Assembly: GCA_017601395.1 (NCBI GenBank)
Contig: JAFNIQ010000004.1
Span: forward strand, 1-57,735
DNA length: 57,735 bases
Reading direction: 5' to 3'
Source of the DNA: Candidatus Brockarchaeota archaeon
GTDB taxonomy: Archaea; Thermoproteota; EX4484-205; JAAOZP01
This document shows, one piece after another, positions 1 through 57,735 of this stretch. The notes beneath the pieces were generated by a model. It saw nothing but the letters and a program-made list of their open reading frames with translations. It had not been told where the DNA came from and searched no databases. Numbering within the stretch: position 1 is the stretch's first letter; each line of letters starts with the position of its first letter. A program made the position numbers and the translations under genes.

Positions 1-1
1 G

Positions 2-58
2 AAGGAGAAGGCCCCGAAGCCACCGTCTGAAGAAGGCGGAGCCGGGGAGCTGGACTAA
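2..58 (+). CDS. C-terminal fragment of a CDS cut by the window edge (product unknown)
   Basis: Frame 2 is open from the window edge (..KEKAPKPPSEEGGAGELD) and ends at TAA 56-58. T-tracts typical of archaeal terminators follow. Too short to assign. Confidence 0.25.
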   Translation, partial: KEKAPKPPSEEGGAGELD

Positions 59-115
59 GATCCTGAAAAACCTTCAAAAACCTTTTTTTCTCTCTAATTT
101 TTTTCAAGGTCCACG

Positions 116-412
116 CTAGTCCGGCTTATCCTCAAGCTTTTCAACGCTCTTAACAGCTTCAACGAGGCTTTCACACGCTACTCCAAACTCCTCGCTAAAC
201 TCTTTAAGAATGTTTAACTCTATTACTCTAGCTCCCGGGCCATACATTTTTTCAAGGCCCTTCACAAACTCCTCGGGCTTTTCAGGTATCTCCTCCCTCT
301 TCAAGCCGTATTCGTTTTCAATATACCAGTACACCACGTGTTTTACAGTTCCGCCTAGACGGCTTAAACCCTTGTCGACGCACTTTAAAACCCTATCGCT
401 GGGCTTCGTCAT
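116..412 (-). CDS. hypothetical small protein (98 aa)
   Basis: ATG-initiated ORF with a charged, helical-looking composition. No motif recognised. The + strand ORF 210..584 looks like its antisense shadow. Confidence 0.5.
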   Translation of the reverse strand: MTKPSDRVLKCVDKGLSRLGGTVKHVVYWYIENEYGLKREEIPEKPEEFVKGLEKMYGPGARVIELNILKEFSEEFGVACESLVEAVKSVEKLEDKPD

Positions 413-613
413 CTCAGGCTCATCCTACGTTGGGCTTCCAACAGTCTGTTTGAAAGGCCAGCGGGATGCTCTTAGCATACGGCATACTGGTTGCAGGCAC
501 GCCGCCCGCATATATTCTTTTTTTAACAGTGCGAAAACAATTTTGACAGTGTTTTTTCACGAGACGGCGTTAAGCCCGTCTTAAGACGATTGACTCAGCC
601 AAACGTGTGAGAA

Positions 614-687
614 TGCGGCGCCCGGGATTTGAACCCGGGATTCCCAGCTTGGGGGGCTGGTGTCATACCAGGCTAGACCAGCGCCGC
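614..687 (-). tRNA. tRNA-Gly (anticodon CCC), divergent copy with C at position 33
   Basis: The reverse complement GCGGCGCTGGTCTAGCCTGGTATGACACCAGCCCCCCAAGCTGGGAATCCCGGGTTCAAATCCCGGGCGCCGCA folds as a cloverleaf. It has acceptor GCGGCGC/GCGCCGC, anticodon stem CCAGC/GCTGG with loop CCCCCAA, T arm CCGGG-TTCAAAT-CCCGG and discriminator A. Confidence 0.8.
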
Positions 688-731
688 GGGTACCGGAGTT
701 AGAACAGGCTGGATGGTTAAAAGTTTTATCC
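688..731 (-). promoter_or_regulatory. tRNA-Gly promoter block (TATA-like AAACTTTTAA), identical to 17601..17644
   Basis: These 44 nt immediately upstream of the tRNA are identical to the 44 nt upstream of the second tRNA-Gly. The TATA-like element lies about 32-34 nt from the mature 5' end. Confidence 0.6.
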
Positions 732-969
732 CCAGGGGGAGTGAACGCTGCCTGGAAAGCATCACGCGTTTCGTTAAACCGTTTTAGCCAGGCGGTTCGT
801 TTAGATAAGGCTTATCTTTAAGCCCTGCCCGTGTTCCCCATGGGAAAGCTTAAAAGCTTCTGTTCTCAAGTATTGTTAACGCGGTGGAAGACGATGAATT
901 CTCTGGCCTTTGAGCCGTGTGCTCGTGATCTTGAGTTATGAGCTTCCACCGTAAGGAGGATGCTTAAGG

Positions 970-1911
970 TTGAGCCTCACTGAACCCGTGGGCGCGCCGC
1001 TGAAGGTTTCAGACGTCTCGTTTAAAAAAGGTGAGCACACGCTTCTTTCGAAGGCAAGCTTCGTCTTGGATAGTGCTGAAATACTCGGGATTGTTTCCAA
1101 CAGGACTGAGCCGGTCGAATGCCTTTTCAAGCTCCTGCTCCTCTTGGAGAGGCCTTCCTCAGGCAGCATAATATACTTCAACAACCCAAGGTTCAGCAGG
1201 AAGGATTTCAGCAGGAGGGTTGGGTTCTACTCTTGCACCATGAACCTGGTTGAAGACCTGACGGTCATGGAGAATTTTCTGCTAGCAGCTTCTTTACACG
1301 GCATGCCTAGGGAGAAGGCTGTTAAAAGGGTTGGGGAGCTGCTCTCCCTCTTCGAAGCGGCTAACTTTTCAAGGGTTAAATGGTCTAGGCTTTCCCTCTC
1401 CCTTAGGAGGAAGCTCTGCTTCGCCTCCGCTTTCATTCATGATCCGGCTGTGGTGCTTCTCTACGACCCGTTTAGGGGGGCGACGTACGATGTCGCCTCC
1501 TTCATGCGGAACTTCATAAAGACCTCGACGGACCTAGGTAAGGCTGTAGTCGTGTTTTCAACAGTGCCTGTTCTCCTAGACGATGTTTGCGACAGGGTGA
1601 TCATCTTCCACAACGGGCAGCAGGCCGTCTTAGACCATACTGAGAGCTTCGTCACCGGGGTGAGCGGCCCCGGCATGCTTTCGATACATGTCTCAGGCTT
1701 CAGCGTTGAAAACAACATTGAAATGCTTGAGAAAATGGGTGTAAGCTGGTATGCGACGGGTGAGAAGGAGGCGATAATAGAGTTGGAAAACACTCCGGAG
1801 AGAATTCAGAGGACTCTCGAGTTCCTGGTTAAGAGCAACGCTTCTGTGAACAAGATAGTCAGCAGCAGGCAGCACCTGCTTGAGTCCGCCAACAGGTTTA
1901 TGGAGGAGTGA
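970..1911 (+). CDS. ABC-transporter ATPase-like protein with degenerate catalytic motifs
   Basis: Overall ABC NBD layout with a TTG start. The Walker A position reads GIVSNRTEPVE (no GxxGxGK[ST]). The signature reads LSLSLRRK instead of LSGGQ. Walker B reads VVLLYDPF instead of hhhhDE. No H-loop His is present (VVFSTVPV). Confidence 0.65.
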   Translation: MSLTEPVGAPLKVSDVSFKKGEHTLLSKASFVLDSAEILGIVSNRTEPVECLFKLLLLLERPSSGSIIYFNNPRFSRKDFSRRVGFYSCTMNLVEDLTVMENFLLAASLHGMPREKAVKRVGELLSLFEAANFSRVKWSRLSLSLRRKLCFASAFIHDPAVVLLYDPFRGATYDVASFMRNFIKTSTDLGKAVVVFSTVPVLLDDVCDRVIIFHNGQQAVLDHTESFVTGVSGPGMLSIHVSGFSVENNIEMLEKMGVSWYATGEKEAIIELENTPERIQRTLEFLVKSNASVNKIVSSRQHLLESANRFMEE

Positions 1912-1917
1912 CGCGTC

Positions 1918-2616
1918 TTGGCTAGCCTTGTCGACCGGGAGCTGAAGTTCTTCTTCACCTCGCCGCTCTTCATAATGCTGGAGCTTGCTTCAACAGTATT
2001 TCTTTCTGCAATCATATATAATTATAAGTCTGATCTAGACATAATGCGGTTAATGGCTTTAGTGTGGATGATTATAGTTTTATATTCAACCTTTTTCGAG
2101 CTCGAGGTCTGGCGCGGGAATTTTTTAAATAAGGGTGTCAAGTTGAAACTTTATGTCAACACTTCAGAATATGCACCGTTCTTAGCACATTCCTTAGCCT
2201 CCCTTGTTCTCTTAGAGCTTAAAACACTTATAACACTTTTAGTAATTCTAACACCTTCGATACAGGTTCTGCCTTCTCCTTATGAGATGGGGTTCTTTGC
2301 TTTGGCGACGCATGCTTTTTGGCTTTTCGCATTATCAGTCGGATACATTGTTTCTAGAGAGGTTTTAAGGAAGCCTTCGAGATCCACTGCAATTTTCCTG
2401 TGCATGCTTATTTTCACCACAGTGGCGTTCAGCGTCATGGTGATGCTGCAGTATATTCGGTCATCGGATCAAGTGCCCTCACATGCTTTCTTCGGCTTAT
2501 TCAGTAGGCTTGATACATTCATACTGATAGTTCTGCTCGTTTCACTGCTGCTTTACGTCTTAGCCTTATATGCTTGCTCGCTGGAAGCCAAGAATATCCG
2601 TATCGACGATATTTAG
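1918..2616 (+). CDS. polytopic membrane protein, probable permease partner (ABC-2-like)
   Basis: 232 aa with about six hydrophobic segments. It starts 7 nt after the ABC-like gene on the same strand. Confidence 0.55.
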   Translation: MASLVDRELKFFFTSPLFIMLELASTVFLSAIIYNYKSDLDIMRLMALVWMIIVLYSTFFELEVWRGNFLNKGVKLKLYVNTSEYAPFLAHSLASLVLLELKTLITLLVILTPSIQVLPSPYEMGFFALATHAFWLFALSVGYIVSREVLRKPSRSTAIFLCMLIFTTVAFSVMVMLQYIRSSDQVPSHAFFGLFSRLDTFILIVLLVSLLLYVLALYACSLEAKNIRIDDI

Positions 2617-2632
2617 CCTGCTTAAGGGAAAG

Positions 2633-2808
2633 GTTAATATAGGCCTCCCTGTGCGCACACTGCTTAGGAGGTGCGCTGAGTGTACCATAGTATTCACGCT
2701 CCAAGGGGGCGGGACACCGTCCGCCAACTGCAGGAGTCCCTCTGCAAGCCAAGCCTCCGCTAGGGGAACAAGGGTTTTCGAAAGGCTTTTTGCCGGGGGT
2801 GTTGTAAA
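2633..2808 (+). promoter_or_regulatory. ilvB promoter plus long 5' leader with blocks shared with the leuA leader
   Basis: TATA GTTAATATAG lies at 2633-2642 and an 8-bp palindrome GTGCGCAC at 2651-2658. AGGAGGTG lies at 2666-2673 and the box CCAAGGGGGCGGGAC at 2701-2715. A local hairpin GGCGGGAC-ACC-GTCCGCC follows, and a second SD (GGGGGTG) precedes the ilvB ATG at 2809. Confidence 0.55.
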
Positions 2809-4482
2809 ATGGTTTCAGGGTCTAGGCTGCTAGTGGAGAAGCTGAGGGAGAACGGGGTTAAAACCATCTTCGGAGTGCCTGGTGGGGCTGTGCTCCCATT
2901 CCTAGACGAGCTGTATAAGGCGAGCGACATAGAGTTCATTCTGACGAGGCATGAGCAGGGTGCTGCCCACATGGCTGACGGCTATGCCCGGGCGACCGGC
3001 ATGGTTGGCGTCGTCGTCGCGACTTCAGGGCCTGGCGCAACAAATCTTGCCACGGGGATTGCCAACGCCTACCTTGATTCCTCGCCGGTTTTAAGCATAG
3101 CCGGCCAGGTTGCGACGCCGCTCATAGGCTACGACGGCTTCCAGGAGGCTAATGTTTTCTCCATGATGATAGGGTTGACTAAGATGAACTTTCTACCTAG
3201 GGATTTGAACGAGCTTAACTCCGCCTTAGAGAACGCTTTCAAAATAGCCTTATCCGGAAGGCCTGGGCCTGTCCACATAGATGTCCCTAGGGATGTTCAG
3301 CTTATGGAGGGTGAGCCTGACGATGATTTCTACGTTTACTCTTATGCTCCCCCTTCTCCTTCCGACGAGGAGATTCTAGCAGCATCCAGGATGCTGGTTG
3401 AGGCTGAGAGGCCTGTGTTCATCGCCGGCGGCGGAGTCATAATATCAGGCGCATCCAGCGAGCTTGTTGCTCTCGCAGAGCTTCTAAACGCTCCCGTGGC
3501 GACGACGCTGATGGGTAAGGGGTGTATTCCCGAGGATCACCCGTTGTCTCTAGGCATAGTTGGGATGCACGGGAGGCTTGCCGCGATCAAGGCTGTTCAG
3601 GAGAGCGACCTTGTTTTCGCAGTGGGAATGAGGTTCAGCGACAGGACCACGGGTAAGCTAAGCGGCTTCGCCCCGGGGGCTAGGAAGATTCATGTTGACA
3701 TAGATAGGTCTGAGATCGGGAAGCTGCTTAAGCCCGACCTAGGCGTCGCCGGCGACGCTAAGCAGGTTTTAAGCAGGATCCGCAGCACGGTTCTCAGGCT
3801 TTTCCAGAAGGGTAAGGCTGGCACGTGGGGTGAAAGGGTGAGGCGGCTTAAGAAGGAGTCCGAGTTCCTCTATGATTACGATGCTGTCCCGGTTGACCCG
3901 AGTGCCGCCGTCAGGGTTTTGAACGACTATGTTAGGGCTGAAGACTTCGTGACGACGGAGGTGGGCCAGTGCCAGATGTATGCTTCGCTCCACTTCACAG
4001 CCAAGCGTCCAAGACAGTTCATATCCTCCGGCGGTCTTGGCACAATGGGCTTCGGGCTTCCGGCTGCGATCGGGGTTAAGGCAGCCTTCCCGGGGAGCCG
4101 TGTCTTCGACGTAGCTGGGGACGGGAGCTTCTTTATGACTTGCAACCAGCTTCCGGTTTCAGTAGACTATAATCTGCCGATCATAGTAATTGTTCTCAAC
4201 AATTATTTCCTGGGGATGGTTAGGCAGTGGCAGGAGCTTTTCTACGGAAGAAGGTATATTGCTGTGGACTTGAAGGGTAGGGCTGACATAGCTAGGGTTT
4301 CAGAGGGCTTCGGCGCCAGAGGGTTTAAAGTGACTAGGATAAGCGAGCTTAAAGAGGCTCTTGAGACCGCTTTGAAGCAGGATGAGGCGACTGTGTTGGA
4401 CGTTATTGTTGAGAGGGAGGATAATGTTTTCCCAATGGTTCCCCCGGCTTCCCCGCTTGACAGCGTCATCGTAAGGAGGTAG
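2809..4482 (+). CDS. ilvB: acetolactate synthase large (catalytic) subunit, TPP-dependent
   Basis: 557 aa with typical AHAS/TPP-enzyme N-terminus (GVKTIFGVPGGAVLPFLD, HEQGAAHMADGYARATG). TPP-binding region GLGTMGFGLPAAIG..GDGSF. Followed by ilvN, ilvC and ilvD. Confidence 0.93.
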   Translation: MVSGSRLLVEKLRENGVKTIFGVPGGAVLPFLDELYKASDIEFILTRHEQGAAHMADGYARATGMVGVVVATSGPGATNLATGIANAYLDSSPVLSIAGQVATPLIGYDGFQEANVFSMMIGLTKMNFLPRDLNELNSALENAFKIALSGRPGPVHIDVPRDVQLMEGEPDDDFYVYSYAPPSPSDEEILAASRMLVEAERPVFIAGGGVIISGASSELVALAELLNAPVATTLMGKGCIPEDHPLSLGIVGMHGRLAAIKAVQESDLVFAVGMRFSDRTTGKLSGFAPGARKIHVDIDRSEIGKLLKPDLGVAGDAKQVLSRIRSTVLRLFQKGKAGTWGERVRRLKKESEFLYDYDAVPVDPSAAVRVLNDYVRAEDFVTTEVGQCQMYASLHFTAKRPRQFISSGGLGTMGFGLPAAIGVKAAFPGSRVFDVAGDGSFFMTCNQLPVSVDYNLPIIVIVLNNYFLGMVRQWQELFYGRRYIAVDLKGRADIARVSEGFGARGFKVTRISELKEALETALKQDEATVLDVIVEREDNVFPMVPPASPLDSVIVRR

Positions 4483-4489
4483 GGCACGA

Positions 4490-4978
4490 ATGGCTTCAGA
4501 TGGGAATAAGAGGTTCATCGTGCTCAGGGTTCTCAACATGCCCGGCGTGATGGAGAGAATATCATCAATATTCGCGAGGAGGGCGATAAACATTGACACG
4601 ATCACTGTAGGCATGGTTAACGGAAAGACCTCTGAGATATCGCTGACCTTCAGCCTGCCACAGGAGAAGTTTGAAAACATCGTGAAGGTTCTTGAGAAAA
4701 ACCCGTGCGTCTTCGAGGTTAAGACGGGTTCTCTGGAGTACGACGTGATAAGGGAGGCCTTCGTAGCCGTGCTGAAGGATTGCGACACGAGTGTGAGCGA
4801 CTATATTAGGGTCAGGTATAGGGCTAGGACAACCCTGCTCAGCGGCTCCAGGCTTCTAGTAGAGCTCCTAGCCGACCCTAGGACGGTTGACGATTTCAAG
4901 GAGGAGTTTAAAGACCGTATTGAAAGCTTCTCGAGGAGCGGCGTGATGATTCACACTCTGAACCGTTTCAGAAAGTAA
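4490..4978 (+). CDS. ilvN: acetolactate synthase small (regulatory) subunit, ACT domain
   Basis: 162 aa. N-terminal ACT-type motif FIVLRVLNMPGVMERISSIFARRAINIDTITVG. Lies immediately downstream of ilvB. Confidence 0.85.
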   Translation: MASDGNKRFIVLRVLNMPGVMERISSIFARRAINIDTITVGMVNGKTSEISLTFSLPQEKFENIVKVLEKNPCVFEVKTGSLEYDVIREAFVAVLKDCDTSVSDYIRVRYRARTTLLSGSRLLVELLADPRTVDDFKEEFKDRIESFSRSGVMIHTLNRFRK

Positions 4979-5023
4979 AAAGCTTAAAAGAAAACGCGGC
5001 CGTGGAGTAGGGGTGACTGAGGG

Positions 5024-6007
5024 ATGGCTAGGATAATAAGGGATGACGAGATAAGCATTGAGCTGATTAAGAATAAGACTGTAGCCGTAATAGGCTACGG
5101 CTCCCAGGGTGAGGCTCAGGCTAAGAACATTAGGGACAGCGGCGTTAAGACGATAATAGGCTTGAGAAGAGAAGGCGCATCGTGGAAAAAGGCTTCCGAG
5201 GATGGTTTCGAAGTCTACGAGATAGGCGAGGCCGTTAAGAGGAGCAGCATTATTCTCATGCTAATACCTGATCCTGCTCAGCCTGCTGTCTACAGGGATC
5301 ATGTTGAGCCGAATGTTTCAAAGGGTTCAACACTGGTTTTCGCGCATGCTTTCAACGTTCACTACAGGCAGATAGTTCCCTCCCCCTGGCTTGACGTTGT
5401 ACTCGTGGCTCCTAAGGCGCCAGGCCCCGCGTTAAGGGACGCGTATGTCCGCGGAACCGGGGTCCCCGGCTTGATAGCTGTCCACCAGGATTACACTGGT
5501 AATGCTTCGAGAACAGTCAGGGAGGTTGCTAAGGCTGTTGGGCTGAGTAGAATCGGCCTGATAGAGACCTCCTTCAAGGAGGAGGTTGAGACAGACCTTT
5601 TCGGCGAGCAGGCTGTTCTCTGCGGCGGGGTCTCGTCGCTCATTAAAAGCGGCTTCGAAATCCTTGTTGAAGCAGGATACCAGCCTGAGGTTGCGTACTT
5701 CGAGGTTTTAAACGAGCTGAAGCTTATCGTCGACCTCATCTGGTCTAAAGGCTTATCCGGCATGTGGCAGGCTGTCAGCGACACCGCTAAGTACGGCGGT
5801 CTTACGCGCGGCCCACTCCTTATAGACGAGGATGTTAAGAGGAAGATGAGGAAGCTTCTTGAAGACGTTCAGACAGGTGTTTTCGCAAGGGAGTGGATAC
5901 TGGAGAACAGTTCCAACCAGGTTGTTCTGAAGACTCTTGTCGAAAGGGAGAGAAACCACATGATAGAGACAGTTGGGAGGAAAATAAGGTCGATGGTGTA
6001 CGGTTGA
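5024..6007 (+). CDS. ilvC: ketol-acid reductoisomerase
   Basis: 327 aa class I KARI. NADPH site VAVIGYGSQGEAQAKNIRDSG and the conserved block FGEQAVLCGG. Confidence 0.93.
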   Translation: MARIIRDDEISIELIKNKTVAVIGYGSQGEAQAKNIRDSGVKTIIGLRREGASWKKASEDGFEVYEIGEAVKRSSIILMLIPDPAQPAVYRDHVEPNVSKGSTLVFAHAFNVHYRQIVPSPWLDVVLVAPKAPGPALRDAYVRGTGVPGLIAVHQDYTGNASRTVREVAKAVGLSRIGLIETSFKEEVETDLFGEQAVLCGGVSSLIKSGFEILVEAGYQPEVAYFEVLNELKLIVDLIWSKGLSGMWQAVSDTAKYGGLTRGPLLIDEDVKRKMRKLLEDVQTGVFAREWILENSSNQVVLKTLVERERNHMIETVGRKIRSMVYG

Positions 6008-6014
6008 GAAAGGC

Positions 6015-7649
6015 TTGATGAGGAGCGACGCTGTAAAGAAGGGTGTGGACAGGGCTCCGCACAGGGCTCTGCTCCACGCCCTAGGATTGAGAAACGAGGA
6101 TTTCGACAAGCCTTTCATAGGCGTAGTTAACTCCTACACTAACGTTGTGCCGGGGCATGTTCACCTCGACGTGATCGCGGAAAACGTTTCCAAGGGTGTT
6201 AGAGACGGAGGCGGAGTTCCCTTCGTCTTCAACACGATCGCCGTCTGCGACGGTATTGCTATGAACCATGATGGGATGAGGTTCTCGCTGCCTAGCAGGG
6301 AGGTTATCGCGGACACGGTTGAGATAATGGTTTCGGCACACATGTTCGACGCCCTGGTCTTCATATCCTCGTGCGACAAGATTGTCCCCGGCCACCTGCT
6401 GGCGGCGGCAAGGCTGAACCTTCCATCCATATTCGTCACAGGCGGCCCCATGTATCCGGGCGTGTTCAAGGGGAGGAGGGTGGACCTGGTTTCAGTCTTC
6501 GAGGCCCTGGGAGAGTACCGTGAGGGGAGGATTACGCTTGAGGAGCTGAGGGAGTTTGAACGGGTCGCCTGCCCGGGTGCCGGGAGCTGCGCCGGCCTGT
6601 TCACCGCGAACACTATGGCCTGCCTTGTTGAGGCAATGGGCCTGTCGCTCCCGGGCATGGCTGCTACTCACGCTGAGGACGAGGGTAAGAAGACTCTCGC
6701 ATACGAGTCAGGGAGGAGGATAGTTGGGCTCTGGAGGGAGGGCTTAAGGTTCAAGGATATTGTTAAGCCTGAAAGCGTCGTCAACGCGATAATTGTCGAC
6801 AATGCTCTAGGAGGCTCCACCAACACTGTTCTCCATCTGAGTGCTCTAGCCAAGGAGGCTGGCTACGAGCTTTCGCTGAAGGCTTTCGACGAGCTGAGCA
6901 GGAGGATACCTACGCTGGTTCTGATGAGGCCGTCTGGCGAAGGGCTCATGTTTGACTTTTACAACGCTGGCGGAGTCCCCTCGCTTATGAGAGTCCTTAG
7001 AAAACATCTTAACCTTGATGTTCTAACCGTTACTGGTAAAAGCCTCAGGCAGCTTGTTGAAGAGTTTCCTGATCCGAGGGGCACGTTCATACGTTCCCCG
7101 GATAACCCTTACAGGAGTGAAGGGGGCATAGCGGTGCTATGGGGATCCCTGGCGCCAGAGGGTGCTGTGATTAAGCTCGCCGGGACTCCTGTTCAGCTTA
7201 GAACGTTCAGAGGCAGGGCTAGGGTTTTCAACTCTGAGGAGGAGGCTGTTGAAGCTCTTGAGAAAGAGGATTTCACGGTGAACACCGTGGTTGTCGTGCG
7301 CTACGAGGGGCTTTTAGGCGGCCCAGGGATGCGTGAAATGCTCATGCCAACTTCGCTAATAGTTGGAAGGAAGCTTGTTGAAAGGGTTGCGCTTGTCACT
7401 GACGGAAGGTTCTCCGGCGGCACGAGCGGTATTGCGGTAGGCCATGTTTCTCCGGAGGCGTACACTGGCGGACCCATAGCGCTCGTGGAGGATGGCGACG
7501 AGATACTTGTAGACGTGCCGGGCAGGAGGCTTGACCTGCTCGTCAACAGTGATGATCTTGAAGAAAGGAGGCGGAAATGGGCTCCGCCGGCTAAGAAGCT
7601 TGAAAGCCGGTTTCTAGCTAAGCTGAGGGGAAACAGGTTTTTCACCTAG
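6015..7649 (+). CDS. ilvD: dihydroxy-acid dehydratase
   Basis: 544 aa IlvD/Edd family. Motifs CDGIAMNHDGMRFSLPSRE, CDKIVPG and TDGRFSGGT. Confidence 0.93.
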   Translation: MMRSDAVKKGVDRAPHRALLHALGLRNEDFDKPFIGVVNSYTNVVPGHVHLDVIAENVSKGVRDGGGVPFVFNTIAVCDGIAMNHDGMRFSLPSREVIADTVEIMVSAHMFDALVFISSCDKIVPGHLLAAARLNLPSIFVTGGPMYPGVFKGRRVDLVSVFEALGEYREGRITLEELREFERVACPGAGSCAGLFTANTMACLVEAMGLSLPGMAATHAEDEGKKTLAYESGRRIVGLWREGLRFKDIVKPESVVNAIIVDNALGGSTNTVLHLSALAKEAGYELSLKAFDELSRRIPTLVLMRPSGEGLMFDFYNAGGVPSLMRVLRKHLNLDVLTVTGKSLRQLVEEFPDPRGTFIRSPDNPYRSEGGIAVLWGSLAPEGAVIKLAGTPVQLRTFRGRARVFNSEEEAVEALEKEDFTVNTVVVVRYEGLLGGPGMREMLMPTSLIVGRKLVERVALVTDGRFSGGTSGIAVGHVSPEAYTGGPIALVEDGDEILVDVPGRRLDLLVNSDDLEERRRKWAPPAKKLESRFLAKLRGNRFFT

Positions 7650-7652
7650 CCG

Positions 7653-8669
7653 ATGTCTGCAGCATGCTCAAAGGGTTTTTCGGTTAAGCTTGACCGTTTC
7701 GCAACCATTCGCCTGAGAGAAGGGGAAAAGCTTCTGAAAATAGGCTCCGATGAGGCTTTGGACTATCTTTTCATATCTCACGCTCACTTCGACCACCTGG
7801 GTAAGTCTGAAGCTAGGAGAACACTGGCGGTATGCTCGGAGGAGACTCTTCTGCTCTCGACTCTAAGGGGGCTTGAAGTCAAGCGTGCCGAGCAGAATCC
7901 TTTCATTCTTCTGGACTCAGGCCATATTCTAGGGTCTAAAGCCCTGCTCGTGGAAACCGATATGGGTGGAATACTGTACACGGGGGACGTTAACACTTCA
8001 CCGGTTGAAAGCATACCTAGGCAACGCTTCCCGAGGGTTCACACGCTGATAATAGAGTCTAACTACGGTCGTCCCAGCCTGGTTTTCCCCCCGAGGAGAC
8101 AGCTGATAGGTGAGATTGTCGACTACGTGAGTGAAACAGTCAGGAAGGGAAGGCCAATGGTTCTAATGGGGTATCCGCTGGGCAAGTCTCAGCATGTTCA
8201 AATGGTTCTTGATCCTGTTCTCCAGGGTGTTGTTGAAACATATGTTTCACCATCAATAGCTGAGTATAACAATGTGTACAGGCTTTTCTCCGTGGGAATA
8301 GGGGGGAAGAAGGTTTTCACACCTCAGTCCACGGAGCTGCCGGACGGCTCCTGGGCTCTATACTATCCAAATGTCTCAGGCAGGAATGCTTTCATGCAGC
8401 TTGTCAAAAGAAAGTATGGGGCTGTCTTCATAAGCTTCTCAGGCAGGTCGCTTTTCAACTGGTACAGCGAGGCGCTGGGCGTGGACAAGGCTTTCCCGTT
8501 GAGCGACCATGCTGATTTCAACGGCCTGATGGAAATCGTTAGGGAAACAAGTCCGGAGAAGGTTTTCACAGTCCATGGTTTCCCAGAGGAGTTTTCCAGG
8601 GAGCTTAGGAGGCTCGGCTACGATTCTAAACCAATACGTCCAAGCATGGAGGCCAGCTTCAGGCTTTAG
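7653..8669 (+). CDS. MBL-fold hydrolase, short beta-CASP-like nuclease
   Basis: HxHxDH motif (ISHAHFDHLG) and C-terminal LSDHADF..VHG, as in beta-CASP motifs. 338 aa. Starts 3 nt after the ilvD stop. Confidence 0.7.
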   Translation: MSAACSKGFSVKLDRFATIRLREGEKLLKIGSDEALDYLFISHAHFDHLGKSEARRTLAVCSEETLLLSTLRGLEVKRAEQNPFILLDSGHILGSKALLVETDMGGILYTGDVNTSPVESIPRQRFPRVHTLIIESNYGRPSLVFPPRRQLIGEIVDYVSETVRKGRPMVLMGYPLGKSQHVQMVLDPVLQGVVETYVSPSIAEYNNVYRLFSVGIGGKKVFTPQSTELPDGSWALYYPNVSGRNAFMQLVKRKYGAVFISFSGRSLFNWYSEALGVDKAFPLSDHADFNGLMEIVRETSPEKVFTVHGFPEEFSRELRRLGYDSKPIRPSMEASFRL

Positions 8670-8677
8670 AGTCTTTT

Positions 8678-9802
8678 TCACAGCTTACGGGTGAAAACAA
8701 TATACTCGTCAGCATAGCCGATCTTAACAACCCGGTCCCTGGTTGCAACCCTCCTGTTAACCAGCCAGAGCCTCTCGGTTTCGAACCCAATCTCCTCAGC
8801 CATTTCAACGAATATTTTCTCTGTTTCAACAACGCCCGTCGGGAAAACTCCTTGAGCTATGACGAAAACACCCTTCCCGTTCTTTTTGAGAACACGGTGT
8901 AGCTCAGACAGAACCCGGCGTAGATCCTGAAAATAGGCTTCAACTATCGCAGGCATGTTCCCAATGTTTCCAGGACCCTCGGCGAGCCTAACCGCATCGC
9001 CTATGTATGAGCGCAGCATGGGTTCAGAGCCCTTGAAGAAAAGCTCGTTTTCAACGCTGTAAACCCTAGTGTACTCTATCTTGTTCAAATAAGGTGGTGA
9101 AGTGATGACTGCGTCGAACATCTCGTCCTCGAGGAACCCTAGGTTTCTCGAGTCAGCCTTGAAAGTCGCCACCTTAGGGTTAAGCATCCTTGTGGCTTCA
9201 ACATCCTTAATCATCCTCCTAATCCTGTTCCTGTAGAACTTTCTGAAAGGCGGGGCGCTCCTCTCCTTAACTATTCTAAGGAGGCCGCCGTCCTTCACCA
9301 CGTAGGATGCTTTCATGGCGGCGCTTATCAAGCCGAGTTTGAAGAAGCCTCTCGCAGCCTCGTCCTCAATGTTTTCAACGATCTCTCTGAAGAACAGCAC
9401 GTCCTCCAGAACATGCCTCGGAAAGGCTCTTCTAACAAGCCTGCTTAACCCACCTAGGCTGGGCCTCCTGAACTTTTCCGAGAAAACTTTTTCAGAAACC
9501 CTCCGGAGCTGCTCAACATCGTAGTTGGCAGTCTTAACCTTGGAGGCGAAAACAGGTAGCTCAGCCACGTCGACGCCGACACTGTTTATCCCAAGCTCCT
9601 TCCCTGTAAGCTGGGTTGTGCCGACGCCGCAGAACGGGTCCAGCACCCAGGAGTCTTCTCCAAGCCCGAGCTGCCTAGCCATAAGGACTACGAAGTCGCG
9701 GGAAAAAGCCTCCTTGTAATAGAACCAGTTGTGTATCGGAATATGCTTGTTAGGTATGAATGTGACAAGCCTCCCGAGTTCCAGCCTCTCTTCAACCATC
9801 AT
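8678..9802 (-). CDS. SAM-dependent amino-methyltransferase, probably DNA N4-cytosine/N6-adenine (SPPY motif)
   Basis: SAM motif I VLDPFCGVGTT and catalytic motif IV VITSPPY about 170 aa downstream. No recognisable restriction endonuclease lies next to it. Confidence 0.7.
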   Translation of the reverse strand: MMVEERLELGRLVTFIPNKHIPIHNWFYYKEAFSRDFVVLMARQLGLGEDSWVLDPFCGVGTTQLTGKELGINSVGVDVAELPVFASKVKTANYDVEQLRRVSEKVFSEKFRRPSLGGLSRLVRRAFPRHVLEDVLFFREIVENIEDEAARGFFKLGLISAAMKASYVVKDGGLLRIVKERSAPPFRKFYRNRIRRMIKDVEATRMLNPKVATFKADSRNLGFLEDEMFDAVITSPPYLNKIEYTRVYSVENELFFKGSEPMLRSYIGDAVRLAEGPGNIGNMPAIVEAYFQDLRRVLSELHRVLKKNGKGVFVIAQGVFPTGVVETEKIFVEMAEEIGFETERLWLVNRRVATRDRVVKIGYADEYIVFTRKL

Positions 9803-9936
9803 GACGGCTTTCCTTTAACCCTTGGTTGAACGATTGTTTCAAGCCGTTTTTAAGTTTTCCGAGGGGCTTTTCCGGAAGAGCCTTATGTAACCCTTATTAG
9901 CCGGTTTCCGCAGGTTCATCAGGTTTAGAGTTGCCC

Positions 9937-11463
9937 ATGGAGCATGATGTTGGTGGAGGCATATACCGGAGCAGGCTTGGGCCGGTTTCCTCAGAGGCCA
10001 CGAGATACGTGTCCAGCATCAGGGAAGACCTCTGGATACTCAGCGAGGATATTGAGTGCACGGTTGCGCATGACTTCATGCTTATGGAGCAGGGCTATAT
10101 TACTGAGGAGCAGCTTAAACGGATTCTCGAGGCTCTTAAAAGGCTTCGGGAAGAAGACTTGAGCCAGCTAGACCTTGAGAAGTATGAGGATGTTCATGAG
10201 CTGATAGAGTCTTATGTGGTTAAGCAGGCTGGGCTGGAGGTCGGAGGTCTTGTTCACACGGCGCGCTCCAGGAACGACCAGGTTGTCACGGCGGTGAGGC
10301 TTAAGACTCGAAGAGAGGTTTTAAGCATCATGGGGGAACTGCTTAAGCTTGAGGAGACTCTTCTAAGGAAGGCTAGGGAGACCGTTGACATAGTTTTCCC
10401 GTTCTACACTCATCTTCAGCAGGCTCAGGCCGCTCCCCTTTCACACTACTTCCTAGGTTATTTCGACATGTTTCTGCGCGACTTCAACCGTCTCTCAGAA
10501 TCGTTTAAAAGGGTTAACCAGAATCCGTTGGGGAGCGTTGCTATAGTCGGCTCCTCTCTTAAAATAGACAGGAGCCTAACTACGAGGCTACTAGGGTTCG
10601 ACGGGATTGTGGAGAACTCGTTCGACGCTGTCTCGTCACGGGACTTTGCGCTGGAGGTTGTTTCAAACCTTAACATTCTCATGCTTAACCTGAGCAGGAT
10701 TATGGAGGACCTGATTATCTGGCTTACCTCAGAGTATGGTTTCTTCACGCTTCCGGATGAGCTGGCGTTCCCGTCTAGCGCAATGCCTAATAAGAAGAAC
10801 CCGTGCATACTTGAGCTGACCCGTGCGAGGACGGGGAGGGTTTTCTCAAGCCTGGCCCAGCTTTCAATGGTTTGCAAGGCGGTGCCCAGCGGCTACGTTA
10901 GGGATCTTCAAGAGACTAAGCCTCCGTTGATCGAGGCGATTGAAACAACCAGGGAGGCCGTTAGGATCGTCAGGATTGTTCTCGAGAACCTCGAGGAGAA
11001 CCGTGAGAGAATAAGGTCTTTAACTGAGCCAAGCATTATCGCCCTGGACGTTGCTGAAAGAATAGTTGAGGAGGCCAGGGTTCCCTTCAGGCTTGCCCAC
11101 AGGCTGGTGGGGGAGATCGTGAAGCTCAGCGTTAAAACGGGTAAGAGGATGACTAGTCTTACCGAGGGCGATCTAAAGGAGATTTCCCTACACGTGTTGG
11201 GTAGAGATATTAGCAGTCTACTTGCAAGCATTCTGAGGGAAGCCGACACGCGTGTTCTCGTTTCGAAGCGCGTGTCACTGGGCGCGGGCTCGCCTGAGGC
11301 TGACGCGAAGATGCTTGCAGCCAGGGAGAAAACTTTACAGGAGTGTTCCTCCATGCTTAGCCTGATGGTTCAGAAGGACAGGGAGGCTAGGATGCTTCTC
11401 GAGGATTCCGTCAGCAGGCTTGTGAAGGGCTTTTTCTCCGCCGCCGCGGAAAAATGTCTTTAA
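9937..11463 (+). CDS. argH: argininosuccinate lyase
   Basis: Fumarate-lyase signature SSAMPNKKNP and HTARSRNDQV. The ORF track starts at TTG 9931; ATG 9937 is preferred here. Confidence 0.9.
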   Translation: MEHDVGGGIYRSRLGPVSSEATRYVSSIREDLWILSEDIECTVAHDFMLMEQGYITEEQLKRILEALKRLREEDLSQLDLEKYEDVHELIESYVVKQAGLEVGGLVHTARSRNDQVVTAVRLKTRREVLSIMGELLKLEETLLRKARETVDIVFPFYTHLQQAQAAPLSHYFLGYFDMFLRDFNRLSESFKRVNQNPLGSVAIVGSSLKIDRSLTTRLLGFDGIVENSFDAVSSRDFALEVVSNLNILMLNLSRIMEDLIIWLTSEYGFFTLPDELAFPSSAMPNKKNPCILELTRARTGRVFSSLAQLSMVCKAVPSGYVRDLQETKPPLIEAIETTREAVRIVRIVLENLEENRERIRSLTEPSIIALDVAERIVEEARVPFRLAHRLVGEIVKLSVKTGKRMTSLTEGDLKEISLHVLGRDISSLLASILREADTRVLVSKRVSLGAGSPEADAKMLAAREKTLQECSSMLSLMVQKDREARMLLEDSVSRLVKGFFSAAAEKCL

Positions 11464-11585
11464 GCAACTTCTAAGGCCTAGAAAACGTTTTCACTGCCTG
11501 TTAAACACTACGTTTTAGTTGTAAGCATTGTATACTAATGTAGAGATAAAGAATAAAAGTCACCCCGAGAGAATTCCTCTACGGG

Positions 11586-12149
11586 TTGCTAATTAGAAAA
11601 GACAAGATAATAGGCCTACAGGTTTACGATAAGAGAGGCCGGTACGTCGGCACCGTTAAGGACATAGGGTTCGTACTAGGCGAGAACCTTGTTGGAATAG
11701 TTGTTGTCGGTAGAGACAATAGGGAGATGGAGTTCATCTGGAGCGAGGTTGACGCTGCTGAAGACATCGTCATACTGAAGAAGGAGGTTACTGTTCCAGC
11801 GGCGCCCCCTGTGCCGGCGAAGCCTGCTGTCGAAGCCCGTGAGGAGCCGAAGGCCCAGCTTAGGGAGCAGGTTTCGGCGAAGCCACCTGTCTATGCGCCG
11901 AGGGAGCCGGAGGTTCAGGTTGCTCCCGCTAGCAGTGCAGCCGGGGTTCCTGAAGTGCAGCCTTCTTTCAAGGAGCCTGCTGAACCCGATGAGGCAGAAC
12001 TGGAGCAGGTTGAAACCGTAGCCGCTACGCCGCGGCCTGCTGCCGACGAAGCTGGTGGTGCAGGCACTAAAACCTGTCCGAAATGCGGAGCCATTAACAA
12101 CGCGCGCTACAAATTCTGCTTCAGGTGCGGAACCAGGCTGCCCGCTTAG
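11586..12149 (+). CDS. PRC-barrel domain protein with Pro/Ala/Glu-rich linker and C-terminal zinc ribbon
   Basis: The N-terminus IIGLQVYDKRGRYVGTVKDIGF is PRC-barrel-like. The middle is low-complexity. The C-terminus carries CPKCG..x..YKFCFRCG. Confidence 0.6.
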   Translation: MLIRKDKIIGLQVYDKRGRYVGTVKDIGFVLGENLVGIVVVGRDNREMEFIWSEVDAAEDIVILKKEVTVPAAPPVPAKPAVEAREEPKAQLREQVSAKPPVYAPREPEVQVAPASSAAGVPEVQPSFKEPAEPDEAELEQVETVAATPRPAADEAGGAGTKTCPKCGAINNARYKFCFRCGTRLPA

Positions 12150-12991
12150 CTTAAAGGTTCTTTAAGAACTATTCCGCGGCCCCTCTCTATTTCAAACCTG
12201 TAGATTATCGGGTTCACCGCGGTCCAGCGCATCTTCCTTATGAACATCGTTCTTATAATGGAGTTTCCAACCCTAGATATGGAGAGTATTATGACGCCGC
12301 TCGCCAGAAACTCTTCAACACCATACCTGCTCATCATGTTCTCCCCGGTGGGGACCTCCGATGTTATCACGGTGGTTACGCCGAGCTTCTCCTCGATCGA
12401 GAATATGAGGCTCCTGATGTATTCTCTAACCCATGCAACCTCGTTCGAGTAGGTGGTTACCAGCGGGGCTATGGGATCTATGACAAGCCTCTTAGCCCCT
12501 ATTTCCCTCCTCCTCTTGTCAAGCTCCTCTATTATGTTGTTGACTATAGCGTCCATCTCTCTTCCCCACATCTTGGAGGTGAAGTATCTTCTAACCGGTA
12601 GGATCGCGAGCTTCCTTGTCTCCACAAGGGGCTGAAGATCCCAGCCGAAGTTCCTCACGTCCCTCACAAGCATCTCCGGCCTCTCGTCTATCGTAACATA
12701 GATCCCAGGCTCGTTGTTCTTAGCCCCGTATAGGAGGTACTGCAGGCTGAAAATCGTCTTCCCGGTTCCAGCCTCTCCAGCGAGCAGGTATGTTTTACCT
12801 GATTCGAAACCGCCCTCCAGGATCTCGTCTATAGCCTGGTTGCCTGTTGAAACCCTTCTCACATAGGAGACTCCCTTCCGCGGGGTTCCGCAGGCTGGGC
12901 AGAACTTGTATTCGGGGCTGAGTGAATGTCCACACTGCTCGCAGGAGTAAGTGCCTACAGCCTCCCTTCTAACCGCCTCTCTCCGCTGCAA
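12146..12991 (-). CDS. KaiC/RadA-paralogue type RecA-superfamily ATPase with N-terminal zinc ribbon
   Basis: Zinc ribbon CEQCG..YKFCPACG followed by Walker A LLAGEAGTGKT, in a KaiC-like single-domain layout (281 aa). Confidence 0.7.
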   Translation of the reverse strand: MQRREAVRREAVGTYSCEQCGHSLSPEYKFCPACGTPRKGVSYVRRVSTGNQAIDEILEGGFESGKTYLLAGEAGTGKTIFSLQYLLYGAKNNEPGIYVTIDERPEMLVRDVRNFGWDLQPLVETRKLAILPVRRYFTSKMWGREMDAIVNNIIEELDKRRREIGAKRLVIDPIAPLVTTYSNEVAWVREYIRSLIFSIEEKLGVTTVITSEVPTGENMMSRYGVEEFLASGVIILSISRVGNSIIRTMFIRKMRWTAVNPIIYRFEIERGRGIVLKEPLS

Positions 12992-13053
12992 CAGTAATAG
13001 CTTTATGCGGAGCCGGTTTATAAATAGTTATCGGGCCAAGCCTTCCACTGGAT

Positions 13054-13551
13054 TTAACCGTTTTTCTTCAAAAAATAGTTTATTAAACCTCCCGCCTCTA
13101 TTATTTTCATGATGAATTCAGGCATTTTATCGCAGGAAAACTTCTCCCCAGTTTTGATAATCGTTAAAACCCCGTTGGCAACGTCAAGCTCAGCCTCATC
13201 CCCATCCTTAAGCCTGTCTAAACCCTCAGCCTCCCGGATGACAAGCGCTGGAAGACCCAGGTTTATAGAATTCCTGTAAAAGATTCTCGCGAAGGACTTG
13301 GCGACTACGGCTTTCACACCGGAGTGTTTCAAAGCTATTACCGCGTGCTCCCTGGAGCTCCCCAGCCCGAAATTCTCACCGGCAACTATTATTGCTCCAC
13401 CAGACGCCTTCACCCTGAATTCAGGATAATAGTCTTCGAAAACATGTTTTGCAAGAACCTCAGCATCATGAGTCACCAAGTATCTTGCAGGTATTATAAC
13501 GTCTGTGTCCACATTGTCGCCAAGCCTAATAATCCTGCCGCGTATTTTCAA
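13054..13551 (-). CDS. leuD: 3-isopropylmalate dehydratase small subunit
   Basis: 165 aa aconitase swivel domain ([13 protein letters not shown]). Overlaps leuC by 4 nt. Confidence 0.88.
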
Positions 13552-14813
13552 GCCAGAAGCCTCCTCGGGTCAGTTATTTTCCCCTCCACCGCTGACGCAG
13601 CCACCGTAGCTGGGGAGGCGAGGAATACTCTACTCTTCTTATCGCCCATCCTGCCTATAAAGTTCCTGTTGCTGCTTGAAACCGCAACCTCGCCTTCTGC
13701 AAGAACCCCTCTGGACATTCCTAGGCATGCGCCGCACGTGGGGCTCGTCACTATTCCACCGGCTCGCACAATCTCCTCAATGATTCCTGCTCTCAAAGCC
13801 TCCGTGTACACTTTAACTGAAGCTGGACTGACCACTAGCCTTACACCCGGCGCGATCCTTCTCCCCCTAAGTATCCTGAAGGCTACGTGAAGATCGTCAA
13901 ACCTCCCGTTCGTGCAGGAGCCTAGGAAAGCCTGGTCTATCTCAAGGCCTTCAACCTCTGCGACGGGCTTAACGTTGTCCACGCTGTGCGGCAGGCTTAC
14001 AACAGGCTCCAGGTTTGAAACATCCATCTCGATCTTCTCAAGGTCTGCGTCGTGGTCGCTTCTTACTTCCAGCAGCCCGCTGCATTTCCCATAGTGCTCA
14101 GCGTACTCAATGCTTTTAGAATCTGTTTGAACGATCCCGGTTTTAGCACCAGTCTCCACGGAGAGGTTTGCAAGAGTAAGGCGTTCAGACAGGGACATCA
14201 TTCTTACTGTTTCACCAGAGTACTCCAGAGCCTTGTAGGTTGCCCCATTGCTGCCGATTTTCCCGACGATGCTTAAAGCAACGTCTTTCGCGAAAACTCC
14301 TTTCCCAAGCCTACCGTTAATTTCGACCAGCAGTGTTTCAGGAACCCTCAGCCATATTTCTCCAGTCGCTAGTACGACAGCAGCATCAGTAGAGCCGACG
14401 CCTATTCCAATTGCGCCGGTCGCCCCAGCTGTGCAAGTATGGCTGTCCGCGCCGACTATCAGGAAGCCGGGCACGTCGAAGCCTTCTTCGAAGAGGACTT
14501 GGTGAGCTATGCCTCCCCTCCCTATTTCGAAGAAGTTTCTTACCCCGTGTTTTCTAACGAAGCTTCTCATCCTCCTCATCTGGCTGGCCAGCTCTATCGT
14601 GCTCGGGGGGACATCATGGTCGAAAACCACTATCACCCTGCTGGGATCCCAGAGTTTCCCAGAGATTTTTTCAAACTGTTCGACAGCCAGCGGCCCAGTC
14701 ACCTCGTGCAGCATTAGAAAATCCACCTTAGCCTCCACTATTTCACCCACTTCCACACGGGGCCTGCCTGTTTTCCTGGAAACCACTTTCTGAATTGCCG
14801 TTAAACCAGTCAT
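13548..14813 (-). CDS. leuC: 3-isopropylmalate dehydratase large subunit
   Basis: 421 aa aconitase-family catalytic domain (GADSHTCT, GSCTNGR, CGACLG). Overlaps leuA and leuD. Confidence 0.9.
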   Translation of the reverse strand: MTGLTAIQKVVSRKTGRPRVEVGEIVEAKVDFLMLHEVTGPLAVEQFEKISGKLWDPSRVIVVFDHDVPPSTIELASQMRRMRSFVRKHGVRNFFEIGRGGIAHQVLFEEGFDVPGFLIVGADSHTCTAGATGAIGIGVGSTDAAVVLATGEIWLRVPETLLVEINGRLGKGVFAKDVALSIVGKIGSNGATYKALEYSGETVRMMSLSERLTLANLSVETGAKTGIVQTDSKSIEYAEHYGKCSGLLEVRSDHDADLEKIEMDVSNLEPVVSLPHSVDNVKPVAEVEGLEIDQAFLGSCTNGRFDDLHVAFRILRGRRIAPGVRLVVSPASVKVYTEALRAGIIEEIVRAGGIVTSPTCGACLGMSRGVLAEGEVAVSSSNRNFIGRMGDKKSRVFLASPATVAASAVEGKITDPRRLLA

Positions 14814-16348
14814 CCGCCAGCCCTCTTCCTAATCTGCAGAAGCCTGTTGGCCCCATTCAGTATCGCGTAAACCCCTGCTAGCACAATGTCCTCGCTGAAT
14901 CCTTTCGCAGTCACGCTCCGCCCCTCATCGTCTGAAACCCTGACCGTGACCTCTGCAAGCGCTTCTGTGCCTCCCGTTATCGCCTCCAGCCTGAAGCTTT
15001 CAAGCTTTATCTTAACCAGGTCGCCGAGAAGCCTGCTGACCGCCTTCATCGAAGCATCTATCGGCCCGACTCCGAACTCAGCTCCCCTCCACGCCTGTTC
15101 CCCTCTCCTTATCTTTATTGTTGCCGTCGGCGTCGTGTTCAACCCTGTAACCACCAGAAGCTCTTCAAGCTCGATGCGGTCCTTCTCACCGACCCCGTAT
15201 CCTATAACGCTTTCAGCTATCGAGGCGAGTTCCGTGTCAGTAACCTTCTTACCCTTGTCACCAATATCCTTAACTATTTTAAGAACCTGTTTCAACTCCT
15301 CCTCGCTCAGCCTATATCCCATTTCCTCAAGCTGCGCTGAAATCCCGTGGACGCCGGCGTGCTTCCCAGCCACCAGCCTTCTCCGAGCCCCGACGAACCC
15401 TGGGTCTATCGGCTCATAAGTCTCTGGGGATGCTATTACGCCATGAGTATGGATCCCGCTCTCATGGGAGAAAGCGTTTTCCCCAACTATAGGCTTGTTC
15501 ACAGGTATTGCTATGCCGGTTATCAGGGAGACCAGCCTGCAGGTGTTGTATATCTCTTTAAACTTCAAGCCTGTTTCAACACCGTATAATACTTTCAGGG
15601 AAACCGCCACCTCCTCCAGGCTAGCGTTTCCAGCCCTCTCTCCAAGCCCGTTGACTGTTACATGCGCCTCAGCAGCCCCTCCCTCAATGCCTGCAAGCGT
15701 GTTCGCGACAGCTAGGCCCATGTCGTTGTGACAGTGTACCGCAACCGGGATCCTCAGGGCTTCACGAACCCTCTTAACAATCTCCCTCATGGCGAAGGGT
15801 GTTGCAACGCCAACAGTATCAGGAATATCAACTGTGCTTGCCCCAGCTTCTTCAACCCTCCTGTAAAACTCCACTAGGAAATCAATGCTCGTCCTAGTCG
15901 CGTCCTCGGCTGAAAACTCTATTTTCATACCGTAGGATTTAGCGAGGTCTATGGATTCAACCGCCCTGCGTACGGCTTCATCCCTGCTTATCTGCAGCTT
16001 CTTATTCAAATGTATGTCAGAGGTCGCTATGAAGAGATGTATTCTGCCTGCGCCGGTTGAAGCGGCCTTCTCAATATCCTCCTTTAGACATCTGGATAGG
16101 GCAGCGATCTCCGCGTTTAACCCTTCTTTAACTATCAGCCTAATAGCCTCCTCCTCGCCACGCGATGTCGCCGGGAAGCCTGCTTCTAATACGGGTACTC
16201 CAAGCGCGTCCAGCTGCCTCGCTATCTTAAGCTTGTCCTCAGGCGTAAGCGCGACCCCCGGAGTCTGCTCACCGTCCCTTAGAGTAGTGTCGAAAATAAC
16301 CACCCTGTCAGGTATTTTAGCCTCAGTAATATATCCTCTCCAAACCAT
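14810..16348 (-). CDS. leuA: 2-isopropylmalate synthase (with C-terminal LeuA regulatory domain)
   Basis: 512 aa. Motifs IFDTTLRDGEQTPG and HCHNDMGLAVANTLAG. The long C-terminal domain is typical of IPMS. Confidence 0.9.
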   Translation of the reverse strand: MVWRGYITEAKIPDRVVIFDTTLRDGEQTPGVALTPEDKLKIARQLDALGVPVLEAGFPATSRGEEEAIRLIVKEGLNAEIAALSRCLKEDIEKAASTGAGRIHLFIATSDIHLNKKLQISRDEAVRRAVESIDLAKSYGMKIEFSAEDATRTSIDFLVEFYRRVEEAGASTVDIPDTVGVATPFAMREIVKRVREALRIPVAVHCHNDMGLAVANTLAGIEGGAAEAHVTVNGLGERAGNASLEEVAVSLKVLYGVETGLKFKEIYNTCRLVSLITGIAIPVNKPIVGENAFSHESGIHTHGVIASPETYEPIDPGFVGARRRLVAGKHAGVHGISAQLEEMGYRLSEEELKQVLKIVKDIGDKGKKVTDTELASIAESVIGYGVGEKDRIELEELLVVTGLNTTPTATIKIRRGEQAWRGAEFGVGPIDASMKAVSRLLGDLVKIKLESFRLEAITGGTEALAEVTVRVSDDEGRSVTAKGFSEDIVLAGVYAILNGANRLLQIRKRAGG

Positions 16349-16514
16349 TACGAACCCCTCCTAAAACGGGTTTAAAACGATATTGTTTTTCAACAGTCTG
16401 TGATAGAGGTGTCGCTGTCTCTGTAACGCAGGTAGTCTCGCCCCCTTTGGGCTTTACTGGTCATGCGTATGATACACACCTCCTTGGCGGAGACCACTCC
16501 GCCACTATATTAAC
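16349..16514 (-). promoter_or_regulatory. leuA promoter plus long 5' leader with blocks shared with the ilvB leader
   Basis: Read on the minus strand: TATA GTTAATATAG (16514-16505), palindrome GGCGGAG-TGGT-CTCCGCC (16503-16486) and AGGAGGTG (16484-16477). The box CCAAAGGGGGCGAGAC follows (16450-16435). A second SD (AGGAGGGG) precedes the leuA ATG at 16348. Confidence 0.55.
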
Positions 16515-16524
16515 TTTACTACGG

Positions 16525-17166
16525 TCAGCCGGATAACTGTAGAAACCCTTCTAAACCGTTTCTAATCATAACTATTCCGAAAGCCACTATTATCAGGTTG
16601 AATATTTTAGCAATAAGCTTCGAAGGCGTTCTGCCTATGCTCACCATAATCTTCTCACCGTTCACGAGAATCACATATGCTAAAACCGCGTTAAGCAGTA
16701 TTACTAGTATGCAGGTGAAAATATTGTACGGAGGATTAGATATTATTATGACTGTGGAAATACTCCCCGGGCCTGCGAGAAGCGGCGTAGCTAAAGGGAA
16801 TACAGATATCTCCTCCGCCCTCTCCCCTCTCAGCTCACTCTCCTCGCCCACAAGTATGTATTTCAAGGATATTGCTACGAGAACCATTCCTGAGGCGACG
16901 TAGAAGTCGTAAAGCCTTATCCCTAGGAAGTTGAACATTATGGTTCCAAGAAGGGCGAAGAACACTAACACGGCTGTTGCGGCGACAATGGACTCCCTTA
17001 TTATTTTCCTCTTCCTTTCGCTTGAAAAGGATTCTAGGAAAGTGTGGAATACAGGAATGTTTCCGACAGAATCAAGAATGACGAACAACAGTATGAACGC
17101 TTTCGTGAAACGCTCGGCTTCAGCCGCAAGCTCTAGAGTCAAGCTTGGTCGAATAGGTTTCAACAT
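16525..17166 (-). CDS. MarC-family (UPF0056) integral membrane protein
   Basis: 213 aa polytopic protein. N-terminal FILLFVILDSVGNIPVF is typical of the MarC family. Confidence 0.75.
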   Translation of the reverse strand: MLKPIRPSLTLELAAEAERFTKAFILLFVILDSVGNIPVFHTFLESFSSERKRKIIRESIVAATAVLVFFALLGTIMFNFLGIRLYDFYVASGMVLVAISLKYILVGEESELRGERAEEISVFPLATPLLAGPGSISTVIIISNPPYNIFTCILVILLNAVLAYVILVNGEKIMVSIGRTPSKLIAKIFNLIIVAFGIVMIRNGLEGFLQLSG

Positions 17167-17485
17167 CCAGATTCTTATCTTTTTCGTGGAAAACAGGAAT
17201 AAGCTTGACGCCGCCGCACTTCAGACAGATAAGCCCCACCCCCTTGCCTTTCAAGATCCTAATCCTAAGGCTGCGGCCCGGAATCAGCGGGTTCTTGCAC
17301 TTGCTACATCTGAAATATCTTTTCAAAACAGTCTTCTTCCTAAGATTATACTTCTCAGCAATCCTCCAGGCAAGCCTAGCGTACGATTCGGCCCTGCTCA
17401 AATCGGATTCCGCGGTTTCCAGGGCAAGCCTAAGCAGGATGTCTATCCTCTCCTTCGCGATGAGCACCGCCTTCCTCTTTCCCAT
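17120..17485 (-). CDS. rnp4: ribonuclease P protein component 4 (Rpp21/Rpr2)
   Basis: IAKERIDILLRLA followed by a zinc ribbon CSKC..x..CLKCG. Closely resembles archaeal Rpp21. Confidence 0.85.
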   Translation of the reverse strand: MGKRKAVLIAKERIDILLRLALETAESDLSRAESYARLAWRIAEKYNLRKKTVLKRYFRCSKCKNPLIPGRSLRIRILKGKGVGLICLKCGGVKLIPVFHEKDKNLDVETYSTKLDSRACG

Positions 17486-17525
17486 TTAAACTCTTAGGAA
17501 AAACACTAGAAGGTTATTATGTTTT

Positions 17526-17600
17526 TGCGGCGCCCGGGATTTGAACCCGGGATTCCCAGCTTGGAAGGCTGGTGTCCTAACCAGGCTAGACCAGCGCCGC
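17526..17600 (-). tRNA. tRNA-Gly (anticodon UCC)
   Basis: Reverse complement GCGGCGCTGGTCTAGCCTGGTTAGGACACCAGCCTTCCAAGCTGGGAATCCCGGGTTCAAATCCCGGGCGCCGCA. Anticodon stem CCAGC/GCTGG with loop CTTCCAA. Regular D and T arms. Confidence 0.92.
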
Positions 17601-17644
17601 GGGTACCGGAGTTAGAACAGGCTGGATGGTTAAAAGTTTTATCC
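17601..17644 (-). promoter_or_regulatory. tRNA-Gly promoter block, identical to 688..731
   Basis: The same 44 nt as upstream of tRNA-Gly(CCC). Identity stops exactly at 17644, where the cassette ORF stop codon begins. Confidence 0.6.
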
Positions 17645-18549
17645 TACTTTTTCCGTTCATCTATCATTCTTATCAGTTGAAGCTTCTCCATGTGCTCCGG
17701 CTTCCTAGAGCCTATTTCCTCTATGAATTTCAGGTGGTCCTCTGCAGGAATAGTAAAACTATGTAGATCGCGCCATCCTGGTTTCCTATGATCTGTGCGA
17801 ATCTCATGAGGATGAAATCCTAAGTCTATGAACATCTGTCTTACTTCTTCCAACCCCTCTTTGTATGTTGAGTAGATGCGAATACTATGAGCACGTTCTC
17901 CTGTCATGGAGATATTTCCGTCGCCAGAGAAGAAACCTCTTAAGTATGCCCTTTTCCCTTCTTCGTCTAAATGGGCTACAGGCGGATGAAATTCAAAGTC
18001 CTCTGGCCCCTTAATGCCCAGATTTGCTAAATCGTAAGCTATCTTCTTGCTATATATCCTTGGCTTATGGTAGGCTTTCTCTCCTTCTCCCGTGTCTTCA
18101 AAACGGATATAATCGCGGGCAGTTTCATGGTAGACCTCTCTAATTAAGTTAATGAAAAGTTCAGCGAGTTCCTTATCCTCACTATCGAAATAAACCTCAT
18201 ATACGCTTTTCTCACTATTAATGTAAATTCCACCGTCAGAGGCTATTAAACCGCATAACTCTGCCTTTTCTGGAGTAAGTATTTCCCTAACTTTTCCATC
18301 TAAAAATTCCAAACTCATTCCTTTACTCAGCTTAAAAACAATCCTGCCTCCTTCAACCTTGGCTTCAGAAAAGATTCCGATAACTTTACCTTCTTTAAGT
18401 AGTTCATATCCACCGCCTTCTGCTTCGCGAACCTCGTATCTCTCAAAGGTTCTTAAGACATGAAAGGACTCTTCTTCTCCTTTCCCTCGTACTTGCTCTC
18501 CCTCAAAGAATCTCCTTTCATACTGCTTAACCCTAGAGCCTCCGCCCAT
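17644..18549 (-). CDS. double-motif LAGLIDADG endonuclease-like protein with ~95-aa N-terminal extension
   Basis: Two LAGLIDADG motifs (LCGLIASDGGIY and YLRGFFSGDGNIS) about 110 aa apart. The C-terminal FIEEIGSRK..KL is typical of the family. The ATG directly abuts the stop of the upstream gene (TAAATG). Confidence 0.75.
   Translation of the reverse strand: MGGGSRVKQYERRFFEGEQVRGKGEEESFHVLRTFERYEVREAEGGGYELLKEGKVIGIFSEAKVEGGRIVFKLSKGMSLEFLDGKVREILTPEKAELCGLIASDGGIYINSEKSVYEVYFDSEDKELAELFINLIREVYHETARDYIRFEDTGEGEKAYHKPRIYSKKIAYDLANLGIKGPEDFEFHPPVAHLDEEGKRAYLRGFFSGDGNISMTGERAHSIRIYSTYKEGLEEVRQMFIDLGFHPHEIRTDHRKPGWRDLHSFTIPAEDHLKFIEEIGSRKPEHMEKLQLIRMIDERKK
17652..17704. repeat. left copy of the 53-bp direct repeat
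   Basis: TCCGTTCATCTATCATTCTTATCAGTTGAAGCTTCTCCATGTGCTCCGGCTTC, identical to 20558-20610. It encodes the C-terminal ..PEHMEKLQLIRMIDE of the LAGLIDADG ORF. Confidence 0.95.
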
Positions 18550-19647
18550 TTATCTTCCTCTCGTTAAAGCTCTATTCATGTCGAGCAGGTTGTGGAGAGC
18601 AAGTGTCTTGAGCCCCAGCTCCTTATCACTTAACATCAGATCGATCAATTCCTGTGGCATCATCCCTCTACATGCTTCGCAAGTACACTCCTCGAATCTG
18701 ATTTCCGGATCTTTGAAGTTGTACAATTTTCCTCCTTTAAAGTAATGTCCTTGTTTTGCTTCTAGAAACCAAGAAAGATTGCTGTAGCTACCTATCTCCC
18801 TGTACTTAAGCCTGCGGCCGATACCGTAGAGCAGCAATTCGAAATCCGTTCTAGTCCTCTTAGAAAACCACTTCAGGCTCATCAGGGCGCTGGGCAAAAG
18901 GTCACCCAGGAGATTGTCTTCGAAAAGCTCCCTCGCGGGCATCGCGAAGGAAACGTAGCCCATTTCAACCTGCTTCCTAATAGCCCAATCTATTTGAAGA
19001 TGGTTGGCGCCCTTGATTAAGCCGATTAACGGGATGTCAAGCTTGAGGAAGTCGTTTGCGAGGGAAACGAGCCTTACGGTTTGAGACCATGATAGAAAAA
19101 GTGGGTCATCCACGTAAGTATAGTTATCCGGAATCATTGTAGCATCCGGCCCAAGGTTTTTAACCAGCCTGAAATAATCCTTAAACCTAAGATTATCGAG
19201 AAGTTCGTCGGGCATCACTAATGAAAGGAAAATCCTTCCATTAAACCCTAGGAAGTCATGTAAGCCTTTTAAGGAAACTTCTTCAAGGAGGGTTTTGTCA
19301 ACCAAAAGCTGCCAAAGAGGAACAAATATTTCTGGCAATTCTACGCCATGTCTCCAGAACCATGACTTTTTATCACTAATATCGATTTGAGGGATGAATC
19401 TTTCGAAACCGATTTTGGTCATCAACTTTTTGCTTAATGAAGACATTTGCACAAAGGATCTATTCGCTGTTTTAATCGGGCAATAAGGCTGGAGTCTGCA
19501 GAAAGACTTGGGATAGGTTATTCCAGTATATTGGAAACCTCTCTGGCATTGTGCTACGAGGCACATTTTGAAAGAGCAACCGCGGCAGAGCTTATGAAAA
19601 TACGGACATTCCTCGCAATAAAAGCCGCACCATCCTTTTCTGGGCAA
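18550..19647 (-). CDS. tRNA-guanine-transglycosylase (TGT) superfamily protein, DpdA-like, with N-terminal Cys cluster
   Basis: The C-terminal CTCEAC-x25-H(NL) matches the TGT zinc site CxCxxC-x25-H exactly. It is preceded by SNLSWFLEAKQGHYF, resembling the TGT substrate-pocket strand. The N-terminus carries CGFYCEEC..C..C..C..C. Confidence 0.6.
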   Translation of the reverse strand: MPRKGWCGFYCEECPYFHKLCRGCSFKMCLVAQCQRGFQYTGITYPKSFCRLQPYCPIKTANRSFVQMSSLSKKLMTKIGFERFIPQIDISDKKSWFWRHGVELPEIFVPLWQLLVDKTLLEEVSLKGLHDFLGFNGRIFLSLVMPDELLDNLRFKDYFRLVKNLGPDATMIPDNYTYVDDPLFLSWSQTVRLVSLANDFLKLDIPLIGLIKGANHLQIDWAIRKQVEMGYVSFAMPARELFEDNLLGDLLPSALMSLKWFSKRTRTDFELLLYGIGRRLKYREIGSYSNLSWFLEAKQGHYFKGGKLYNFKDPEIRFEECTCEACRGMMPQELIDLMLSDKELGLKTLALHNLLDMNRALTRGR

Positions 19648-19770
19648 TGTGGCTTTAAAAATTGAGCTAGAATAAAAACTCTTTTCTTATGCCTCCGCTA
19701 ATAATTGAATAATTGTAATTAGATTAGTATCGGAGCATATAAATAGGTCCTAATTGAATAAAATCAGTGG

Positions 19771-20457
19771 ATGGACACAAGGAAGGGAGAGGGAAGGGAA
19801 CAGGGTGTTACTGTCTGGTATTGGGGTGAGGAATTCGAGGATGTCGGAAGGAATTGCGAGAAGTATGTTAGCAAAAGGTGGGATGAAAGCGTTAAAGAAT
19901 GTGGGGTGTGGATTCTGGCAAGAGAGAGAAGGGAGGGAATTATCTATACTGTCACTGCATTTGTAAGCAGTCCTAAAGGTATCGATAATCTGGCTCAGCA
20001 CCTATTTAACGTGACGCTCCTTCAGGGAAGTACTAAAGTGGATTTTGTTGTGGTTCAATTGACTAATTCCGTCTTCTCGGCCGGCATGCAGTATCGGGAT
20101 CCGATGGAAAAAGTGGAAAACGAATTGGAGGAACTGATGAAAAATATCGCTGAGAAGTTTGGCGAGGATCCTAGGGTTAGGGAAGTTATGAAAGGTAAAA
20201 AAGTAGTATTCATTCCAGAGATCTGCCTACTTTGCGAATTAGAATCCCATCAGGCCAGCAAGATACTTATCGAAGTTGTTCATCACTTTTTCTCGAATAT
20301 AAAAGGGTTTCTAGATTCTTTAACCAATAAGTTAATAAAGGAAGGTCTGGCAGAACGGATCTTGGGCTATAAGTTAAACGTAAGCGTTGAGAACCTTGAG
20401 ATCGAGGACGTGGAAGCTTGGGAGGATGAGGTTCACGTTTGGCTTGATCGGATATAA
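19771..20457 (+). CDS. hypothetical protein (228 aa); true start uncertain
   Basis: Long ORF divergent from the TGT-like gene across an AT-rich spacer. No motif recognised. The first ~55 codons lie in a purine-skewed G-run region where three ORFs overlap, so the start may be internal. Confidence 0.4.
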   Translation: MDTRKGEGREQGVTVWYWGEEFEDVGRNCEKYVSKRWDESVKECGVWILARERREGIIYTVTAFVSSPKGIDNLAQHLFNVTLLQGSTKVDFVVVQLTNSVFSAGMQYRDPMEKVENELEELMKNIAEKFGEDPRVREVMKGKKVVFIPEICLLCELESHQASKILIEVVHHFFSNIKGFLDSLTNKLIKEGLAERILGYKLNVSVENLEIEDVEAWEDEVHVWLDRI

Positions 20458-20557
20458 GAGCAATCTTTCAGTGTTTAAGACCTGAGATAATGAGGTAATA
20501 CCGCACTTTTAGTAGCCTACATTATTGAGAGGCCTAATAAGCGATTTGTGCTCCTTC

Positions 20558-20610
20558 TCCGTTCATCTATCATTCTTATCAGTTGAAGCTTCTCCATGTG
20601 CTCCGGCTTC
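20558..20610. repeat. right copy of the 53-bp direct repeat
   Basis: Identical to 17652-17704. Here it encodes the last 16 codons (EAGAHGEASTDKNDR) and stop of the methyltransferase, in a different frame from the left copy. Confidence 0.95.
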
Positions 20611-21252
20611 TCTGGTTCTCCTGTCCACTAGGCTGTAATTGTTCATCCCGTATTCTAGGGTAATCGCGTCTCTGAAGCCTGCCTTATTACACATCTTGCT
20701 AAAGGTTTTCCCGTCGATGAGGAAGTAGAATCTTCTATGCTGCCCCCAGTTTACCATGAAATAGTTCCCGCCGATCCTTCTAGCCCTGCGTAGAAACTTC
20801 CTATCCCTGGTCGTCTTTATCGACCATGAGGAGGCAAGCATCCATCCCTTGTCGCTCAGAACCCTTCTCATCTCTCTGAGAGCCTTCTCAGCATCATTCT
20901 CCCTCAAATGGTGTATTGCTGAAATACATATTATGCTGTCGAAAACCCTGTTCCTGAAAGGCAGGTGTGTTAACTCGTACTGCACATAGTGAACCTCTTT
21001 TCCAGAAGCGTTTTTCACGCATTGTTTAAGCATGTTTCTCGAAAAGTCTCCTGCAACCATAGTTCTGCCTCTAAGCGCTTTCAGGTTCCTACAGTTTCCG
21101 CAACCATTGTCAAGTGTTAAGCCGGCTTCCCTTGAAAAACCTCTGTCAACCAGTTTTTCAAGAAAGGGGTCTGGTCTAACCCTCGTCCTGTCAAACTCCT
21201 CGGATATGGTGTCGTAGAGCCTACGGACCTCCCCCCGGTAATCGCTGGTCAT
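20563..21252 (-). CDS. class I SAM-dependent methyltransferase, Trm9/ALKBH8-like (Methyltransf_11 type)
   Basis: LYDTISEEFDRTRVRP, LDNGCGNCRNL, FDSIICISAIHHL and MRRVLSDKGWMLASSWS follow the Trm9-type pattern. The subfamily assignment is tentative. Confidence 0.65.
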   Translation of the reverse strand: MTSDYRGEVRRLYDTISEEFDRTRVRPDPFLEKLVDRGFSREAGLTLDNGCGNCRNLKALRGRTMVAGDFSRNMLKQCVKNASGKEVHYVQYELTHLPFRNRVFDSIICISAIHHLRENDAEKALREMRRVLSDKGWMLASSWSIKTTRDRKFLRRARRIGGNYFMVNWGQHRRFYFLIDGKTFSKMCNKAGFRDAITLEYGMNNYSLVDRRTREAGAHGEASTDKNDR

Positions 21253-21367
21253 CTGAAGTTTCCACTATACTGGAGTTATAAGCTTGAAAAGCCTTTGCGG
21301 AGAATCGGTTTCACATTTATAAGCTACCATTCGAAGAACCTATTAGTTTAAACAGAAGGAAAAAATC

Positions 21368-22390
21368 ATGGTTAGGAGGAAAACAGGGGAAGAGAGCGAA
21401 GAGGAATCTAGGGAAGTGGAAGTTTTCGAATCAATAGAGGACATACCAGGTATAGGTCCCTCTACTGCCGCTAAGCTCAAGGAGCTGGGTTACACTACTG
21501 TTGAAGCATTGGCGACGGCTACTGTAAACGAGCTTGTAAGCGGGGGCATTCCTGATAAGACCGCCGCCAAGATAATATCGCTGGCGAGAAGCAGTATTGA
21601 GGTTAAATTCGTTTCAGCTCTAGACATTCTTAAGCAGCGGGAGCACATTCAGAAGCTCACCACGGGGAGTAAGAAGCTGGATGCTCTCCTAGGAGGAGGG
21701 CTGGAGACAATGACGATAACAGAGTTCTTCGGGGAGTATGGGACAGGGAAGTCCCAGATAAGCCATCAGCTTGCTGTTAATGTTCAGCTGCCTGTGGAGA
21801 GAGGGGGTTTAAACGGAAACGTTGTTTACATCGATACTGAAAACAGTTTCAGGCCTGAGCGCATTGTCGCAATGGCTAAGTATCTGAAGCTGGATCCGAT
21901 TAAGACTGTTGAAAACATCACTGTGGCTGAAGCCTTTAACTCGGACCATCAGATACTCATAGCTGAACGTCTCGATGAAATCATTAAGAGTAAGAGGGTG
22001 AAGCTCGTCATAGTCGACTCCCTGACGACCCACTTCAGAAGCGAATACTTAGGCAGGGAGAGCCTTGTTAAAAGACAGCAGAAGCTGAACGCCCATCTTC
22101 ACAGGCTTGAGCGTCTTTCTAAAGCCTTCAACCTTGTGATCGTTGTCACCAACCAGGTTATGGCTAAGCCTGACGAGATCTTCGGAATGGGGGCGTATCC
22201 TGTTGGAGGCCACATTCTTGCGCACAGGAGCCACACGAGAATATACCTGCGTAAGGCTAGGGGTGAACAGGGTTTAAGAGTCGCCAGACTGATAGTTAGC
22301 CTGGACAGGCCTGAGGGAGAATGCCTGTTTAAAATCACTGAGAACGGTATAACTGACGTTGAGGAAGAAGCCTACGATGAAGAGGACTAG
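21368..22390 (+). CDS. radA: DNA repair and recombination protein RadA
   Basis: N-terminal HhH (IEDIPGIGPSTAAKLKELGY), Walker A GEYGTGKSQ and Walker B KLVIVDS. Confidence 0.93.
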   Translation: MVRRKTGEESEEESREVEVFESIEDIPGIGPSTAAKLKELGYTTVEALATATVNELVSGGIPDKTAAKIISLARSSIEVKFVSALDILKQREHIQKLTTGSKKLDALLGGGLETMTITEFFGEYGTGKSQISHQLAVNVQLPVERGGLNGNVVYIDTENSFRPERIVAMAKYLKLDPIKTVENITVAEAFNSDHQILIAERLDEIIKSKRVKLVIVDSLTTHFRSEYLGRESLVKRQQKLNAHLHRLERLSKAFNLVIVVTNQVMAKPDEIFGMGAYPVGGHILAHRSHTRIYLRKARGEQGLRVARLIVSLDRPEGECLFKITENGITDVEEEAYDEED

Positions 22391-23679
22391 GGTTCCAGTC
22401 TGAACCTGTCCCTTGGGTATAGCGTTGCCTCCCTAATGTTATCGAGCCTAAGTATGCTCATTAAAAGCCTTTCAAGACCTATTGCCCATCCTGCATGAGG
22501 AGGCATGCCGTATCCGAAAGCCTTCAAATGATATGAGAAATCGCTCGGATTAAGGTTTTTCTCTATCAACTGGCTTACAAGCTTCTCCTTGTTCTCCTCT
22601 CTGGTTCCCCCGGAGCCCAGCTCCAACGGGCCGTAGTTCAAGTCGAAGGATTGTGAAGTACCGTCTTGGTTGACCTTTATGTAGAAAGGCTTGATTTTAC
22701 TCGGCCAGTGGGTTATGAAATAATACTTTTCTTTCAGCTCCTCAAGGATCTTCAGCTCCTCGCTTCCAACATCGTCTCCGAAACCTACTTTAACCCCTTT
22801 CTCGTTAAGCATGGAGATGATCTCGCTGTACTTGAATCTTTTCAACGGAGTCTCCGGGATTCTTATTTTTAAACCTAGGTTTTCAAACTCATCTCTGCAT
22901 TTTTCAACTATCTTCTCATGAACATGCTTTATCATTTTCTCGCAGATAACCATGACGTCCTCCATGTCCGCGAAAGCAACTTCAACATCTACTGAGGTGA
23001 ACTCGTTAAGATGCTTAGTCGTGTTGAAGGGCTCAGCCCTGAAAAACGGGCCTATTTCGAAAACTCTTTCAAAGCCTATTACCATCTGCTCCTTGAAAAG
23101 CTGAGGGCTTTGGGCTAGGTAAGCTATCTTGTCAAAATAAGGCAGGGGGAAGAGGGCGGCTCCACCCTCTGTTGCAGAAGCTATTATCCTGGGAGTGATT
23201 ATTTCGACGAAATCGTTTTCATGGAAGAAGTCTCTCAACACTTGTAGAAGAGCACTTTTAATTACGAAGATGCTTCTGATCCTTGGCCTGAAAACATCTA
23301 GGGGCCGCGCGTCCAGCCTAACGTCCAGACTGCTTTTAATCCTGTCAGTAGGATCCAGTGGCAACGGGTGTTCAGAAGCGTTTAAAATCCTTATTTCAAC
23401 AGGATCTATTTCAAGCCCCCTGGGGGCCTGGGGTGTTCTTCTTACTCTTCCAATCACCTCTATCACGTCGTTAAGCTTTATGCTGTCAAGCATGCTCTCA
23501 ACACCCGGGTTGGATCTTCCCCTGACCCAGGTTATCTGTACCCTGCCCCAGCGGTCTGCTAGAATGATGAACTTGACTCCGCCAAGGTCCCTTCTGTCAA
23601 GCGCCCAACCATAGACCCTGACCGTTTCGCCCTCGTCTTCAAGCGTTATGTCAACGCTTCTTTTCCTCTCTCCAAACAT
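22387..23679 (-). CDS. aspS: aspartate--tRNA ligase (archaeal type)
   Basis: 430 aa class IIb aaRS with an OB-fold N-terminus. Motifs LAQSPQLFK, motif 2 FRAEPFNTTKHLNEF and motif 3 GMPPHAGWAIGLERL. Confidence 0.88.
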   Translation of the reverse strand: MFGERKRSVDITLEDEGETVRVYGWALDRRDLGGVKFIILADRWGRVQITWVRGRSNPGVESMLDSIKLNDVIEVIGRVRRTPQAPRGLEIDPVEIRILNASEHPLPLDPTDRIKSSLDVRLDARPLDVFRPRIRSIFVIKSALLQVLRDFFHENDFVEIITPRIIASATEGGAALFPLPYFDKIAYLAQSPQLFKEQMVIGFERVFEIGPFFRAEPFNTTKHLNEFTSVDVEVAFADMEDVMVICEKMIKHVHEKIVEKCRDEFENLGLKIRIPETPLKRFKYSEIISMLNEKGVKVGFGDDVGSEELKILEELKEKYYFITHWPSKIKPFYIKVNQDGTSQSFDLNYGPLELGSGGTREENKEKLVSQLIEKNLNPSDFSYHLKAFGYGMPPHAGWAIGLERLLMSILRLDNIREATLYPRDRFRLEP

Positions 23680-23691
23680 TCTCCATCATCT

Positions 23692-24189
23692 TCAAGTAGT
23701 CTGAATCCTGACGTTAACACCTAGTTTTTTAGCGAGCTTCTCAAGCTTTTGAACATGCTTCTCATCCAGCTCTTTCCCCTCAACCATGATTTTAAACTCG
23801 GTGATGTTGCCTGGAAGCCACACCTTGCTTAAGCCAACTATTCTAAACGGGTATACGAGTTCCTCGAGCTTCCTCTTCTGGTCCTTCCTATAATCCACAA
23901 CTATTATTTTCTCGACGCCGGTATCCCGTATGATTCTCTCAGCAATCTCCTTCCTATCCCTGAGAATCCTGACCCCGTCGTTATTGCTTAAAATAAGTAG
24001 AACCCCGTCTTCAACATGGGCCTTCTTAAACTCGATTTTTTCAAGCTCGCGGATCCTGCTGGCTTCCTCAAGCAGGATCCTTGACAGTGTTAAATCTAAA
24101 TCACTATTCTTACCTGTGTCTATGAGCTCTCTGCATTTCTGGCATAAGATTCCGCTTTTCACGCAGAAATCGCAGAAAGGTATTTTCAT
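23692..24189 (-). CDS. conserved-looking zinc-ribbon protein, possibly KH-like RNA binding (function unknown)
   Basis: N-terminal CDFC..x..CQKC zinc ribbon followed by an alpha/beta region. Lies next to aspS and L40e. The family was not securely recognised. Confidence 0.45.
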   Translation of the reverse strand: MKIPFCDFCVKSGILCQKCRELIDTGKNSDLDLTLSRILLEEASRIRELEKIEFKKAHVEDGVLLILSNNDGVRILRDRKEIAERIIRDTGVEKIIVVDYRKDQKRKLEELVYPFRIVGLSKVWLPGNITEFKIMVEGKELDEKHVQKLEKLAKKLGVNVRIQTT

Positions 24190-24287
24190 GCACTGTCTTG
24201 AGGGCCATTAAACTCTTTTTAAATCTTCCCTCCTTCCGTTAGCTGCGTAAACCTTTTAAATACTAATCTGAAGGGTGATTTGGCAGC

Positions 24288-24455
24288 ATGAAGATAAGCG
24301 ACCCGGTGCTGATCGAGATCGTTAAGAGACGGAGACTGCGGTTCATGATATGCAGGAACTGCGGTGCTAGGAACGCTATTAATGCGAAGAAATGTAGAAA
24401 ATGCCACAGTAAAAATTTAAGGCCGAAGAGGACCGAGAGGAGGGCTAAGAAGTAG
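24288..24455 (+). CDS. rpl40e: 50S ribosomal protein L40e
   Basis: Absent from the ORF track (55 aa): MKISDPVLIEIVKRRRLRFMICRNCGARNAINAKKCRKCHSKNLRPKRTERRAKK. Matches archaeal L40e including the CxxC..CxxC knuckle. A TATA-like CTTTTAAATA lies about 30 nt upstream. Confidence 0.9.
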   Translation: MKISDPVLIEIVKRRRLRFMICRNCGARNAINAKKCRKCHSKNLRPKRTERRAKK

Positions 24456-24497
24456 GCGAATAGAAAAGAATATAAAACAGGTGTTGAGTTTTTAACC

Positions 24498-24589
24498 GGG
24501 CCGGTCGTTCAGATGGCTAGGACGCCGCTCTCACACAGCGGAGGTCGCCGGTTCGAAAATGGAATTAATCGGAAATCCGGCCCGGCCCA
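24498..24589 (+). tRNA. tRNA-Val (anticodon CAC) with an apparent 18-nt intron in the T-loop
   Basis: Acceptor GGGCCGG/CCGGCCC, D arm GTTC-AGATGGCTA-GGAC and anticodon stem CCGCT/AGCGG with loop CTCACAC. T stem GCCGG..CCGGC is interrupted. Removing ~24558-24575 restores the T-loop TTCGAAT and a 74-nt tRNA. Confidence 0.75.
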
Positions 24590-24613
24590 TTTTCCCTATG
24601 TTTTCAGCTTCCG

Positions 24614-25870
24614 TTAAACAGTATAGCTTTCCCCCAGCTCCGGGGCTACTGCGTCAAGCCCGAGACGGCTTCTAGCGTATTCCGCCAGTTTCTCACAGTT
24701 ATCTGAATCGCCGTGGACTGTGAAAGTTTTCTCCGCCTTAATCCTGCTTATCAGTTCTTCAAGCTGATCCTTCCCGCTGTGTGAAGAAAGCTCGAAATGC
24801 TTTACTTCAGCCTTGACCTTAGCCAGTTTCCCATTCACCGTCACTATTTTCCTTTCTAGAAGAAGCCTCCCCGGTGTTCCTTCAACCTGATAACTGACGA
24901 ACGCTATTAGGTTTCTATCCGACTTTCCAACCTCTTTAAGATAGAAGTTAACGGGGCCTCCTTGAAGCATGCCGGCTGGCGTGACGATCACGCCGGGCCT
25001 CTTTAAAGCCCCCTCCCTCTGCCTCTGCGTGGTTATCCATATTACTTGCTTGGCTGCTTTCTCGAGCAGACCAGGGTTGGATAACCATTCTGGGAAATCG
25101 AAAAGTATCTCCGTCACAGTCCTAGCCATGCCGTCGTAATACACGTTGTGGGGGAAATCGTGTTTAGCAAGTATTGTTATCACTTCCTGAGCCCTCCCCA
25201 ACCCGAATGCTGGGACAAGCGCTATGCCGCCTCTTTCAACAGTTTCACTAAGCTTTCTGACGAACCTCGCTTCAACCTCCTCCCTGGAGGGATGATTCTT
25301 ATTCGCATAAGTGCTTTCAACAATAGCTATGTCGACCGGGGGATAATCAGTGTAAGCACCTTTCAACAGGGTTGTTTCAATCGTGTTAATGTCTCCAGTG
25401 TAAAGCACCCTCTTCCCGTCAAGCTCGAGCAAAACCTGTCCTCCTCCGGGAGTATGACCTGCTGACAGGAATACGAGTTTAAAACCGTCTCTAGAGAACT
25501 CCTCCTGGTAACCGAGCTTTCTCGACTTGCTTATGAACCTGTCTATTTCAAGTACTTCAAACGGAACAGTTTCTTTCGACACTCTGATGAAATCCAGCAG
25601 TATCAGTTTAGCAAGCGGTGCTGTTAAACTTGTTAGGAAAGACTCTCTCACTCCGCTTATGAAAAATATTGGGGCAGCTCCAACATGATCCAGGTGAGCA
25701 TGCGTTACAATTATGCCGTCTACTTCCCTGGGCGGGATGTGCATGGGGTATTTAACCTGCCTTCCAGAAAGCATTACTCCAGCATCTAGGAGTAGGCGTT
25801 TCTCCCCGCCCGCCAGGTAAATAGCGGATCTTCCCACTTCACGTACTCCGCCGAGAAATTTTATAAGCAT
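24614..25870 (-). CDS. beta-CASP MBL-fold ribonuclease (aCPSF2/RNase J-like, no KH domains)
   Basis: 418 aa. Motifs VTHAHLDHVG, beta-CASP region and C-terminal HSGKDQL..VHGD. Confidence 0.8.
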   Translation of the reverse strand: MLIKFLGGVREVGRSAIYLAGGEKRLLLDAGVMLSGRQVKYPMHIPPREVDGIIVTHAHLDHVGAAPIFFISGVRESFLTSLTAPLAKLILLDFIRVSKETVPFEVLEIDRFISKSRKLGYQEEFSRDGFKLVFLSAGHTPGGGQVLLELDGKRVLYTGDINTIETTLLKGAYTDYPPVDIAIVESTYANKNHPSREEVEARFVRKLSETVERGGIALVPAFGLGRAQEVITILAKHDFPHNVYYDGMARTVTEILFDFPEWLSNPGLLEKAAKQVIWITTQRQREGALKRPGVIVTPAGMLQGGPVNFYLKEVGKSDRNLIAFVSYQVEGTPGRLLLERKIVTVNGKLAKVKAEVKHFELSSHSGKDQLEELISRIKAEKTFTVHGDSDNCEKLAEYARSRLGLDAVAPELGESYTV

Positions 25871-26026
25871 ATTTTTATCCTCTTCACCCCTTTCCTCCCA
25901 GTCTTTTATTTAAAGTTTTAAGCTCTCCGAAGTAGGAAGCATGGCCCTCACCCTGCTGCCACTAGCCTAGCGCACCTGTTATCTGAAAGTTTTAATAAGC
26001 TGGCCCTCTAAGCAAACGGCGAAGGA

Positions 26027-26662
26027 TTGCTGGAAAAAGCTCTTAGAAAAGAGGCTTGGACTGCGGACTGCATGCTGATATGTCTTCCGGGCATCGGGCT
26101 TGTAGGCTCATTGACTGGTGAGCTTCTCATGGAGTCGGCGGTTGAAAACACTCCGATTCTGGAGCTTTACCCTGAGTCTCTTCTATACGTATCAGTAACC
26201 TCTAGGGAAGGTTTGATAACTCCTCCGAAAATAACTGTCAACAAAATCCGTACAGGGGAGTTTAAGGGCGTTATTATAGTCAGGGGGGCGTCTCAGCCTA
26301 CTACTCAATTCAGCCAGTATGAGTTGGCTAGGAGGCTGGTGGAGGTTGCAGAAGAATCTGGAGTCAGGATCGTCATAGGTATAGGCGGGTACGCTATAAC
26401 CCGGGTTGGCGAGAAAAGAAAAGTCTATATTTCCTCAACCAACTGGAGGATTTCAATGCTAGGAGCCTCCCTCGGATTCCTGCCTTTAAGGGGTACTGTC
26501 GTGGGGGCTGCTGGTCTAATACCTGGGCTTGCAAGCCTACATGGTTTGGATAGTGCATGCATCCTTGTGGAGACTAATGGGGAGAGCCCCGATCTTGCTG
26601 CCGCTAAAACGGCTCGAAGTAGTATCCTCAGCTTCCTTAAAAAATATTTTTCCGAGGATTAA
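26027..26662 (+). CDS. PAC2-family proteasome assembly chaperone-like protein
   Basis: LICLPGIGLVGSLTGELL near the N-terminus and ~210 aa size fit the PAC2/COG1938 family. TTG start. Confidence 0.65.
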   Translation: MLEKALRKEAWTADCMLICLPGIGLVGSLTGELLMESAVENTPILELYPESLLYVSVTSREGLITPPKITVNKIRTGEFKGVIIVRGASQPTTQFSQYELARRLVEVAEESGVRIVIGIGGYAITRVGEKRKVYISSTNWRISMLGASLGFLPLRGTVVGAAGLIPGLASLHGLDSACILVETNGESPDLAAAKTARSSILSFLKKYFSED

Positions 26663-26672
26663 GCAGGAGAAG

Positions 26673-27122
26673 CTATTCTCTCTCTACAGAACTCTCCTTG
26701 ATGAAATCGTTATATATTTCGCTCACCTTCTCGGCGGCAAGCCCGCTTCCCTCGACAACACCGTTCTCAGTAACCCTTATCCTGTTCATCACTATTATGA
26801 CTCCCGCCTCCTCGTTATACTGAACCATTTTCGGGAAGACTCTTTCTATTCTCTCAGCAAGTTTCCTTAAATCAAGTATTGCTGTCCTCACTTCTATTCT
26901 CTTAACATCGTTCCCGTTGAGTATCGCCTTAGGAATCTTCTTGCCTCCTTTCAAATCAACGTTGTTCAAGATTACTGAAAAAGTATCGATGTCTAGCGAA
27001 GCTAAAACACCTACGAGTTCTTCTCCGCTCTGCGTAATGACCGCGACTTTCTTGCCTATTAGGCGATTAACCTCTGTCGTGAACCCTGTTCTCATCATTT
27101 TAACATCACTTTTACAGTACAC
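26673..27122 (-). CDS. Sm-like (LSm) archaeal protein with C-terminal extension (SmAP3-like)
   Basis: Sm1/Sm2-like region LIGKKVAVITQSGEELVGVLASLDIDTFSVILNNV...ILNGNDVKRIE plus an ~70-aa C-terminal domain. The start may be an internal Met. Confidence 0.55.
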   Translation of the reverse strand: MYCKSDVKMMRTGFTTEVNRLIGKKVAVITQSGEELVGVLASLDIDTFSVILNNVDLKGGKKIPKAILNGNDVKRIEVRTAILDLRKLAERIERVFPKMVQYNEEAGVIIVMNRIRVTENGVVEGSGLAAEKVSEIYNDFIKESSVERE

Positions 27123-27180
27123 TCCCTGTTTTTAATACTTTCTGAGGTAAAGAGCTTATTCTAAAACGTAGCTTTTTTTC

Positions 27181-28164
27181 ATGGCTACTTTTATTGCTCT
27201 GCTAATAGTATTTCTAGAAATGAAGCAGGAAACTGTTCAGCCACTTGCCTCCGTAAAATGTCCAAACTGTAAATCCCAGTTGGTTAACTCGGGGAACGAA
27301 CTTGTCTGCAGCAGGTGTGGCCTAGTGGTCGACTTCATAGACAAGTACGTCGCATCTTATGATCAGGAGCACGCGTTTCATGGGGACTCCTGCTACGGGA
27401 GTCTGATTGCGGAACGCGGTTTCGAAAATGGTGTCTCTAAGCTTCAGAGGAACATTTTCTACTCGGCCACTAGGAAGGAGAACGAGCTGAAATGGATAAT
27501 AGACAAGGTCTGTAGCTATTTTCACCTAGGGTCTTCGATAAGGCTGTTTTCTCACAGTATTGGTTTAACGCTGCTGCGTAATTCTAAAAGTAGAAAGATC
27601 AACTTGGCGGCGGTTGCAACATACTCTGTAGTCAGCGCAGCAAGATCCTGCAGTTTTAACATAGTTCCACATTATAAGAAAATACAGGCGTACTTGTGCA
27701 GCATAGGTTTTAAAATACGGCCGAGAGACCTGTTTAACGTGATTTCTATTGCAAGGAGGGTTGGGATTGTGGAAGCAAAATATGATGCTGGTAAAACAAT
27801 CAACGAAATAATATCTCTTGTGATGAGGAATAACCGCAAGCTTCAGTCACTCGCTGAAAGAGAAATGTTTCTAAATATTCTTAGGTCGATGTCAATCAGG
27901 CTCTTCAACGATTTAAAATCTAAGCATTACTATTTCCATGGTAAAAACCCCATGATATGTTTAGCAGCAGCCATCTATGCGGCGTCAAGGGAGGCTGCCG
28001 CCATGTTGAAAATAAAAAATCCCGTGACCCAGAGGGAGCTGGCTGGATACGTTGGGTATGCTGAGTATAGCGTTAGAGAAACATATGAAGAGTTTTTCGG
28101 AAAACCGTCTCAACCCGTTGAACCCTCATCTAAAGTAGAATCCTGCCGTTTAACAGTGCTGTAA
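27181..28164 (+). CDS. divergent transcription initiation factor B (TFB) paralogue
   Basis: Zinc ribbon CPNC..x..CSRCG and cyclin-like repeats (AAAIYAASREAA..VTQRELAGYVGYAEYSVRETYEEF). The B-reader/linker region is poorly conserved. The start could be ATG 27220 (MKQETV). Confidence 0.7.
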   Translation: MATFIALLIVFLEMKQETVQPLASVKCPNCKSQLVNSGNELVCSRCGLVVDFIDKYVASYDQEHAFHGDSCYGSLIAERGFENGVSKLQRNIFYSATRKENELKWIIDKVCSYFHLGSSIRLFSHSIGLTLLRNSKSRKINLAAVATYSVVSAARSCSFNIVPHYKKIQAYLCSIGFKIRPRDLFNVISIARRVGIVEAKYDAGKTINEIISLVMRNNRKLQSLAEREMFLNILRSMSIRLFNDLKSKHYYFHGKNPMICLAAAIYAASREAAAMLKIKNPVTQRELAGYVGYAEYSVRETYEEFFGKPSQPVEPSSKVESCRLTVL

Positions 28165-28577
28165 ACACGTTCAAACTCGAAGAAGCCTTCTAGGTCGCTC
28201 ACGCGAATCCTGCACTCGATCTCTACTAAAAACTCTTCCTCACGGGATTCAATAGTGTAGTCAAACTGGACAAGTATTCCGCACTCTTTGAAAAATTCTT
28301 CATAAAGGTTTTCCGTTTTAAAGCGTTCAATCTTGTCCATTAGGGTTTTCTTTAACTCGGAGAAATTTCCTTGGGAAGAACTCATACTTGCTTCTGTAAT
28401 GTTCTCCAAGCTGCTGAAAATATCTTTTACCAGGGAATCGGCTAAAACAAGCTTCGCTCTCTGTTTTAAAAAGCCTAACAGAAGGGTGCTTCCAGACTGG
28501 ACCATTAGGTTCGCTATCAAAAGTGAAGCCATAATGATTGTTGAGGCGACTATAGGTATCATCCACGTTTTAATCAT
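28110..28577 (-). CDS. small protein with N-terminal hydrophobic anchor (pilin/pseudopilin-like)
   Basis: 155 aa with N-terminus MIKTWMIPIVASTIIMASLLIANL. Overlaps the upstream ORF by 4 nt. Last gene of the minus-strand pilin-like operon. Confidence 0.5.
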   Translation of the reverse strand: MIKTWMIPIVASTIIMASLLIANLMVQSGSTLLLGFLKQRAKLVLADSLVKDIFSSLENITEASMSSSQGNFSELKKTLMDKIERFKTENLYEEFFKECGILVQFDYTIESREEEFLVEIECRIRVSDLEGFFEFERVYSTVKRQDSTLDEGSTG

Positions 28578-28957
28578 TTCTCGACGCTCACCGCTATGCT
28601 CACAACATCTTCGCTGCTGACTCTGATTATTCGAACAAGCCTAGTATGGTGTTCGCCAGGATTGCCTGAGGCCTGCTTATTCTCCACTATTATTCTTCCA
28701 TTCTGCTTGCTCAGAAGCTCTATTTTGCTCCACTTAACCCTGTTAGAGCTCAGGATCCTGGTGACTTCGCTGAGCAGGGCCTCAGAATCGGCCAGAGTTT
28801 GACGAGGGATCTTTGCGAGGCTGATCTCTAAAGCCAAGTCTATGTTTATTACCTCTATTTTTTCAAACACGGTTCTGATGCTTTGCGAGACAGTTATTAT
28901 CGGTATTAACAGGAGAGTGCTCAGGACGATTGCAATGACACCCTCTAAAAACTGCAT
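28574..28957 (-). CDS. small protein with N-terminal hydrophobic anchor (pilin-like)
   Basis: 127 aa. The N-terminus MQFLEGVIAIVLSTLLLIPI resembles Flp/class III-type mature N-termini. Confidence 0.5.
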   Translation of the reverse strand: MQFLEGVIAIVLSTLLLIPIITVSQSIRTVFEKIEVINIDLALEISLAKIPRQTLADSEALLSEVTRILSSNRVKWSKIELLSKQNGRIIVENKQASGNPGEHHTRLVRIIRVSSEDVVSIAVSVEK

Positions 28958-28963
28958 TCTTCT

Positions 28964-29095
28964 TCACGCTTGTTCAGCCAGCCAGGTTAAGGTGGAAACA
29001 TTGCTTAAGGTGAGAATAAGAGCCAACGCTAATTCTAAGACTAGTAGAAAAATCAGGAATGATGATGCTAGGAAATCTAGAAGCTTGTCGCTCAT
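28964..29095 (-). CDS. 43-aa hydrophobic micro-protein (not in ORF track)
   Basis: MSDKLLDFLASSFLIFLLVLELALALILTLSNVSTLTWLAEQA. Its ATG overlaps the stop of the upstream ORF (ATGA). Its stop lies 6 nt before the next ATG. Confidence 0.45.
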   Translation of the reverse strand: MSDKLLDFLASSFLIFLLVLELALALILTLSNVSTLTWLAEQA

Positions 29096-29472
29096 CGTTT
29101 GGTTAAAACAAACCCGTTCTCCGATGTTTTCACGGAGTATGTTCCACCCGGCTCTATTGGCACGCTGTTAAACCTGTATTCCCAGGCTCCGTGGAAGACC
29201 CGAATCCCGTGAATCATGATGGAGTATTCATTATCATTAAGCAGGATTGAATAGTTGAATAAAGGTGTTTCTGGCATAGATAGGGTGAATTCCCCGCCAT
29301 ACTCTGCTGAAAGATCAGCGTGTTTACCTATTAAAAACAGGATGTTGTTAAAAACCTTGTTTAAGAAAACTGTTCTAACAGTATCTGTGGCATGAAGCAA
29401 TGTAAAGCTTACTACGAGTGTTAAAGATATCCAGAGAGCGTCTTTCAAATGTTCCTCAAGAATCTCGTTCAA
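29092..29472 (-). CDS. small protein with N-terminal hydrophobic anchor (pilin-like)
   Basis: 126 aa with hydrophobic segment ALWISLTLVVSFTLL near the N-terminus. Part of a tightly packed operon. Confidence 0.5.
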   Translation of the reverse strand: MNEILEEHLKDALWISLTLVVSFTLLHATDTVRTVFLNKVFNNILFLIGKHADLSAEYGGEFTLSMPETPLFNYSILLNDNEYSIMIHGIRVFHGAWEYRFNSVPIEPGGTYSVKTSENGFVLTKR

Positions 29473-29483
29473 GCTGTTTCACC

Positions 29484-29627
29484 CTAGCTTGCAGTAAGCA
29501 GTTTAGCCACGCCCTCATAAATCTGCTTAATCATAGGTATGACTCGCTCCAATAAGTAGGCTAAGCCTAGTCCAAGAAGTACTGCAGAGAGCAGTATTAC
29601 CAGGGTTTTCTCAAGCAGGCTGCTCAT
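29484..29627 (-). CDS. 47-aa helix-loop-helix hydrophobic micro-protein (not in ORF track)
   Basis: MSSLLEKTLVILLSAVLLGLGLAYLLERVIPMIKQIYEGVAKLLTAS. A strong SD (AGGAGGGATA) lies 5 nt upstream of the ATG. First gene of the minus-strand operon. Confidence 0.5.
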   Translation of the reverse strand: MSSLLEKTLVILLSAVLLGLGLAYLLERVIPMIKQIYEGVAKLLTAS

Positions 29628-29762
29628 AGGTATCCCTCCTCTTAAGCCGCCCAGCCTTCACACGCATTTTCCAATCCCAAGTTTATCAGCGTCCTAAGCC
29701 TTATAACCGCCAACGTGGTCAGTATTGGTGAATAAATAGGTTTCCACTATTCTGGTTTATGG

Positions 29763-29912
29763 ATGATCTTCCAAGACGACCTGCTGGTTAACGCAATACT
29801 TCAGGAGATAGAGGATTTGAAGGTGAACATAGGGAAGTTGAACACTAGAATTTTAAACCTTGAGAAAAAGTATCGGGAGTTAACTGAGCTCCTAAAGGTT
29901 GCTTCAAAATGA
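29763..29912 (+). CDS. 49-aa coiled-coil micro-protein (not in ORF track)
   Basis: MIFQDDLLVNAILQEIEDLKVNIGKLNTRILNLEKKYRELTELLKVASK. Its stop overlaps the ATPase start (ATGA). Confidence 0.4.
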   Translation: MIFQDDLLVNAILQEIEDLKVNIGKLNTRILNLEKKYRELTELLKVASK

Positions 29913-31789
29913 GCAGCATCCAACAGGGTTTCCTCTATGCCGGTTTTGAAAGGAAATGGGCTTGGGACAGTAGGGGTAGAACCTTGTTCCTGTCATATCC
30001 GGAATCCCGGGAAACGGATCCATGGCTTATCTGCGACATTATGCATAAGCTCACGTATTTCAAGCCGGAGAGAATCCTGATACGTGTTAAGGAACGTTTG
30101 CTCGAAGTCCGAGAGCAATATGTCGGGCTGTTACAGGATCTCTCTAGAGAGATCGAGAAGGAGAAGGAAGAGCTTTACAAAAGACTTTTGGAGAAGCGTG
30201 AGGAGAATAGCCTTGGCTTAAACTCTATTCGAGGAATTCTTTCCATAAGGCCATTCTATGGAAGCGTATATTCTAAGCCGTTACTACGGCTTCCCGCATC
30301 TGTCAAGCTTTTCTCCGAACGCGGGCTCCAGGAATTTGAAGGGGTTTTTCAAGGCTCGTGGCTGGCTGAACACAGCTATGTGCTTGGCCACCTGTTGTAC
30401 TGTGTGAATGCTAAAGACGGTTACTATAGGGTTTTTTTCAAGTCTGACGATTACTTCTGGATTGAGAAGGAGCTTTCAAAAATTCTGCGCCTAGCCTACT
30501 CTAAGAGAATGCTTAGAACCGGCAGGTTTAAAGACATATTTAGCTACAGGTTTAAAGCCGGCTTAAGGTTTCTGAAGGTGTTAGCGCAGTTGGAAGCTGC
30601 GGAGCCGGTGGGCTCCATAGTTAAGCATGCCGTGTACTCTTCCATAGGATTGTCGAAAATATATCCCTTGTTGAACGATAGCGGTGTGCAGTGTTTCTTC
30701 TTGGATGATGTTGGGAGGAGGATTTACGTTGACCATGCTCGTTTCGGAAGGCTTAGTACAAACCTCGTGTTTAAAGAAAGGGATTTTGAAAGCCTTGTGT
30801 CGCTCGTGAAAAGAGAATCCGGCTTAAACCTGGATTACTCTAACCCCTCGATTAAAACCGCTATTGTCTTCGACAGGGTTTTGACAAGGGTTTCAATAGA
30901 TATTCCTCCCCTAGCGTTAGGGAAAGGCGTTTTAGACGTGCGGAAACATGTGGCGAACGTGCTTCACCTCAGAGTCCTTTTAGGATCAGGATATTTTTCA
31001 GTTGAGGCTGCTGCTTTCCTAATCTTCGCCATTCTAAACCGTGCCAACATCTCTATCGTGGGGGAGCCGAATTCTGGGAAAACTTCTCTTCTAAACTTTC
31101 TAAGCTATTTTGCTCCCTCATGGTGGCGCATAGTACACGTTGAGGATGCTCTTGAAACGCTTCCCCCAAGGGTCTTCGACCAGCATAGAGTAGTGTACAT
31201 TGTGGAGCCATTTGAAACTAAGGGGAGAAGCGACACTAAGACGCTTGAAATAGTTAAGGCTCTTCACAGGACTCCCTCCTACCTTATACTTGGTGAAGTT
31301 CAGACCGGGAGCCACGTTAAAGCAATGTTCCGCGCAGTCTCAGCCGGCCTGAGAATAATGCATACTGCGCACGCCGCTTCCGGCAGGGGCTTCGTTAAAA
31401 GGCTTGTAGACGTTTACAATATCCCTAGGATACTGCTTTCTGAGCTTGATCTGATAATAGTTATGAAGAGGCTTGAGGCAAATAATTTTGTTAAACGGTT
31501 TATTGGGGAAATAGCTGTTATAGATGGAGATTCAAACCTTATCGAAATATTTTCGAGGCGTACCGTTACAGACGAGTTATGCTGCTACCTTGGGCTAGAG
31601 TCCTCAGGGTTTTTCGGGAAACTAGCTGGTTTAAGCTGCATAGATGAGAAAAATCTTCAGGAGGAGTATGAAGCCATCTTGAAAATGGTTGAAGAAAACC
31701 GTTTTTCAGATAATTTCACCGTTAAAAGGCTTGTCCAAAAAATCCATGTGGAAACACTTGGGAAGACTGGGGGTGGGTTTCAAAAGTGA
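29909..31789 (+). CDS. PilB/FlaI/VirB11-class secretion ATPase with ~380-aa N-terminal extension
   Basis: Walker A GEPNSGKTSLLN, Asp box IVHVEDALE, Walker B YLILGEVQ and His box MHTAHAAS. Confidence 0.8.
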   Translation: MSSIQQGFLYAGFERKWAWDSRGRTLFLSYPESRETDPWLICDIMHKLTYFKPERILIRVKERLLEVREQYVGLLQDLSREIEKEKEELYKRLLEKREENSLGLNSIRGILSIRPFYGSVYSKPLLRLPASVKLFSERGLQEFEGVFQGSWLAEHSYVLGHLLYCVNAKDGYYRVFFKSDDYFWIEKELSKILRLAYSKRMLRTGRFKDIFSYRFKAGLRFLKVLAQLEAAEPVGSIVKHAVYSSIGLSKIYPLLNDSGVQCFFLDDVGRRIYVDHARFGRLSTNLVFKERDFESLVSLVKRESGLNLDYSNPSIKTAIVFDRVLTRVSIDIPPLALGKGVLDVRKHVANVLHLRVLLGSGYFSVEAAAFLIFAILNRANISIVGEPNSGKTSLLNFLSYFAPSWWRIVHVEDALETLPPRVFDQHRVVYIVEPFETKGRSDTKTLEIVKALHRTPSYLILGEVQTGSHVKAMFRAVSAGLRIMHTAHAASGRGFVKRLVDVYNIPRILLSELDLIIVMKRLEANNFVKRFIGEIAVIDGDSNLIEIFSRRTVTDELCCYLGLESSGFFGKLAGLSCIDEKNLQEEYEAILKMVEENRFSDNFTVKRLVQKIHVETLGKTGGGFQK

Positions 31790-32352
31790 TCTTTCAAAGG
31801 CTTTTAAGGAGAATTTTTAACGATGACGATAGGCATGCTTATGAAGTAATAACTCCAATCGTAGCTGAAATAATAATAGCCAAATCTGCATACAACAATT
31901 TTTACAGGGCTATTCGCGACGTTTCAAGTAAAAACTATGAGGGTGTTTCCACAGCCTTGTGTTATTGTCTTGAACAGGGTCTGAACGGTATGGATATTCA
32001 GAGAGCGTTGAACAAGGCTCTCCGGAAACACCCTGATCTTCTGAATGCGATTACTCATGTGGTTCAAAACACTCCTGGGCAGAGAGTCGATCCAGAGAAG
32101 ACGCTAATGCTGTTCAGAATCCTTGAGTCGAAAGCCAGGATGAAATACCATGAGTACACGTTAAAGCTTAACTCTATAATTTCCTTATTCTTCTTCTACG
32201 TGTTTCTTGTCCCAACACCAATAATATTGGCCTCAGGGTTTTCACCAGAGACTTCAACAATCCTGTTTTCAGTATTCTTTATCATAAGCATCATGGTTTT
32301 CACCATCTTCTTCAATAAGATCGGAAGGATTAGGAGTGTCCTGCTAGGTTGA
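31786..32352 (+). CDS. membrane protein, probable split TadB/TadC/FlaJ-like platform component (part 1)
   Basis: 188 aa with a soluble helical N-terminus and C-terminal hydrophobic helices. GTG start overlaps the ATPase stop by 4 nt. Confidence 0.5.
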   Translation: MIFQRLLRRIFNDDDRHAYEVITPIVAEIIIAKSAYNNFYRAIRDVSSKNYEGVSTALCYCLEQGLNGMDIQRALNKALRKHPDLLNAITHVVQNTPGQRVDPEKTLMLFRILESKARMKYHEYTLKLNSIISLFFFYVFLVPTPIILASGFSPETSTILFSVFFIISIMVFTIFFNKIGRIRSVLLG

Positions 32353-33143
32353 GGCAAACAACCTTTTCCCTAGTAATGGGGCTCGGGGCGCTCGCCTTTT
32401 TAATGCCTGTGTTAAAGCTTAAACCGTATGTTGCATTCTCAATCCAGCTCTTAGTCTACACGCTAATACTGTCTCAGAGAGGGGAAAGCGGTGCCGAAAA
32501 CCTTTCGGAGACCGTTGACTTAACACTAGTAGGAAGGTTGGCAGATAACCCTGAAAACTTGAACCTGGAAAGCTCAGTTTTCAAAACACTGTCGGATTTA
32601 GATTTTGAAACTGGTTTCCGTGATCTTTTCGAAAAGGCTGTGCGCCGCAGCGTAAATGGGCACCCGTTAGAGAAAACTTTAATCTCCTATTCCGGTGAAC
32701 TTGGCCAAACAGGCAGGCTTCTAATCAGGCTTGCTTCAAGCCTTTTCGCCAAAGATGCTGTATCCGCCAAAAAGATCCTGAAAAGCTATGTGATCCTTCT
32801 CAGGGAAAACGAGGCTTTGAAGAATGAGAGAAAAACACTGTTTTCAGAAGCCAGGTTCAGGGCTAGAATAATGCTTACAGTAAGCTCCTCCTTAATGGGT
32901 TTCCTCTCGGCTGCAACTCCTGTTCTAAACGCTTTCTCAGCTTTTTCAGCCACACCCGTTTTACAGAGTGATTCCTCGCTGCTTCTTTCCCTCATCCTAT
33001 ACGTGTTAAGCATATCTATACTTGTCCACCGCTCCCTGGCCTTTAGGAATCTCGCTAAAACAATTCTTTACTCAGCGTTAAGCTTCGCAGTCTCATTCCT
33101 AGTTTTTAACAGCATGATCGGCGGCTTGGTAAGTCAACGGTGA
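32349..33143 (+). CDS. membrane protein, probable split TadB/TadC/FlaJ-like platform component (part 2)
   Basis: 264 aa with N- and C-terminal TM helices flanking a soluble helical domain. 4-nt overlaps on both sides. Confidence 0.5.
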   Translation: MRQTTFSLVMGLGALAFLMPVLKLKPYVAFSIQLLVYTLILSQRGESGAENLSETVDLTLVGRLADNPENLNLESSVFKTLSDLDFETGFRDLFEKAVRRSVNGHPLEKTLISYSGELGQTGRLLIRLASSLFAKDAVSAKKILKSYVILLRENEALKNERKTLFSEARFRARIMLTVSSSLMGFLSAATPVLNAFSAFSATPVLQSDSSLLLSLILYVLSISILVHRSLAFRNLAKTILYSALSFAVSFLVFNSMIGGLVSQR

Positions 33144-33391
33144 AGCCATTGGTGCTTAAATTGTTTAAGAACACTGTAATAATTGGGTTGAAGAAGATCT
33201 TGAAAACTAGGTTAAAAGGATCGCAGCTCATAGAGGAGGGTCTGCTTATAGTGTTGGCCCTAGTCATGCTTGGAGCCGTCTTCGGGGTTTCAAAGCAAAT
33301 CGTGGACAACATATCTGGGTTCTTCAACTCTCTAATAGAGGAAGTGGGCAAACTGGGTGAAAGCCTGTTCGGCTGGCTGCTGCCTAAATAA
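33140..33391 (+). CDS. Flp/class III signal peptide-type pilin candidate
   Basis: 83 aa with a basic leader ..KTRLKG followed by SQLIEEGLLIVLALVMLGAVF. This resembles the G/xxxxE[YE] Flp and archaeal prepilin cleavage context. Confidence 0.55.
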   Translation: MKPLVLKLFKNTVIIGLKKILKTRLKGSQLIEEGLLIVLALVMLGAVFGVSKQIVDNISGFFNSLIEEVGKLGESLFGWLLPK

Positions 33392-35244
33392 TGGCTGACG
33401 ACAATAATAGGATGTTTGATCCGGTATACGTGGCCGTAATCATCATACTGCTGATAAACGTTCTGAAAAACTTTTCAAGCCTCCAGTTTTTTCCAAGCAT
33501 TTCCTCACCTGCGGGCGGCCTCTACATAATGATGCTTCTGCTCCCCGTTGCGCTTCTCCTGCTTTACAAGCGGCCAAGCCTAGTTGAACATTTGGCCTTC
33601 AGGGAAAACGAAGACTACTTAATTGCGAAAACGGGTTCGTCAGAGCTCGTGGTGGGAGCAGTTTCAATACTTCCGGAGGAGGGATCAGGAAGAATCGTGG
33701 AAGAGGAAGACTTCTACTTGAAGACCAAGGGCCTTTTTAACGGGATTCTTAAAGCAGGCATTTCAATAACATTTGTGTCTCATATACTTCCCTCGGGGAA
33801 CTCTGATGATGTTCTTCTCGCCCAGCTGCTCGTGGTCAGCAGAAAAATAGGGCGTGGAGGAGTTGATGAGGCGGTGAAGATGCTTGGAACAGATTTTGAA
33901 AAGATAAGGTCTGTCTACAACACGGTTTTCCCAGAGTTAAAACTCGTCAGGCTAAGGGGGAAAGAGCTGATTAAATACTTGAGAAGGATCTTGGTGGATG
34001 ATTCTGTTACTAAGCGGGTTGACGCAGATAGCTCTATCAAGATTCTTACACCACACATGCCTGATGACGAGCTCTGTTTTCTCTCATCCTCCTACAGGCC
34101 CTCCACCGATACCGTTGAGACCAAGGAGACTATAGACCTTGGGTCGATCGTTTTTAACGGTTCAAGCATCATGCCGCTTAGGCTTGAGGCAGATAAGTTC
34201 AAGAAGCATATGGCTGTCTACGGCTCAACGGGCTCCGGTAAGACGACAACTGTGAAACATGTTTTAAGGAAGCTTGCTGGGCTCGGGTATCCTTTCATGG
34301 TTTTAGACTGGCATAATGAGTATAGGCCTCTGGCTGAGGAGCTTAACGGCGTTGTTTTCACATTAGGCTCCTTCTCCTTGGATATACTTAACCCTGTTGA
34401 GGCTAGCAACCTATCCGAGCACGTAGCAATAGTCACAGATATTTTCGACCAGATATACGGCTTCACCCCCTCCCAATCATACATGTTTAGAGAAGTGCTT
34501 CTGCAAACGCTCACGGAGAAAGAGCTCGGAATACCCGCTTCAAACTCCCTCAGGGGGCTTGTAGAGGCTTTGGAGAGATGGAGCATTAAATCGTTCTATG
34601 AGAACGAGACAAAGTTCGCACTTCTAAGAAGACTGAAGCCGTTGGTAACCGGGCAGAGTAGAGAAATATTCTGTAACACGAGTAGGCTGGTGAAGATTGG
34701 TGACATTATAGATAGGAACGTGGTTTTCGAGCTGGGTGACATTGTTGAAGTGGATATTCGCAAGCTGGTTTCACTCTTCATCCTCGCGCTCCTCTACGAG
34801 TTCAGGGTGAAAAACAAGAGCGCTAGGAACCACTTTACTGTTGTTGAGGAGGCGCATAACATTCTGCCATATAGGAGGCGTGACTCCCCACCGGGGATTG
34901 CTGAAAAGCTTTTCTTAGAGATGAGAAAGTTTAACGAGAGCCTTATACTCGTGTCACAGTTTCCATCGCAAATCTCTCCTGAAATAGTCAAGTCCACAAG
35001 CCTGAAGATATCCCACAGGATATGCGAGGGAGAGGAGTCAAGGGTTCTGACAGACATAATGGGTCTTTCCCAGGGGGACTATGAGCTTCTAAAGAAACAG
35101 ACACCGGGATACGGTTTCTTAACGGCGGAGGGCTTTTCTAAACCTGTTCTTTTCACCATAGGGATTAACGGAAGAGGAAGCCCATTTTCCCAGGGTTCTT
35201 CAGAAGGAAGTCAACCCAGTCAACCATGTCACCCCTACACCTGA
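33391..35244 (+). CDS. membrane-anchored VirB4/HerA-class (DUF87-type) ATPase
   Basis: Two N-terminal TM helices, Walker A YGSTGSGKTTT and Walker B TVVEEAHN. The start shares one nucleotide with the pilin stop (TAATG). Confidence 0.7.
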   Translation: MADDNNRMFDPVYVAVIIILLINVLKNFSSLQFFPSISSPAGGLYIMMLLLPVALLLLYKRPSLVEHLAFRENEDYLIAKTGSSELVVGAVSILPEEGSGRIVEEEDFYLKTKGLFNGILKAGISITFVSHILPSGNSDDVLLAQLLVVSRKIGRGGVDEAVKMLGTDFEKIRSVYNTVFPELKLVRLRGKELIKYLRRILVDDSVTKRVDADSSIKILTPHMPDDELCFLSSSYRPSTDTVETKETIDLGSIVFNGSSIMPLRLEADKFKKHMAVYGSTGSGKTTTVKHVLRKLAGLGYPFMVLDWHNEYRPLAEELNGVVFTLGSFSLDILNPVEASNLSEHVAIVTDIFDQIYGFTPSQSYMFREVLLQTLTEKELGIPASNSLRGLVEALERWSIKSFYENETKFALLRRLKPLVTGQSREIFCNTSRLVKIGDIIDRNVVFELGDIVEVDIRKLVSLFILALLYEFRVKNKSARNHFTVVEEAHNILPYRRRDSPPGIAEKLFLEMRKFNESLILVSQFPSQISPEIVKSTSLKISHRICEGEESRVLTDIMGLSQGDYELLKKQTPGYGFLTAEGFSKPVLFTIGINGRGSPFSQGSSEGSQPSQPCHPYT

Positions 35245-35764
35245 ATCCCCCTCTATAACACTCCATAAAACGGGTGTAGGTTTTTCCAACACTAATACCG
35301 GTTGTGTCCAGCTGCACGATTCTCTTACCTTTTAAATGGAGCTTCGCCATTAGATAGCAGTAGTCCGTAATCTCTGATTCAACGTTCATCTTCGCCTTAT
35401 CCTCACCGTATCTCTTAATACTTCTAAGCCTGCGCCAGAGAACGTCTGGCCTACATCTTAAGACGAGACAGTAGTCGACATGCTTTACCGGGGAAACCTC
35501 AGCCGCGTAATGCCCATCTATCAGTAGGCGAATTCCTTCTCCAGCACTGTTTGAAACATATTTTAGCAGAGCCTTTTTCAAAATACTCGTGTTGATAATA
35601 TTGGTCTCCAGCGAATCGTCATACCCGGTGATCGCGTTAACCTCAACTGCGAACCTGCCAAGATCCAAGTGAACCCAGCCTTTATTCTCTCTGACAATCC
35701 GTCTGCACAAGGAGGTCTTGCCGGTTCCAGGAGTTCCTGTTACAACTATTACCTTGCTTTTCAT
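35165..35764 (-). CDS. Fap7/adenylate kinase 6-like P-loop NTPase
   Basis: VIVVTGTPGTGKTS, IDGHY and LVLRCRPDVLWRRL..NVESEI follow the Fap7/AK6 pattern. The 3' end overlaps the convergent ATPase gene by 80 nt. Confidence 0.65.
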   Translation of the reverse strand: MKSKVIVVTGTPGTGKTSLCRRIVRENKGWVHLDLGRFAVEVNAITGYDDSLETNIINTSILKKALLKYVSNSAGEGIRLLIDGHYAAEVSPVKHVDYCLVLRCRPDVLWRRLRSIKRYGEDKAKMNVESEITDYCYLMAKLHLKGKRIVQLDTTGISVGKTYTRFMECYRGGFRCRGDMVDWVDFLLKNPGKMGFLFR

Positions 35765-35859
35765 AACCTAAGCTGTTCACTCCGGTTATAAAAATCCATG
35801 CTTCCGAACCTTTTTAAGCAGCAAAAGATTTAATTCCCCCTTTGAAGAATGTTTCTCCA

Positions 35860-35934
35860 GCTCCGATGGTGTAGCCCGGTCAAGCATACGAGCCTCTCGA
35901 GCTCGGGGCCCGGGTTCAAATCCCGGTCGGAGCA
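35860..35934 (+). tRNA. tRNA-Glu (anticodon CUC)
   Basis: GCTCCGATGGTGTAGCCCGGTCAAGCATACGAGCCTCTCGAGCTCGGGGCCCGGGTTCAAATCCCGGTCGGAGCA. Acceptor GCTCCGA/TCGGAGC, anticodon stem CGAGC/GCTCG with loop CTCTCGA, and T arm CCGGG-TTCAAAT-CCCGG. Confidence 0.9.
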
Positions 35935-36404
35935 TTTAAATATTTTTTTATTTTTACTTATAGACTAAGCATCATCCCCTCTCTTTGTCACAGGCTTTCC
36001 GCTTAGGCTCGGAACCATGTTTTCGCAGAAATCCATGTGATTATACACGAGAAAGGGTCGATGCTGGCTCGATGATCATAAAGGGCGGTTTGACGACTCC
36101 CTCTCCATCGCGTTCCAGACTAATGACGCTCGTTTTTCATCGCGAATGTTTTTTCTTGACTGAGCGCTTCTCCTAACCAGCCAGTGGGGGATGCTGACTC
36201 CCTGGCCTACTATAGGACGGATGTTTTAAGTATTGAATCTTATTGGTCTCTAGAACCAGGAAATCAGGTGGTTTGCAAACATATTCTTCTGTTACAAATC
36301 AGGTGTAAAAATTAGGGAATTTTTATCCACGCTGTTTCTTAGACTCGTTGCCCTTTCAAATCCTGTCAACATTTTTCCAGTGAATCAGTAAAGTTCAAAT
36401 ACTT

Positions 36405-37622
36405 TTGGAAAAATCGATGGAGGAGTTGAAACCAGGAGAATCGAGCCGTGCACTATTAACGCTGTCGGTAGTAGGCGGCCTGGTGTGGGCTTCATTCGCG
36501 CCATTCATGCTTTTGTTCGGTGTTTACCTTAGGTCTCAGGGATTATCCTATGCCTCCATCGGCCTGCTCATGACCATAACCAGTCTTTTTTCCTCGCTGC
36601 TTCAACCAGTGTTCGGCGCTGTTGCTGATAAGTATCGGAACAGGAAAACCATAGTTTCCATTTCTCTTTTCATCAGGAGTTTAGCATACTTGATTCTACT
36701 ACTGTCAGCTGATGTTATAAGCATGTCAGTATGGTATGTTGTCGCAGGATTGTTTCTAGCCGGGTTCATGCCGCTCGCCCAGTCCATGGTTGCAGATCTT
36801 TCTGAAGACAATCGACTCGGGATTTCAATGGGAAGATACAGACTATTCGGATCCATGGGTTGGGCAGCCGCCTGCATTCTTACGGGCCTGCTCGCCAGAG
36901 TCCGCCTGTGGAACATTTTTCCAGTAGCCCTGGCGTTCTCCACTCTCTCCTTTCTAGTTAGCCTGTTTCTACCTGGGGTTGAGGGTAGGAGGAAGAGCCG
37001 CTATGAGAATATTCAGGAAAGAGGAGGCTCGTCTGTTAAACTCGCCGCCTGTTTTACAGCAAGCATTTTAATATCAGGAATGGGCATAGGAGCGACATCC
37101 TCGTTCTTAACCATTTCATTATCGCAGCTGGGCAGTGATCCTCTTTTCATAGGCGTGGTAATCGCGGTAGGAGCTCTTCTCGAGGTTCCTGCCATGTATT
37201 TAGGGGGCTGGCTGTCCGACAGGATTGGGGGTCTTCCGGTTCTAGTCTTGGGCGAAGTAGGCTTAGGCATGGTTTACTGGCTCTACGGGACCGTTAAGAA
37301 CATTTACAGCTACCTGTTAATCCAGAGTATCCGGGGCATTCTCTACGCGTTATTCACCGTCTCAGGGATGTCGATCAGCTCAAGCCTTGGAGGAAGTAGG
37401 AGAGGGGGGCTTTACGCCGGCTTTTACAATCTCTCTCTTCAACTGGGAACAGCCTCCGGCCCCTACTTCGGCGGCTTGGTTTCGGATTACCAAGGGTTAT
37501 GGGCCATGTTCGCCCTGTCTTCAGCCTTGTCGATGGTTTCTGCAATGCTCCTCGCCCCATGGATAATAGGGCCTCTTAAAAAAGGAGTAAGACAGAGTGT
37601 TGCCAACCAGAATAAATCTTAG
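36405..37622 (+). CDS. MFS transporter
   Basis: 405 aa with ~12 hydrophobic segments. MFS-like loop GAVADKYRNRK between TM2 and TM3. Confidence 0.75.
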   Translation: MEKSMEELKPGESSRALLTLSVVGGLVWASFAPFMLLFGVYLRSQGLSYASIGLLMTITSLFSSLLQPVFGAVADKYRNRKTIVSISLFIRSLAYLILLLSADVISMSVWYVVAGLFLAGFMPLAQSMVADLSEDNRLGISMGRYRLFGSMGWAAACILTGLLARVRLWNIFPVALAFSTLSFLVSLFLPGVEGRRKSRYENIQERGGSSVKLAACFTASILISGMGIGATSSFLTISLSQLGSDPLFIGVVIAVGALLEVPAMYLGGWLSDRIGGLPVLVLGEVGLGMVYWLYGTVKNIYSYLLIQSIRGILYALFTVSGMSISSSLGGSRRGGLYAGFYNLSLQLGTASGPYFGGLVSDYQGLWAMFALSSALSMVSAMLLAPWIIGPLKKGVRQSVANQNKS

Positions 37623-37670
37623 TGAAGCATTAGAAAAATGAAGCATTAGAAAAAACGCGTGTGAAAGGAC

Positions 37671-39269
37671 TTAGCTTTTCTCCTCTGTCTTAGGTTTCAC
37701 AGTCAGTATTACTTCGTCGACACCTATTATTGTCGTAGCCAGTTCAACGGCTGAAACCAGCCAACTCTTAACGACAAGGTATGGGTCGACCACTTTTCCA
37801 TCTAGATCGGCCACTTGCCTGCTGACAGCTTCTATACCGTATCCTGAACCATTCTTAGAATGGTTACTTTTGAGCAGGGACATGGTTGTTAGAGGTTTCA
37901 TGCCGACGTTTGTAGCAAGGGTTCTTACAAGGGATTCTACGCTTTCGGCAAAAGCCTCGTATACTAGCCTGTCCTCCTCAGACTGGTTATCCGCGCTTCT
38001 TCTCAAAGCCATTCCTATTTCAAGCAGCTCCGCCCCTCCGCCGACAACGTACCTCGGATCCTTGTATAGGCTGAGGACCGCTGAGAGTGCGTGCTTAAAC
38101 TCTCTCTCATACTCTTTCAAAAGATCCTCGTTAACGCTTCTCAAAAGTATTGAAACAGCCTTGGGCTCGCGGCAGCCCTCTACGAAAACTATTTTCTCGT
38201 TTTCAAAAACCTCCTCCCTAACAACATCAGCTCTCCCAAGCTTTTCCTCGGAAATATCCTCCGGGTCTGAAACGATCTTCCCATAGGTTGCCCTCTCAAG
38301 TCTCTCCATGTCGGATCTTTTAACCCGTCTCACCGCAGTGATACCGTTTTTATAGAGGTATTGCTGTGCTAGCTCGTCTATGCCCTTCTGGCAGAAAACA
38401 ACGTTGGCTCCTGACTTAACTATCCTGTCAACTTTTTCTCTTATCATTTCCTCCTCTTCTCTAATGAACCCGCGGAGCTCCTCAGTAGTCTTGACTTCTA
38501 TTTCCGTCGATATTTCAGTCTTCTTAACCTCCAGAGCATAGTCTATCAGCGCAATCCTAGCATCTTTAACCGTTTTGCTCATGTTCGGGTGGACAACTTC
38601 CTTATCGACTATAACACCGTTTATAAGCCTGGAGTCTAAAACTTCGTGTCCACGCTTCCTAACTATGCTCACCCAGTCTATGTCTGCGTAATACCCGCCG
38701 TCTCTTTTTTCAACGATCCTTTCAGCAGTGCTCAGGACGATTTCAGCGATCTTTTTCCTCTCCTCTAGTGACGAGAAGAAAGTAACCGCCGTTTCAGCGA
38801 TCCTTTTCAAAGCCTCCCTGTCTGAAAGGTCAACCGGCTTAGCATCTTTCTCCAGCTTTTCAAGAGCCTCGGACAAAGCCTTGTTATAGCCTCTGACTAT
38901 TGTAATCGGGCTTATTCCCTGCTTGTACAGGCTGTACGCGTTTCTAACCAGGTCGCAAGTTAAAAGTATGAGCGAAGTCGTGCCGTCTCCAATTTCCTTC
39001 TCAAGAGCCTTGGCAGCGTCTATTATTATCTTGCCCACTGGGTGTTCAATGCTTGCCTCGCTGAGAATAGTTACTCCAGTCTTAGTCACCGTAATGTCTC
39101 CGACTGTGCCCACTAGGAGCTTGTTTAAGCCTCTTGGACCGTAGGCGGTTCTGACAACCTCGCCTATTACAAGCGAGGCCACAATATTGTTTTCATAAGC
39201 CTCTTCCTTGCTTCTCCTTACGGTTGTTTCTTTAAGCACTATTGCCGGTCTACTACGTTCATATGCCAT
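37671..39269 (-). CDS. ths: thermosome subunit (group II chaperonin)
   Basis: 532 aa. Motifs GPRGLNKLL, ITVTKTGVTIL, GDGTTS and VVGGGAELLE. Confidence 0.93.
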   Translation of the reverse strand: MAYERSRPAIVLKETTVRRSKEEAYENNIVASLVIGEVVRTAYGPRGLNKLLVGTVGDITVTKTGVTILSEASIEHPVGKIIIDAAKALEKEIGDGTTSLILLTCDLVRNAYSLYKQGISPITIVRGYNKALSEALEKLEKDAKPVDLSDREALKRIAETAVTFFSSLEERKKIAEIVLSTAERIVEKRDGGYYADIDWVSIVRKRGHEVLDSRLINGVIVDKEVVHPNMSKTVKDARIALIDYALEVKKTEISTEIEVKTTEELRGFIREEEEMIREKVDRIVKSGANVVFCQKGIDELAQQYLYKNGITAVRRVKRSDMERLERATYGKIVSDPEDISEEKLGRADVVREEVFENEKIVFVEGCREPKAVSILLRSVNEDLLKEYEREFKHALSAVLSLYKDPRYVVGGGAELLEIGMALRRSADNQSEEDRLVYEAFAESVESLVRTLATNVGMKPLTTMSLLKSNHSKNGSGYGIEAVSRQVADLDGKVVDPYLVVKSWLVSAVELATTIIGVDEVILTVKPKTEEKS

Positions 39270-39368
39270 TTTCGTATCACCTCGATACTTCTTCGTTAAA
39301 AAGACTTTTTAAAAGCTTTTCTCAGGAGACAACATTTATTAAGTTATGGGTTCCTCTTCCCCCCAAGT

Positions 39369-39596
39369 TTGGGAAAGATCTATGACAGCAGGGTCAAAGG
39401 GGTTGCGAGGATGCTGCTGCTTAAATACGGTAATCTCTTCAGCGATGATTTTTACGCGAATAAGCAGGCTTTAAGGAAGATCGCGGTTTTCCAGTCTAAG
39501 AAGCTTCTGAACAGGGTTGCCGGATATATTACGTCGGTTAAATCCTCTGAAGTAGGGAAACAACAGGAGGAGGTGGTTGAGGTTGGAGAAGAATGA
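39369..39596 (+). CDS. rps17e: 30S ribosomal protein S17e
   Basis: MGKIYDSRVKGVARMLLLKYGNLFSDDFYANKQAL..NRVAGYITS matches S17e. TTG start. Confidence 0.85.
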   Translation: MGKIYDSRVKGVARMLLLKYGNLFSDDFYANKQALRKIAVFQSKKLLNRVAGYITSVKSSEVGKQQEEVVEVGEE

Positions 39597-39960
39597 TTTC
39601 CCAATCTTCCTGTCTGTTTTCGACTACGGGTGGTTAAAGAGGGCTCTGAGAGAAGCCGAAGCTTATCTTAAGGAGTCTAAGAGGGCTTCTCCTCCTTTGA
39701 AACTCATATACGCAAGGATGTCAATCCTTTCAAGCAGAATGTTCGTAACAATGCTTTTCCCGCCCATGAGCAGGTATGAAAACGCCAACATCAGCGAGGA
39801 GGCTTCAAACCCTGTTGAGTATAGGCTTAGAAGCCTATACGACAAGGCTCTTGAAAAGGTTGAAAAAATACAGCTTTCGGAAGAGGAGGCTGTGGAGATA
39901 AGCGATTTCCTTTATAATCTTTCCTCTACAATCCTCGAGCAGATTTTAAGTAAGAACTAG
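39577..39960 (+). CDS. hypothetical protein
   Basis: 127-aa ORF overlapping the rps17e 3' end by 20 nt. No motif recognised. Confidence 0.4.
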   Translation: MRLEKNDFPIFLSVFDYGWLKRALREAEAYLKESKRASPPLKLIYARMSILSSRMFVTMLFPPMSRYENANISEEASNPVEYRLRSLYDKALEKVEKIQLSEEEAVEISDFLYNLSSTILEQILSKN

Positions 39961-40084
39961 TTGTTTTAGACAACAATGCGCTTTCAGGTTTAAATAGTTC
40001 TTTGAGCATGTTTTTTCTAATGATGTGAACTGACCTGCTCTGAGAGAAGACCTCTATGAAGACCATGCACCTCTCTGAGGTTTT

Positions 40085-40678
40085 TCAATCATGTTTAAAA
40101 TTTCTGAGTCTCTTCAAATAGCTGTCAACTATCATGGGCGGCAGCCCAATATCTATCAGCATCTCTCTGAATTCATCAATGGTTTTACCACCCTCCTTAA
40201 GGTTCTTCTGAGCAAGGCTTCTCACGGTTTCCCCAATCTCATGGGGAAAAATGATCCATTTCTCTGTCTTCTTGACGTAGTAGTCTGGCTTAAACGTGCT
40301 CCAAGGCTTATAGTAGACGGTTGCAACCCTTACCTCGCGAGCACCCTTACCCTCGAGATGTTTGCGTACTATCTCAAGGCTTCTACCCGTGTCTGCAACA
40401 TCGTCAACAACCAGTACCTTCTTCCCGTAAACGTCGACGTTAACATCCTGCAGTATCCTTGGCTCGCGACCTGTTTTCTTAACATCCTCGTAGAAGGCAA
40501 CCCTTATGACGCCTATTTCCGGTTTTTCAAACTCGTCTGAAAAAATCCTGAGGGGGACTAGTCCTCCTCTTGAGACTCCGATTATCACTTCAGGCATATA
40601 TCCTGATTTCAAAACTTTCTCAACGAGCTCCAGAGTAAGCTGGTAAAAATGCTCCCAGCTTATTACTTCGAACTCCAT
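40085..40678 (-). CDS. purine phosphoribosyltransferase (Hpt/Gpt-like)
   Basis: PRPP-binding motif VLVVDDVADTGRSL. The N-terminus ISWEHFYQLTLELVEKV..IIGVSRGGLVP is typical of archaeal purine PRTs. Confidence 0.8.
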   Translation of the reverse strand: MEFEVISWEHFYQLTLELVEKVLKSGYMPEVIIGVSRGGLVPLRIFSDEFEKPEIGVIRVAFYEDVKKTGREPRILQDVNVDVYGKKVLVVDDVADTGRSLEIVRKHLEGKGAREVRVATVYYKPWSTFKPDYYVKKTEKWIIFPHEIGETVRSLAQKNLKEGGKTIDEFREMLIDIGLPPMIVDSYLKRLRNFKHD

Positions 40679-40742
40679 TCCGGCTTTAACGCTTAAATGC
40701 TATAAAATAAATGTTTTTATCCAGTTTCTTGGCTAAATATCC

Positions 40743-41285
40743 GTGTTGGAACCTGTTCGAAACATAGATTCACTGGGCATGTGCTTCACGCTTCTATTGG
40801 TTGACAACCTCCCGGAAGAATGGGTTAGTATAGCGTCTGAGTTAAGGAAGAATAGGAGAGTTTTCATTCAGTTTTTCAACCCAGCGTGCCTAGTTAGCGA
40901 ACTAATACCTTTCCTAGTCTACAATGTTCACCAAGCCTTCAAACACGGGTATAACGTGCTCAGGGGTTTTGAACAGGAGCTTCTAGTGGCGCTCTACGGA
41001 AAGAGGAGCTTCCAGGAGGCGTTATCCACGCTTGGAGCACCAGTTTCGCAACGGGCAGCAATACTGGTGATTTCAGAGGATGCTGAAGTTTTAAAGGAGA
41101 CGGTTGCTGCTTTAAAGGAAGGGTTTTCGAAGAGAGGACTGTCTGTTGAACCTTTCAGGGATGATGAGCAATCGTTCACATCATTCTGGAGCAGCCTGCT
41201 ATCCAAGGATCTCAACGTTGAAGCCTTGAAGTATTCCGACGTGCTTGAGCTCGTCAAGGAAAGGATAGCGTTACTATACGTTTAA
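40743..41285 (+). CDS. cgi121: KEOPS complex subunit Cgi121-like
   Basis: ELLVALYGKRSFQEALSTLG and the C-terminal ..LVKERIALL resemble archaeal Cgi121 (E.L..SGQRQI.EAI...G). Size is appropriate. Confidence 0.55.
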   Translation: MLEPVRNIDSLGMCFTLLLVDNLPEEWVSIASELRKNRRVFIQFFNPACLVSELIPFLVYNVHQAFKHGYNVLRGFEQELLVALYGKRSFQEALSTLGAPVSQRAAILVISEDAEVLKETVAALKEGFSKRGLSVEPFRDDEQSFTSFWSSLLSKDLNVEALKYSDVLELVKERIALLYV

Positions 41286-41416
41286 ACAGCAATGTGGCTA
41301 GAAGCCGCTTGGAAATTCATGATTTGAACGGCTTTAAGAGGCTTTCTTGGGAGCCAGACAGTTGAAGCAGGGGCTAGCAAGATTAAAATACTAGTTTACA
41401 TGCAGAAGAAACAGCC

Positions 41417-42142
41417 TTGGAGGCGCCGGAAATAGTAGTAGACGTTAAGGAGGTCACTAAGGATTACGTTCTCAGGAGCGGTGTCGTGAAGGCTTTAAAG
41501 GGGATTGACCTGCAGGTGAAAAGAGGGGAATACGTGGTTGTGATGGGTCCCTCTGGAAGCGGTAAGACGACGCTGTTCAACATGATCGGCGGCCTAGATA
41601 AGCCTACGAGCGGAAGCGTCTCCATAGACAGTATAAACCTGGCTCAGATGAACGACCGGCAGCTAGCATGGGTTAGAAGCAGGAAAATAGGCTACATATT
41701 TCAAACGTTCAACCTTATACCGGTGCTCTCAGCCCAAGACAATGTCGCGTTGCCAATGGTCTTCCTCGGGATAAGCAGGGAGGAGAGGCGTAAGAAGGCT
41801 GCTGAGCTTCTAAGCCTTGTCGGCTTGGGAGACAGGCTTAGCCACAGGCCACAAGAGCTTTCCGGCGGACAGCAGCAAAGGGTTGCAATCGCAAGAGCGT
41901 TGGCGAACAATCCTTCTATAATACTTGCGGACGAGCCTACGGGTAACCTCGACCTCTCCACGGGGCTTTCAATAGTCCAGCTGCTCTACAGGCTTAAGGT
42001 GGAGAGGAACACTACTGTGATATGTGCTACTCATGATCTTAAAATGGTGGATGTTTCGGATAGGCTGGCATGGCTTAGGGACGGCGTTATAGAGAGGATT
42101 GAGGAAAGGACGACAGTAACCCTCACCGCGGAAGAAATATAG
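41417..42142 (+). CDS. ABC transporter ATP-binding protein (MacB/LolD/FtsE-like), intact motifs
   Basis: Walker A GPSGSGKTT, Q-loop, signature LSGGQQQRVAIARAL, Walker B ILADEPTGNLD and H-loop THD. No permease gene is adjacent. Confidence 0.88.
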   Translation: MEAPEIVVDVKEVTKDYVLRSGVVKALKGIDLQVKRGEYVVVMGPSGSGKTTLFNMIGGLDKPTSGSVSIDSINLAQMNDRQLAWVRSRKIGYIFQTFNLIPVLSAQDNVALPMVFLGISREERRKKAAELLSLVGLGDRLSHRPQELSGGQQQRVAIARALANNPSIILADEPTGNLDLSTGLSIVQLLYRLKVERNTTVICATHDLKMVDVSDRLAWLRDGVIERIEERTTVTLTAEEI

Positions 42143-42218
42143 ATTGTAAGCATGCTTCGCAGTTTTTAACCTGGGGATATGTTTTTATACTGCTTTTCAA
42201 AGCTTCATCCGACCGAAA

Positions 42219-42332
42219 ATGAGCGAAGATTTTGACGAGGAGGAAGAGGAAGAAGAGGAGGAAGAATGGGAGGAAGAGGAAGAGGACTGGGAGGAAGACT
42301 GGGAAGAGGAAGAACTAGAGGAAGAATGGTAG
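42219..42332 (+). CDS. 37-codon poly-Glu/Trp acidic micro-ORF (hypothetical)
   Basis: MSEDFDEEEEEEEEEEWEEEEEDWEEDWEEEELEEEW, running ATG to TAG. A TATA-like TTTTTATA (42182-42189) lies ~30 nt upstream. The ORF ends 56 nt upstream of ABCE1. Confidence 0.35.
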   Translation: MSEDFDEEEEEEEEEEWEEEEEDWEEDWEEEELEEEW

Positions 42333-42388
42333 AAAAGGCAAAGTTTTTTCTCACATAGTTTTTCAGAGTTTTTAAGAGTTGATGCGGA

Positions 42389-44167
42389 TTGGTTAGAGTA
42401 GCCGTAGTAGACAAGGATTCCTGCAAACCCACGAAGTGCGGAAAACCGTGCAGGAAATACTGCCCGATAGTCAGAATAGGCCAGGAGGCAATATACTTCG
42501 CTGAGGACGAAGCTCCCCCCGTGATAAACGAGCATCTGTGCAGCGGGTGCTGCATATGCGTCAAGAAGTGTCCTTTCAACGCCATATGGGTGGTAAACCT
42601 TCCGGATGAGCTTGAGAAAAAGGTTTTCCACAGGTATGGTGTTAACGCTTTCAAGCTCTACGGTTTTCCAGTTCTCTCTAAGGGTGCTGTTACAGGCATT
42701 CTTGGCGAAAACGGAATAGGCAAGTCGACTGTGTTGAAGATAATAAGCGGTATTGTGAAGCCAAATCTGGGCAGGGTTGGTGAAGACGTGAATGTGAATG
42801 AAATCCTGTCTTTCCTAAGGGGGAGTGTTTCATTCAACCTGGTTGAAGAAATTTTCAAGGGTAGGGTGCGGTGCATCTATAAGCCGCAGTACTTAGACGA
42901 TATCCCCAGGATCATCGGCGGTAAAAGCGTTAGGGAAACTCTTGAGAAGGTGGATGAGAAAGGAGTTTTAAACGAAGTCTTGGAAAGGCTGGATTTGAAA
43001 AGCGTTGCCGACAACAGGGTTAGCAGCCTAAGCGGCGGGGAACTGCAGAGGCTGGCTGTTGCAGCAGCCTTCATGCGGAGGGGCGACGTATACTTGTTCG
43101 ACGAGCCATCCAGCTTCCTAGATGTGAAGCAGCGTCTCAAGGTGGCTGAGCTAGTAGCCTCTCTGAAGGAGGACGGTAAGATAGTTGTGGTTGTGGAGCA
43201 TGATCTCACGATGCTCGACTATCTCGCTGACTATCTAGTAATAATCTACGGGCAGCCCTCTGTTTACGGTATTGTCTCACAGGTTCTCTCAGCACGCGTC
43301 GGAATAAACTCCTACTTGGAAGGCTACATAAGGCAGGAGAACATTCGTTTCAGGAGGGAAAGAATAAGGTTTCAAGCTCACAGCCCGGCGGAAGAGTCTC
43401 CAGCGTTGAAAATGTTTGAATGGCCGTCTATACAGGTTTCTCTAGGAGGCTTCACTCTTAAGGCTGAGAAAGGCTTCATAGGAGTTGGGGAAGTCATAGG
43501 CATAGCCGGCCCAAACGGGATAGGTAAGACAACAATGCTGAAAGAACTTTTGAAATATTTCTCCGGCGGCGAATCCCTGTCGGACAGGGATCTGGCTAAG
43601 AGAATAGGCTACAAGCCGCAGTATGTCTCCGGCATGTTTAACGGGGTTGTAAGCGACCTTTTGAAAGAGGCTTACGGAGGAAATGTGCCTGAGGTTCTTG
43701 AAAGCGAGCTGATAAAGCCCCTTAAGCTTGACAGGCTTTACGATAGGCTTGCTGAAACCCTTAGCGGCGGCGAGCTTCAAGCGCTCGCAATAGCGATAGC
43801 GCTTCTGAAGGATTCTCCAATATACTTCTTGGATGAGCCGTGCGCGTACTTGGATGTTGAACAGAGGCTCGTCGTCATACGTGCGATACGCCATACTGTT
43901 ATGACTAAGAAGGCTTCAGCATTCATTGTTGAACACGATATTGCCGCCTTGGATTTTCTTTCAGACAGGCTTATATTCATCCAGGGTGAGCCCGGCGTCC
44001 AAGGGTATGCTTCTGAACCCTTGAATGTCGTCCAAGGCATGAACAGTCTTCTCAAGTATCTGGACGTGACTCTGAGAAGGGAGCCTGAAAACCTTCGCCC
44101 CAGGATAAACAAGAAGGATTCTAAGACGGACAGGCTTCAAAGGGCCCAGGGAAAGTATTACTACTAG
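42389..44167 (+). CDS. abce1: ABCE1 / RNase L inhibitor-type ribosome recycling ATPase
   Basis: N-terminal FeS domain (CKPTKCGKPCRKYCP, CSGCCICVKKCP) followed by two ABC NBDs (GENGIGKST, GPNGIGKTT, two LSGGELQ signatures). Confidence 0.93.
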   Translation: MVRVAVVDKDSCKPTKCGKPCRKYCPIVRIGQEAIYFAEDEAPPVINEHLCSGCCICVKKCPFNAIWVVNLPDELEKKVFHRYGVNAFKLYGFPVLSKGAVTGILGENGIGKSTVLKIISGIVKPNLGRVGEDVNVNEILSFLRGSVSFNLVEEIFKGRVRCIYKPQYLDDIPRIIGGKSVRETLEKVDEKGVLNEVLERLDLKSVADNRVSSLSGGELQRLAVAAAFMRRGDVYLFDEPSSFLDVKQRLKVAELVASLKEDGKIVVVVEHDLTMLDYLADYLVIIYGQPSVYGIVSQVLSARVGINSYLEGYIRQENIRFRRERIRFQAHSPAEESPALKMFEWPSIQVSLGGFTLKAEKGFIGVGEVIGIAGPNGIGKTTMLKELLKYFSGGESLSDRDLAKRIGYKPQYVSGMFNGVVSDLLKEAYGGNVPEVLESELIKPLKLDRLYDRLAETLSGGELQALAIAIALLKDSPIYFLDEPCAYLDVEQRLVVIRAIRHTVMTKKASAFIVEHDIAALDFLSDRLIFIQGEPGVQGYASEPLNVVQGMNSLLKYLDVTLRREPENLRPRINKKDSKTDRLQRAQGKYYY

Positions 44168-44193
44168 TGTTTGCAAAAGGGTTAAGTTTTTAA

Positions 44194-44910
<717 letters not shown>

Positions 44911-44940
44911 GTCTCTCGGTAATTTAAATAGAGGCAAAAA

Positions 44941-45423
44941 TCAAATCGATTTTCTAAAAGTTTTCTCCATACCGTATTGATAAATCTTGAAGCCGAGCTT
45001 CTCGTAGAGTCTAACTGCCGCCTTATTCTCTTTCAACACGCTGAGCCTAATAGCTTCCACACCTTTAGCCTTCAACTTCCTCAAGCTTTCAACCATTAGT
45101 CTCCTGCCAACACCTCTTCTGCGAAACTCCGGTAGAACATAAAGATCATTTATACTGCCCGTGAGCTCTGAAACTTCGAGGGGGGTCTCGAAAATAGAGC
45201 TGGTGCAAAATCCTATAGGCTTATTGCCGATCTTCGCCAGGAAAAGGAAGCCTTTCCCTCTTACTAAGGTATCACGAATAAAACTAATCCATTTATCAGC
45301 GTTCTCCTCTGAAGGCAGTATGAAACGTTCAATCTTAAACATTTCACGAGCCAGACTCAACCATAATTGCTTCAACGATTCGTCTAAATCCTCAGGTTTA
45401 CACTCGTAGATTTTTACCAACAC
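44941..45423 (-). CDS. GNAT-family N-acetyltransferase
   Basis: Acetyl-CoA motif YVLPEFRRRGVGRRLM in a 160-aa protein. Confidence 0.8.
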   Translation of the reverse strand: MLVKIYECKPEDLDESLKQLWLSLAREMFKIERFILPSEENADKWISFIRDTLVRGKGFLFLAKIGNKPIGFCTSSIFETPLEVSELTGSINDLYVLPEFRRRGVGRRLMVESLRKLKAKGVEAIRLSVLKENKAAVRLYEKLGFKIYQYGMEKTFRKSI

Positions 45424-45556
45424 TGCTTAACGTTTTAAAAACACCGGTAAGAAAATATAAGGGTTTCTTCGTTGCGGAAATTTTAGTATAGCGGCCATAG
45501 GCGTTAGGATGTTATTACTTCATACTCATTATCGTTGCACGGTCCAAGCCCGAGCT

Positions 45557-46384
45557 CTACGGAATGTTCAATCTGCCTAAGGCTCCAAACGTTTCTACCC
45601 TCCAAGCTATTTCCAGGGTAGCTTTGCAACATCTAACACCCTCAACATCTATTGCTACCTGATTACCTGAAGCCAGAATAAGGTCCGGTTCGTGTAACGT
45701 GCCTTTAGCCGGCCCCCCGGTGATGAAGACTTTTCTCGCATCCATAATTATTAAATCAGGCTTTACTACGAGGCTTAGTTCCGCAAGCTTCTCCCGGAGA
45801 TACTTCATGTGAAACATTATCTGGTCGAAAAAAGGTTTAACGAAACCCATTGCAAGCTTAATCGACCCTGTGAAGTCTGCAGCGTGATGCGTTTTAATAA
45901 GTGGAGCATAAACGATCTTCTCTATTTCCAGTGCTTACTTAGCTAGCGAGACTTTTCGCAAGTATCGCCCACCCTTAACCTCGACACGCCGCCACCCATC
46001 CCGGTCGAACACTGCTCCCCAACCGTCTTTTCCGAAAACTCTGACCTCGGCCCCAGCTTCCTCAGCAACCCTGATGACGCCCGCTTGCTCAAAACCTTCC
46101 GGCTGTAGAGGAAAGACGTCCTCTCCCCTAGAATTGACTCTCGCCGCCCCAGCCTCGTAAAGCAGTTCAATAATCGACTTTATGAACTCCGGGTCGCTCG
46201 AGCCTGGAAACGGGTCTGCAGTATTGTAGTTCGGCTTTAGAAGAATAGTGTCGCCTTTTTCAACAAGCTTGTCGAATCCTCCGATAAGAGACACGGAATG
46301 CTCAATTGATTTCTTCAGATTTCCGTCAGAGGCAACCCTGCTTACAAGCGGTATTCCCGAACGGGTAAACGGGTTTCGCTTCAT
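45557..46384 (-). pseudogene. DUF362-family gene interrupted by a single in-frame TAA
   Basis: ORFs 45935..46384 and 45557..45850 are in the same frame. The 28 codons between them (ALEIEKIVYAPLIKTHHAADFTGSIKLA) continue the DUF362 pattern (..ILLKPN.. then ..lKtH..). The only interruption is TAA at 45935-45937. Confidence 0.6.
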
Positions 46385-46954
46385 AACCTTGACATGTATA
46401 AGCGGTTTAACGGATAGTTAAAGATTGCCCGCGTGGGTTTATTAGACGGATGCTTTGCGCCTGGATCTTAGGCTTCTCAAGAAAAATGTGAAAATCATCC
46501 TGTCGAGACCGTGTGAAAAGCATTGGGGAAATGCTTCTCAAGAGTAGCGCGGGGAAAAGAATGGTCTCTTAATCTTCAGCACTCGGAACACGATGAAAAT
46601 TAGGGAGGAATACTTGTCAATCTTCTCCTAGATTACATTATTATCGAGGAAAAGCTTCAGGTTGTTATGCTCACCTGTAATACGCATTGAGTTAGAAACC
46701 GTGTCGTGATAGTCTTGAGGCAGATCCACCTGATTAAGGATGACGATAGGATAGACATGCTGATAAGAGAGCGTATGCTTAGAAGGTTAGTGTGCGCTGG
46801 CTGAGAATGATGCTTGTTGAAAAAGGCTTCAGGATTAAGACAGTGTATTCTGGAGTCGTAGGAAGAGTTTAGGAAGGGCGAGCGTGAAAGCATGTGGTTT
46901 ATAACAACCTTTGGACGCTGGCAAGCAACAGGTTTTCATCGATTAGGATTAAAA

Positions 46955-47030
46955 CGGGCCCGCTGGGATTTGAACCCAGGTTCTCCGGCTCCGCAGGCCG
47001 ACGCCTTTATCCTGGCTTGGCCACGGGCCC
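46955..47030 (-). tRNA. tRNA-Arg (anticodon GCG)
   Basis: Reverse complement GGGCCCGTGGCCAAGCCAGGATAAAGGCGTCGGCCTGCGGAGCCGGAGAACCTGGGTTCAAATCCCAGCGGGCCCG. Anticodon stem TCGGC/GCCGG with loop CTGCGGA. T arm CTGGG-TTCAAAT-CCCAG. Confidence 0.9.
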
Positions 47031-47056
47031 TTAAAGGTTTTGCGCAGAGGGCTTAT

Positions 47057-48955
47057 TTAAACTTCATTGAGCTTCTCGATGCCCGCTATTTCAAAAGCGT
47101 TGCCCATGGTTATCGTGAAGGCTTTAACCAGCGCCAGCCTATCCATTCTAATGCCTTCTCCAGTTATCACGGGGCACTTCTCATAGAAACTGTTAAACAT
47201 GTCTGCAAGATGCCTCATGTATACTGCGATAATGTTTAATGCCAGTGTTTCCCAAGCCATGTTTAAAACCCATGAGAATTTGCCTATCTGCCTAACCAGA
47301 CTCAGCTCCTCAGGAGTGTTGAAAGAGGCTTCTGTCAGGCTTTTCGCGTCGACACCTGCTTTCTCAAGTATTCTGCATGCCCGGGCATAGGTGTATTGAA
47401 GATACGGGGCGGTGTCGCCCTCCAGCCTTGTGGCGTCCTTAACGTCGAAAACTATTATGTTGTTCCTATCAGTCTTGAAGAGCGAGTATCTTATGGATGC
47501 GACGCTCAGATGCGTGCTCACACTCCTAACCCATTCCTCATCCTTAGACGGGTTTCTCCTCCGGGTTTCCTCGTAAACCTTTTGAAAAACTGTTTTAAGA
47601 AGGTCGTTAGCGTTGAAAACTATTCCTTTCCTACCGGACATGTGGACCATCCTCCTTTCCTTTAACTCTTCAACCCCCGTCAGCTCGCTGGCCGTCTCGC
47701 CAGAGAGGGCGACAACCTCGTAGAGATACGGAAGGTACTTTTTCTCAGGCGGGGCCCCAAGCTTTCTCAGAGCATGCTCAACCACTTTCTGCGGGTATTC
47801 CTGCCTCTTATCAACAACCGTTATCGCCAAGTCTACCCCACGGTAATCGTATTCCTCCCCATCCCAGTGCGTCGTTAAAAGAGTCCTCCCGTCCGGCTGC
47901 TCAACCCATTTCTTCACTCTGAACCTTCTCGGCGTTAAACCGAGCTTCCAAGCTGCGTAAGCAATATCCTTGCCCACATAGGTGGCCGTGCCATCTGATC
48001 TTACGAGAACCTCGTCAGGCGCCTTAAGCCTGCTGAACTCCTCAACATCCCTAAGCCTGATCATTAGACACCCCTTGTTTTCACCCTCCTCCTCCAAGTA
48101 GGCTTCCCCTCTGCTTCTCAACTCGTTCACAGCCCACTCGAATATCCCTGACCTCAAAACGTCAGTCTCCCAGTTTAGCAAGTCGTAAAATATTCTGAAG
48201 CTCCAGGCTGTTTCAAGCTGGCATTCGACAACTTTCTCCGAGAAAAACCTGGCGAAATCAGCCACCTCGTTCCCACCCTCTTCGATCCTTCTTATTATCT
48301 CGCTCCTCAGCCTCCTCAGCTCCCCGTCCTTCTCAATCTTCTCGCTGTACTCGGCGTAAACCCTGCCGCTATACTCGTCGAACCTTACGCCCTCCGGAGG
48401 CTCCAGAGGCGTTTTCATAAAGTAGTGGGCAAGAATATTATCAGCAACCTGGGAGCCACTGTCGTCAATATAGTTCACAACAGTTACCTCGTGGCCCAGA
48501 AACCTTAGGAGCCTCGCTAAAACATCTCCTATGACAGCGTTCCTCAGCGTACCGATGTGCAGAGCCTTATTCGGGTTGGAATTGGTATGCTCTATGAGTA
48601 TTTTCCTACTGGCAACAGGGAACTTTCCGTAATCGTCGCGTTTAGAAAGAGCCTCGTTCAACACTTTAACGGAGTATTTCACGGGGTCGAAGCGGAAATT
48701 GATGAAGCCGTTCACGTTTTCAACATGCTTCAAAACCTCCATCTCACTGAGGTCTATGGCTGCTATAATCCTGTCAGCGGCCTCCACAGGGTTTAAACCA
48801 TGTTTCCTAGCCAAGTCGAAGGCCACTGGGGTTGCAAGATCGCCGAGCTCAGGGATAGGCGGCTCCTCAACCCTCGCTCTAGCGATAAACCCCAGTCTCC
48901 CCAGCGCTTGGTCCACGTGAACCCTTATTCTTTCAGCCTCTTCCAGAAACCCCAT
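47057..48955 (-). CDS. argS: arginine--tRNA ligase
   Basis: 632 aa class I aaRS. HIGH-type motif NSNPNKALHIGTLRN, MSGRKG (KMSKS-like) and a C-terminal DALR anticodon-binding region. Confidence 0.9.
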   Translation of the reverse strand: MGFLEEAERIRVHVDQALGRLGFIARARVEEPPIPELGDLATPVAFDLARKHGLNPVEAADRIIAAIDLSEMEVLKHVENVNGFINFRFDPVKYSVKVLNEALSKRDDYGKFPVASRKILIEHTNSNPNKALHIGTLRNAVIGDVLARLLRFLGHEVTVVNYIDDSGSQVADNILAHYFMKTPLEPPEGVRFDEYSGRVYAEYSEKIEKDGELRRLRSEIIRRIEEGGNEVADFARFFSEKVVECQLETAWSFRIFYDLLNWETDVLRSGIFEWAVNELRSRGEAYLEEEGENKGCLMIRLRDVEEFSRLKAPDEVLVRSDGTATYVGKDIAYAAWKLGLTPRRFRVKKWVEQPDGRTLLTTHWDGEEYDYRGVDLAITVVDKRQEYPQKVVEHALRKLGAPPEKKYLPYLYEVVALSGETASELTGVEELKERRMVHMSGRKGIVFNANDLLKTVFQKVYEETRRRNPSKDEEWVRSVSTHLSVASIRYSLFKTDRNNIIVFDVKDATRLEGDTAPYLQYTYARACRILEKAGVDAKSLTEASFNTPEELSLVRQIGKFSWVLNMAWETLALNIIAVYMRHLADMFNSFYEKCPVITGEGIRMDRLALVKAFTITMGNAFEIAGIEKLNEV

Positions 48956-49012
48956 TCTACAAACGGTTTTGAAGCAGAACAGGGTTAATAAGGATTAACA
49001 GGGTGAAACAGG

Positions 49013-49540
49013 CTACTTGGTTTTCAGCTTTTCCTTCAGCCTCCACTTTGAAGCCAGCGTCTCAAAATCCTTCTTGAAAACCTTTCTAAGGTATGGCAGG
49101 TAGAAGTCTATTTCCTCACTGGTCATGTATTGAAACTGATACTCCCCCTCATAGGGAGAAGGCTCTCCAGCCCTAGTTATGAACTCTATATGCATGAAGG
49201 GCTCTCCCTTTCTAACAACCACAGGCTCCCTCTCGTTGTTCAGGTTCACGATCTCAAGCGCAAGCCTCCCGACGAAGCCGCTGTGAACCTTGGCCGCGTT
49301 TAAAAATGACAGGCCTGCTCTCCCGTAACGGCTTTTAGCAGTGAGGTGTGCAACAATGTTCGGCGGCGTGAAAACAATCTCGTTGGATATCACGTTCTTA
49401 TGCTCAAGGTATTGAAGCTTAACATCATCCATCACCGTCAAAACATACCCGTCTCCATCCATGTACTTCTCGTCGAACGGGTGTATTATCGGCATTCTCT
49501 TCACCATCTTCAGCAGCTCGCTTTTCCCCAGTATGCTCAT
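49013..49540 (-). CDS. dcd: dCTP deaminase (dUTPase superfamily)
   Basis: 175 aa with VHSGFVGRLALEIVNL, typical of the dCTP deaminase/dUTPase fold. Confidence 0.8.
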   Translation of the reverse strand: MSILGKSELLKMVKRMPIIHPFDEKYMDGDGYVLTVMDDVKLQYLEHKNVISNEIVFTPPNIVAHLTAKSRYGRAGLSFLNAAKVHSGFVGRLALEIVNLNNEREPVVVRKGEPFMHIEFITRAGEPSPYEGEYQFQYMTSEEIDFYLPYLRKVFKKDFETLASKWRLKEKLKTK

Positions 49541-49561
49541 CAGCCTTTACGCTCAGGAACG

Positions 49562-50458
49562 CTAATATAAATTTTCAAGAAGCCTTTTCAAAGCTTTAAC
49601 CCTGTTTTCAACCTCGTTAACGCTGAAGTCGAAGAAGGGTCCTGTTTTCCCAGCCTTAATGCTTGAGCAGGCTGACGCGTAAAGGCTTGACTCCAAAAGG
49701 CTTCCCGTTTCAAGATGTTTCGCCAGGAAAACAGCCGCGTAAACATCCCCGGCCCCAGTAGGGTCGAGTGTCTCCACCTCCAGACTAGGCATGTAGAAAC
49801 ACCCTTGCTTGTAAATAATCATGGAGCCGTGTTCAGAGTTGGTCAGCTCAACAATCATCCCCGGGTTGATTTCGAAAAGCTCCTTAACGTCACGGTTTAG
49901 AAAGAAAAACTGCTCGTCAACATTCATGTGAACATAGTTAACCCTGCTGAGAGCATCCTCCGGAAGCAACCTCTTAACGTGGTGAACACACCCGTCGACA
50001 CCGCTAGTCCTGATGAACCCCTGCGCGTCGATAGAAAGCCTGCAGCCTGCTTCCTCAAGCTCCTTGAAAACACTGTGGTCAACCTCGTTTAAAACAGGCG
50101 TAACATGTATGGCGTCAAACCCTGTAAGCCTGCTTTTTTCAACAACAATCTTTCTAGAAGGCTCCCCCGACGTTTTCTGAAGCCTGGAGGAATCCTGGTA
50201 AACGTTTTCAAACAGGATGCTTCTCTCAAGCTCCGTAGCGTAAACCTCAACACCCTTCCGCTTAAGACTCTCAACCCACTCCATGTTCATATCCGGCCCG
50301 TAGGCTGTGAAAAGAACTGTTTCAACACCTATTCTGGAGAGGCTGAGCGAAGAGTAGAATCCTCCTCCACCCATGTAACTGTAGGATCCGCCGCGGCTCC
50401 TGTTAACGTCTATCGTTAAAGCGCCCACCACGCCGATTCTAAAAGGCCTCCCAGACAT
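49562..50458 (-). CDS. PfkB-family carbohydrate/nucleoside kinase
   Basis: C-terminal PfkB signature DPTGAGDVYAAVFLA and an N-terminal GG dipeptide region. Substrate not assignable. Confidence 0.8.
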   Translation of the reverse strand: MSGRPFRIGVVGALTIDVNRSRGGSYSYMGGGGFYSSLSLSRIGVETVLFTAYGPDMNMEWVESLKRKGVEVYATELERSILFENVYQDSSRLQKTSGEPSRKIVVEKSRLTGFDAIHVTPVLNEVDHSVFKELEEAGCRLSIDAQGFIRTSGVDGCVHHVKRLLPEDALSRVNYVHMNVDEQFFFLNRDVKELFEINPGMIVELTNSEHGSMIIYKQGCFYMPSLEVETLDPTGAGDVYAAVFLAKHLETGSLLESSLYASACSSIKAGKTGPFFDFSVNEVENRVKALKRLLENLY

Positions 50459-50637
50459 TTAGACGCAGAATCAAGTTAAAGCCCCATATTTAACCACTAT
50501 CAGAATTAGGTGTGAGCCCCTCAGTCTAAAAGCTTAAAAAGCCGTCAGGCTCGACTTTTTGGTTGAGCGTTTTCAACCCGGAGGTCCAGATTTAGGGTAA
50601 AGTGTATAAGCCAGCGTTCCCCAGCTTCCCCGGGCTG

Positions 50638-51213
50638 ATGAGAATGGCGAAAACAAGCAGGATTGTTGAAATAAGGTGGCATGGCAGGGGTGGTCAAGGA
50701 GTTGTGCTTGCAAACCAGCTAATAGGAATGGCTCTCTTCGAAGAAGGCAAGAACATTCAGACTTTCCCGGACTTCGGCCCAGAGAGGACGGGTGGGCCTG
50801 TTAGGGGCTACACGCGCTTCTCAGAGGACCCTATAGACATACATTCCTCAGTATACGAGCCTGATATTCTGGCGGTTATAGACCCATACTTGGCTGAGGA
50901 CCCGAGCGTCTACACAGGCCTCAAACCGGAGGGTGTTGCAGTAGTCAACTCCGCTAAAAACCCTGGAGACCTAAGGAGGAAGCTGGGTTTAAACGTTAAG
51001 ACCCTGGGAGTTGTTGACGCCGCCAAGATCTCGAAGGAGGTCTTCGGAGCCTACGTTTTCAACACGCCTGTAATAGGCGGACTAGTTAGGTTGACGGGCG
51101 TAGTCAGGCTTGAAACGCTTGAAAAACTGTTTTTAAACAGGTTTCCAGGCAGGGTTGGAGAGCTGAACGTGAAAATGCTTAAGAGGGGATACGAGGAGGT
51201 GGCGGCCCAATGA
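50638..51213 (+). CDS. porG: 2-oxoacid (pyruvate/2-ketoisovalerate):ferredoxin oxidoreductase gamma subunit
   Basis: EIRWHGRGGQGVV is typical of the gamma subunit. The track start GTG 50602 is probably too far upstream. ATG 50638 lies ~30 nt after a TATA-like GTATAAG. Confidence 0.85.
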   Translation: MRMAKTSRIVEIRWHGRGGQGVVLANQLIGMALFEEGKNIQTFPDFGPERTGGPVRGYTRFSEDPIDIHSSVYEPDILAVIDPYLAEDPSVYTGLKPEGVAVVNSAKNPGDLRRKLGLNVKTLGVVDAAKISKEVFGAYVFNTPVIGGLVRLTGVVRLETLEKLFLNRFPGRVGELNVKMLKRGYEEVAAQ

Positions 51214-51488
51214 GCACAACAGTAACCTGGAGAGAGATAGACCTGGGTGGAAGCGTCGCCGGCGGAACAAGCGAGAAGTATAAGACCGGCAACTGGAGGG
51301 TTGAAAAACCAGTCATAGACTACGAGAAGTGTGTTAGATGCCTGATATGCTGGCTCTACTGTCCTGAGCCCGCGATAATTAGAAACGGAAACGAGGTGAA
51401 GATAGACTACGACTACTGCAAGGGCTGCGGAATATGCGCCGAAGAATGTCCAAGGAAGGCAATCACAATGGTTCCGGAGGAGATTTAA
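51210..51488 (+). CDS. porD: 2-oxoacid:ferredoxin oxidoreductase delta subunit (2x[4Fe-4S])
   Basis: Two ferredoxin motifs, CVRCLICWLYCP and CKGCGICAEECP. 4-nt overlap with gamma. Confidence 0.88.
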   Translation: MSTTVTWREIDLGGSVAGGTSEKYKTGNWRVEKPVIDYEKCVRCLICWLYCPEPAIIRNGNEVKIDYDYCKGCGICAEECPRKAITMVPEEI

Positions 51489-51489
51489 A

Positions 51490-52689
51490 ATGATGACGGA
51501 AGCCTTGGCAAGGCAGCATAGGATAGCGCTAACCGGGAACGACGCCGTAGCCTACGCTGTCAAACAGGCTAACGTCGACGTGATAAGCGCCTACCCCATA
51601 ACCCCTCAAACATTCGTTGTCGAAACACTTTCAAGATACGTGAACGACGGCGAGCTGAACGCTAAGTTCATAAACGTTGAATCAGAGCACTCAGCCCTCT
51701 CCGCAGTAATAGGTGCCTCCTTAGCGGGGGCGAGAGCATTCACAGCAACCGCTAGCCAGGGCCTCGCATACATGTGGGAGGCTCTCTACGCAGCATCAGG
51801 ATTAAGACTACCAATAGTCATGGCGCTAGCGGCAAGAGCCCTCTCAGCACCAATAAACATTCACAACGACCACTCGGACTTCTTCGGAATGAGGGACGCA
51901 GGCTGGATAATGTTTAACGGCGAGGAGGCGCAGGAAACCTACGACCTCACAATCATGGCCTTCAAAATCGCAGAAGACCCCAGAGTACTCCTTCCGGTCG
52001 TAGTCTCGTACGACGGCTTCATAGTCTCGCACGCAATAACCAACTTCTACGCTTTAAACGACGACGTCGTCAAAGAATTCTTAGGGGTAAGAACAACCGG
52101 GCCGAGAATAGACCCCGACAACCCGAGAACCTTCGGCGTCCTAGCGTTGCAAGACTCCTACTTCGAGTTCAAAAGACAACAGTACGAGGCGATGGAGAAC
52201 TCTAGGCAAGTAATAAAAGAAGTATTCCAGAAATACGAGGAGATCTCCGGCAGAAGCTACGCGCCACTCAAAGAATACATGACGAGCGACGCGGAAACCT
52301 GCATAGTGGCAATGGGAAGCACCGTAGGAACAGCCCGGCACGCGGTTAAAACCCTCAGGGAAGCAGGCGAGAAAGCAGGCGTCGTAGGAATACTGCAGTA
52401 CAGACCGTGGCCCGTTAAAGAGGCCGAGCAACTCTTCTCAAGATTCAAAAGAATAATCGTCATGGAGAAAGTCATGAGCCCAGGAGCAAGAGCAGGCCCA
52501 GTCTACGAGGACATCGCCGCAACAATCTATCCGAAACACTCAGAAGTGAAAATAATAGACTTCACATACGGCCTCGGAGGAAGAGACATCTCAACTCGGG
52601 GGATCATAGAAATCTACAAGAAAGGCAAGGAGCTCATAGACAAGGGTAAAACAGACAGAGTATACTTCCACGGGGTGAGAGGAGAATGA
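51490..52689 (+). CDS. porA: 2-oxoacid:ferredoxin oxidoreductase alpha subunit
   Basis: 399 aa. LTGNDAVAYAVKQANVDVISAYPITPQT is typical of the alpha subunit. Confidence 0.88.
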   Translation: MMTEALARQHRIALTGNDAVAYAVKQANVDVISAYPITPQTFVVETLSRYVNDGELNAKFINVESEHSALSAVIGASLAGARAFTATASQGLAYMWEALYAASGLRLPIVMALAARALSAPINIHNDHSDFFGMRDAGWIMFNGEEAQETYDLTIMAFKIAEDPRVLLPVVVSYDGFIVSHAITNFYALNDDVVKEFLGVRTTGPRIDPDNPRTFGVLALQDSYFEFKRQQYEAMENSRQVIKEVFQKYEEISGRSYAPLKEYMTSDAETCIVAMGSTVGTARHAVKTLREAGEKAGVVGILQYRPWPVKEAEQLFSRFKRIIVMEKVMSPGARAGPVYEDIAATIYPKHSEVKIIDFTYGLGGRDISTRGIIEIYKKGKELIDKGKTDRVYFHGVRGE

Positions 52690-53633
52690 GCAAGACCAAC
52701 CCAGTATCCAAAATATCCGACCTCCCCGAAGAATCAAAATTCAGGCCAGGACACAGACTCTGCGCAGGATGCGGGCCGGCAATAACCGCGAAACTAATAA
52801 CGCTCGCCGTCCCAGAAGCAATAATCGTCAACGCAACGGGCTGCGTCGAAGTAGGAACAACAATCTACCCGTACTCCGCATGGAAAACACCATGGGTCCA
52901 CGTATTATTCCAGAACAACGCGCCAGTAGCATCAGGCATCGCAGCAGCACTCGAAAAACTTTCAGCAGAAGGAAGAGCAAAGAAACTACCAGTCATAGCG
53001 CTTGGAGGAGACGGCGCAACATTCGACATAGGACTCGGAGCAATCTCAGGGGCACTGGAAAGACTAGATAAAATTATATACATATGTTACGACAACGAGG
53101 CCTACATGAACACAGGGATCCAGAGGTCAGGAGCATCTATCCTTGGCAGTGCGACTACGACAAGCCCGGCTGGTAGGGTGATTCCGGGTAAGCAGGAGAA
53201 CAAGAAGGATTTGATTGGGATTGTTGCTTCACACCATATTCCTTATGCTGCCACTGCAACCATTTGGCTTTGGCGTGACATGGTTAACAAGATTCGTAAG
53301 GCTGTTAACTATAGTGAGCAGGGTCCAGCGTTTCTGCATATTCTTGCTCCATGCCAGTTTGGCTGGCGTTACGAGCCTCATTTGACGGTTAAGATTTCAA
53401 GGATGGCTGTTGAGACACGGTTGTTTCCGATTTACGAGGTTGAGGATGGTCAGCTTAAGATAAACTTCAGGGTTTCGAAGCCTGCGCCGGTTGAGGAGTA
53501 TCTTAAGATTCAGAGGCGGACGAGGCATCTGCTTGAGTCTAGAAACGCGGAGACTCTTCAGCGTCTTAAGGCTTGGATCGAGTGGAACTGGCTGCGCTTG
53601 GAGAACTTGGAGAAGGCTGGGAAAGTGTTCTAA
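52686..53633 (+). CDS. porB: 2-oxoacid:ferredoxin oxidoreductase beta subunit (TPP binding)
   Basis: CAGCG, GGDGATFDIGLGA and YDNEAYMNTG (TPP/FeS motifs). Confidence 0.88.
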   Translation: MSKTNPVSKISDLPEESKFRPGHRLCAGCGPAITAKLITLAVPEAIIVNATGCVEVGTTIYPYSAWKTPWVHVLFQNNAPVASGIAAALEKLSAEGRAKKLPVIALGGDGATFDIGLGAISGALERLDKIIYICYDNEAYMNTGIQRSGASILGSATTTSPAGRVIPGKQENKKDLIGIVASHHIPYAATATIWLWRDMVNKIRKAVNYSEQGPAFLHILAPCQFGWRYEPHLTVKISRMAVETRLFPIYEVEDGQLKINFRVSKPAPVEEYLKIQRRTRHLLESRNAETLQRLKAWIEWNWLRLENLEKAGKVF

Positions 53634-54205
53634 GAATCCAAATTAAAACCATACTGTAATATTTTTATCTTCACACTAGTGGTAGAAAGCGTGCTCCCCT
53701 GATAGTCGAAAACCGGAATCTGCTCTTTCGGGGATTTATTATGGACCTCCAGGTTTTGAATAGAAACGCGCTATTTGAAAATCAATTCCACTACCGTCGT
53801 TTTGTGATTGTTGGAGACCGCTTCAGCTGCGTGCGCGGATCTTCTAATAAGATGGTTTAGAGATCCGCTTGTACACTGTCACAGGCATTCTGCATGCTGC
53901 CTCAAAGCGTCCAAGTCTTCCCTATGGGAACTAGTCTTCAGAAGAATCTTCCCGCTTTCAAGCGTTCGTGAGTTTTTCAAGCAGCTGGTTGAACCTGTTC
54001 AGCACGCTGAGCTGAAGGCCAGCATTGAGAAGCAGGATCTCGATAAAGAGAATTGAAAGTCTTGAGTAGCGCGTGCCATGTGTCCTGCCTGCTCCAGTAT
54101 CCAAGTAAGCATCCTGGCTTACCCCCGCTACCAGGGCCTTTGGCCTTCAGAGTCATCACTGACACGTAATCCTTATATGAAGGCTTGGAGGGAAAGGAGG
54201 AAAAA

Positions 54206-54233
54206 ATTTATAAACTATAATTTATAAGCTATA
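54206..54233 (+). promoter_or_regulatory. tandem 14-bp repeat (ATTTATAAACTATA / ATTTATAAGCTATA): vapBC promoter/operator candidate
   Basis: Two adjacent copies with one mismatch, each containing TTTATAA. They end 5 nt before the vapB ATG. Confidence 0.5.
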
Positions 54234-54238
54234 GCAAT

Positions 54239-54439
54239 ATGACGAGCACCATACAAGTGAAGCGCCGCAACCTAAGGCTGTTAGAGGCTTTAAAGAAGCG
54301 TATGGGCGTGAAAAGCTACGACGAGGTTATTGAAAGGCTTCTTGAAGAGAAGACTAACATACCGGCAGACATGTTCGGCGTAGACAAGGGTAGGATTTCA
54401 AAGTTTACGGAGAAAGATAGGCTGGAAGACAGAGATTGA
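54239..54439 (+). CDS. vapB: VapB-type antitoxin (RHH/CopG-like)
   Basis: 66 aa with a beta-strand then helix pattern, TIQVKRRNLRLLEALKKRMGVKSYDEVIERLL. Overlaps the downstream PIN gene by 4 nt. Confidence 0.75.
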   Translation: MTSTIQVKRRNLRLLEALKKRMGVKSYDEVIERLLEEKTNIPADMFGVDKGRISKFTEKDRLEDRD

Positions 54440-54837
54440 TCGTCGCAGATAGTTATGCGTGGATCGAGTACTTTTTGGGCAGCGACTACGGGAGGATTCT
54501 GAAAGATTACATCGATACAGAGGAGCTGGCTACCCCATCAATCGTGCTGGCTGAAGTTGCGAGAAAATATCTGCGTGAAGGCGTGGGGGAAGAGGATGTT
54601 GTTAAAAGGCTCAACTTTATCGTGGCAAGCAGCATCGTAAAGGAGGTTGATCCTGAGCTGAGCATAACGGCGGCGAAAGCTTATCTGGAGCTTTCTGAGA
54701 AGGCGAAGGCTAAAGGGCTTAGGAAACCCAGCTTAACAGACGGAATCGTGCTAGCTACAGGAAGAACGCTCAAAGCTAAAATAGTTACTGGAGACGAGCA
54801 TTTCAAAGGATTAGATGAAGTAGTATACATGGGTTGA
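54436..54837 (+). CDS. vapC: VapC-type PIN-domain toxin
   Basis: 133 aa. N-terminal IVADSYAWIEYF (first acidic residue), internal LTDGIVLA and C-terminal TGDEHF, as in PIN domains. Confidence 0.8.
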   Translation: MIVADSYAWIEYFLGSDYGRILKDYIDTEELATPSIVLAEVARKYLREGVGEEDVVKRLNFIVASSIVKEVDPELSITAAKAYLELSEKAKAKGLRKPSLTDGIVLATGRTLKAKIVTGDEHFKGLDEVVYMG

Positions 54838-54987
54838 CATCTGTGCGAAGCCAGGCTCACGCTCAAAGTCTTCGCGCACGCTTGATACTATGCTTAGCCC
54901 GGTGCTACCGCTTTAAAATCAAACCCCTTAATCTTAGCGCGCACCTCAGCATATGCTTAATCGTCCCCGCCATTATTCTTCCCCATA

Positions 54988-55770
54988 TTAAATGGTTTTC
55001 GCAACCAGGTTTAAATCCGTCCAGGGGCCGAAAGGTTGTCTAGTAGCCAAGTTCCCATAGGTTGCGACGGTTTCCCAGCCTGCTTCTATCAGCATTGATG
55101 CGAGCTCGCTTACGCTATAGATGTATATTTCGAACGCAATCCTGTCGATGAACTTCAGGTCGTCACCATTCTTTGCGTAGAAAGACCATGTTGTTCTAAG
55201 CCTAGAGGTCAGCGCATCCCACCTGGTGTCCTCAACTAGAACAGTATCCTCGTGAATCGTGAACGATGAGGGGCAGAGTCTCAGGCTTAGAGAATCCCTA
55301 TGGGCTGTCTCAGCTATGAAAAGTATTCCCCCGTCTCTAGTTAACTGCCTAGCCTGCTTGAAAACCGCGAGGTCTTCACTCTTGCCGTAATAGCCTATCG
55401 ATGTCCAAACGCTGGTTACCACGTCGAAACAAGCATCCTTGGGGATAAGGCTCAGGAGTTTTCGAGCATCACCACATATGAAGCTGGTCCTCTTGGAGAC
55501 ACCCAGCTCCCTCGCTCTTGCTTTAGCATCCTCGATAAACATCGGGGACAAGTCTACGCCTACGGCTGTGAAACCTTTTTTGGCGAATGATATTGCAACC
55601 CTCCCGTTCCCGCAGCACAAGTCTAAGATCCTTCCACCCTCGACGCCGAAATCCTTAAGCAGCCTAATCATCCCGTCGACAAGAGCCTCTGCACCGGGCC
55701 ATCTCTCATTCATAATTTTAAGAAAGAGATCAGCCCTTTCTATGAAAATCCTCCTTATCCAGTCCTCCAT
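54988..55770 (-). CDS. class I SAM-dependent methyltransferase
   Basis: Motif I ILDLCCGNGRVAISFAKKG and post-I VGVDLS. The track ORF extends to 55857. However, a TATA-like CTTTATAAAT (55805-55796) sits ~26-30 nt upstream of ATG 55770 (MEDW..), so the shorter form is preferred. Confidence 0.75.
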   Translation of the reverse strand: MEDWIRRIFIERADLFLKIMNERWPGAEALVDGMIRLLKDFGVEGGRILDLCCGNGRVAISFAKKGFTAVGVDLSPMFIEDAKARARELGVSKRTSFICGDARKLLSLIPKDACFDVVTSVWTSIGYYGKSEDLAVFKQARQLTRDGGILFIAETAHRDSLSLRLCPSSFTIHEDTVLVEDTRWDALTSRLRTTWSFYAKNGDDLKFIDRIAFEIYIYSVSELASMLIEAGWETVATYGNLATRQPFGPWTDLNLVAKTI

Positions 55771-55961
55771 GATTACGTTTTTCATAGTCTTCCGATTTAT
55801 AAAGCATTCATGGGGGATTGACGCCTGGTTAAGCCGAAGAGAGCTGTTGGAAAACACTCTGAAGCAATGATGCTCTTACTATGATTGGGAGACGTTTAAA
55901 ACGCGCTAGAGCCGGAGAAAGAGTATTCCAATCAGGTTTACGGGGGATGCTTACAGAGGGT

Positions 55962-56660
55962 TTAAACGGTTGTTGGCGGAGGCGGGGGTGGTGGGAGCAG
56001 TGTTTTTTCAACAGCGTCCGAGTAGAAGAGTGTCGCAGCTCTGGTTAGAAAGGTTGCAAGGAGAGGCGATATTACTAAGGCTATGAGCCAGCCGATCAGC
56101 GGCAAAGTACCTAACAAGCCCACTATGAATGCTACGATGGCTGCTAAAATCACCCAGATAACATGGTTGGCGAAGCCGACGCTGTTTATCACTGCCATTA
56201 TCTGCTGGAAGGAAAACCCTTTAGCTATTTCTCCGGTCTTGGCTGTGAGAAGGAGGCCTATTACTCCAAATATCCCAACGCCTATGACGGCTAAGAGCAC
56301 TATGAATAGGGCGATGATAAACGTGACTCCGAGTCTAGCGAAACCAATCCCGCTGCCGATCCAGTACCAGGGCACGGTTAAGACGAACGCTAACACGAGT
56401 ATTATTAACGGCAATAATGCCCACAATAATCCTACGACGAATATCTTTAACCCTTCACCGAAAAGCTCTCCGAAATTCTCGAATTTCGGCGGCTCATCTT
56501 TAGCAGGCCCCTCTTTAAAAATCTTGGCGCAGTAGCCTAGGAAGATAAAGTTGACTATCGGAATGATGTTCACTATAATCATTACTACGAGCTCCGCTCC
56601 TCTTGACAACAGCTTCGAAACGTAGTCGACAGACTTAGAGAAACTCTCGAATATCTCCAA
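55962..56660 (-). CDS. DUF4013-like polytopic membrane protein with Pro-rich C-terminus
   Basis: 232 aa. IVNIIPIVNFIFLGYCAKIF resembles the DUF4013 N-terminal motif. Several TM helices. C-terminus LPPPPPPPTTV. Confidence 0.55.
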   Translation of the reverse strand: MEIFESFSKSVDYVSKLLSRGAELVVMIIVNIIPIVNFIFLGYCAKIFKEGPAKDEPPKFENFGELFGEGLKIFVVGLLWALLPLIILVLAFVLTVPWYWIGSGIGFARLGVTFIIALFIVLLAVIGVGIFGVIGLLLTAKTGEIAKGFSFQQIMAVINSVGFANHVIWVILAAIVAFIVGLLGTLPLIGWLIALVISPLLATFLTRAATLFYSDAVEKTLLPPPPPPPTTV

Positions 56661-57096
56661 CTTTCACCGGCATTTATTGACGGTTGCATTATTTAAGCTT
56701 TATAGTAGACGACCGTTTATTTTAGCACGCACTAAAATTCTAAGATAGCGGTTTAACATAGACTAGTGAACGTACAATTCATAAGCCTTTCTCAGCATAT
56801 ACTTGCCACCTATATTAGGCTATCTGGCTGGGAGAGGGATGAGCATTACAAACGTCTCTCCTCAATCCTATAGAAGTGATTTTCGGGTCTTTGGTTGGCC
56901 TCAACCCTAGAAATAGAAGGGATGCGCGATAATCAACATTACGCGCGAGCCCCATCCTTGCGCGTAACTATTCGTTTTAATCTTTTCCCAGCGCGCGTCA
57001 TACCGTGCTAATCATACATGGCCTTATCCTCATTTTTTGGCTCGCTTTCACAAGATTAATAAAGCATGTTTATAAAATTCCTGGAAGTGAGCGAGT

Positions 57097-57276
57097 ATGG
57101 GCAGCAGTAGGGCTGAATTTATGCTCGTGATTTTCCTCGCAATCCTATTCGTTGGAATAATTTGGCTGATTGTTCAAACATTCAGAGAATTCCTTTCTCC
57201 CCCGCTTCTGCTGATAATCATCGGACTGACTGGAATCATTATTTTTTACTTTTACAGAAGGATTGCTGGTGAATAA
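57097..57276 (+). CDS. 59-aa two-TM micro-protein (hypothetical, not in ORF track)
   Basis: MGSSRAEFMLVIFLAILFVGIIWLIVQTFREFLSPPLLLIIIGLTGIIIFYFYRRIAGE. A TATA-like GTTTATAAAA lies ~25 nt upstream. Confidence 0.35.
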   Translation: MGSSRAEFMLVIFLAILFVGIIWLIVQTFREFLSPPLLLIIIGLTGIIIFYFYRRIAGE

Positions 57277-57735
57277 CGTAATCGCTTACTGCGTGACGAG
57301 GCGAGACTGAGTATGGCGGATGGTTTGCCACATAGCTGAAAAAACCCTTTGCTAAGCTTATCGAGAATTGTTAATCAGCACGGGCTTAGGAAAACGGCCA
57401 TCCTCGGCTCCTACTTCGCCATTTCGCTAAGCTGTGGCCTGAGAAAGGGCTTTACAAGAAGCATCTTTACATAAGGAGCCGCGTCGACCAAGAGAATGTG
57501 GCACTATCCTTCTCGGACGAAAATGGATATCATGATCCTAGAGTTACCTTATATTTTCGGGAAGCGGCTTGATAGAGAAGCTGGTTTAAAAGCATGCGTT
57601 ATGGGGAAATATTGCGAGTAAGCTTTATATTCATGGAAAGAAACTATTTATGCGTGAAAAGGTGACTGAAGTTGGGAGTAGCAGTCCCAAGTGAAAGAGT
57701 TAAGCCTTCTGGCCTTAAAACATGGATAATAATAT

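Follow-up and report, generated by a model that had tools for sequence, protein, structure and literature searches.

The 57,735-nt stretch of DNA analysed here (the window) comes from what we take to be an uncultured hot-spring archaeon, Brockarchaeota-like, and carries an ilvB-ilvN-ilvC-ilvD operon on the forward strand and a leuA-leuC-leuD operon on the reverse strand, both assigned by NCBIfam matches (Table 1). Most first genes of this genome look leaderless: in the window they mostly have a TATA box 28–37 nt before the start codon and no Shine–Dalgarno sequence (SD), which makes the long, SD-led leaders of ilvB and leuA exceptional here.

An earlier note on this DNA had described both leaders as untranslated stretches that share three ordered blocks, GTTAATATAG (block 1), AGGAGGTG (block 2) and CCAAGGGGGCGGGAC or CCAAAGGGGGCGAGAC (block 3 of ilvB and leuA, respectively), and had proposed that they form one cis-acting ilv/leu leader. 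All of the blocks were confirmed in the sequence, as were the separate SD and the ATGGTTT start of each main open reading frame (2809 and 16348). The exact block 1 10-mer occurs at just two sites in the window (2633–2642 on the forward strand and 16514–16505 on the reverse strand), and block 3, with one mismatch or none, is likewise confined to its two sites (2701–2715, forward; 16450–16435, reverse). The distance between blocks 2 and 3, given as 27 versus 26 nt, reflects the block edges chosen; from the end of GGAGGTG to AGG it is 30 nt in either case. The leaders are paralogues, copies of a single element of about 140 nt that is co-transcribed with each operon. With somewhat better than even confidence, we read the three blocks, in order, as a promoter, a ribosome-binding site and the core codons of a short upstream open reading frame (uORF) for a leader peptide.

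Table 1 Features of the ilvB and leuA operons and their leaders in the window.
Feature	Positions	Strand	Basis
ilvB-ilvN-ilvC-ilvD operon body	2809–7649 (2809–4482, 4490–4978, 5024–6007, 6015–7649)	+	NCBIfam matches
ilvB promoter: purine-rich BRE-like GGGAAAGG and TATA box TTAATATA (2634–2641); block 1	2626–2641	+	Alignment, RNA of relative L125
ilvB TATA-to-start-site spacer: untranscribed, variable, often with GCCC..GGGC inverted repeat	2642–2665	+	Alignment, zero RNA depth over L125 equivalent
ilvB SD1 AGGAGGTG, mRNA 5′ end; block 2	2666–2673	+	Conservation, L125 RNA
ilvB uORF (putative leader peptide), GTG..TAG, 27 codons, VYHSIHAPRGRDTVRQLQESLCKPSLR then stop	2680–2763	+	Start and open frame conserved
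ilvB core codons GCT CCA AGG GGG CGG GAC ACC GTC CGC (A-P-R-G-R-D-T-V-R), holding block 3; Val GTC at 2719–2721	2698–2724	+	Codon table
ilvB anti-SD GCCTCC, complementary to both SD1 and SD2; its 3′ end is 2 nt, and the first base of CCTCC 7 nt, ahead of the uORF stop	2753–2758	+	Conservation, RNAalifold
ilvB SD2 (GGGGGTG, 2795–2801) and start ATG (2809–2811)	2795–2811	+	Sequence
leuA-leuC-leuD operon body	13054–16348 (16348–14810, 14813–13548, 13551–13054)	−	NCBIfam matches
leuA promoter: A-rich BRE-like flank and TATA box TTAATATA (16513–16506); block 1	16506–16520	−	Alignment
leuA TATA-to-start-site spacer: untranscribed, hairpin-like GGCGGAG..CTCCGCC (partner proposed for block 3 in the earlier note)	16485–16505	−	Alignment, folding
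leuA SD1 AGGAGGTG; block 2	16477–16484	−	Alignment
leuA uORF (putative leader peptide), ATG..TGA, 24 codons, MTSKAQRGRDYLRYRDSDTSITDC then stop	16390–16464	−	Start and open frame conserved
leuA core codons GCC CAA AGG GGG CGA GAC TAC CTG CGT (A-Q-R-G-R-D-Y-L-R), holding block 3; Leu CTG at 16431–16429	16426–16452	−	Codon table
leuA anti-SD ACACCTCT; first base of CCTCT 17 nt ahead of the uORF stop	16405–16412	−	Conservation, folding
leuA SD2 (AGGAGGGG, 16362–16355) and start ATG (16348–16346)	16346–16362	−	Sequence

We collected 38 distinct leaders from relatives and metagenomes, 19 ahead of ilvB and 19 ahead of leuA. Nineteen of the 38 (8 ilvB and 11 leuA) were found through protein anchors alone, free of motif bias, and the remainder were fetched by block 3 alone. 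The block 3 search of metagenomes gave roughly 27 loci, all of which carry blocks 1 and 2 as well, and because the search used block 3 only, their first two blocks and their ORFs count as independent observations. The promoter, the SD, an in-frame start and a frame open through the R-G-R-D core are kept in all 38 leaders; it is this conservation, not the statistics of the window, that places the architecture beyond chance, although the leader sequences are not independent of one another because the clade is narrow. Only ilvB or leuA lies downstream of the 38 leaders, and in a six-frame search of 410 kb of clade DNA, SD-preceded RGRD matches occurred in these leaders alone. Neither that codon-independent search nor the metagenome scan yielded a third copy of the element; all 28 other matches in the scan fell in unrelated DNA that lacks both the TTAATATA box and the uORF. 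The shared leader proposed earlier is thus borne out as conserved, transcribed and, in the DNA examined, specific to these two operons. The blocks are present in the 19 leaders found by protein anchors. More diverged leaders, sought as a means of telling peptide constraint from RNA constraint, were not found: LeuA identity among the relatives drops from 82% directly to 62%, and the syntenic relative at 62% (L138) has a 64-nt intergenic region without a uORF; because this relative lacks the leader, the element is confined to one narrow clade. A further candidate leuA locus (L141, P0015) was discarded, as it is located in a lysW/lysX cluster.

Block 1 turned out to be promoter and not, as previously supposed, part of the leader. 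The TTAATATA box with an A/G-rich 5′ flank is unchanged in 19/19 ilvB leaders, the leuA promoter is unchanged in 19/19 leuA leaders, and the combined form (G)GAAAG[AG]TTAATATA, a TATA octamer behind a purine-rich BRE as in archaeal promoters, is found in 38/38. RNA of a relative supports this assignment. At the ilvB leader L125, strand-specific sense reads of metatranscriptome X24 begin at 1470–1473, where SD1 occupies 1471–1478 and the TATA box 1437–1444. This 5′ end, measured in the relative and not in the organism of the window, lies 26–28 nt past the last base of the box (1444), and upstream of it the depth is zero, in keeping with archaeal promoters, in which transcription starts about 22–27 nt downstream of an untranscribed box. 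Coverage in X24, of which about 5% was sampled, runs unbroken from the leader into ilvB, and an independent RNA contig from X25 covers L125 1472–1627. These two data sets place the 5′ end; contigs from X20 and X21 do not resolve ends, and X22 and X23 contain no reads of this organism. For leuA, leader RNA of low depth agrees, and at L089 depth is zero over the equivalent of the TATA and spacer bin. Transcription starts just upstream of the main ATGs, named in the earlier note as the outcome that would leave the blocks outside the RNA, were not found: the ilvB leader is transcribed in L125, and an apparent leaderless start at 1598 (X25, 90% likeness), 4 nt before the ilvB ATG, is an assembly boundary formed by a 30-nt (k−1) unitig overlap ahead of a strain variant at 1628. 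At 85% likeness, one contig spans 1472–1627. The leader was not over-represented relative to the gene body in the metatranscriptome RNA of L125, giving no sign of premature termination under those in situ conditions.

The interval between TATA box and start site frequently holds inverted repeats. The ilvB spacer folds significantly better than shuffles in 6/19 leaders, with z about −3 for the repeats of L007, L086 and L115; the leuA spacer of the window has a strong repeat (z = −4.8), yet p ≤ 0.05 is reached in 5/19 leuA leaders and the sequence is variable. Because the spacer is not transcribed, we rejected these repeats, which exceed shuffles in 11/38 leaders (p ≤ 0.05), as RNA structure. 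The same consideration bears on the pairing suggested earlier between the G-rich box and a GTC(T)CCGCC segment. Complementary segments do exist in the window (2719–2725, and within 16495–16486), but the leuA partner falls in the untranscribed, freely varying spacer and the ilvB partner reads GTCCACC in 14/19 leaders, so the pairing is not supported.

The transcript therefore begins at block 2 with a perfect SD, followed 6 or 12 nt on by a start codon and a conserved open frame, and for this reason the stretch is not appropriately called untranslated. SD1, as [AG]GGAGGTG, is present in 38/38 leaders. A GTG stands 6 nt past it in 19/19 ilvB and 8/19 leuA leaders; leuA leaders without that GTG have an in-frame ATG 12 nt past the SD (n = 9) or, through a 2-nt deletion upstream of the ATG, 10 nt past it (n = 2). 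In two leaders a start lies 4 nt past SD1, with an in-frame ATG also at 10 nt. The ilvB frame is open in 19/19 leaders, 16 of them with 27 codons and 3 with 20, and the leuA frame is open in 19/19, with stops in the alternative frames in 12/18 and 15/18. The sole indel inside the ORF, 6 nt long, is in frame (leuA, L089 versus L090), and indels of 1, 2, 5 and 9 nt all fall outside it. Among the possibilities raised earlier for the leader (RNA structure, regulator site or uORF), the uORF fits best.

What is conserved in the predicted peptide is the motif A-x-R-G-R-D-x-[VL]-[RHL], which is constrained at the nucleotide level too; the N terminus and tail vary in sequence and length. Variation within the core consists of synonymous third positions (GCT/GCC, CGG/CGA and GAC/GAT): in ilvB, AGG and GGG are unchanged while CGG/CGA and GAC/GAT swap, and leuA leaders have CGA in 18 and CGG in 1, and GAC in 14 and GAT in 5. 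In ilvB these changes are no proof of coding, because they also coincide with the loop of a hairpin that might form locally. The second core Arg is always CGR, which accounts for 1–5% of Arg codons here versus 61% for AGG. The codon two after RGRD is GTC (Val) in 19/19 ilv leaders and CTG (Leu) in 19/19 leu leaders, although for half of the leaders the search pattern itself fixed the S-T-S form of this codon, as it did AGG and GGG. The ilv leader has one invariant Val codon, besides one Leu codon, the leu leader one invariant Leu codon, and neither has a run. We discarded the idea that these Arg-rich leaders sense Arg: just the R-G-R residues are conserved, and the metabolic logic is absent. 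Outside the core there is no third-position bias, with variable columns by codon position of 9/8/11 and 9/13/12, compared with 5/3/13 in the ilvB gene.

Near its end, each uORF carries an anti-SD. CCTCC is found in 19/19 ilvB leaders, including the 3 whose ORF stops too early to contain it, and CCUCY in 17/19 leuA leaders, the other two pairing with SD1 through G·U wobbles and one U-A to C-G double change. In RNAalifold alignments, SD1:anti-SD pairing accounts for 100% of cells in ilvB versus 43–64% when slid, and 99% in leuA versus 38–71%. Across both families 8/14 pairs of this helix never vary and one pair shows a double change, a result that 37/500 shuffles equal. The anti-SD can also pair with SD2 (−8 to −16 kcal/mol), although partition-function folding with a ribosome at the start, sensor codon or stop, at 37 and 70 °C, gave no clear SD2 switch (accessibility 0.33 to 0.45). 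Consensus folds consist of the SD1:anti-SD helix and small local hairpins, with no terminator or antiterminator hairpins among them; one local hairpin is still drawn by RNAalifold in ilvB, with the base that varies in the GTCCACC segment bulged, and leuA has no equivalent. The leaders contain short T4–T6 runs before SD2 and no bacterial-type terminator. At the Rfam gathering score the window matched tRNAs only and the leaders went unmatched; at E ≤ 10 the ilvB leader had 0 matches and the leuA leader two chance matches to eukaryotic families. An AT-rich palindrome lies 3′ of the leuA uORF.

Taking these features together, we lean towards a translated cis-regulatory leader peptide ahead of the ilv and leu operons. 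RNA polymerase would start about 25 nt after TTAATATA, so that the mRNA would begin at AGGAGGUG, and ribosomes would load at the SD at its 5′ end and translate the uORF. The sensing step may be passage through Ala-x-Arg-Gly-Arg-Asp-x-(Val or Leu), a segment in which the ribosome would meet, in order, an SD-like AGGGGG run, the rarest Arg codons of the genome (CGA/CGG) and a single codon for the pathway product (Val in ilv, Leu in leu). Where the ribosome stands could then decide whether the downstream CCUCC anti-SD is available to SD1 or SD2 as a pairing partner, or whether transcription continues, and operon expression would in this way be tied to the supply of branched-chain amino acids. A sharper version, which we offer only tentatively and consider less likely to be right than wrong, is a first archaeal leader-peptide attenuation, in which the A-x-RGRD peptide, the SD-like run and a rare Arg codon would keep the ribosome at one sensor codon, for Val in ilvBNCD and for Leu in leuACD, with SD/anti-SD pairing as output. 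Were that single-codon reading true, one codon would replace the codon runs of bacterial attenuators.

Several observations suit a reading in which the RNA itself matters more than the peptide. Block 3 and its flanks might be an RNA motif, bound by a protein or small molecule or recognised as an internal SD-like site by the 16S 3′ end, with the open frame tolerated or secondary; control would then depend on recognition of the RNA and on the SD1/anti-SD helix. In the 5′ half of the ilvB leader, 18 codons show 0 synonymous changes, whereas 20 codons of ilvB show 6 (Fisher p = 0.02), a degree of conservation that exceeds coding need and points to a constraint on RNA or DNA, which could be the real function. 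AGG and GGG are never swapped for synonymous codons in the 19 unbiased leaders, the 30-nt spacing from SD to block 3 is constant even where the start codon has moved, the anti-SD is kept inside or outside the ORF, and the uORF tail has no coding signature. Yet block 3 has no consistent secondary structure common to both families, covariation is near nil (one double change), single-sequence folds give z-scores of −0.4 and −2.1, and Rfam offers no match at E ≤ 10. Translation is, moreover, to be expected of an mRNA whose 5′ end is a perfect SD with a start codon at a suitable distance, and an RNA motif leaves unexplained both the in-frame ATG that replaces a lost GTG and the in-frame indels of the ORF. 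On this evidence we regard it as unlikely.

Control might instead be mainly transcriptional, through a DNA-binding factor (Lrp-like or other) acting on the promoter, the spacer inverted repeats or a block 3 operator, with the uORF incidental. The BRE/TATA boxes are identical at both operons, the inverted repeats sit at a common archaeal repressor position and are strong in some leaders, and the palindrome after the leuA uORF would be a further candidate site. The repeats are nevertheless inconsistent (11/38 at p ≤ 0.05) and unconserved in sequence, unlike a factor site, and block 3 is not palindromic; since the SD, the upkeep of the start codon, the open frame and the conserved anti-SD would also go unexplained, we judge this improbable. 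That the small ORFs encode trans-acting micropeptides, for example modulators of the pathway enzymes, seems to us very improbable indeed. They are conserved, have strong ribosome-binding sites and stand at the operon head, but conservation extends to only about nine residues, the C-terminal half drifts in sequence and length (20 versus 27 codons), RGRD occurs in no real protein in the 410 kb of clade DNA, and the element is absent from a syntenic relative with the same enzymes.

Read as leader peptides, the uORFs have familiar bacterial counterparts. In bacteria, the control of amino-acid operons by leader peptides is textbook knowledge, and the branched-chain operons of E. coli (ivbL-ilvBN, ilvL-ilvGMEDA and leuL-leuABCD; Rfam Leu_leader) have such attenuators. 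To our knowledge, no bacterial leader contains the R-G-R-D core, which sets the present leaders apart. The Corynebacterium ilvBNC leader is also a bacterial leader-peptide transcription attenuator (PMC11857589). As in these systems, a short and here putatively translated ORF with its own ribosome-binding site stands in the leaders of ilvB- and leuA-headed operons, and the Val and Leu codons of the ilv leader and the Leu codon of the leu leader resemble the bivalent and monovalent logic of E. coli. Unlike bacterial attenuators, the archaeal leaders have a single Val or Leu codon in place of a run, lack terminator and antiterminator hairpins, show no sequence or Rfam similarity to them and belong to an archaeal host with a different termination mechanism.

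A second likeness is to arrest-peptide and translational-attenuation leaders such as ermCL/ermBL, cat86, cmlA, TnaC, SpeFL, SecM, MifM and the fungal arginine attenuator peptide, the last a uORF through which an amino acid exerts feedback on the gene for its own synthesis. Among the arrest motifs known to us, none is matched by A-x-RGRD-x-V/L. Here too a short uORF has a small conserved peptide core while the rest drifts, and SD/anti-SD complementarity could make initiation at the main ORF depend on where the ribosome stands, as in translational attenuation (comparison set in PMC10219788, PMC8429421 and PMC5499644). The present core differs in being constrained at the nucleotide level too, modelling gave no clear occlusion switch, and stalling is a conjecture in our case.

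Internal SD-like elements can act on elongating ribosomes, as at the prfB/RF2 frameshift site. The AGGGGG run similarly lies within an ORF, at a short, constant distance (6 to 9 nt) upstream of the critical codon; unlike the prfB/RF2 site, it comes with no sign of frameshifting and no overlapping frame, and we regard it only as a candidate pausing device. With riboswitch and T-box leaders the element shares its place as a cis-acting 5′ leader of amino-acid biosynthesis operons, but a conserved multi-helix fold and an Rfam match are lacking, covariation is near nil, and its roughly 140 nt, mostly ORF, leave little room for an aptamer.

Ribosome-profiling studies have produced catalogues of archaeal uORFs (PMC11456600, PMC7261190), and the literature searched contained no conserved, pathway-specific archaeal leader peptide. 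Leader-peptide-type control at archaeal ilv and leu operons thus looks previously undescribed, and looks like a variant on the bacterial leader-peptide theme. If the element is functional, ribosome-mediated sensing of amino-acid supply would have arisen, or persisted, in Archaea as a compact single-codon form, and at roughly 140 nt it would be compact and portable enough to serve as a test case for how archaeal ribosomes and polymerases couple translation to regulation.

The ilvB and leuA operons are each preceded by the same three ordered blocks, and re-reading the window sequence confirmed the positions given for them in the earlier note. Block 1, a BRE/TATA promoter, has exact matches at only two places in the window, and block 3, allowing at most one mismatch, likewise occurs there only in the ilvB and leuA leaders (the stretches from promoter to ATG). 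Each main ORF also has its own Shine-Dalgarno sequence (SD2) and the ATGGTTT (Met-Val) start that the note described. ATGGTTT opens both main ORFs in every in-clade leader, an invariance that in the metagenome set partly reflects its use as an anchor, whereas leuA of a syntenic outgroup starts ATGGCGTGG. Elsewhere in the window, the first gene of a transcription unit mostly lacks an SD and has its start codon 28-37 nt past a TATA-like box; the long, SD-led architecture of ilvB and leuA is unusual in the window.

Features of the two leaders and their surroundings (window coordinates unless a relative's locus is named)
Feature	Position	Strand	Sequence
Block 1, ilvB	2633-2642	+	GTTAATATAG
Block 1, leuA	16514-16505	-	GTTAATATAG
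Block 2 (SD1), ilvB	2666-2673		AGGAGGTG
Block 2 (SD1), leuA	16484-16477		AGGAGGTG
Block 3, ilvB form	2701-2715		CCAAGGGGGCGGGAC
Block 3, leuA form	16450-16435		CCAAAGGGGGCGAGAC
ilvB uORF	2680-2763		VYHSIHAPRGRDTVRQLQESLCKPSLR*
leuA uORF	16464-16390		MTSKAQRGRDYLRYRDSDTSITDC*
ilvB start	2809-2815		ATGGTTT
leuA start	16348-16342		ATGGTTT
ilvB-ilvN-ilvC-ilvD	2809-7649	+	
leuA-leuC-leuD	16348-13054	-	
Spacer inverted repeat, ilvB	2643-2657	+	
Spacer inverted repeat, leuA	16503-16486	-	GGCGGAG-TGGT-CTCCGCC
AT-rich near-palindrome	16389-16366	-	AAAACAATATCGTTTT
Metallo-beta-lactamase/beta-CASP-type nuclease	7653-8669	+	
Second beta-CASP gene	24614-25870	-	
KaiC-like ATPase	12146-12991	-	
PRC-barrel gene	11586-12149	+	
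LAGLIDADG-domain ORF	17644-18549	-	
365-aa ORF	18550-19647	-	
tRNA-Gly(TCC)	17526-17600		
TATA box, L125	1437-1444		
SD1, L125	1471-1478		
Split leuD, L138	5772-6324		
Intact leuD, L139	4949-5446		

Metatranscriptomes mapped to relatives' leaders locate the RNA 5′ end. Reads of X24, a metatranscriptome of the hot-spring study that also yielded the closest MAG and one that contains a strain of the L094/L125 group, are strand-specific and sense on L125, a relative's ilvB locus. Depth is zero up to 1465, the earliest reads begin at 1470-1473, and depth then rises across about one read length to a plateau within ilvB; reads do not pile up at the ATG of this gene. Set against the L125 TATA box and SD1, these reads put the RNA 5′ boundary 26 nt past the box, at the opening bases of the SD. 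Contigs of X25, an independent sediment metatranscriptome compared with L125 at 90% and 85% likeness, at first seemed contradictory: at 90% they begin at L125 1598, 4 nt before the ATG, and at 85% a contig covers 1472-1627. The two contigs 'starting' at 1598 share exactly 30 nt with this spanning contig, up to a strain variant at 1628; 1598 is therefore a unitig boundary and was rejected as a transcription start. Exactly at 1472 the spanning contig has a chimeric junction, which again marks an RNA end; its 35 extra 5′ bases resemble ilvB coding sequence ~60-85 nt into the gene (GGAATACCTGGAGGAGCAGTACTTGC) and were probably joined at the RNA 5′ end by template switching or assembly. The leuA data are thin and agree with this: they comprise sense reads that cross the uORF and reach roughly to the SD, one read beginning at the SD of L109, two sense reads on the window's own leader and none in the TATA/spacer bin of L089, with leader depth about equal to gene depth.

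Because the RNA 5′ end lies at SD1, block 1 and the spacer are promoter DNA, and blocks 2 and 3 lie within an mRNA leader of ~140 nt. Block 1, which the earlier note had counted as part of the leader, thus falls outside it, with zero RNA depth upstream of the SD in L125; a start just before the ilvB ATG, which would have contradicted a leader, is not what X24 and X25 show. In situ leader depth does not exceed gene-body depth, which argues against strong premature termination under those conditions, and a search of the leader for a bacterial-type terminator found none.

A protein-anchored scan with IlvD recovered nine close relatives (L001 to L009; 82-99% IlvD identity), uncultured archaea labelled Brockarchaeota, Thermoproteota or Nitrososphaerota; the remaining matches were all ≤56% identical. 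Both leaders, blocks included, are present in every relative covering the regions. The metagenome query was limited to block 3 plus the bases directly flanking it, which makes blocks 1 and 2, and any ORF, independent observations. Among 55 loci, ~27 were genuine, every one with TTAATATA, an SD and a small ORF, and all upstream of ATGGTTTCAGG (ilvB) or ATGGTTTGGAGAGG (leuA); the other 28 were unrelated sequence with neither the TTAATATA box nor a small ORF. Including one LeuA-anchored locus (L136), the set comprises 38 distinct leaders (19 ilvB, 19 leuA), half of them (19/38) gathered without motif bias. LeuA identity among relatives drops from 82% straight to 62%, and the databases contain no set of more diverged leaders able to split coding from RNA constraint. 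At 62%, in the syntenic outgroup L138, the intergenic region is just 64 nt long; it includes a TATA box and lacks a uORF. Judged from these sequences, the leader is restricted to a single narrow clade.

After block 2 come a start codon and an open frame, the small upstream ORF (uORF), in which block 3 reads (Ala)-x-Arg-Gly-Arg-Asp. This frame is open in 38/38 leaders, and in leuA leaders the other two frames contain stops in 12/18 and 15/18. The start is GTG, 6 nt past the SD, in 19/19 ilvB and 8 leuA leaders; the other 11 leuA leaders have lost it and carry an in-frame ATG instead, 12 nt past the SD in 9 and 10 nt in 2, the latter pair having a 2-nt deletion upstream of the ATG and also a GTG just 4 nt past the SD. 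The sole uORF-internal indel is of 6 nt, and indels of 1, 2, 5 and 9 nt fall before the start or after the stop. Core variation (GCT/GCC, CGG/CGA, GAC/GAT) is all synonymous, and the second Arg is always CGR, the genome's rarest Arg codons (CGA 1%, CGG 5%, versus AGG 61%). Two codons past Asp stands GTC (Val) in 19/19 ilv leaders and CTG (Leu) in 19/19 leu leaders; ilv leaders have a further invariant Leu codon three codons beyond the Val.

What the constraint acts on bears on two alternatives. The uORF varies freely at its N-terminus and in its tail, its stop comes after only 20 codons in three ilvB leaders, and third-position bias outside the core was looked for and absent, indicating that the peptide tail is not under selection; that the products are trans-acting micropeptides is very improbable. 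Among 12 closely related ilvB leaders, synonymous changes affect 0/18 uORF codons versus 6/20 of the first ilvB codons (Fisher p = 0.02), so nucleotide-level constraint, too, acts on part of the leader. Both kinds of signal seem to be present in the alignments: as marks of a translated ORF, an SD that opens the mRNA, start codons that are maintained, indels that keep the frame and core changes that are synonymous, and as sequence-level conservation the constant AGGGGG, fixed 30-nt spacing and anti-SD (a CCUCC-type segment complementary to SD1). An RNA motif with an incidental ORF would account for the latter. RNAalifold finds the same long-range helix independently in both families, between SD1 and a CCUCC/CACCUCU anti-SD near the uORF 3′ end. 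CCUCY stands at a fixed offset from the stop in 36/38 leaders and is kept in three where an early stop puts it outside the ORF; the two leuA leaders without literal CCUCY keep pairing through C-to-U changes (G.U wobbles) and, at one pair, a double change from U-A to C-G. Pairing in the helix reaches 99-100%, versus 38-71% in slid controls, but covariation support is weak because 8/14 pairs (both families together) never vary, and 37/500 shuffles do equally well. The anti-SD could just as well pair with SD2 and, in ilvB, also with block 3; constraint folding with a ribosome at various positions gave no clear switch, single-sequence folds are unremarkable (z = -0.4 and -2.1), and an Rfam search matched no family. 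The hairpins that the earlier note drew from the G-rich box fail, the leuA partner lying in the untranscribed, variable spacer and the ilvB partner reading GTCCACC in 14/19 leaders; RNAalifold still draws the local ilvB hairpin, with the mismatching base bulged and the synonymous core changes in its loop, and no leuA equivalent. We regard the incidental-ORF reading as possible but rather doubtful.

Control at the promoter, by a DNA operator or regulator, is less probable still and in our view unlikely. Inverted repeats lie between TATA box and transcription start in the window and in seven other loci (L007, L083, L086, L089, L102, L115, L125; GCCCC..GGGGC in several ilvB promoters), differing in sequence between strains and often keeping dyad symmetry; being untranscribed, they may be operators bound by a regulator, or may have arisen by chance. 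Each BRE/TATA starts only ~10-17 nt past the stop of a co-oriented upstream gene (2616-2634; 16525-16513), these genes being an unknown 232-aa ORF and a MarC/NAAT-family transporter. In L125 no RNA covers the sequence ahead of the ilvB leader, so read-through is absent there, implying termination and re-initiation within <20 nt. Directly after the leuA uORF stop comes the near-palindrome AAAACAATATCGTTTT, perfect in L003 and L009, and then TTTTAAAC, ~29 nt before the ATG, the usual TATA-to-start distance of leaderless genes here; this stretch may act as a weak internal promoter, as a binding site for a factor or as a T-rich signal for termination.

Several neighbouring genes deserve mention. 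The nuclease gene starting 4 nt past ilvD on the same strand, with weak matches to ligase-associated exonuclease and aCPSF1 models, looks like a fifth ilv operon gene; the window holds a second beta-CASP gene. After leuD lies a KaiC-like ATPase with an N-terminal zinc ribbon, convergent with a PRC-barrel gene, and conservation of the leuA-leuC-leuD-KaiC-like-PRC order as far out as the 62% outgroup (L138/L139) suggests that they are functionally linked to the leu operon. leuD is two ORFs (67 and 120 aa) in L138 and intact (165 aa) in the sister contig L139, the split likely being a frameshift or assembly error. Near a tRNA-Gly, a LAGLIDADG-domain ORF abuts, directly downstream, a 365-aa ORF without Pfam match; the pair could be a homing-endonuclease or mobile element remnant.

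The data establish the promoter, where the RNA begins, that the leader is transcribed together with ilvB, and that it is conserved and specific to these operons. The earlier proposal of a shared cis-regulatory leader holds in its main part, with the uORF the best of its options, and loses its hairpins and block 1. We give somewhat better than even weight to a translated cis-regulatory leader peptide. Functionally nearest are the bacterial ivbL, ilvL and leuL leader peptides and arrest-peptide translational attenuators, but the leaders are not classical attenuators, because they have neither the codon run nor terminator/antiterminator hairpins. Ribosome profiling has yielded catalogues of uORFs in archaeal 5′ UTRs (PMC11456600), and according to reviews regulation by leader peptides occurs in all domains (PMC10219788); our literature search turned up no conserved leader peptide ahead of branched-chain amino-acid operons in archaea. 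As a leader peptide, the uORF would be translated by ribosomes loading at SD1, and sensing would occur as they pass first the SD-like AGGGGG run, then the rare CGR codon and then the single codon for Val or Leu. Ribosome position would then set the partner of the anti-SD, or read-through, and hence operon expression, and by analogy control could run in either direction: through a starvation-induced stall, as in bacterial attenuators, or through amino-acid-induced arrest, as in TnaC and the fungal AAP.

Follow-up and report, generated by a model that had tools for sequence, protein, structure and literature searches.

A mobile three-gene cassette without a recognisable integrase in a Brockarchaeota chromosome and its relatives at tRNA genes

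The recombinases that define archaeal integrative elements are tyrosine integrases, the Cas1 of casposons and DDE transposases. The tyrosine-integrase elements located at tRNA genes comprise SSV1, the pTN3/TKV-type elements and bacterial islands, and they occupy anticodon-loop and T-loop sublocations. Free-standing homing endonuclease genes are exemplified by the 'intronless homing' of the T4 Seg/Mob enzymes, of which SegB lies within the T4 tRNA gene cluster. Brockarchaeota are a poorly known, uncultured phylum, and to our knowledge almost nothing has been learned about their mobile DNA. A search of the literature on DpdA/TGT, LAGLIDADG, integrative elements and Brockarchaeota mobile elements revealed nothing relevant. 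The family of elements presented here, composed of three genes (designated TGTL, LAG and UNK), found at tRNA genes and devoid of a recognisable integrase, is apparently undescribed.

The analyzed window is the whole stretch of 57,735 nucleotides of a Candidatus Brockarchaeota archaeon (contig JAFNIQ010000004.1). A perfect 53-nt direct repeat occurs in it exactly twice, in one orientation, at positions 17652-17704 and 20558-20610 of the plus strand, and lengthens to 56 nt if one mismatch is allowed; the control with shuffled sequences gave 0 matches. On the left side, the cassette adjoins the host tRNA-Gly(UCC) gene (17526-17600, minus strand; detected with ARAGORN and Rfam RF00005, 65.3 bits), whose 5′ end faces the cassette, and the host promoter block of this tRNA (17601-17643, minus strand). 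The block was recognized in the alignment as identical to that upstream of tRNA-Gly(CCC) (614-687), with a 119-nt match at 96.6% as further support, and the left repeat starts 8 nt past its end at 17643. On the right side lies a host gene outside the element (20563-21252, minus strand; Pfam Methyltransf_11), encoding a class I SAM methyltransferase with the C-terminal tail altered by the insertion. Its position next to radA is conserved in Brockarchaeota, whether or not they carry the cassette.

Between the repeats, the LAGLIDADG endonuclease gene LAG (301 aa; 17644-18549, minus strand; PF14528) directly follows the gene for the TGT-fold protein TGTL (365 aa, TTG start; 18550-19647, minus strand), the TGTL stop codon abutting the LAG start codon. 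A divergent intergenic region (19648-19770), which presumably carries the promoters judging from the sequence, separates TGTL from the conserved third gene UNK (228 aa; 19771-20457, plus strand), and homologs of the latter are the third gene at other loci. The cassette is completed by a non-coding right-end spacer (20458-20557), variable in the alignment and partly deleted in the relatives L002/L013. The GC content of the cassette, 0.426 versus the window mean of 0.481 (sd 0.03), is only modestly reduced, though no other 2.96-kb stretch of the window has a lower one. Searches with Pfam, NCBIfam, PADLOC and PHROGs did not reveal any integrase or transposase domain in the cassette, and the repeat search detected no terminal inverted repeats at its ends. 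The initial annotation had described the two copies of the 53-mer, the distance of the left one from the promoter block, three enclosed ORFs flanked by housekeeping genes (rnp4, the tRNA and radA), low GC content and the lack of an integrase, transposase or inverted terminal repeat, and in all these points it was confirmed; the flanking genes are those of Rpr2/rnp4, the tRNA, the class I methyltransferase and RadA.

The repeat turned out not to be a host target: the 53-mer is the tail of the cassette's own LAGLIDADG gene. Beyond what the initial annotation had noticed, both copies are coding, one closing the LAGLIDADG ORF at its 3′ end and the other the methyltransferase ORF, in different frames. 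The C-terminal tail of LAG (KPEHMEKLQLIRMIDER), which is conserved in paralogs at other loci, is specified by the left copy. According to the sequence and the comparison with relatives, the right copy is a detached LAGLIDADG tail, from which the methyltransferase gene takes its last 15 codons out of frame. In the window, UNK is inverted with respect to the usual order TGTL>LAG>UNK, and attempts to derive both the inverted UNK and the detached LAG tail in one step, by inversion or by a tandem copy followed by deletion, did not succeed.

The same site was inspected in related genomes. The cassette with its repeats was present at this position in five related Brockarchaeota genomes (L001, L002/L003, L011 and L013). 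Two relatives (L014 and L018) contained the empty site foreseen in the initial annotation, where one copy of the repeat links the promoter of tRNA-Gly with the methyltransferase gene, and in three others (L012, L017 and L021) the site was devoid of the 53-mer. The three genes were not seen at this place without repeats, since the carriers have repeats and the other relatives lack the genes. The tree of the flanks is compatible with one gain and two repeat-mediated losses. When the window was compared with L011, the identity was 96-98% in the flanks and about 89-91% in the cassette, with abrupt boundaries, and the dS values were 0.24-0.61 in the cassette genes versus 0.04-0.18 in the flank genes. 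This mismatch shows that the cassette has a history of its own, separate from that of the flanks. Lineage-specific substitutions are common to the left and right copies of the repeat. The 2.9-kb block bracketed by repeats is thus a real mobile insertion in the Brockarchaeota chromosome, and the empty sites, the discordant synonymous divergence and the sister elements at other loci all support the earlier proposal of an integrated cassette bounded by the repeat and lacking an integrase.

All three cassette genes are under purifying selection (dN/dS 0.09-0.20), with values of 0.11-0.19 for LAG, 0.09-0.13 for TGTL and 0.13-0.20 for UNK. LAG matched PF14528 with 59.2 bits (cut-off 22.5) and consists of an N-terminal domain of ~95 aa followed by an I-DmoI-like core with two motifs; over residues 98-281, its profile aligned with I-DmoI chains (E 3.6e-7). 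The motifs LIASD105G and FFSGD210G, each ending in the catalytic Asp, are invariant in alignment A4, and D105 and D210 are each at least 95% conserved among 52 family members. Judged by these signatures, LAG is a homing-type, I-DmoI-like LAGLIDADG endonuclease and a putative site-specific cutter. It shares with I-DmoI and the free-standing homing genes the monomeric two-motif core with both catalytic acidic residues and the location outside an intron or intein, and the replacement of the cassette together with its flanks between related genomes is expected for homing. The occurrence of both occupied and empty alleles and the discordance of the cassette with its flanks lend indirect support to cleavage of the unoccupied allele and homing. 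In contrast to these systems, LAG has the extra N-terminal domain, for which Pfam, NCBIfam, PADLOC and PHROGs gave no usable match, and always travels with two further genes. The copies of the triad with long direct repeats at many tRNA genes are not produced by simple allelic homing either.

TGTL is built of a Cys-rich N-terminal part of ~60 aa, with no usable match in the same four libraries, a TIM barrel and a CxCxxC..H zinc site. Its relationship to the archaeosine tRNA-guanine transglycosylase ArcTGT and to bacterial TGT was seen at the level of fold (Foldseek versus 1iq8, E 2e-12, TM 0.65) and of profile (E 1.9e-7 versus ArcTGT). The zinc ligands C321/C323/C326/H352 align with C279/C281/C284/H307 of ArcTGT (PDB 1IQ8) and are invariant among 41 homologs, and the base-binding Asp is retained (D174, corresponding to ArcTGT D130). 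Further invariant residues of TGTL are D147, D151, D168 and D180. The catalytic pair of ArcTGT, D95 and the nucleophile D249 (D102 and D280 in the Z. mobilis enzyme), aligns to S142 and S289 in TGTL, an assignment made from the profile sequence alignment only; the position of S289 is occupied by S or A across the family. TGTL also differs from the known enzymes in the lack of the C-terminal PUA-type domains and in the presence of the N-terminal extension. The scores remained below the thresholds for PF01702 (23.2, cut-off 26.3) and TIGR00449 (14.7, threshold 47.6). No DpdA match was obtained in NCBIfam, and the only hit was to the PADLOC model 'TGT' (E 0.027 over 76 residues). Hence, of the 'TGT/DpdA-like base-exchange enzyme' proposed earlier, the fold stands, but the enzymatic assignment does not, given the Asp to Ser replacements, the sub-threshold Pfam TGT score and the lack of a significant DpdA match.

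Canonical base exchange by TGTL is doubtful because the two catalytic Asp residues are missing. The cassette resembles the Dpd and phage 7-deazaguanine systems in that a TGT-superfamily protein is encoded on a mobile or defense-like locus beside a nuclease-type gene. It differs from them in the lack of dpdB-K and queCDE genes, the neighbors of TGTL being only LAG and UNK, and in TGTL itself, which had no tblastn match in phage genomes or viral contigs. Since the similarity is confined to the fold, with Ser in place of the catalytic Asp and no DpdA match, a role of the cassette in DNA modification or restriction is speculation. If TGTL does act on DNA, the TGT/DpdA superfamily would gain a new chemistry or a function in DNA targeting.

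The UNK product is an alpha/beta protein predicted with an AF2 pLDDT of 92. No usable relatives were found by sequence in Pfam, NCBIfam, PADLOC and PHROGs, and Foldseek searches of PDB and BFVD gave no fold match at E < 0.05, including none to a recombinase fold. Foldseek matches to HUH Rep domains were recurrent but insignificant, and the HUH motif is not conserved, so this assignment was rejected. Very few residues of UNK are conserved, among them Tyr32 and Tyr200.

The pairing of the TGT-fold and LAGLIDADG genes, initially thought to be without a described counterpart, is not a one-off but belongs to a three-gene operon conserved at about 50 loci. Among about 50 other loci whose sequence was long enough, nearly all contained the three genes together; UNK was present in 45 of 47 loci, and TGTL was followed by LAG in 52 of 57. 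The co-conservation is strict down to about 30% identity, and distant TGT-like proteins showed no fusion with LAG or UNK. The distribution is patchy, multi-copy and limited to one phylum, the Brockarchaeota. Sister copies often lie at the ends of tRNA genes; in 23 of 50 modules, a tRNA gene is at most 350 nt away. Five such elements, 2794-3223 nt in length (L072, L074, L085, L086 and L103), with tRNA-Met, Leu-like, Pro and Thr as the targets, are bounded by repeats, in these cases made of 31-137 nt of tRNA sequence. These repeats begin at the anticodon stem or the T arm and extend to the tRNA 3′ end, the new 3′ part coming from the element. The two units that were checked (L072 and L085) contained only three long ORFs each. 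Repeat length and position within the tRNA vary between the elements, and the window repeat contains no tRNA sequence. Most family copies have no detectable repeats; tandem, convergent and decayed copies of the triad also exist, as well as arrays at one site. No evidence of viral or phage origin was obtained in the scan of viral contigs or by tblastn of TGTL against phage genomes, and none of the 47 complete small contigs, many of them of about 2.8 kb, had the terminal overlap indicative of a circular form.

The family thus shares several features with the tyrosine-integrase elements of tRNA genes: an intact tRNA adjoins the element, the displaced tRNA fragment forms the far-end repeat of 31-137 nt in the sister elements, arrays occur at one site and loss is mediated by the repeats. 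It differs from them in encoding no integrase of a known family within a unit of about 3 kb, and in the window copy, where the repeat is the tail of an element gene versus tRNA sequence. Neither does the triad, a unit of ~3 kb with long direct repeats and between-species turnover at tRNA genes, encode any of the other recombinases by which archaeal elements are defined. The att-like geometry at the anticodon-stem and T-arm boundaries is also the classic signature of tyrosine integrases, possibly acting in trans, and in this respect speaks against insertion driven by homology.

We consider it probable that the window block is one copy of a selfish element family of Brockarchaeota, ~2.8-3.2 kb in size, which spreads through nuclease-triggered, homology-dependent insertion and is lost through its repeats. 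LAG would introduce a double-strand break in the unoccupied target, and host homologous recombination (RadA) would then copy or cross the element in via a short element-borne homology. In most family members, the homologous segment would be the tRNA 3′ part; in the window, it would be the tail of the LAG gene, matching an older LAG-tail relic at the 3′ end of the methyltransferase gene. Insertion via such a segment would generate the direct repeat. Its two copies may be kept identical by recombining or converting each other, and the same process may occasionally delete the element, leaving a solo repeat as in L014 and L018. TGTL and UNK would be obligatory partners, most likely in the recognition of the tRNA gene or DNA target, or in the protection of the resident site. 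The variable repeat length and position in the tRNA, together with the non-tRNA repeat of the window, are more easily reconciled with insertion guided by homology than with the fixed core of a recombinase. As the repeat is longer than a LAGLIDADG site, the targets stay intact in the occupied alleles, and protection or tight control has to be assumed. Other points that count against this scheme are the small contigs without terminal overlap, the majority of family copies in which no repeats were detected, and the inverted UNK and detached LAG tail of the window, which it does not derive step by step. More tentatively, the triad may be a self-sufficient, recombinase-free integration module of a new kind for tRNA genes, in which a catalytically remodelled TGTL recognizes or chemically marks tRNA-gene DNA, LAG cuts it and UNK completes the insertion or protects the site; we regard this as possible rather than probable.

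If a LAGLIDADG nuclease and host recombination suffice, this would be a simple, previously unrecognized way for a homing endonuclease gene to become an integrative element, and would explain how homing endonuclease genes reach new sites. LAGLIDADG enzymes with built-in specificity for tRNA genes, and possibly with partner-dependent control, would also be of interest to genome engineers.

The best-surviving alternative, which we still judge unlikely, is a non-autonomous integrative cassette whose attL and attR were formed by a tyrosine integrase (SSV/pTN3-type) or another integrase provided in trans, from another place in the genome or from a helper element, the triad being cargo, e.g., of a defense or restriction-modification-like kind. 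The course of the sister repeats to the tRNA 3′ end corresponds to integrase-mediated integration, and the arrays and the lack of a recombinase inside the element agree with it. The five independent units of triad size, of which the two checked hold the triad only, would require a matching helper for each tRNA. In neither L001 nor L002 is there an integrase within 10 kb, and viral and phage collections gave no matches. The repeat lengths are unusually variable for such a system, and the window repeat, as a gene tail of the element, offers no host att core. As for the cargo, a nuclease accompanied by a base-modifying fold resembles restriction-modification logic, in which TGTL would modify DNA and LAG would cut unmodified DNA, but the lack of both catalytic Asp and of a DpdA model match weakens this version.

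Less credible, and in our opinion improbable, is the view that the triad contains an unrecognized site-specific recombinase or targeting factor, be it UNK, TGTL or the N-terminal LAG domain, and forms a new kind of autonomous machinery for integration into tRNA genes, with the TGT fold reading tRNA-gene DNA. It would account for the restriction of the repeat-bounded units to the strictly co-conserved triad and for the repeat boundaries at the anticodon stem or T arm, as TGT-fold proteins bind tRNA stem-loops; the confident fold of UNK without a known relative and its two conserved Tyr residues would also suit it. Nevertheless, no recombinase fold was recognized, no precedent is known for a recombinase of the TIM-barrel or LAGLIDADG type, the conserved residues of UNK are very few, and the window copy does not reside in a tRNA gene and has a gene tail as its repeat.

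An immobile chromosomal operon of a paralogous family acting on tRNA (e.g., in a modification pathway), with the repeat as a leftover of local duplication or rearrangement, is strongly disfavored and very improbable, for although the purifying selection, the orthologous positions retained in several species and the TGT fold next to tRNA genes could reflect a function in tRNA biology, this reading conflicts with presence and absence in close relatives, solo repeats, discordant dS of cassette and flanks, repeat-bounded copies at five other tRNA genes, tandem and decayed copies, the lowest GC content of the window and the patchy, multi-copy, one-phylum distribution.

At one further locus (L124), two copies of a 35-nt repeat located 5.1 kb apart were considered as a possible att pair and rejected: the interval contains host-type genes, and the left copy is composed of a relic of the UNK tail and a tRNA fragment.

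The cassette was shown to be a mobile unit of three genes that lies between direct repeats and encodes no integrase. The 53-mer at its ends occurs in exactly two copies in direct orientation (17652-17704 and 20558-20610), gave no matches in shuffled sequence, and could be extended to 56 nt with one mismatch. As the initial annotation had described, the left copy starts 8 nt past the promoter block (end at 17643) of tRNA-Gly(UCC) (17526-17600, minus strand), and three ORFs lie between the repeats: those for a LAGLIDADG_3 protein, LAG (17644-18549, minus strand, 301 aa), a TGT-like protein, TGTL (18550-19647, minus strand, 365 aa), and a protein without assigned family, UNK (19771-20457, plus strand, 228 aa). 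The unit is flanked by Rpr2, MarC, and LeuA genes on one side; on the other, the neighbours are genes for a class I methyltransferase, RadA, and AspRS. The cassette had also been called AT-rich; its GC content of 0.426 is indeed below that of every other 2.96-kb stretch of the window (mean 0.481, sd 0.03), but the dip is only modest.

As had not been noted initially, each copy of the repeat is protein-coding, and the two are read in different frames: the left one supplies the final ~18 residues of LAG and the right one the final 15 methyltransferase codons. The LAG-frame peptide (IGS-KPEH-E...) is conserved in LAG paralogues at unrelated loci, so the repeat is the tail of the element's own gene. 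At the methyltransferase 3' end, the copy is a detached LAG tail, which could have arisen when a circle integrated via recombination with an older relic, or from a tandem copy followed by a deletion. The last 15 methyltransferase codons (20563-20610, minus strand) read this gene-tail copy out of frame. The methyltransferase ends in ...VDRRTREAGAHGEASTDKNDR in the occupied genomes and in ...VDRRTRGSRPQLKE in relatives L012 and L017; the tail in relatives lacking the 53-mer is different and shorter (…RTRGSRPQLKE).

Relatives L001 (TGT-like protein 96% identical) and L002/L003 (87%) have these three genes in the corresponding position, with the methyltransferase on one side and Rpr2 on the other, together with the direct repeat (56 nt, 93% and 65 nt, 95%, respectively). 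A RadA-anchored scan with one genome per species added two occupied genomes, L011 and L013, and five (L012, L014, L017, L018, and L021) in which Rpr2, tRNA-Gly, methyltransferase, and RadA are contiguous without the cassette. The anticipated empty site, with exactly one repeat-like copy and both flanks attached, was found in L014 and L018; the 53-mer was absent from the empty sites of L012, L017, and L021. In the flank phylogeny, the repeat-free sites were basal, and the solo-repeat and occupied genomes formed one clade, consistent with a single gain and two later repeat-mediated losses, the cassette being lost through recombination of its repeats. The LAG frame is still open in the solo copies of L014 and L018, which we read as footprints of cassette loss. 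In L013, LAG (6367-7254) is split over two frames, either as a frameshift pseudogene or through an assembly error, and the rest of the cassette is 98-99% identical to that of L002. L020 belongs to a Brockarchaeota species further removed; there, tRNA-Glu(CUC) instead of tRNA-Gly adjoins the methyltransferase-radA locus, and a 49-aa TGT-like gene fragment (8725-8871, minus strand), 178 nt past the tRNA 3' end, looks like a relic of another element at the neighbouring site.

The cassette and its flanks differ in history. Compared with L011, the window is 96-98% identical in the flanks, but from ~17600 to ~20597 identity falls abruptly to ~91% (76-94% per 200 nt) before returning to 96-97%; dS was 0.04-0.18 in the flanking genes and 0.24-0.61 in the cassette genes. 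Since both measures put the cassette at the higher divergence, the L011 cassette was not co-inherited with its flanks. Against L002, the corresponding dS values were 0.23-0.50 and 0.28-0.58. The dN/dS of the three cassette genes (0.09-0.20) shows that all of them are functional. The left and right repeats within a genome are identical at 53/53 positions in the window and L002, 50/53 in L001 and L013, and ~49/53 in L011; lineage-specific substitutions are common to both copies within each genome, and the repeat differs by 8-11% between lineages. This pattern indicates concerted evolution of the copies or renewed insertion.

Part of the left-hand drop in identity against L011 (17601-17651) may instead be due to gene conversion, with tRNA-Gly(CCC) (614-687) as the donor of the promoter block. 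The 43 nt upstream of the two tRNA genes are identical. The stretches 614-731 and 17526-17643, 17 kb apart, match at 96.6% over 119 nt, which take in the tRNA body and an upstream block of ~43-46 nt that is identical in both; the L011 UCC gene has a different block. Together, this suggests that gene conversion recently took place between the two tRNA-Gly loci in the window/L001 lineage.

A search of 5.8 billion proteins detected no more than 125 homologues of the TGT-like protein; the named ones all come from Brockarchaeota/Thermoproteota MAGs, often with several per genome. In 80 further loci from a metagenome scan, LAG followed the TGT-like gene in 52 of the 57 with enough sequence, the remaining five holding LAG remnants, and UNK was present in 45/47; the association was kept down to ~30% identity. 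No description of the triad was found in the searchable literature. As a rule, the genes run TGTL>LAG>UNK on a single strand; in the window and in L099, UNK is inverted upstream. The family includes tandem (L073), convergent (L113), and decayed (L080/L091, L130/L132) copies, the decayed ones frameshifted or internally deleted, and elements pile up.

Of 50 modules, 23 have a tRNA gene ≤350 nt from one of their ends (further cases were seen by eye); it typically points towards UNK, in convergent orientation, and lies 13-78 nt past the UNK stop codon. In five independent elements, long direct repeats made of tRNA sequence mark both ends, at a spacing of 2794-3223 nt: tRNA-Met from the anticodon stem to the 3' end plus 8 nt in L072 (53/53), a Leu-like tRNA from the anticodon stem in L074 (55/55), nearly a whole intron-containing tRNA-Pro plus 21 nt upstream in L085 (134/137), a T arm plus acceptor in L086 (31/32), and tRNA-Thr from the T arm to the 3' end in L103 (31/31). 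The two intervals checked, those of L072 and L085, contained the three long ORFs and no others. The tandem array at the tRNA-Leu gene of L073 (6081-10733) carries a 71-nt, 96% repeat of UNK gene tail and tRNA segment, a counterpart of the window's gene-tail repeat. L106 contains a UNK>, tRNA-fragment, TGTL> succession that looks like a tandem or circular junction. About 12 triad contigs (L070, L087, L088, L004, and others) measure 2.75-2.87 kb, roughly one element length, which is what an assembler is expected to yield from a repeat-bounded or circular unit; no overlapping ends were found in them. In L071, a degenerate sequence resembling a tRNA 3' end (10684-10730) directly follows the UNK stop codon, and an intact tRNA is absent, suggesting that the tRNA-like segment may be carried by the element itself.

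LAG combines a ~95-aa N-terminal domain without known relatives and a core that aligns with the homing endonuclease I-DmoI (E 3.6e-7), and both catalytic Asp residues, D105 and D210, are conserved family-wide. Our best guess is that this nuclease would break unoccupied targets and that host recombination would then insert or copy the element via short homology that it carries, for most members a 3' segment of a tRNA and for the window copy the LAG tail. Such insertion would account for repeats that are long and perfect and that differ in length and position, for the concerted evolution of their copies, and for the build-up of arrays. The att-like tRNA geometry would fit an integrase acting in trans just as well. 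If the nuclease drives insertion, some protection would be needed because occupied alleles retain every possible target sequence; TGTL or UNK as the protector is pure speculation. The cassette works like a free-standing homing-endonuclease gene but has two obligatory extra genes, and looks like a tRNA-integrating island but lacks an integrase; it belongs to neither class as defined. The initial label of a TGT/DpdA-like enzyme was not borne out for DpdA: no DpdA match was obtained, and every test run spoke against a DpdA/Dpd system. The DNA-modification role proposed initially is therefore speculative.

The TGT part of that label held at the level of the fold, although Pfam and NCBIfam scores of TGTL were below threshold. 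The AF2 model of TGTL (pLDDT 83.7) was closest to the archaeosine enzyme ArcTGT (1IQ8; E 2e-12, TM 0.65), then to bacterial TGT, and the family profile matched ArcTGT at E 1.9e-7. The fold, zinc ligands, and base-binding Asp are kept, but the ArcTGT catalytic residues D95 and D249 align to S142 and S289. The model of UNK was confident (pLDDT 92), and no relatives were found by sequence or fold. The N-terminal ~60 aa of TGTL are Cys-rich, conserved, and poorly modelled. A TTG start at 19647 is implied by the conserved Cys-rich N-terminal ~75 residues (C7, C11, C14, C22, C25, C34, C50, and C56); public gene calls of TGTL and many homologues begin at an internal ATG (290 aa) and miss this region. 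An exhaustive TGTL profile search returned only 270 clusters, and the distant ones carry a fused metallophosphoesterase domain. The distant members P0153 and P0157 (530-617 aa) have a C-terminal calcineurin-like phosphoesterase domain, and such fusions are a second tie of the TGT-like domain to a possible nuclease/phosphoesterase. In L008 (5666-7528, minus strand), as in L009/L010, a triad has as its divergent neighbour the gene of a 620-aa protein whose N-terminal half is distantly TGT-like (~25% identity).

Follow-up and report, generated by a model that had tools for sequence, protein, structure and literature searches.

The stretch of DNA analysed here (the window) is contig JAFNIQ010000004.1 of a Candidatus Brockarchaeota archaeon (GenBank assembly GCA_017601395.1), 57,735 nucleotides in length. 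Next to a tRNA-Gly(TCC) gene, three genes termed A, B and C make up a discrete unit of 2.8–2.9 kb with sharp edges, in which A is the largest gene. In window coordinates, the features are:

17521–20460, no strand: sharply bounded transferred block (sliding identity versus loci L010 and L012)
17526–17600, minus strand: tRNA-Gly(TCC) abutting the cassette, with the tRNA 3′ end falling on the left edge of the transferred block at 17521 (ARAGORN and Rfam; sliding identity)
17644–18549, minus strand: gene B, a 301-residue double-motif LAGLIDADG endonuclease whose start codon abuts the gene A stop codon (Pfam LAGLIDADG_3, E 4.7e-16)
17649–17704, no strand: left member of a pair of 56-nt direct repeats, in the 3′ end of gene B (55 of 56 positions identical, spacing 2906)
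18550–19647, minus strand: gene A, a 365-residue protein with a Cys cluster and a TGT fold, TTG start (ORF, homologues, TGT fold)
18553–19410, minus strand: gene A residues ~80–365, TGT-type (β/α)8 barrel (AF2 pLDDT >85; Foldseek)
18592–18687, minus strand: gene A residues 321–352, zinc site C321/C323/C326/H352 (invariant; ArcTGT alignment)
19477–19647, minus strand: gene A residues 1–57, N-terminal nine-Cys module (conservation)
19771–20457, plus strand: gene C, the third cassette protein, about 225–228 residues (found in nearly all cassettes)
20555–20610, no strand: right member of the 56-nt repeat pair, also the right edge of a zone more diverged than its flanks versus L011
35860–36382, plus strand: empty site, consisting of tRNA-Glu(CTC) (35860–35934) and a spacer (filled/empty comparison with L020, L039 and L048)

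The earlier note had read 18550–19647 as an ORF of 365 residues, and these coordinates proved exact, with a TTG start codon on the minus strand. The automatic gene call on the contig (P0001) begins at an internal Met, comprises 290 residues and loses the N-terminal Cys module. We favour the 365-residue form, since an orthologue starts there with ATG and the dN/dS over codons 2–75 is ~0.2; for the gene as a whole the ratio is 0.09–0.11. Annotators should be aware that the Cys-rich N terminus of gene A relatives is often cut off by automatic gene calls. The protein has 125 homologues, none of them with a name, and belongs to an unnamed branch of 272 cluster representatives at E≤1e-3.

The N-terminal module contains the seven Cys residues between positions 7 and 34 that the earlier note had counted (C7, C11, C14, C21, C24, C29 and C34), and besides these the conserved C50 and C56. 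All nine are kept among homologues, so that the cluster holds up as a family trait, and the module most likely binds metal in the form of Fe-S or Zn. As AF2 pLDDT is 40–53 over this part of the protein, the module is left without a usable model. Profile searches with the module alone returned only five short fragment-like ORFs, and Pfam scans of eight such N-terminal modules at E≤10 matched zero families. The same scans lend no support to a likeness to DUF3795. The comparison of the first three cysteines (CX3CX2C) with radical-SAM sites had to be given up: neither the whole protein nor the N-terminal module (E≤10) matches a family of this kind, and the three cysteines precede the barrel by ~70 residues instead of being part of it. 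A weak match to DUF4417 in two gene A family members (3.8e-4) serves as a lead only; DUF4417 is a phage domain reported to be fused to ParB-like NTPases.

The remainder of the protein adopts the fold of tRNA-guanine transglycosylases. The AF2 model reaches a pTM of 0.82, with pLDDT >85 across residues ~80–365, and its Foldseek search retrieved ArcTGT (1iq8) with E 4.7e-12; TGT or ArcTGT accounts for 50 of the 50 PDB matches listed. At the sequence level, the gene A profile finds PDB ArcTGT with E 2.5e-7 (HMMER), and hhalign of the two alignments yields 98% with E 2.4e-13. ArcTGT is hence the best match by both sequence profile and structure, and the superfamily membership proposed in the earlier note is confirmed. 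The family-level models respond faintly: PF01702 (TGT) scores 23.2 bits, below its gathering cut-off of 26.3, and covers residues 297–361 only; 29 of 30 family members give similar sub-threshold matches, and TIGR00432 (ArcTGT) scores 11.5 bits against a cut-off of 350. As had been noted from the sequence, gene A lacks a PUA domain. The protein stops just past the zinc site, and the C-terminal ArcTGT domains C1–C3 are absent as well.

The zinc site itself, C321/C323/C326/H352, is invariant across 30 homologues down to 42% identity and was aligned by both HMMER and hhalign onto the structural zinc site of ArcTGT (C279/C281/C284/H307, numbered by counting along the alignment). The earlier assignment of CxCxxC-x25-H to this site is therefore correct in its pattern, but the exact 25-residue spacing on which it laid weight is no family constant, several members having an 8-residue deletion in the linker to H352. 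In this family the CxCxxC…H pattern is meaningful; its exact spacing is not.

Alignment, which the earlier note proposed for locating the catalytic Asp residues, placed the base-recognising one at D174 (Zm D156, Ph D130, DpdA D130), a position that is Asp in 92 of 93 distant representatives. The nucleophile position (Zm D280, Ph D249, DpdA D256) is occupied by S289 in both HMMER and hhalign alignments; among 30 close and 93 distant relatives it is Ser, Ala, Ile, Val or Cys and in no case acidic. SNLSWFLEAKQG, which had been likened to a TGT strand region, is indeed homologous to β8/α8, but has Ser in place of the catalytic Asp found there in TGT. The DSGxFQ motif, including its base-stacking aromatic residue, is absent. 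The counterpart of the general acid/base (Zm D102, Ph D95, DpdA D95) depends on the alignment: HMMER points to S142, with a 4-residue gap, and hhalign to D147 of ‘MPDE’. In the 93 distant representatives D147 is Asp in 89, Y178 is kept in 90 and K212 in 68, and position 240 is acidic in 83.

Gene A thus encodes a genuine TGT-superfamily barrel in which the zinc subdomain is retained, as is the Asp that recognises guanine. Like ArcTGT (PDB 1IQ8) and bacterial TGT (PF01702), it combines the (β/α)8 barrel with the CxCxxC…H subdomain, the equivalent of D130 (D174) and the S-aromatic-x3-A-K helix past strand 8. It differs from them in being only about 16–19% identical, in the exchange of D249 for S289, and in the loss of DSGxFQ and of C1–C3/PUA. 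It also carries the additional nine-Cys module and resides in a mobile cassette, and the lineage retains a normal ArcTGT elsewhere: a canonical enzyme is found in L012 (Pfam TGT 7e-78; ORF cut by the locus end). The family models do recognise genuine ArcTGTs; besides L012, that of L051 (Nanobdellati) matches TGT, TGT_C2 and PUA. Absence of the covalent nucleophile makes base exchange of the TGT or DpdA type improbable. The strong conservation of D147, D174, Y178 and E/D240 favours either catalytic activity or a ligand pocket of precise geometry. Judged by these alignments, gene A is related to tRNA-guanine transglycosylases but altered in its catalytic residues, and probably is no canonical base-exchanging enzyme. 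Precedents exist in ArcS and eukaryotic QTRT2, TGT-fold paralogues that are not known to exchange bases and that function within tRNA modification pathways. The TGT barrel, zinc site and pocket are kept and transglycosylase catalysis is changed or lost, as is probable for gene A, but these proteins carry other domain additions and are not known to have a nuclease partner or a mobile context.

In nearly every locus with room for it, gene B lies directly downstream of gene A. The acidic residue of its LAGLIDADG motifs (Asp before Gly) is kept in at least 80% (motif 1) and at least 95% (motif 2) of 27 sequences, and its dN/dS is 0.11–0.15. Gene C, with a dN/dS of 0.16–0.23, is divergently transcribed in the window and follows B on the same strand in most copies. 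Its fold was modelled at a pLDDT of 92 and gave no significant structural match (best PDB E 0.25, best BFVD E 0.05); scattered low-probability structural matches to HUH Rep domains were judged non-significant. Purifying selection acts on A, B and C alike.

Brockarchaeota genomes (MAGs) hold 3–6 diverged copies of the cassette each. Many of these copies are decayed, and in about a dozen A, B or C carries a frameshift or is broken into fragments. A tRNA gene is located ≤250 bp from the cassette in 24 of 35 cases, although tRNAs in the remainder of these loci number only one per 34 kb (binomial P 4e-36); additional intron-containing tRNAs were picked up by Rfam. Clades of A track the type of tRNA, spanning isoacceptors with a common 3′ half. 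That the gene is part of a three-gene mobile cassette at tRNA genes is the main point the earlier note had missed. One paralogue of A is fused to a metallophosphoesterase, and a PD-(D/E)xK-like motif was spotted, by eye only, in the neighbour of an A-type domain.

Direct repeats of 27–135 nt surround 14 of the 35 cassettes at a spacing of 2.65–2.94 kb. Many of them correspond to the last 23–64 nt at the 3′ end of the neighbouring tRNA, and in L014–L017, L029, L035 and L036 this part is repeated at both cassette ends. Several others are pieces of the element and not of the tRNA, namely the B tail, the 5′ part of A or the region upstream of A; the copy in the window is of the B-tail kind. The end points of the repeats also differ among copies. 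Together, variable ends and element-internal repeats fit homology-driven events and not a fixed core site. Between the repeats only A, B and C are present, without a match to any tyrosine or serine recombinase family and, for C, without a structural match. Gene and Pfam tables of eight loci (L001–L008) contained no integrase call beside the cassette. Circular or junction forms were not found either, the ~2.8-kb metagenome contigs with a cassette being ordinary fragments without terminal overlap.

Comparison with related genomes separates the history of the cassette from that of its hosts. The block 17521–20460 is 86–90% identical at the nucleotide level to distant genomes (L010, L012) whose flanks fail to align and whose RadA is only 70% identical in amino-acid sequence; overall, cassettes of genomes with RadA this far apart share 86–91% identity. 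Versus the close relative L011 the relation is inverted: the flanks are 96–100% identical, the cassette only about 71–95%. The cassette evolves independently of the chromosome. At the site 3′ of tRNA-Glu(CTC), which is empty in the window, L020 has an intact element of the Leu clade, and L039 and L048 have a decayed cassette of a different clade in the opposite orientation; the same tRNA-Glu site was thus entered at least twice. Of the spacer in the window, 428 bp (35955–36382) differ from L020, and neither profile searches nor blastn detected a cassette remnant in it. Taken together, the cassette is very probably a mobile element residing at tRNA genes in these hot-spring archaea. It was previously undescribed in the full-text literature searched, which yielded neither a cassette of TGT-like and LAGLIDADG genes nor a description of the gene A family.

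The composite explanation that we prefer, and to which we assign a slightly better than even chance, is a selfish cassette homing into tRNA genes in which A partners the nuclease B. Homing driven by the LAGLIDADG enzyme with tRNA-derived arms, considered by itself, falls a little short of an even chance. Here, B would cut a target without the element, either a tRNA gene or the remnant of a resident cassette, and an occupied copy would serve as the template for repair of the break. The duplicated tRNA 3′ segments on either side of the cassette may provide it with homology arms of its own, which would account for hops among isoacceptor genes with a common 3′ half and for transfer between distant genomes. 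The role of A beside B is inferred from its fold and neighbours: most likely it would bind a purine, or flip it, within the DNA of tRNA genes or within nucleic acid shaped like tRNA, and together with B it might select the target, remove a base by hydrolysis or protect the occupied site. In its most explicit form the proposal describes an integrase-free element with portable tRNA 3′ arms, whose A protein, derived from a tRNA-modifying enzyme and combining a TGT fold with a metal-cluster module, has been repurposed to recognise tRNA genes or nascent tRNA and to license B or protect against it, with C assisting; in this detail it is a tentative and rather doubtful model.

Free-standing homing endonuclease genes (‘intronless homing’) provide the closest parallels in several respects: the nuclease gene lies outside any intron or intein and next to tRNA genes that are conserved, a single site may hold an intact or a decayed copy or be empty, and spread is independent of host phylogeny. 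The cassette departs from them in that the nuclease is of the LAGLIDADG type in an archaeal chromosome, is always accompanied by two more conserved genes and is often enclosed by tRNA 3′ duplications. Phage T4 SegB is reportedly a free-standing homing endonuclease within a tRNA gene cluster. A mention of SegB is found in PMC13096335. Several points sit less easily with homing. Simple homing would not lead one to expect both orientations of the cassette at a single site, yet they occur; repeats are detectable in only 14 of the 35 copies, and several of these, the window copy included, stem from the element and not from tRNA; and a cut inside the duplicated tRNA segment would leave occupied sites cleavable unless they were protected.

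The clear occupied, decayed and empty alleles render the homing proposal directly testable with purified proteins and defined DNA. For mobile DNA, the cassette represents a compact three-gene element at tRNA genes, without a recognisable recombinase, in a poorly known archaeal phylum. For TGT enzymology, it reveals a sizeable unnamed branch with a guanine pocket and a replaced nucleophile that has repeatedly been joined to nucleases. This combination of retained pocket, replaced nucleophile and nuclease links points to DNA chemistry or DNA binding, and neither to tRNA base exchange nor to DpdA-type modification. Should the LAGLIDADG/TGT-fold pair recognise tRNA genes programmably or by structure, it would be of practical interest.

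In an improbable alternative, which extends the idea of the earlier note, A is a DpdA-like transglycosylase that inserts 7-deazaguanine into DNA (or tRNA) and shields the occupied site from B, like the modification half of a restriction-modification system. Duplicated target segments would require such protection, and preQ0 is probably available in the host lineage, as suggested by the canonical ArcTGT in L012. Like DpdA, A is a short single-domain TGT fold without PUA and with a link to nucleases and genetic conflict, so that DNA is a plausible substrate; the fold, the zinc site and the Asp that recognises guanine persist, and the strongly conserved acidic constellation suggests catalysis. 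7-Deazaguanines are reported to shield DNA from nucleases (PMC6884629). However, TGT and DpdA are said to have three active-site Asp without exception, and in DpdA both D95A (acid/base) and D256A (nucleophile) abolish activity (PMC10164549), whereas the nucleophile position is acidic in 0 of 123 gene A relatives. DpdA furthermore requires the ParB-like ATPase DpdB, and the cassette encodes neither such a partner nor deazaguanine synthesis genes. With DSGxFQ and its aromatic residue missing and the Pfam TGT score below its gathering cut-off, the verdict ‘closest in concept to DpdA’ in the earlier note is not supported, and the DpdA-like reading finds only partial support, in the retention of D174.

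Somewhat less probable still is a mobile defence module. Here A would use a TGT-derived pocket that has ceased to exchange bases to sense foreign DNA by its modified or flipped bases, as in 7-deazaguanine viral DNA, and thereby license B, and the paralogues would represent other specificities. A retained pocket with a lost nucleophile is compatible with this role, as are the varied nucleases tied to A-type domains (the LAGLIDADG operon, the metallophosphoesterase fusion and the PD-(D/E)xK-like neighbour seen by eye); multiple diverged paralogues per genome and frequent loss are typical of defence genes. The genomic evidence is at odds with it. PADLOC gave nothing significant, its marginal matches being TGT (E 0.027) and HEase (E 0.0022), and the neighbours of the cassettes are housekeeping genes, such as RNase P Rpr2, RadA and aminoacyl-tRNA synthetases, and not the defence islands for which the earlier note had suggested looking. 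Viruses, also named there, yielded nothing either: IMG/VR contained no relatives of A, and PHROGs gave no match for it. Defence would leave the tight abutment to tRNA 3′ ends and the tRNA-derived repeats unexplained, and LAGLIDADG enzymes typically are sequence-specific homing nucleases.

Archaeal SSV-type and pTN3-type elements employ tyrosine integrases and insert into the 3′ part of tRNA genes, with that part directly repeated at both ends. The cassette shares the tRNA 3′ insertion with direct repeats, and its repeats over the 3′ 23–64 nt have the classic att form. This resemblance makes mobilisation in trans possible: A, B and C might be passengers of a miniature island moved by a tRNA-targeting integrase of a virus, plasmid or chromosome, their own function being unrelated to integration, and a cassette without an internal recombinase would suit such a scheme. 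Yet the cassette differs from SSV- and pTN3-type elements in its size of only 2.8 kb as well as in the missing integrase, its repeats vary in length and end points and are in part element-internal, and none of L001–L008 has an integrase called alongside. As the cassette moreover encodes its own homing-type nuclease with conserved catalytic residues, we rate this explanation as unlikely as the defence module.

Finally, the TGT fold, the adjacency to tRNA genes and the housekeeping neighbours listed above might suggest a housekeeping tRNA-modifying enzyme, a specialised ArcTGT paralogue placed beside tRNA genes for regulation, but this very improbable reading is already largely refuted by the polymorphism data, since the same site is filled, decayed or empty, many copies are pseudogenised, the history is independent of the chromosome, a separate canonical ArcTGT exists and the nucleophile Asp is missing.

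Gene A, which encodes a 365-aa protein with an N-terminal Cys cluster and a TGT fold, forms a cassette with the LAGLIDADG endonuclease gene B and a third gene, C. On comparative sequence evidence, this cassette is mobile and associated with tRNA genes. The relevant features of the window are:

17526-17600, tRNA-Gly(TCC) gene, after B
17644-18549, gene B, matching Pfam LAGLIDADG_3 (4.7e-16)
18550-19647, minus strand, gene A, an intact ORF of 365 aa with a TTG start
19771-20457, gene C, divergent and upstream of A here and in its orthologues
17649-17704 and 20555-20610, 56-nt direct repeat, 55/56 identical, spacing 2906
35860-35934 plus spacer to 36382, tRNA-Glu(CTC) gene with an empty, cassette-free site

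The 125 close homologues of A all originate from Brockarchaeota-type MAGs and none bears a name; a scan of species-representative genomes yielded 45 loci, each MAG carrying 3-6 copies. Wherever the locus extends far enough, B (~300 aa) virtually always follows A directly, the stop and start codons abutting or overlapping, and its LAGLIDADG acidic residues are conserved in at least 80% (motif 1) and at least 95% (motif 2) of 27 sequences. Virtually all cassettes also contain C (~225 aa), which as a rule lies after B. The structure model of C is confident (pLDDT 92) and has no significant match in the PDB or BFVD; Pfam, NCBIfam and PADLOC searches found nothing, and PHROGs gave a marginal hit only (E 0.023). 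A, B or C is frameshifted or fragmented in about a dozen cassettes; as the loci come from MAGs, some of the frameshifts may be assembly errors. Locus L029, a 2950-bp contig (JBMFNR010000018.1) binned as the bacterium Fervidobacterium, also carries a full cassette next to an archaeal-type tRNA; this is probably a binning error rather than a bacterial occurrence.

The block 17521-20460 has sharp edges and is 86-90% identical to the distant loci L010 and L012 (RadA 70% identical in amino acids to that of the window), whose flanks are unalignable. With L011, a close relative whose RadA is 98.8% identical, the window shares 96-100% identity in the flanks but only about 71-95% across 17545-20612. 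Regardless of host distance, all four orthologues share 86-87% identity with A. The site immediately 3' of tRNA-Glu that is empty in the window is occupied in L020 by an intact 'Leu'-clade cassette, and in L039 and L048 by decayed cassettes of a different clade and in opposite orientation; in all three, flank homology restarts at window 36383/36384. This implies at least two independent entries into the site. In the window, 428 bp (35955-36382) of the spacer behind the tRNA differ from L020, and we found in the spacer neither a cassette remnant nor similarity to any compared locus. Elsewhere, at window position 24462/24463, L011 carries about 960 bp (4244-5204) that the window lacks; a small ORF in this insert (4807-5124) resembles only the Cys-rich N terminus of A and may be left over from a further cassette. 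A 91-aa protein from a Brockarchaeota MAG (P0274) is similar to it. The G+C content of the window is 0.51-0.55 at 1-16000 and 0.43-0.49 at 16001-57735, with the minimum (0.43) in the cassette region.

A tRNA gene lies within 250 bp of a cassette end in 24 of 35 non-redundant cassettes, compared with a background density in the same loci of one per 34 kb (P 4e-36), and Rfam identified extra intron-containing tRNAs by cassettes that ARAGORN had missed. In the usual arrangement, the 3' end of the tRNA points at the C stop codon from at most a few bases away, or the tRNA gene sits just upstream of A. The clades of A follow tRNA type, across isoacceptors with a common 3' half (Leu TAA/TAG/CAG; Ala variants). 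Direct repeats of 27-135 nt, 2.65-2.94 kb apart, flank only 14 of the 35 copies. In the tRNA-Leu group (L014-L017) and in L029, L035 and L036, the repeat is made of the neighbouring tRNA's 3' part, at times including a bit of trailer. Elsewhere it corresponds to an element piece: the tail of B in the window, L009 and L011, the 5' part of A in L033 and L047, and sequence upstream of A in L031. Nothing resembling a tyrosine or serine recombinase was found between the cassette repeats.

Introns are frequent in the cassette-adjacent tRNAs (L024 12690-12781, L025 12683-12772, L029 2845-2934, L017 3875-3986). ARAGORN assigns near-identical tRNA-Ala-like intron genes differing identities (Val, Ala, Ser) or misses them; tRNA labels here should be assigned with an archaeal-aware caller. 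Within the window, tRNA-Gly(CCC) at 614-687 shows 94.7% identity to tRNA-Gly(TCC) over 75 nt, and only the latter adjoins a cassette. The right 56-nt repeat, which duplicates the tail of gene B, overlaps a class I methyltransferase ORF (20563-21252, minus strand) and encodes its last ~16 codons and stop in another frame; as the repeat supplies this end, the methyltransferase C terminus is probably a by-product of cassette rearrangement.

From its sequence, the earlier note had proposed that A is a minimal enzyme of the TGT superfamily, conceptually nearest to the DNA 7-deazaguanine transglycosylase DpdA. As a single sequence, A remains below the Pfam TGT cut-off (23.2 versus 26.3 bits, residues 297-361) and reaches E 0.15 against ArcTGT, the archaeosine tRNA-guanine transglycosylase, in the PDB. 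The family profile matches ArcTGT 1IQ8 with E 2.5e-7 (residues 105-363), hhalign relates the family to four archaeal ArcTGTs with 98% probability (E 2.4e-13), and the AlphaFold model (pLDDT 82.9, pTM 0.82; confident for residues 70-365) retrieved TGT/ArcTGT only among the 50 PDB matches listed (1iq8, E 4.7e-12). Profile and model comparisons thus place A among the TGTs at the fold level, as proposed. The zinc signature C321-x-C323-xx-C326, with H352 25 residues on, is borne out by its four ligands, all invariant across 30 aligned homologues that are at least 42% identical; the exact spacing holds for A of the window but is not family-wide, owing to an 8-residue linker deletion in some members.

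The N-terminal Cys cluster is likewise real: seven Cys within residues 7-34, together with C50 and C56, are all conserved (9/9) in the 30 homologues (identity at least 42%). Pfam yields no family for this module, even with the threshold relaxed to E<=10, and the AlphaFold model leaves it without structure (pLDDT 40-53). The automatic gene call shortens A to 290 aa (P0001) by starting at an internal Met. The evidence favours the long form, since one orthologue has ATG at the position of the TTG start and codons 2-75 display a dN/dS of ~0.2; for A, dN/dS is 0.09-0.11, indicating strong purifying selection.

According to the DpdA structure paper (PMC10164549), three active-site Asp residues are invariant across the TGT and DpdA families, and mutation of the acid/base or nucleophile Asp abolishes activity. 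A retains the base-recognising Asp (D174, equivalent to ArcTGT D130; Asp in 92 of 93 distant representatives), whereas the nucleophile, D249 in the FDSAS stretch of ArcTGT, is replaced by S289 according to both HMMER and hhalign. Relatives carry S, A, I, V or C here, never an acidic residue (30 close, 93 distant), and comparison with ArcTGT revealed no DSGxFQ motif in A. The two methods disagree on the acid/base position, which HMMER assigns to S142 and hhalign to the near-invariant D147. The family has its own residue set: among the distant representatives, D147 (89/93) and Y178 (90/93) accompany D174, position 240 is acidic in 83/93, and K212 is present in 68/93. Conservation of D147, D174, Y178 and acidic 240 argues for a functional pocket or altered catalysis rather than a dead protein. 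A belongs to a known superfamily, as a new branch whose catalysis has been re-tooled; a normal ArcTGT is encoded elsewhere in related genomes (L012, Pfam TGT 7e-78). That A makes a protective DNA modification, as DpdA does, is an appealing idea, given that duplicated targets would have to be shielded, but the missing nucleophile and DSGxFQ motif speak against it, and the DpdA-like reading is only partly supported.

The Cys and TGT-like module also occurs fused to a C-terminal metallophosphoesterase, in a divergently transcribed 620-aa paralogue (L001 5666-7528, minus strand) and in similar database proteins of 530-620 aa (P0143, P0147, P0151). Beside the L001 fusion gene lies a gene (3395-5662, minus strand) for a 755-aa protein with an acidic low-complexity N-terminal half and, by eye only, a PD-(D/E)xK-like motif (GPDFEV...VVEVKT) at the C terminus.

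By analogy, the intact, decayed and empty states of the cassette match the cycle of invasion, decay and loss that homing endonuclease genes undergo. We propose that B cleaves tRNA genes or resident remnants lacking the element, and that repair would then copy the cassette in from an occupied allele, with the duplicated tRNA segments on either side acting as homology arms that move with it. Homing with tRNA-derived arms would explain transfer between distant genomes, isoacceptor hops and variable repeat end points; simple homing does not explain two orientations at one site. A may serve as the nuclease partner in nucleic-acid recognition or base flipping, with target choice, base removal or guarding of occupied sites as candidate roles; its TGT ancestry, kept guanine pocket, translational coupling and metallophosphoesterase-fused relatives point to such a partnership. 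A mobile defence module sensing modified bases fits in part, agreeing with the nuclease theme but leaving the tRNA-end architecture unexplained. Mobilization in trans by an ordinary integrase likewise accommodates the tRNA derivation of repeats, but not their variability or element-internal cases. Housekeeping tRNA modification by A is largely excluded by presence/absence polymorphism and decayed copies. We favour homing as the best reading, and regard the cassette as a new form of homing-endonuclease / tRNA-associated mobile element; full-text literature searches found no published description of it or of the A family. If the TGT-fold protein truly provides target recognition, the cassette would represent a new kind of element.

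Distant A relatives of ~305 aa without the N-terminal Cys module (L057 4517-8764, L058, L055/L056) reside in operons of small unknown genes, in one case with a ThiF/E1-like protein directly upstream; these operons may constitute another uncharacterised nucleic-acid or base-modification system. Among these relatives, P0164 has no clear zinc site and P0166 retains cysteines there. Two A-family members weakly match Pfam DUF4417 (3.8e-4), which in phages is often fused to ParB-like NTPase folds (10.1101/2025.10.10.680097). Such fusions recall the pairing of DpdA with its ParB-like partner DpdB, and DUF4417 may be another TGT-like barrel.

Follow-up and report, generated by a model that had tools for sequence, protein, structure and literature searches.

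A conserved archaeal operon with a Tad/Flp-style type IV filament and a CedD-like ATPase as a possible DNA-uptake machine

The window analysed here, a stretch of 57,735 nt from an uncultured hot-spring archaeon, contains a divergent gene cluster (28110-35244) in which genes assigned to a type IV filament and the gene for a predicted membrane-anchored ATPase of the HerA/VirB4 class lie in one operon. The same operon layout is found in archaea of many lineages and suggests a hitherto undescribed machine for DNA uptake. Judged from sequence, the chances are about even that the locus encodes a Flp-pilus-coupled machine for DNA uptake or exchange, in which a Tad/Flp-style type IV filament would work with a CedD-like ATPase. 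The first-pass annotation had placed both classes of ATPase in one operon and had found the layout unlike published Ups, Ced or Ted loci; both statements hold, the two ATPases being p2 and p6.

An ORF check of the window recovered all 11 ORFs that had been claimed for the cluster, at the coordinates and sizes given below. The junctions of the plus-strand genes, for which overlaps of 1-4 nt had been claimed, overlap by 4, 4, 4, 4 and 1 nt from p1 to p6; the 4-nt overlap of p4 and p5 may not be real because the likely start of p5 is TTG 33188. The proposed protein classes (a PilB/FlaI-class ATPase, platform-like membrane proteins, a Flp-like prepilin and a membrane-anchored HerA/VirB4-class ATPase) were borne out as well. 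The extent of the unit had been recognized only in part, since the cluster itself stands but a TFB/TFIIB paralogue upstream (27181-28164, plus strand), as far as which the unit reaches, had been missed. The first gene of the plus operon, p1 (29763-29912, plus), encodes a 49-aa coiled-coil protein whose family was found by HMM in 21 loci, and small coiled-coil ORFs analogous to it precede the ATPase in other lineages.

The last gene of the operon, p6 (33391-35244, plus), encodes a 617-aa protein that is predicted to be a membrane-anchored HerA/VirB4-class ATPase with CedD, and not CedB, HerA or VirB4, as its best family. Hydropathy and the AF2 model give two TM helices at the N-terminus, an N-terminal alpha/beta domain, an ATPase domain of HerA/VirB4 type and a disordered tail; the Walker A motif is GSTGSGKTT and the Walker B motif VVEEAH. 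The NCBIfam CedD model scores 185.9 bits (E 1e-54), followed by HerA with 48.7 bits and VirB4-type models with 38 bits or less. The CedD match spans the ATPase domain only and lies below the equivalog cutoff (186 vs 600 bits). Pfam DUF87 matches with 59.1 bits, and Foldseek finds HerA (4d2i, E 5e-17) and VirB4 (4ag5, E 2e-15, TMt 0.74). CedD is the top family for p6 and for 10 of 10 diverse relatives tested (136-254 bits vs 37-90 for HerA), and the CedB model scored in only two of those CedD-like proteins (40-50 bits). The comparison with CedB in the first-pass annotation was thus misplaced, the ATPase being of CedD type (186 bits). A T4P-linked Thermoprotei protein (L069) reaches 254 bits with the CedD model, and T4P-less proteins in a Desulfurococcales context reach 228-252 bits. 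The CedD type was reportedly described in 2025. Neither S. acidocaldarius nor Sa. islandicus can import DNA without CedD, which in Sulfolobus is induced via TFB3 (PMC11823120, PMC11868833, PMC6101591).

The filament genes lie between p1 and p6. The 626-aa product of p2 (29909-31789, plus) is identified by its matches as a type IV filament assembly ATPase of the FlaI/GspE/CpaF class. It scores 41.9 bits against Pfam T2SSE (cutoff 24.9) and 94, 59 and 46 bits against the NCBIfam models for FlaI, TadA and VirB11; in the PDB it matches 2oap (E 6e-23), FlaI 4ii7 (E 1e-21) and CpaF (E 9e-14). A Walker A motif, GEPNSGKTS, is seen in the translation, and the protein bears an extra N-terminal region of ~220 aa. 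The products of p3 (31786-32352, plus; 188 aa) and p4 (32349-33143, plus; 264 aa) may be diverged TadB/TadC-like (T2SSF) half-platform paralogues, an assignment made by weak matches. The p3 protein has a cytoplasmic helical domain and two TM helices and matches Pfam T2SSF with E 0.69. The p4 protein has an N-terminal TM helix, a cytoplasmic domain and two TM helices, and matches T2SSF with E 0.035. T2SSF is the sole recurring Pfam family among the p4 orthologues (5 of 34 match, best E 3e-6), and the orthologue at L003 has a precomputed weak match to it. When the two families were compared by hhalign, the probability was 83.7% (E 8e-6).

The gene p5 (33140-33391, plus) encodes the Flp-type prepilin. 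The claim of a Flp-like prepilin is upheld, but its length of 83 aa is probably too great; translation likely starts at TTG 33188 and gives 67 aa (MKKILKTRLKG↓SQLIEE…, the arrow marking cleavage), and the pilin ORF of relatives has 60-70 aa. Predicted cleavage lies between Gly (33218-33220) and Ser (33221-33223), in the context …RLKG↓SQLIEEGLL, and would leave a mature pilin of ~56 aa with Glu5 and Glu6. This textbook class III / Flp signal, a feature that the first-pass annotation had expected among the small ORFs, is kept as [KR][GA]↓[SVA]QL[IV]EE[GA]LL in 68 loci. The p5/p6 junction reads TAATG, a 1-nt overlap, and in 59 of the 68 loci no more than 20 nt separate the pilin gene from the CedD-like gene.

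Five small genes on the minus strand probably encode leaderless pilin-like proteins of the filament machine. Their identity as pilins is plausible; Foldseek did not confirm a pilin-like nature for m1-m5. By hydropathy m1 (28110-28577, minus; 155 aa) has an N-terminal TM helix (MIKTW…) followed by a domain of ~120 aa. Its orthologues in 14 loci are conserved from Met1, and it may be either a minor pilin or a membrane protein with an accessory role. The m2 protein (28574-28957, minus; 127 aa), a candidate pilin-like protein, is leaderless in alignments, with the N-terminus MQFLEG and an invariant Glu5. Its AF2 model (pLDDT 78) consists of a helix at 2-48, a helix at 58-71 and a four-stranded sheet, and a Foldseek search with it returned no significant pilin match. 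The hydrophobic mini-protein m3 (28964-29095, minus; 43 aa; MSDKLLDF…) is kept in 14 loci of the Brockarchaeota-related clade. A conserved N-terminus (MNEILEEHLKD), a TM helix and a beta-rich domain make up m4 (29092-29472, minus; 126 aa), which has orthologues in 21 loci; these include loci of uncultured Thermoprotei and of other lineages. Finally, m5 (29484-29627, minus; 47 aa) is a leaderless Flp-like mini-protein (MSSLLEKTLVILLS…) found in 17 loci, with an N-terminus like the mature end of p5 and a GGAGGG Shine-Dalgarno sequence ahead of its gene.

The analysis shows what the components are, how the operon is built and that it is conserved; we infer that DNA is the substrate of these components, and the direction of transport and the regulation are proposed on the same footing. 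An A24 peptidase, no gene for which is encoded within the window, would cut the prepilin after …RLKG, and p2, p3 and p4 would build from the 56-aa pilin a short pilus or pseudopilus able to cross the S-layer and touch a partner cell or DNA. A hexamer of the CedD-like ATPase, kept next to the platform through its two TM helices, would pump DNA over the membrane to serve recombinational repair or the acquisition of genes. Flp-pilus-dependent natural transformation, reported in the title of one study (PMC4322843), is a precedent for Flp pili in DNA uptake. Thermus transjugation, with T4P and HerA-like ATPases, is a precedent cited by Wu et al. (PMC11868833).

The locus holds every type IV filament part and nothing DNA-specific; with Pfam and NCBIfam no homologue of CedA, CedB, VirB6 or VirB2 was found in it, nor a DNA-binding receptor, a nuclease or a ComEC-like channel. 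It is possible, though rather unlikely, that the filament is an ordinary adhesion, aggregation or surface pilus, or a pseudopilus for non-DNA secretion or uptake, and that the CedD-like ATPase does not move DNA but acts on the filament, for instance as a second motor in retraction, pilin extraction or protein translocation. PilT is missing from archaea according to arCOG (PMC4858521) and therefore the retraction motor is missing, which would suit this role; however, no HerA/VirB4-class ATPase is known to power pilus dynamics. In a crude NJ tree the T4P-linked CedD-like proteins make up a separate clade that excludes the T4P-less proteins of Desulfurococcales, and thus their function could have diverged, but CedD, the nearest relative that has been characterised, serves in DNA import and the structural neighbours of p6 are DNA translocases (HerA) and VirB4. 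The best-conserved small protein of the locus is p5, with 53-71% identity where the ATPases have 34-41%. Such conservation is unusual in a surface filament; it speaks against the coupling of a Flp pilus to DNA uptake and would suit a buried pseudopilus.

The same machine might also act on the donor side or in both directions, with the CedD-like ATPase exporting DNA like the HerA-like TdtA of Thermus and the pilus serving as mating contact. This seems doubtful. Both genetic studies assign CedD to import, matings of ΔcedD with ΔupsE gave cedD in all recombinants (PMC11823120), and CedD is called 'only essential for DNA import' in this literature. In favour of export, Saci_0667 was formerly proposed as part of an export machine (PMC6101591), the HerA-like exporters TdtA and HepA of Thermus are cited by Wu et al., and the export ATPase of Sulfolobus is still unknown (PMC11868833).

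The locus is part of the core chromosome and is vertically inherited. It lies in a conserved housekeeping block that runs from beta-CASP, PAC2 and Lsm genes to genes for a Fap7-like kinase, the thermosome and S17e. The order Lsm … CedD - Fap7-like kinase - thermosome - S17e is shared by the window, its T4P-linked relatives and Desulfurococcales MAGs. In Sulfolobales the SSO0283-family ATPase adjoins the thermosome and S17e genes (PMC2948915), Sso0282 is tf55 (PMC2858796), and tfb3 of S. solfataricus (SSO0280) is three locus tags from SSO0283. The block is the same one that holds cedD in Sulfolobales, the Sulfolobales part being taken from the literature, and p6 is a positional orthologue of CedD. 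Conservation was counted in 59 species-level representative genomes, including Brockarchaeota, Nitrososphaeria, Bathyarchaeia, Methanomethylicota and uncultured Thermoprotei. The assembly ATPase is encoded upstream of the CedD-like gene in 53/59 loci and the pilin in 55/59. With 53 of the 59 genomes showing it, this arrangement goes far beyond what chance would give, and the 617-aa ATPase, whose conservation beside pilus genes the first-pass annotation had left to be checked, is thereby found there in relatives. The linkage is old and spans several archaeal classes, which does not fit the recent fusion implied by the word 'hybrid' in that annotation.

That the genes are neighbours is by itself only weak support for a functional link, since synteny extends over the entire region and takes in unrelated housekeeping genes. 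The Lsm, PAC2, beta-CASP, Fap7-like kinase and thermosome genes hold their positions equally well, and the Desulfurococcales MAGs have CedD at the same position without pilus genes. Yet it is improbable that the pilus genes and the CedD-like gene are functionally unrelated neighbours in a synteny-frozen region. They share a strand, stop and start overlap or nearly abut in 59 of the 68 loci, the pilin gene is always the immediate upstream neighbour of the CedD-like gene, and the two stay together in L058 and L070, where the assembly ATPase is absent or elsewhere. A conjugative or integrated mobile-element remnant, as the first-pass annotation had suggested, or a cytosolic HerA/NurA-type repair helicase placed by chance beside pilus genes is highly improbable and largely refuted: there are weak matches to TraG P-loop, VirB4 and TraC models, but the chromosomal position among housekeeping genes is identical across classes, the locus has no integrase, relaxase, VirB2 or VirB6, a plasmid collection gave only remote bacterial matches (25-27% identity) and no archaeal plasmid relatives, and p6 has two N-terminal TM helices, a HerA score of 49 bits (vs a cutoff of 800, and vs 186 for CedD) and no NurA, Mre11 or Rad50 among its neighbours. 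The G+C content is slightly below that of the rest of the window, and the description of the locus as AT-rich is mildly correct (44.8% vs 48.1% for the window), but it is not distinctive, being 14th lowest of 203 same-size windows and equalled by a second stretch at 17-21 kb.

The Ced system found in Sulfolobales and Desulfurococcales (CedD = Saci_0667 / SiRe_1715), which is under TFB3 control and works with Ups type IV pili, resembles the locus in several respects. CedD is the best family of p6 and both carry a membrane anchor at the N-terminus, the two genes lie at the same place next to the thermosome and S17e genes with a TFB paralogue close by, and a type IV pilus is paired with a CedD-type ATPase, as in Sulfolobus. 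However, the genes form one operon here, whereas ups, cedA/A1/A2, cedB and cedD are scattered in Sulfolobus. The locus also lacks CedA (VirB6-like), CedA1/A2 (VirB2-like) and CedB, its pilin is of the 56-aa Flp type and not UpsA/B, its full-length TFB paralogue has two cyclin repeats where TFB3 is truncated, and p6 scores under the CedD equivalog cutoff. The Ted system of Thermoproteales (TedA/B/C and TedD) likewise clusters a CedD-type ATPase (TedD) with pilus genes for DNA exchange, but its pilus is VirB2-like (TedC) and built by VirB4/VirB6 homologues, in contrast to the type IV (Tad/Flp) machinery here.

Bacterial Tad pili are thought to derive from archaeal Epd-like pili. Tad/Flp and Epd-like pili share with the locus a CpaF/TadA-class ATPase, two T2SSF-type proteins (TadB, TadC) that together make up the platform, and a tiny Flp-type pilin with G↓xxxxE(E/Y)G, and the divergent small pilin-like proteins recall TadE and TadF. 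The locus differs in its leaderless minor pilin candidates, the ~220-aa N-terminal region of its assembly ATPase, the HerA/VirB4-class ATPase added as last gene and, as expected of an archaeon, the lack of secretin and outer-membrane parts. Bacterial competence (a ComG/T4P pseudopilus with a membrane translocase) and Thermus transjugation (T4P with the HerA-like TdtA/HepA) would follow the same logic of a type IV filament and a membrane-associated ATP-driven DNA translocase, if the locus has the proposed function. The translocase here is of the CedD-type HerA/VirB4 kind, not ComFA/ComEC, and no ComEA- or ComEC-like parts were found.

The TFB paralogue at the upstream end of the unit (likely start ATG 27220) was assigned by Pfam and family alignment. 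It is divergent in sequence and has two cyclin-like repeats besides a Zn ribbon (CxxC…CxxCG). The Pfam scores of the window protein are just below cutoff (Zn_Ribbon_TF 27.7 bits, TFIIB 21 bits), and orthologues at L028 (26.4 bits) and L071 (30.5 bits) are above the TFIIB cutoff. A TFB-like gene lies ~6 kb upstream of the CedD-like gene in 50/59 loci. In the divergent intergenic region, the block at 29700-29738 (no strand) reads CTTATAA - CCGCCAAC - N8 - TATTGGTG - AATAAATA. An alignment across 14 loci has a palindrome (CACCAAT…ATTGGTG) between two TATA-like boxes, the second of which is ~28 nt upstream of the p1 ATG. The block appears to consist of conserved back-to-back promoters with a putative operator, and the dedicated TFB paralogue together with this palindromic operator would turn on both divergent operons. 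A similar association is described for the subclade 4D T4P-like systems of Pyrobaculum/Thermoproteus (Makarova, Koonin & Albers 2016), in which the secretion ATPase is diverged and, with a small polytopic membrane protein, is tied to a dedicated TFIIB homologue. By description, however, the 4D loci are reported to contain neither pilins nor a HerA-like ATPase, and only one cyclin domain is present in their TFIIB. The RPB8/Rpo8 gene is found close to the 4D systems, and a Rpo8 gene adjoins CedD in the related loci L077 and L081.

The locus has six plus-strand genes arranged as a tightly packed operon. They encode a 49-aa coiled-coil protein (p1, 29763-29912), a 626-aa secretion ATPase (p2, 29909-31789), two platform-like membrane proteins of 188 and 264 aa (p3, 31786-32352; p4, 32349-33143), an 83-aa putative Flp-type prepilin (p5, 33140-33391) and a 617-aa CedD-like ATPase (p6, 33391-35244). 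Successive genes overlap by 4, 4, 4, 4 and 1 nt, and the last junction (p5/p6) is TAATG. Five small ORFs lie divergently on the minus strand: m1 (28110-28577, 155 aa), m2 (28574-28957, 127 aa), m3 (28964-29095, 43 aa), m4 (29092-29472, 126 aa) and m5 (29484-29627, 47 aa). All 11 ORFs of the first-pass annotation were found where it had placed them; it did not include a divergent TFB (TFIIB) paralogue at 27181-28164 on the plus strand, which is part of the unit. The region had also been called AT-rich. Its G+C content is lower than that of the window (44.8% vs 48.1%), but only mildly so, being the 14th lowest of 203 equal-sized windows. The p5 ORF is 60-70 aa long in relatives, compared with 83 aa in the window, and an in-frame TTG at 33188 would give a protein beginning MKKILKTRLKG/SQLIEE…; therefore, this codon is the likelier start of p5. 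At the 3' end of the operon, the part of p6 that codes for a disordered tail (35165-35244) shares 80 nt with a convergent Fap7/adenylate-kinase-like gene (35165-35764, minus strand). The pairing of a CedD-like gene with a Fap7-like kinase gene is kept in 74 of 81 loci, Desulfurococcales included.

The last gene of the filament operon encodes a CedD-family ATPase. The best NCBIfam match to p6 is CedD (NF053655) with 185.9 bits (E 1e-54), a lead of more than 130 bits over the next family. The Thermoproteota HerA model gives 48.7 bits, VirB4-type models give at most 38 bits and CedB gives no match. The first-pass annotation is borne out in so far as p6 is a membrane-anchored ATPase of the HerA/VirB4 type; CedB, the relative it had brought up, is absent among the matches and the best family is CedD instead. 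The CedD score is under the equivalog cutoff (185.9 vs 600 bits) and covers profile positions 188-525 only. Proteins in the cedD position of Desulfurococcales MAGs also reach only 228-252 bits against this model, and a pilus-linked Thermoprotei protein (locus L069, 254 bits) is on par with these pilus-less proteins. CedD is the top NCBIfam family for all ten diverse relatives tested (136-254 bits). The p6 protein has transmembrane helices at about residues 11-26 and 40-59, an alpha/beta domain (65-200), a disordered linker, an ATPase domain (247-590) and a disordered tail, and its Walker A and B motifs are intact. In Foldseek, its AF2 model matches Sulfolobus solfataricus HerA (4d2i, E 5e-17) as well as 4ag5, the C-terminal domain of VirB4 (E 2e-15, TMt 0.74). 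A transmembrane anchor followed by an N-terminal domain and a C-terminal HerA/VirB4-like ATPase is also the architecture of CedD (PMC11868833). In three related loci (L042, L068 and L074) the CedD-like protein is shortened, and its gene is separated from the pilin gene by an additional ORF of 0.8-1.1 kb; in L042 this additional ORF encodes a 323-aa protein with two transmembrane helices. The transmembrane and N-terminal part of CedD may be split into a separate gene in these loci.

The five genes upstream of p6 make up a complete predicted Tad/Flp-style filament gene set. By sequence, p2 belongs to the assembly ATPases of type IV filaments. It scores 41.9 bits against Pfam T2SSE (cutoff 24.9), and among the NCBIfam models FlaI gives 94 bits, TadA 59 and VirB11 46, all far under the equivalog cutoffs. 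Sequence matches in the PDB are Archaeoglobus GspE (2oap, E 6e-23), FlaI (4ii7, E 1e-21) and CpaF (E 9e-14). The N-terminal region of about 220 residues has no match in these family and PDB comparisons, and orthologues of p2 carry the precomputed Pfam tag PF27713 ‘UCP018868’. The p3 and p4 proteins share a topology, a cytoplasmic helical domain followed by two transmembrane helices. Their own matches to T2SSF are weak (E 0.69 for p3 and 0.035 for p4), and the two scores, 14.5 and 10.3 bits, are under the cutoff of 25.2. Among 34 orthologues of p4, T2SSF is the sole recurrent Pfam family, found in five with a best E of 3e-6. By hhalign, the p3-family profile is related to that of the p4 family with 83.7% probability (E 8e-6), and the p4-family profile finds GspF among PDB sequences at E 0.43 only. 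These comparisons give moderate support to p3 and p4 as a putative TadB/TadC-like split platform.

The p5 gene is predicted to encode a Flp-type prepilin with a mature protein of about 56 aa. Its class III signal, assigned by motif alone, reads …KTRLKG/SQLIEEGLLIVLALV, in which a basic leader is followed by a hydrophobic helix with Glu at +5 and +6. The same motif is present in all 68 aligned loci, where [KR][GA] closes the leader and [SVA]QL[IV]EE[GA]LL and a hydrophobic helix come next. Among the small proteins of the locus p5 is conserved best, with 53-71% identity compared with 34-41% for both ATPases. Conservation above that of the ATPases is odd if the pilin is exposed at the surface; it may point to a pseudopilus that is buried, or to an interaction under tight constraint. 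No A24 prepilin peptidase (PibD/FlaK/TadV) was found in the locus, and an HMM of the A24-like family matched no ORF across the 57.7-kb window. Nine related loci encode a 190-aa protein with 5-6 transmembrane helices and ED… and GFAD motifs, which matches Pfam A24 at just E 0.03. It sits divergently beside the coiled-coil gene corresponding to p1 (5768-6355, minus strand, in L004; 5239-5829, minus strand, in L023; and seven other loci). This protein is a weak candidate for a diverged A24 prepilin peptidase and has no copy in the window.

In every lineage, 3-5 minus-strand ORFs separate the TFB-like gene from that of the ATPase, and the hydrophobic helix of their products begins within the first few residues. 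In the clade of the window, the N-termini of m1-m5 are conserved starting at Met1: MIKTW… in m1, M[QE]FLEG… with an invariant Glu5 in m2, MSDKLL… in m3, MNEILEEHLKD… in m4 and MS[SN]LLEK… in m5. Those of m2 and m5 look like the N-termini of mature type IV pilins that lack a leader. The small minus-strand proteins (m2 and m5, and also m3 and m4) may therefore be pilin-like but ‘leaderless’, and so independent of a prepilin peptidase. In an AF2 model of m2 (pLDDT 78), an N-terminal helix of 47 residues is followed by another helix and a sheet of four strands. Foldseek comparison of this model with the PDB returned no pilins and only insignificant matches to uS3 (E 0.013 or worse); since there was no significant pilin match, the pilin identity of the minus-strand proteins is treated here as hypothetical.

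The two operons diverge from a 135-bp intergenic region with a conserved block at 29700-29738, CTTATAA-CCGCCAAC-N8-TATTGGTG-AATAAATA. Fourteen orthologous loci retain the block, although the identity of their proteins has fallen to about 50%. It consists of a palindrome flanked by two TATA-like boxes, which suggests back-to-back promoters with one operator; the block is probably a shared operator of both operons. Further copies of the operator (CCAAY-N7-10-ATTGG) do not reveal a regulon in the window, where two matches were found against 0.74 expected and 21 of 100 shuffles gave at least as many. A scan for sigma-70 promoters and terminators has no meaning for an archaeon. The DNA-damage promoter motif of Sulfolobus, ANTTTC, was rejected as a conserved element. 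It occurs once in the divergent intergenic region of the window, but only around half of the orthologous regions have it (on the plus strand, 6 of 14 loci of the Brockarchaeota clade). Like the TFB paralogue of the window, TFB3 of the Sulfolobales is encoded near cedD. However, the paralogue is full length with two cyclin-like repeats, whereas TFB3 is truncated, having a Zn ribbon and a shortened core but lacking the B-finger (PMC2246294). A profile of 16 TFB-like proteins searched against a set of 5.8 billion proteins retrieved only its own family and a few canonical TFBs, and no Sulfolobales TFB3; therefore, the link to TFB3 is positional only.

The window is chromosomal. Its genes include ilvB, ilvD, argH, leuA, leuC, radA, aspS, ABCE1, argS, POR genes and four tRNAs. 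The nearest relatives are Brockarchaeota-related MAGs, with p6 identities of 96% (CALIBN01 MAG) and 88% (Brockarchaeota DRTY-6.bins.80). Upstream of the operon the order is beta-CASP, PAC2, Lsm, the TFB-like gene and m1-m5, and p6 is followed by the Fap7-like kinase, tRNA-Glu, an MFS transporter, the thermosome and S17e. This order is repeated in a Brockarchaeota MAG (60% p6 identity) and on a 1.38-Mb contig (34%). A scan of one genome per GTDB species gave 80 loci, which span Brockarchaeota, Nitrososphaerales, Nitrosopumilales, Conexivisphaerales, Geothermarchaeota, Bathyarchaeia, Methanomethylicota, uncultured Thermoprotei and Desulfurococcales. All ORFs of these loci were searched with iterative HMMs, and co-occurrence was counted in the 59 whose upstream DNA extends for 5.2 kb or more. 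A secretion ATPase is encoded upstream on the same strand as the CedD-like gene in 53 of these, a pilin directly upstream in 55, and a TFB-like gene is present in 50. The unit is deeply conserved at a fixed chromosomal position.

The same position is occupied by cedD in Desulfurococcales MAGs and, according to published work, in the Sulfolobales. Desulfurococcales MAGs have the order PAC2, tgt-like gene, Lsm, Rpo8, CedD, Fap7-like kinase, thermosome and S17e, and no pilus genes are found in this neighbourhood. In Sulfolobus, Saci_0665, Saci_0666 and Saci_0667 are tfb3, thsB and cedD. A HerA-like membrane ATPase that belongs to the SSO0283 family adjoins a thermosome subunit and S17e in the Sulfolobales (PMC2948915), with Sso0282 being tf55 (PMC2858796) and SSO0280 being tfb3 (PMC2246294). 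Since its thermosome/S17e neighbourhood matches those of the Desulfurococcales MAGs and the Sulfolobales, p6 holds the cedD position. In L077 (8298-11293), a related locus without pilus genes, three genes adjoin one another directly: those for Rpo8, for a TFB-like protein of 241 aa that lacks a Zn ribbon, and for CedD. This looks like an intermediate layout that would bridge the window, the Sulfolobus tfb3/cedD region and the RPB8-TFIIB context of ‘subclade 4D’. The latter, from Pyrobaculum and Thermoproteus, combines a diverged secretion ATPase with a membrane protein of 4-5 transmembrane helices and a dedicated TFIIB homologue beside RPB8, and has no pilins (Makarova et al. 2016, PMC4858521). 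It may be a reduced form of the pilus-CedD-TFB unit. A crude NJ tree does not decide whether the pilus link is ancestral and was lost or is derived and was gained. It unites the pilus-linked proteins in one clade and places the pilus-less ones basally, as a grade beside a long bacterial outgroup, and its rooting is unreliable. A different layout is listed for Cenarchaeum symbiosum (NC_014820, 635182-639097), where a FlaI-family ATPase is divergent from a 634-aa ‘HerA helicase’ of arCOG00280 (Makarova 2016, Table S4) and a small ORF with two transmembrane helices lies between them.

To our knowledge, archaeal DNA exchange is understood only in the Sulfolobales (Ups and Ced) and, structurally, in Aeropyrum and Pyrobaculum. 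DNA exchange in Sulfolobus depends on a type IV pilus and the Ced system. From this dependence and from the genetics of CedD in Sulfolobus, we infer that the filament and the hexameric translocase would cooperate as a machine for DNA uptake or exchange. CedD (Saci_0667/SiRe_1715) is a membrane-bound ATPase of the FtsK/HerA superfamily that is essential in DNA import (PMC11823120; PMC11868833, both 2025) and is induced by UV via TFB3 (PMC11823120; PMC11868833; PMC6101591). Bacterial precedents give added support to the DNA-uptake reading. Flp-pilus-dependent transformation is reported in PMC4322843, and a role of type IV pili and HerA-like ATPases in DNA transfer of Thermus is cited in PMC11868833.

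The main rivals have to be weighed against DNA uptake. The filament may have a role unrelated to DNA, with the ATPase serving the filament itself. The locus encodes no DNA-specific accessory protein, the CedD score of p6 does not reach the equivalog cutoff, and the pilus-linked proteins, which have a clade of their own in the crude tree, may differ from CedD in function; the Sulfolobus genetics speak for a DNA substrate. The apparatus may also export DNA instead of importing it, although the precedent of CedD concerns import. In addition, the pilus genes and the CedD-like gene may be neighbours without a functional link, since the whole region is syntenic, unrelated genes included. However, no more than 20 nt separate the stop codon of the pilin gene from the start of the CedD-like gene in 59 of 68 loci (median 3 nt), which argues for co-transcription and not synteny alone. 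A mobile-element remnant or a repair helicase is effectively excluded by gene context, family scores and the plasmid search. The conjugation-like remnant suggested in the first-pass annotation is contradicted by the housekeeping chromosomal context and by scores of 25.6 bits against 643 for VirB4_CagE (p6) and 46 against 250 for VirB11 (p2), and VirB2, VirB6, relaxase, CedA and CedB have no matches in the locus, from which CedA1 and TedA-C are likewise absent. A tblastn search of 72,556 plasmids gave only remote bacterial DUF87 proteins and no close relatives. A cytosolic helicase of the HerA/NurA type does not agree with the two transmembrane helices of p6 or with its HerA_Thermprot score (48.7 bits vs 800), and neither NurA, Mre11 nor Rad50 is encoded in the locus.

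Both 2025 papers place CedD in a T4SS-like machine; to one of them it is VirD4-like, to the other half of a VirB4 (PMC11823120; PMC11868833). They report it from Sulfolobales, Desulfurococcales, Acidilobales, Thermofilales and, as TedD, Thermoproteales, and in neither is CedD tied to type IV pilus genes or recorded outside the Crenarchaeota (PMC11823120; PMC11868833). A tentative alternative, which we consider rather doubtful, gives CedD an origin other than as a component of the T4SS-like Ced machine. It would instead be the translocase of an ancient, TACK-wide competence-like apparatus whose single locus also encodes a Flp-type pseudopilus and a dedicated TFB paralogue. The scattered TFB3, Ups and CedD of Sulfolobus would then be its dispersed remainder, and the ammonia-oxidising Nitrososphaerales, Bathyarchaeia, Brockarchaeota and Methanomethylicota would all have a DNA-uptake machine in the chromosome.

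The component parts of the locus are of known kinds. The two CedD papers, the Ced/Ted paper, the archaeal type IV pilus census (main text and some supplements) and full-text searches gave no description of these parts combined in this operon layout, widely distributed beyond the Crenarchaeota and accompanied by a TFB paralogue. CedD-family ATPases are far more widespread than reported, and in most lineages they end a Tad/Flp-type pilus operon with its own TFB. If the proposed function is right, the unit would be a candidate natural DNA-uptake system in large groups that are uncultured or hard to manipulate, including soil ammonia oxidisers. It would provide a concrete gene set for competence testing in many lineages, and hence for the development of genetic tools, and the origin of the Ced, Ups and TFB3 modules of Sulfolobus would be seen anew. 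If the function is not DNA transport, p6 and its relatives would represent the first HerA/VirB4-class motor dedicated to a type IV filament.

The window also has features outside the unit. Within 17526-19647, a tRNA-Gly(TCC) gene precedes two minus-strand ORFs, one with a LAGLIDADG domain (17644-18549) and one of 365 aa (18550-19647) with no Pfam match. Both ORFs sit in the other low-G+C stretch of the window (42-44%), and the segment may be intron-related, homing-endonuclease-related or an integrated element. RadA (Pfam Rad51, 282 bits) is encoded at 21368-22390, about 5 kb upstream of the TFB paralogue, with aspS, beta-CASP, PAC2 and Lsm in between; its proximity is probably coincidental synteny. 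An N6/N4 DNA methyltransferase gene (8678-9802) lies amid amino-acid biosynthesis genes, and a similar gene is present in the related Brockarchaeota locus L001.
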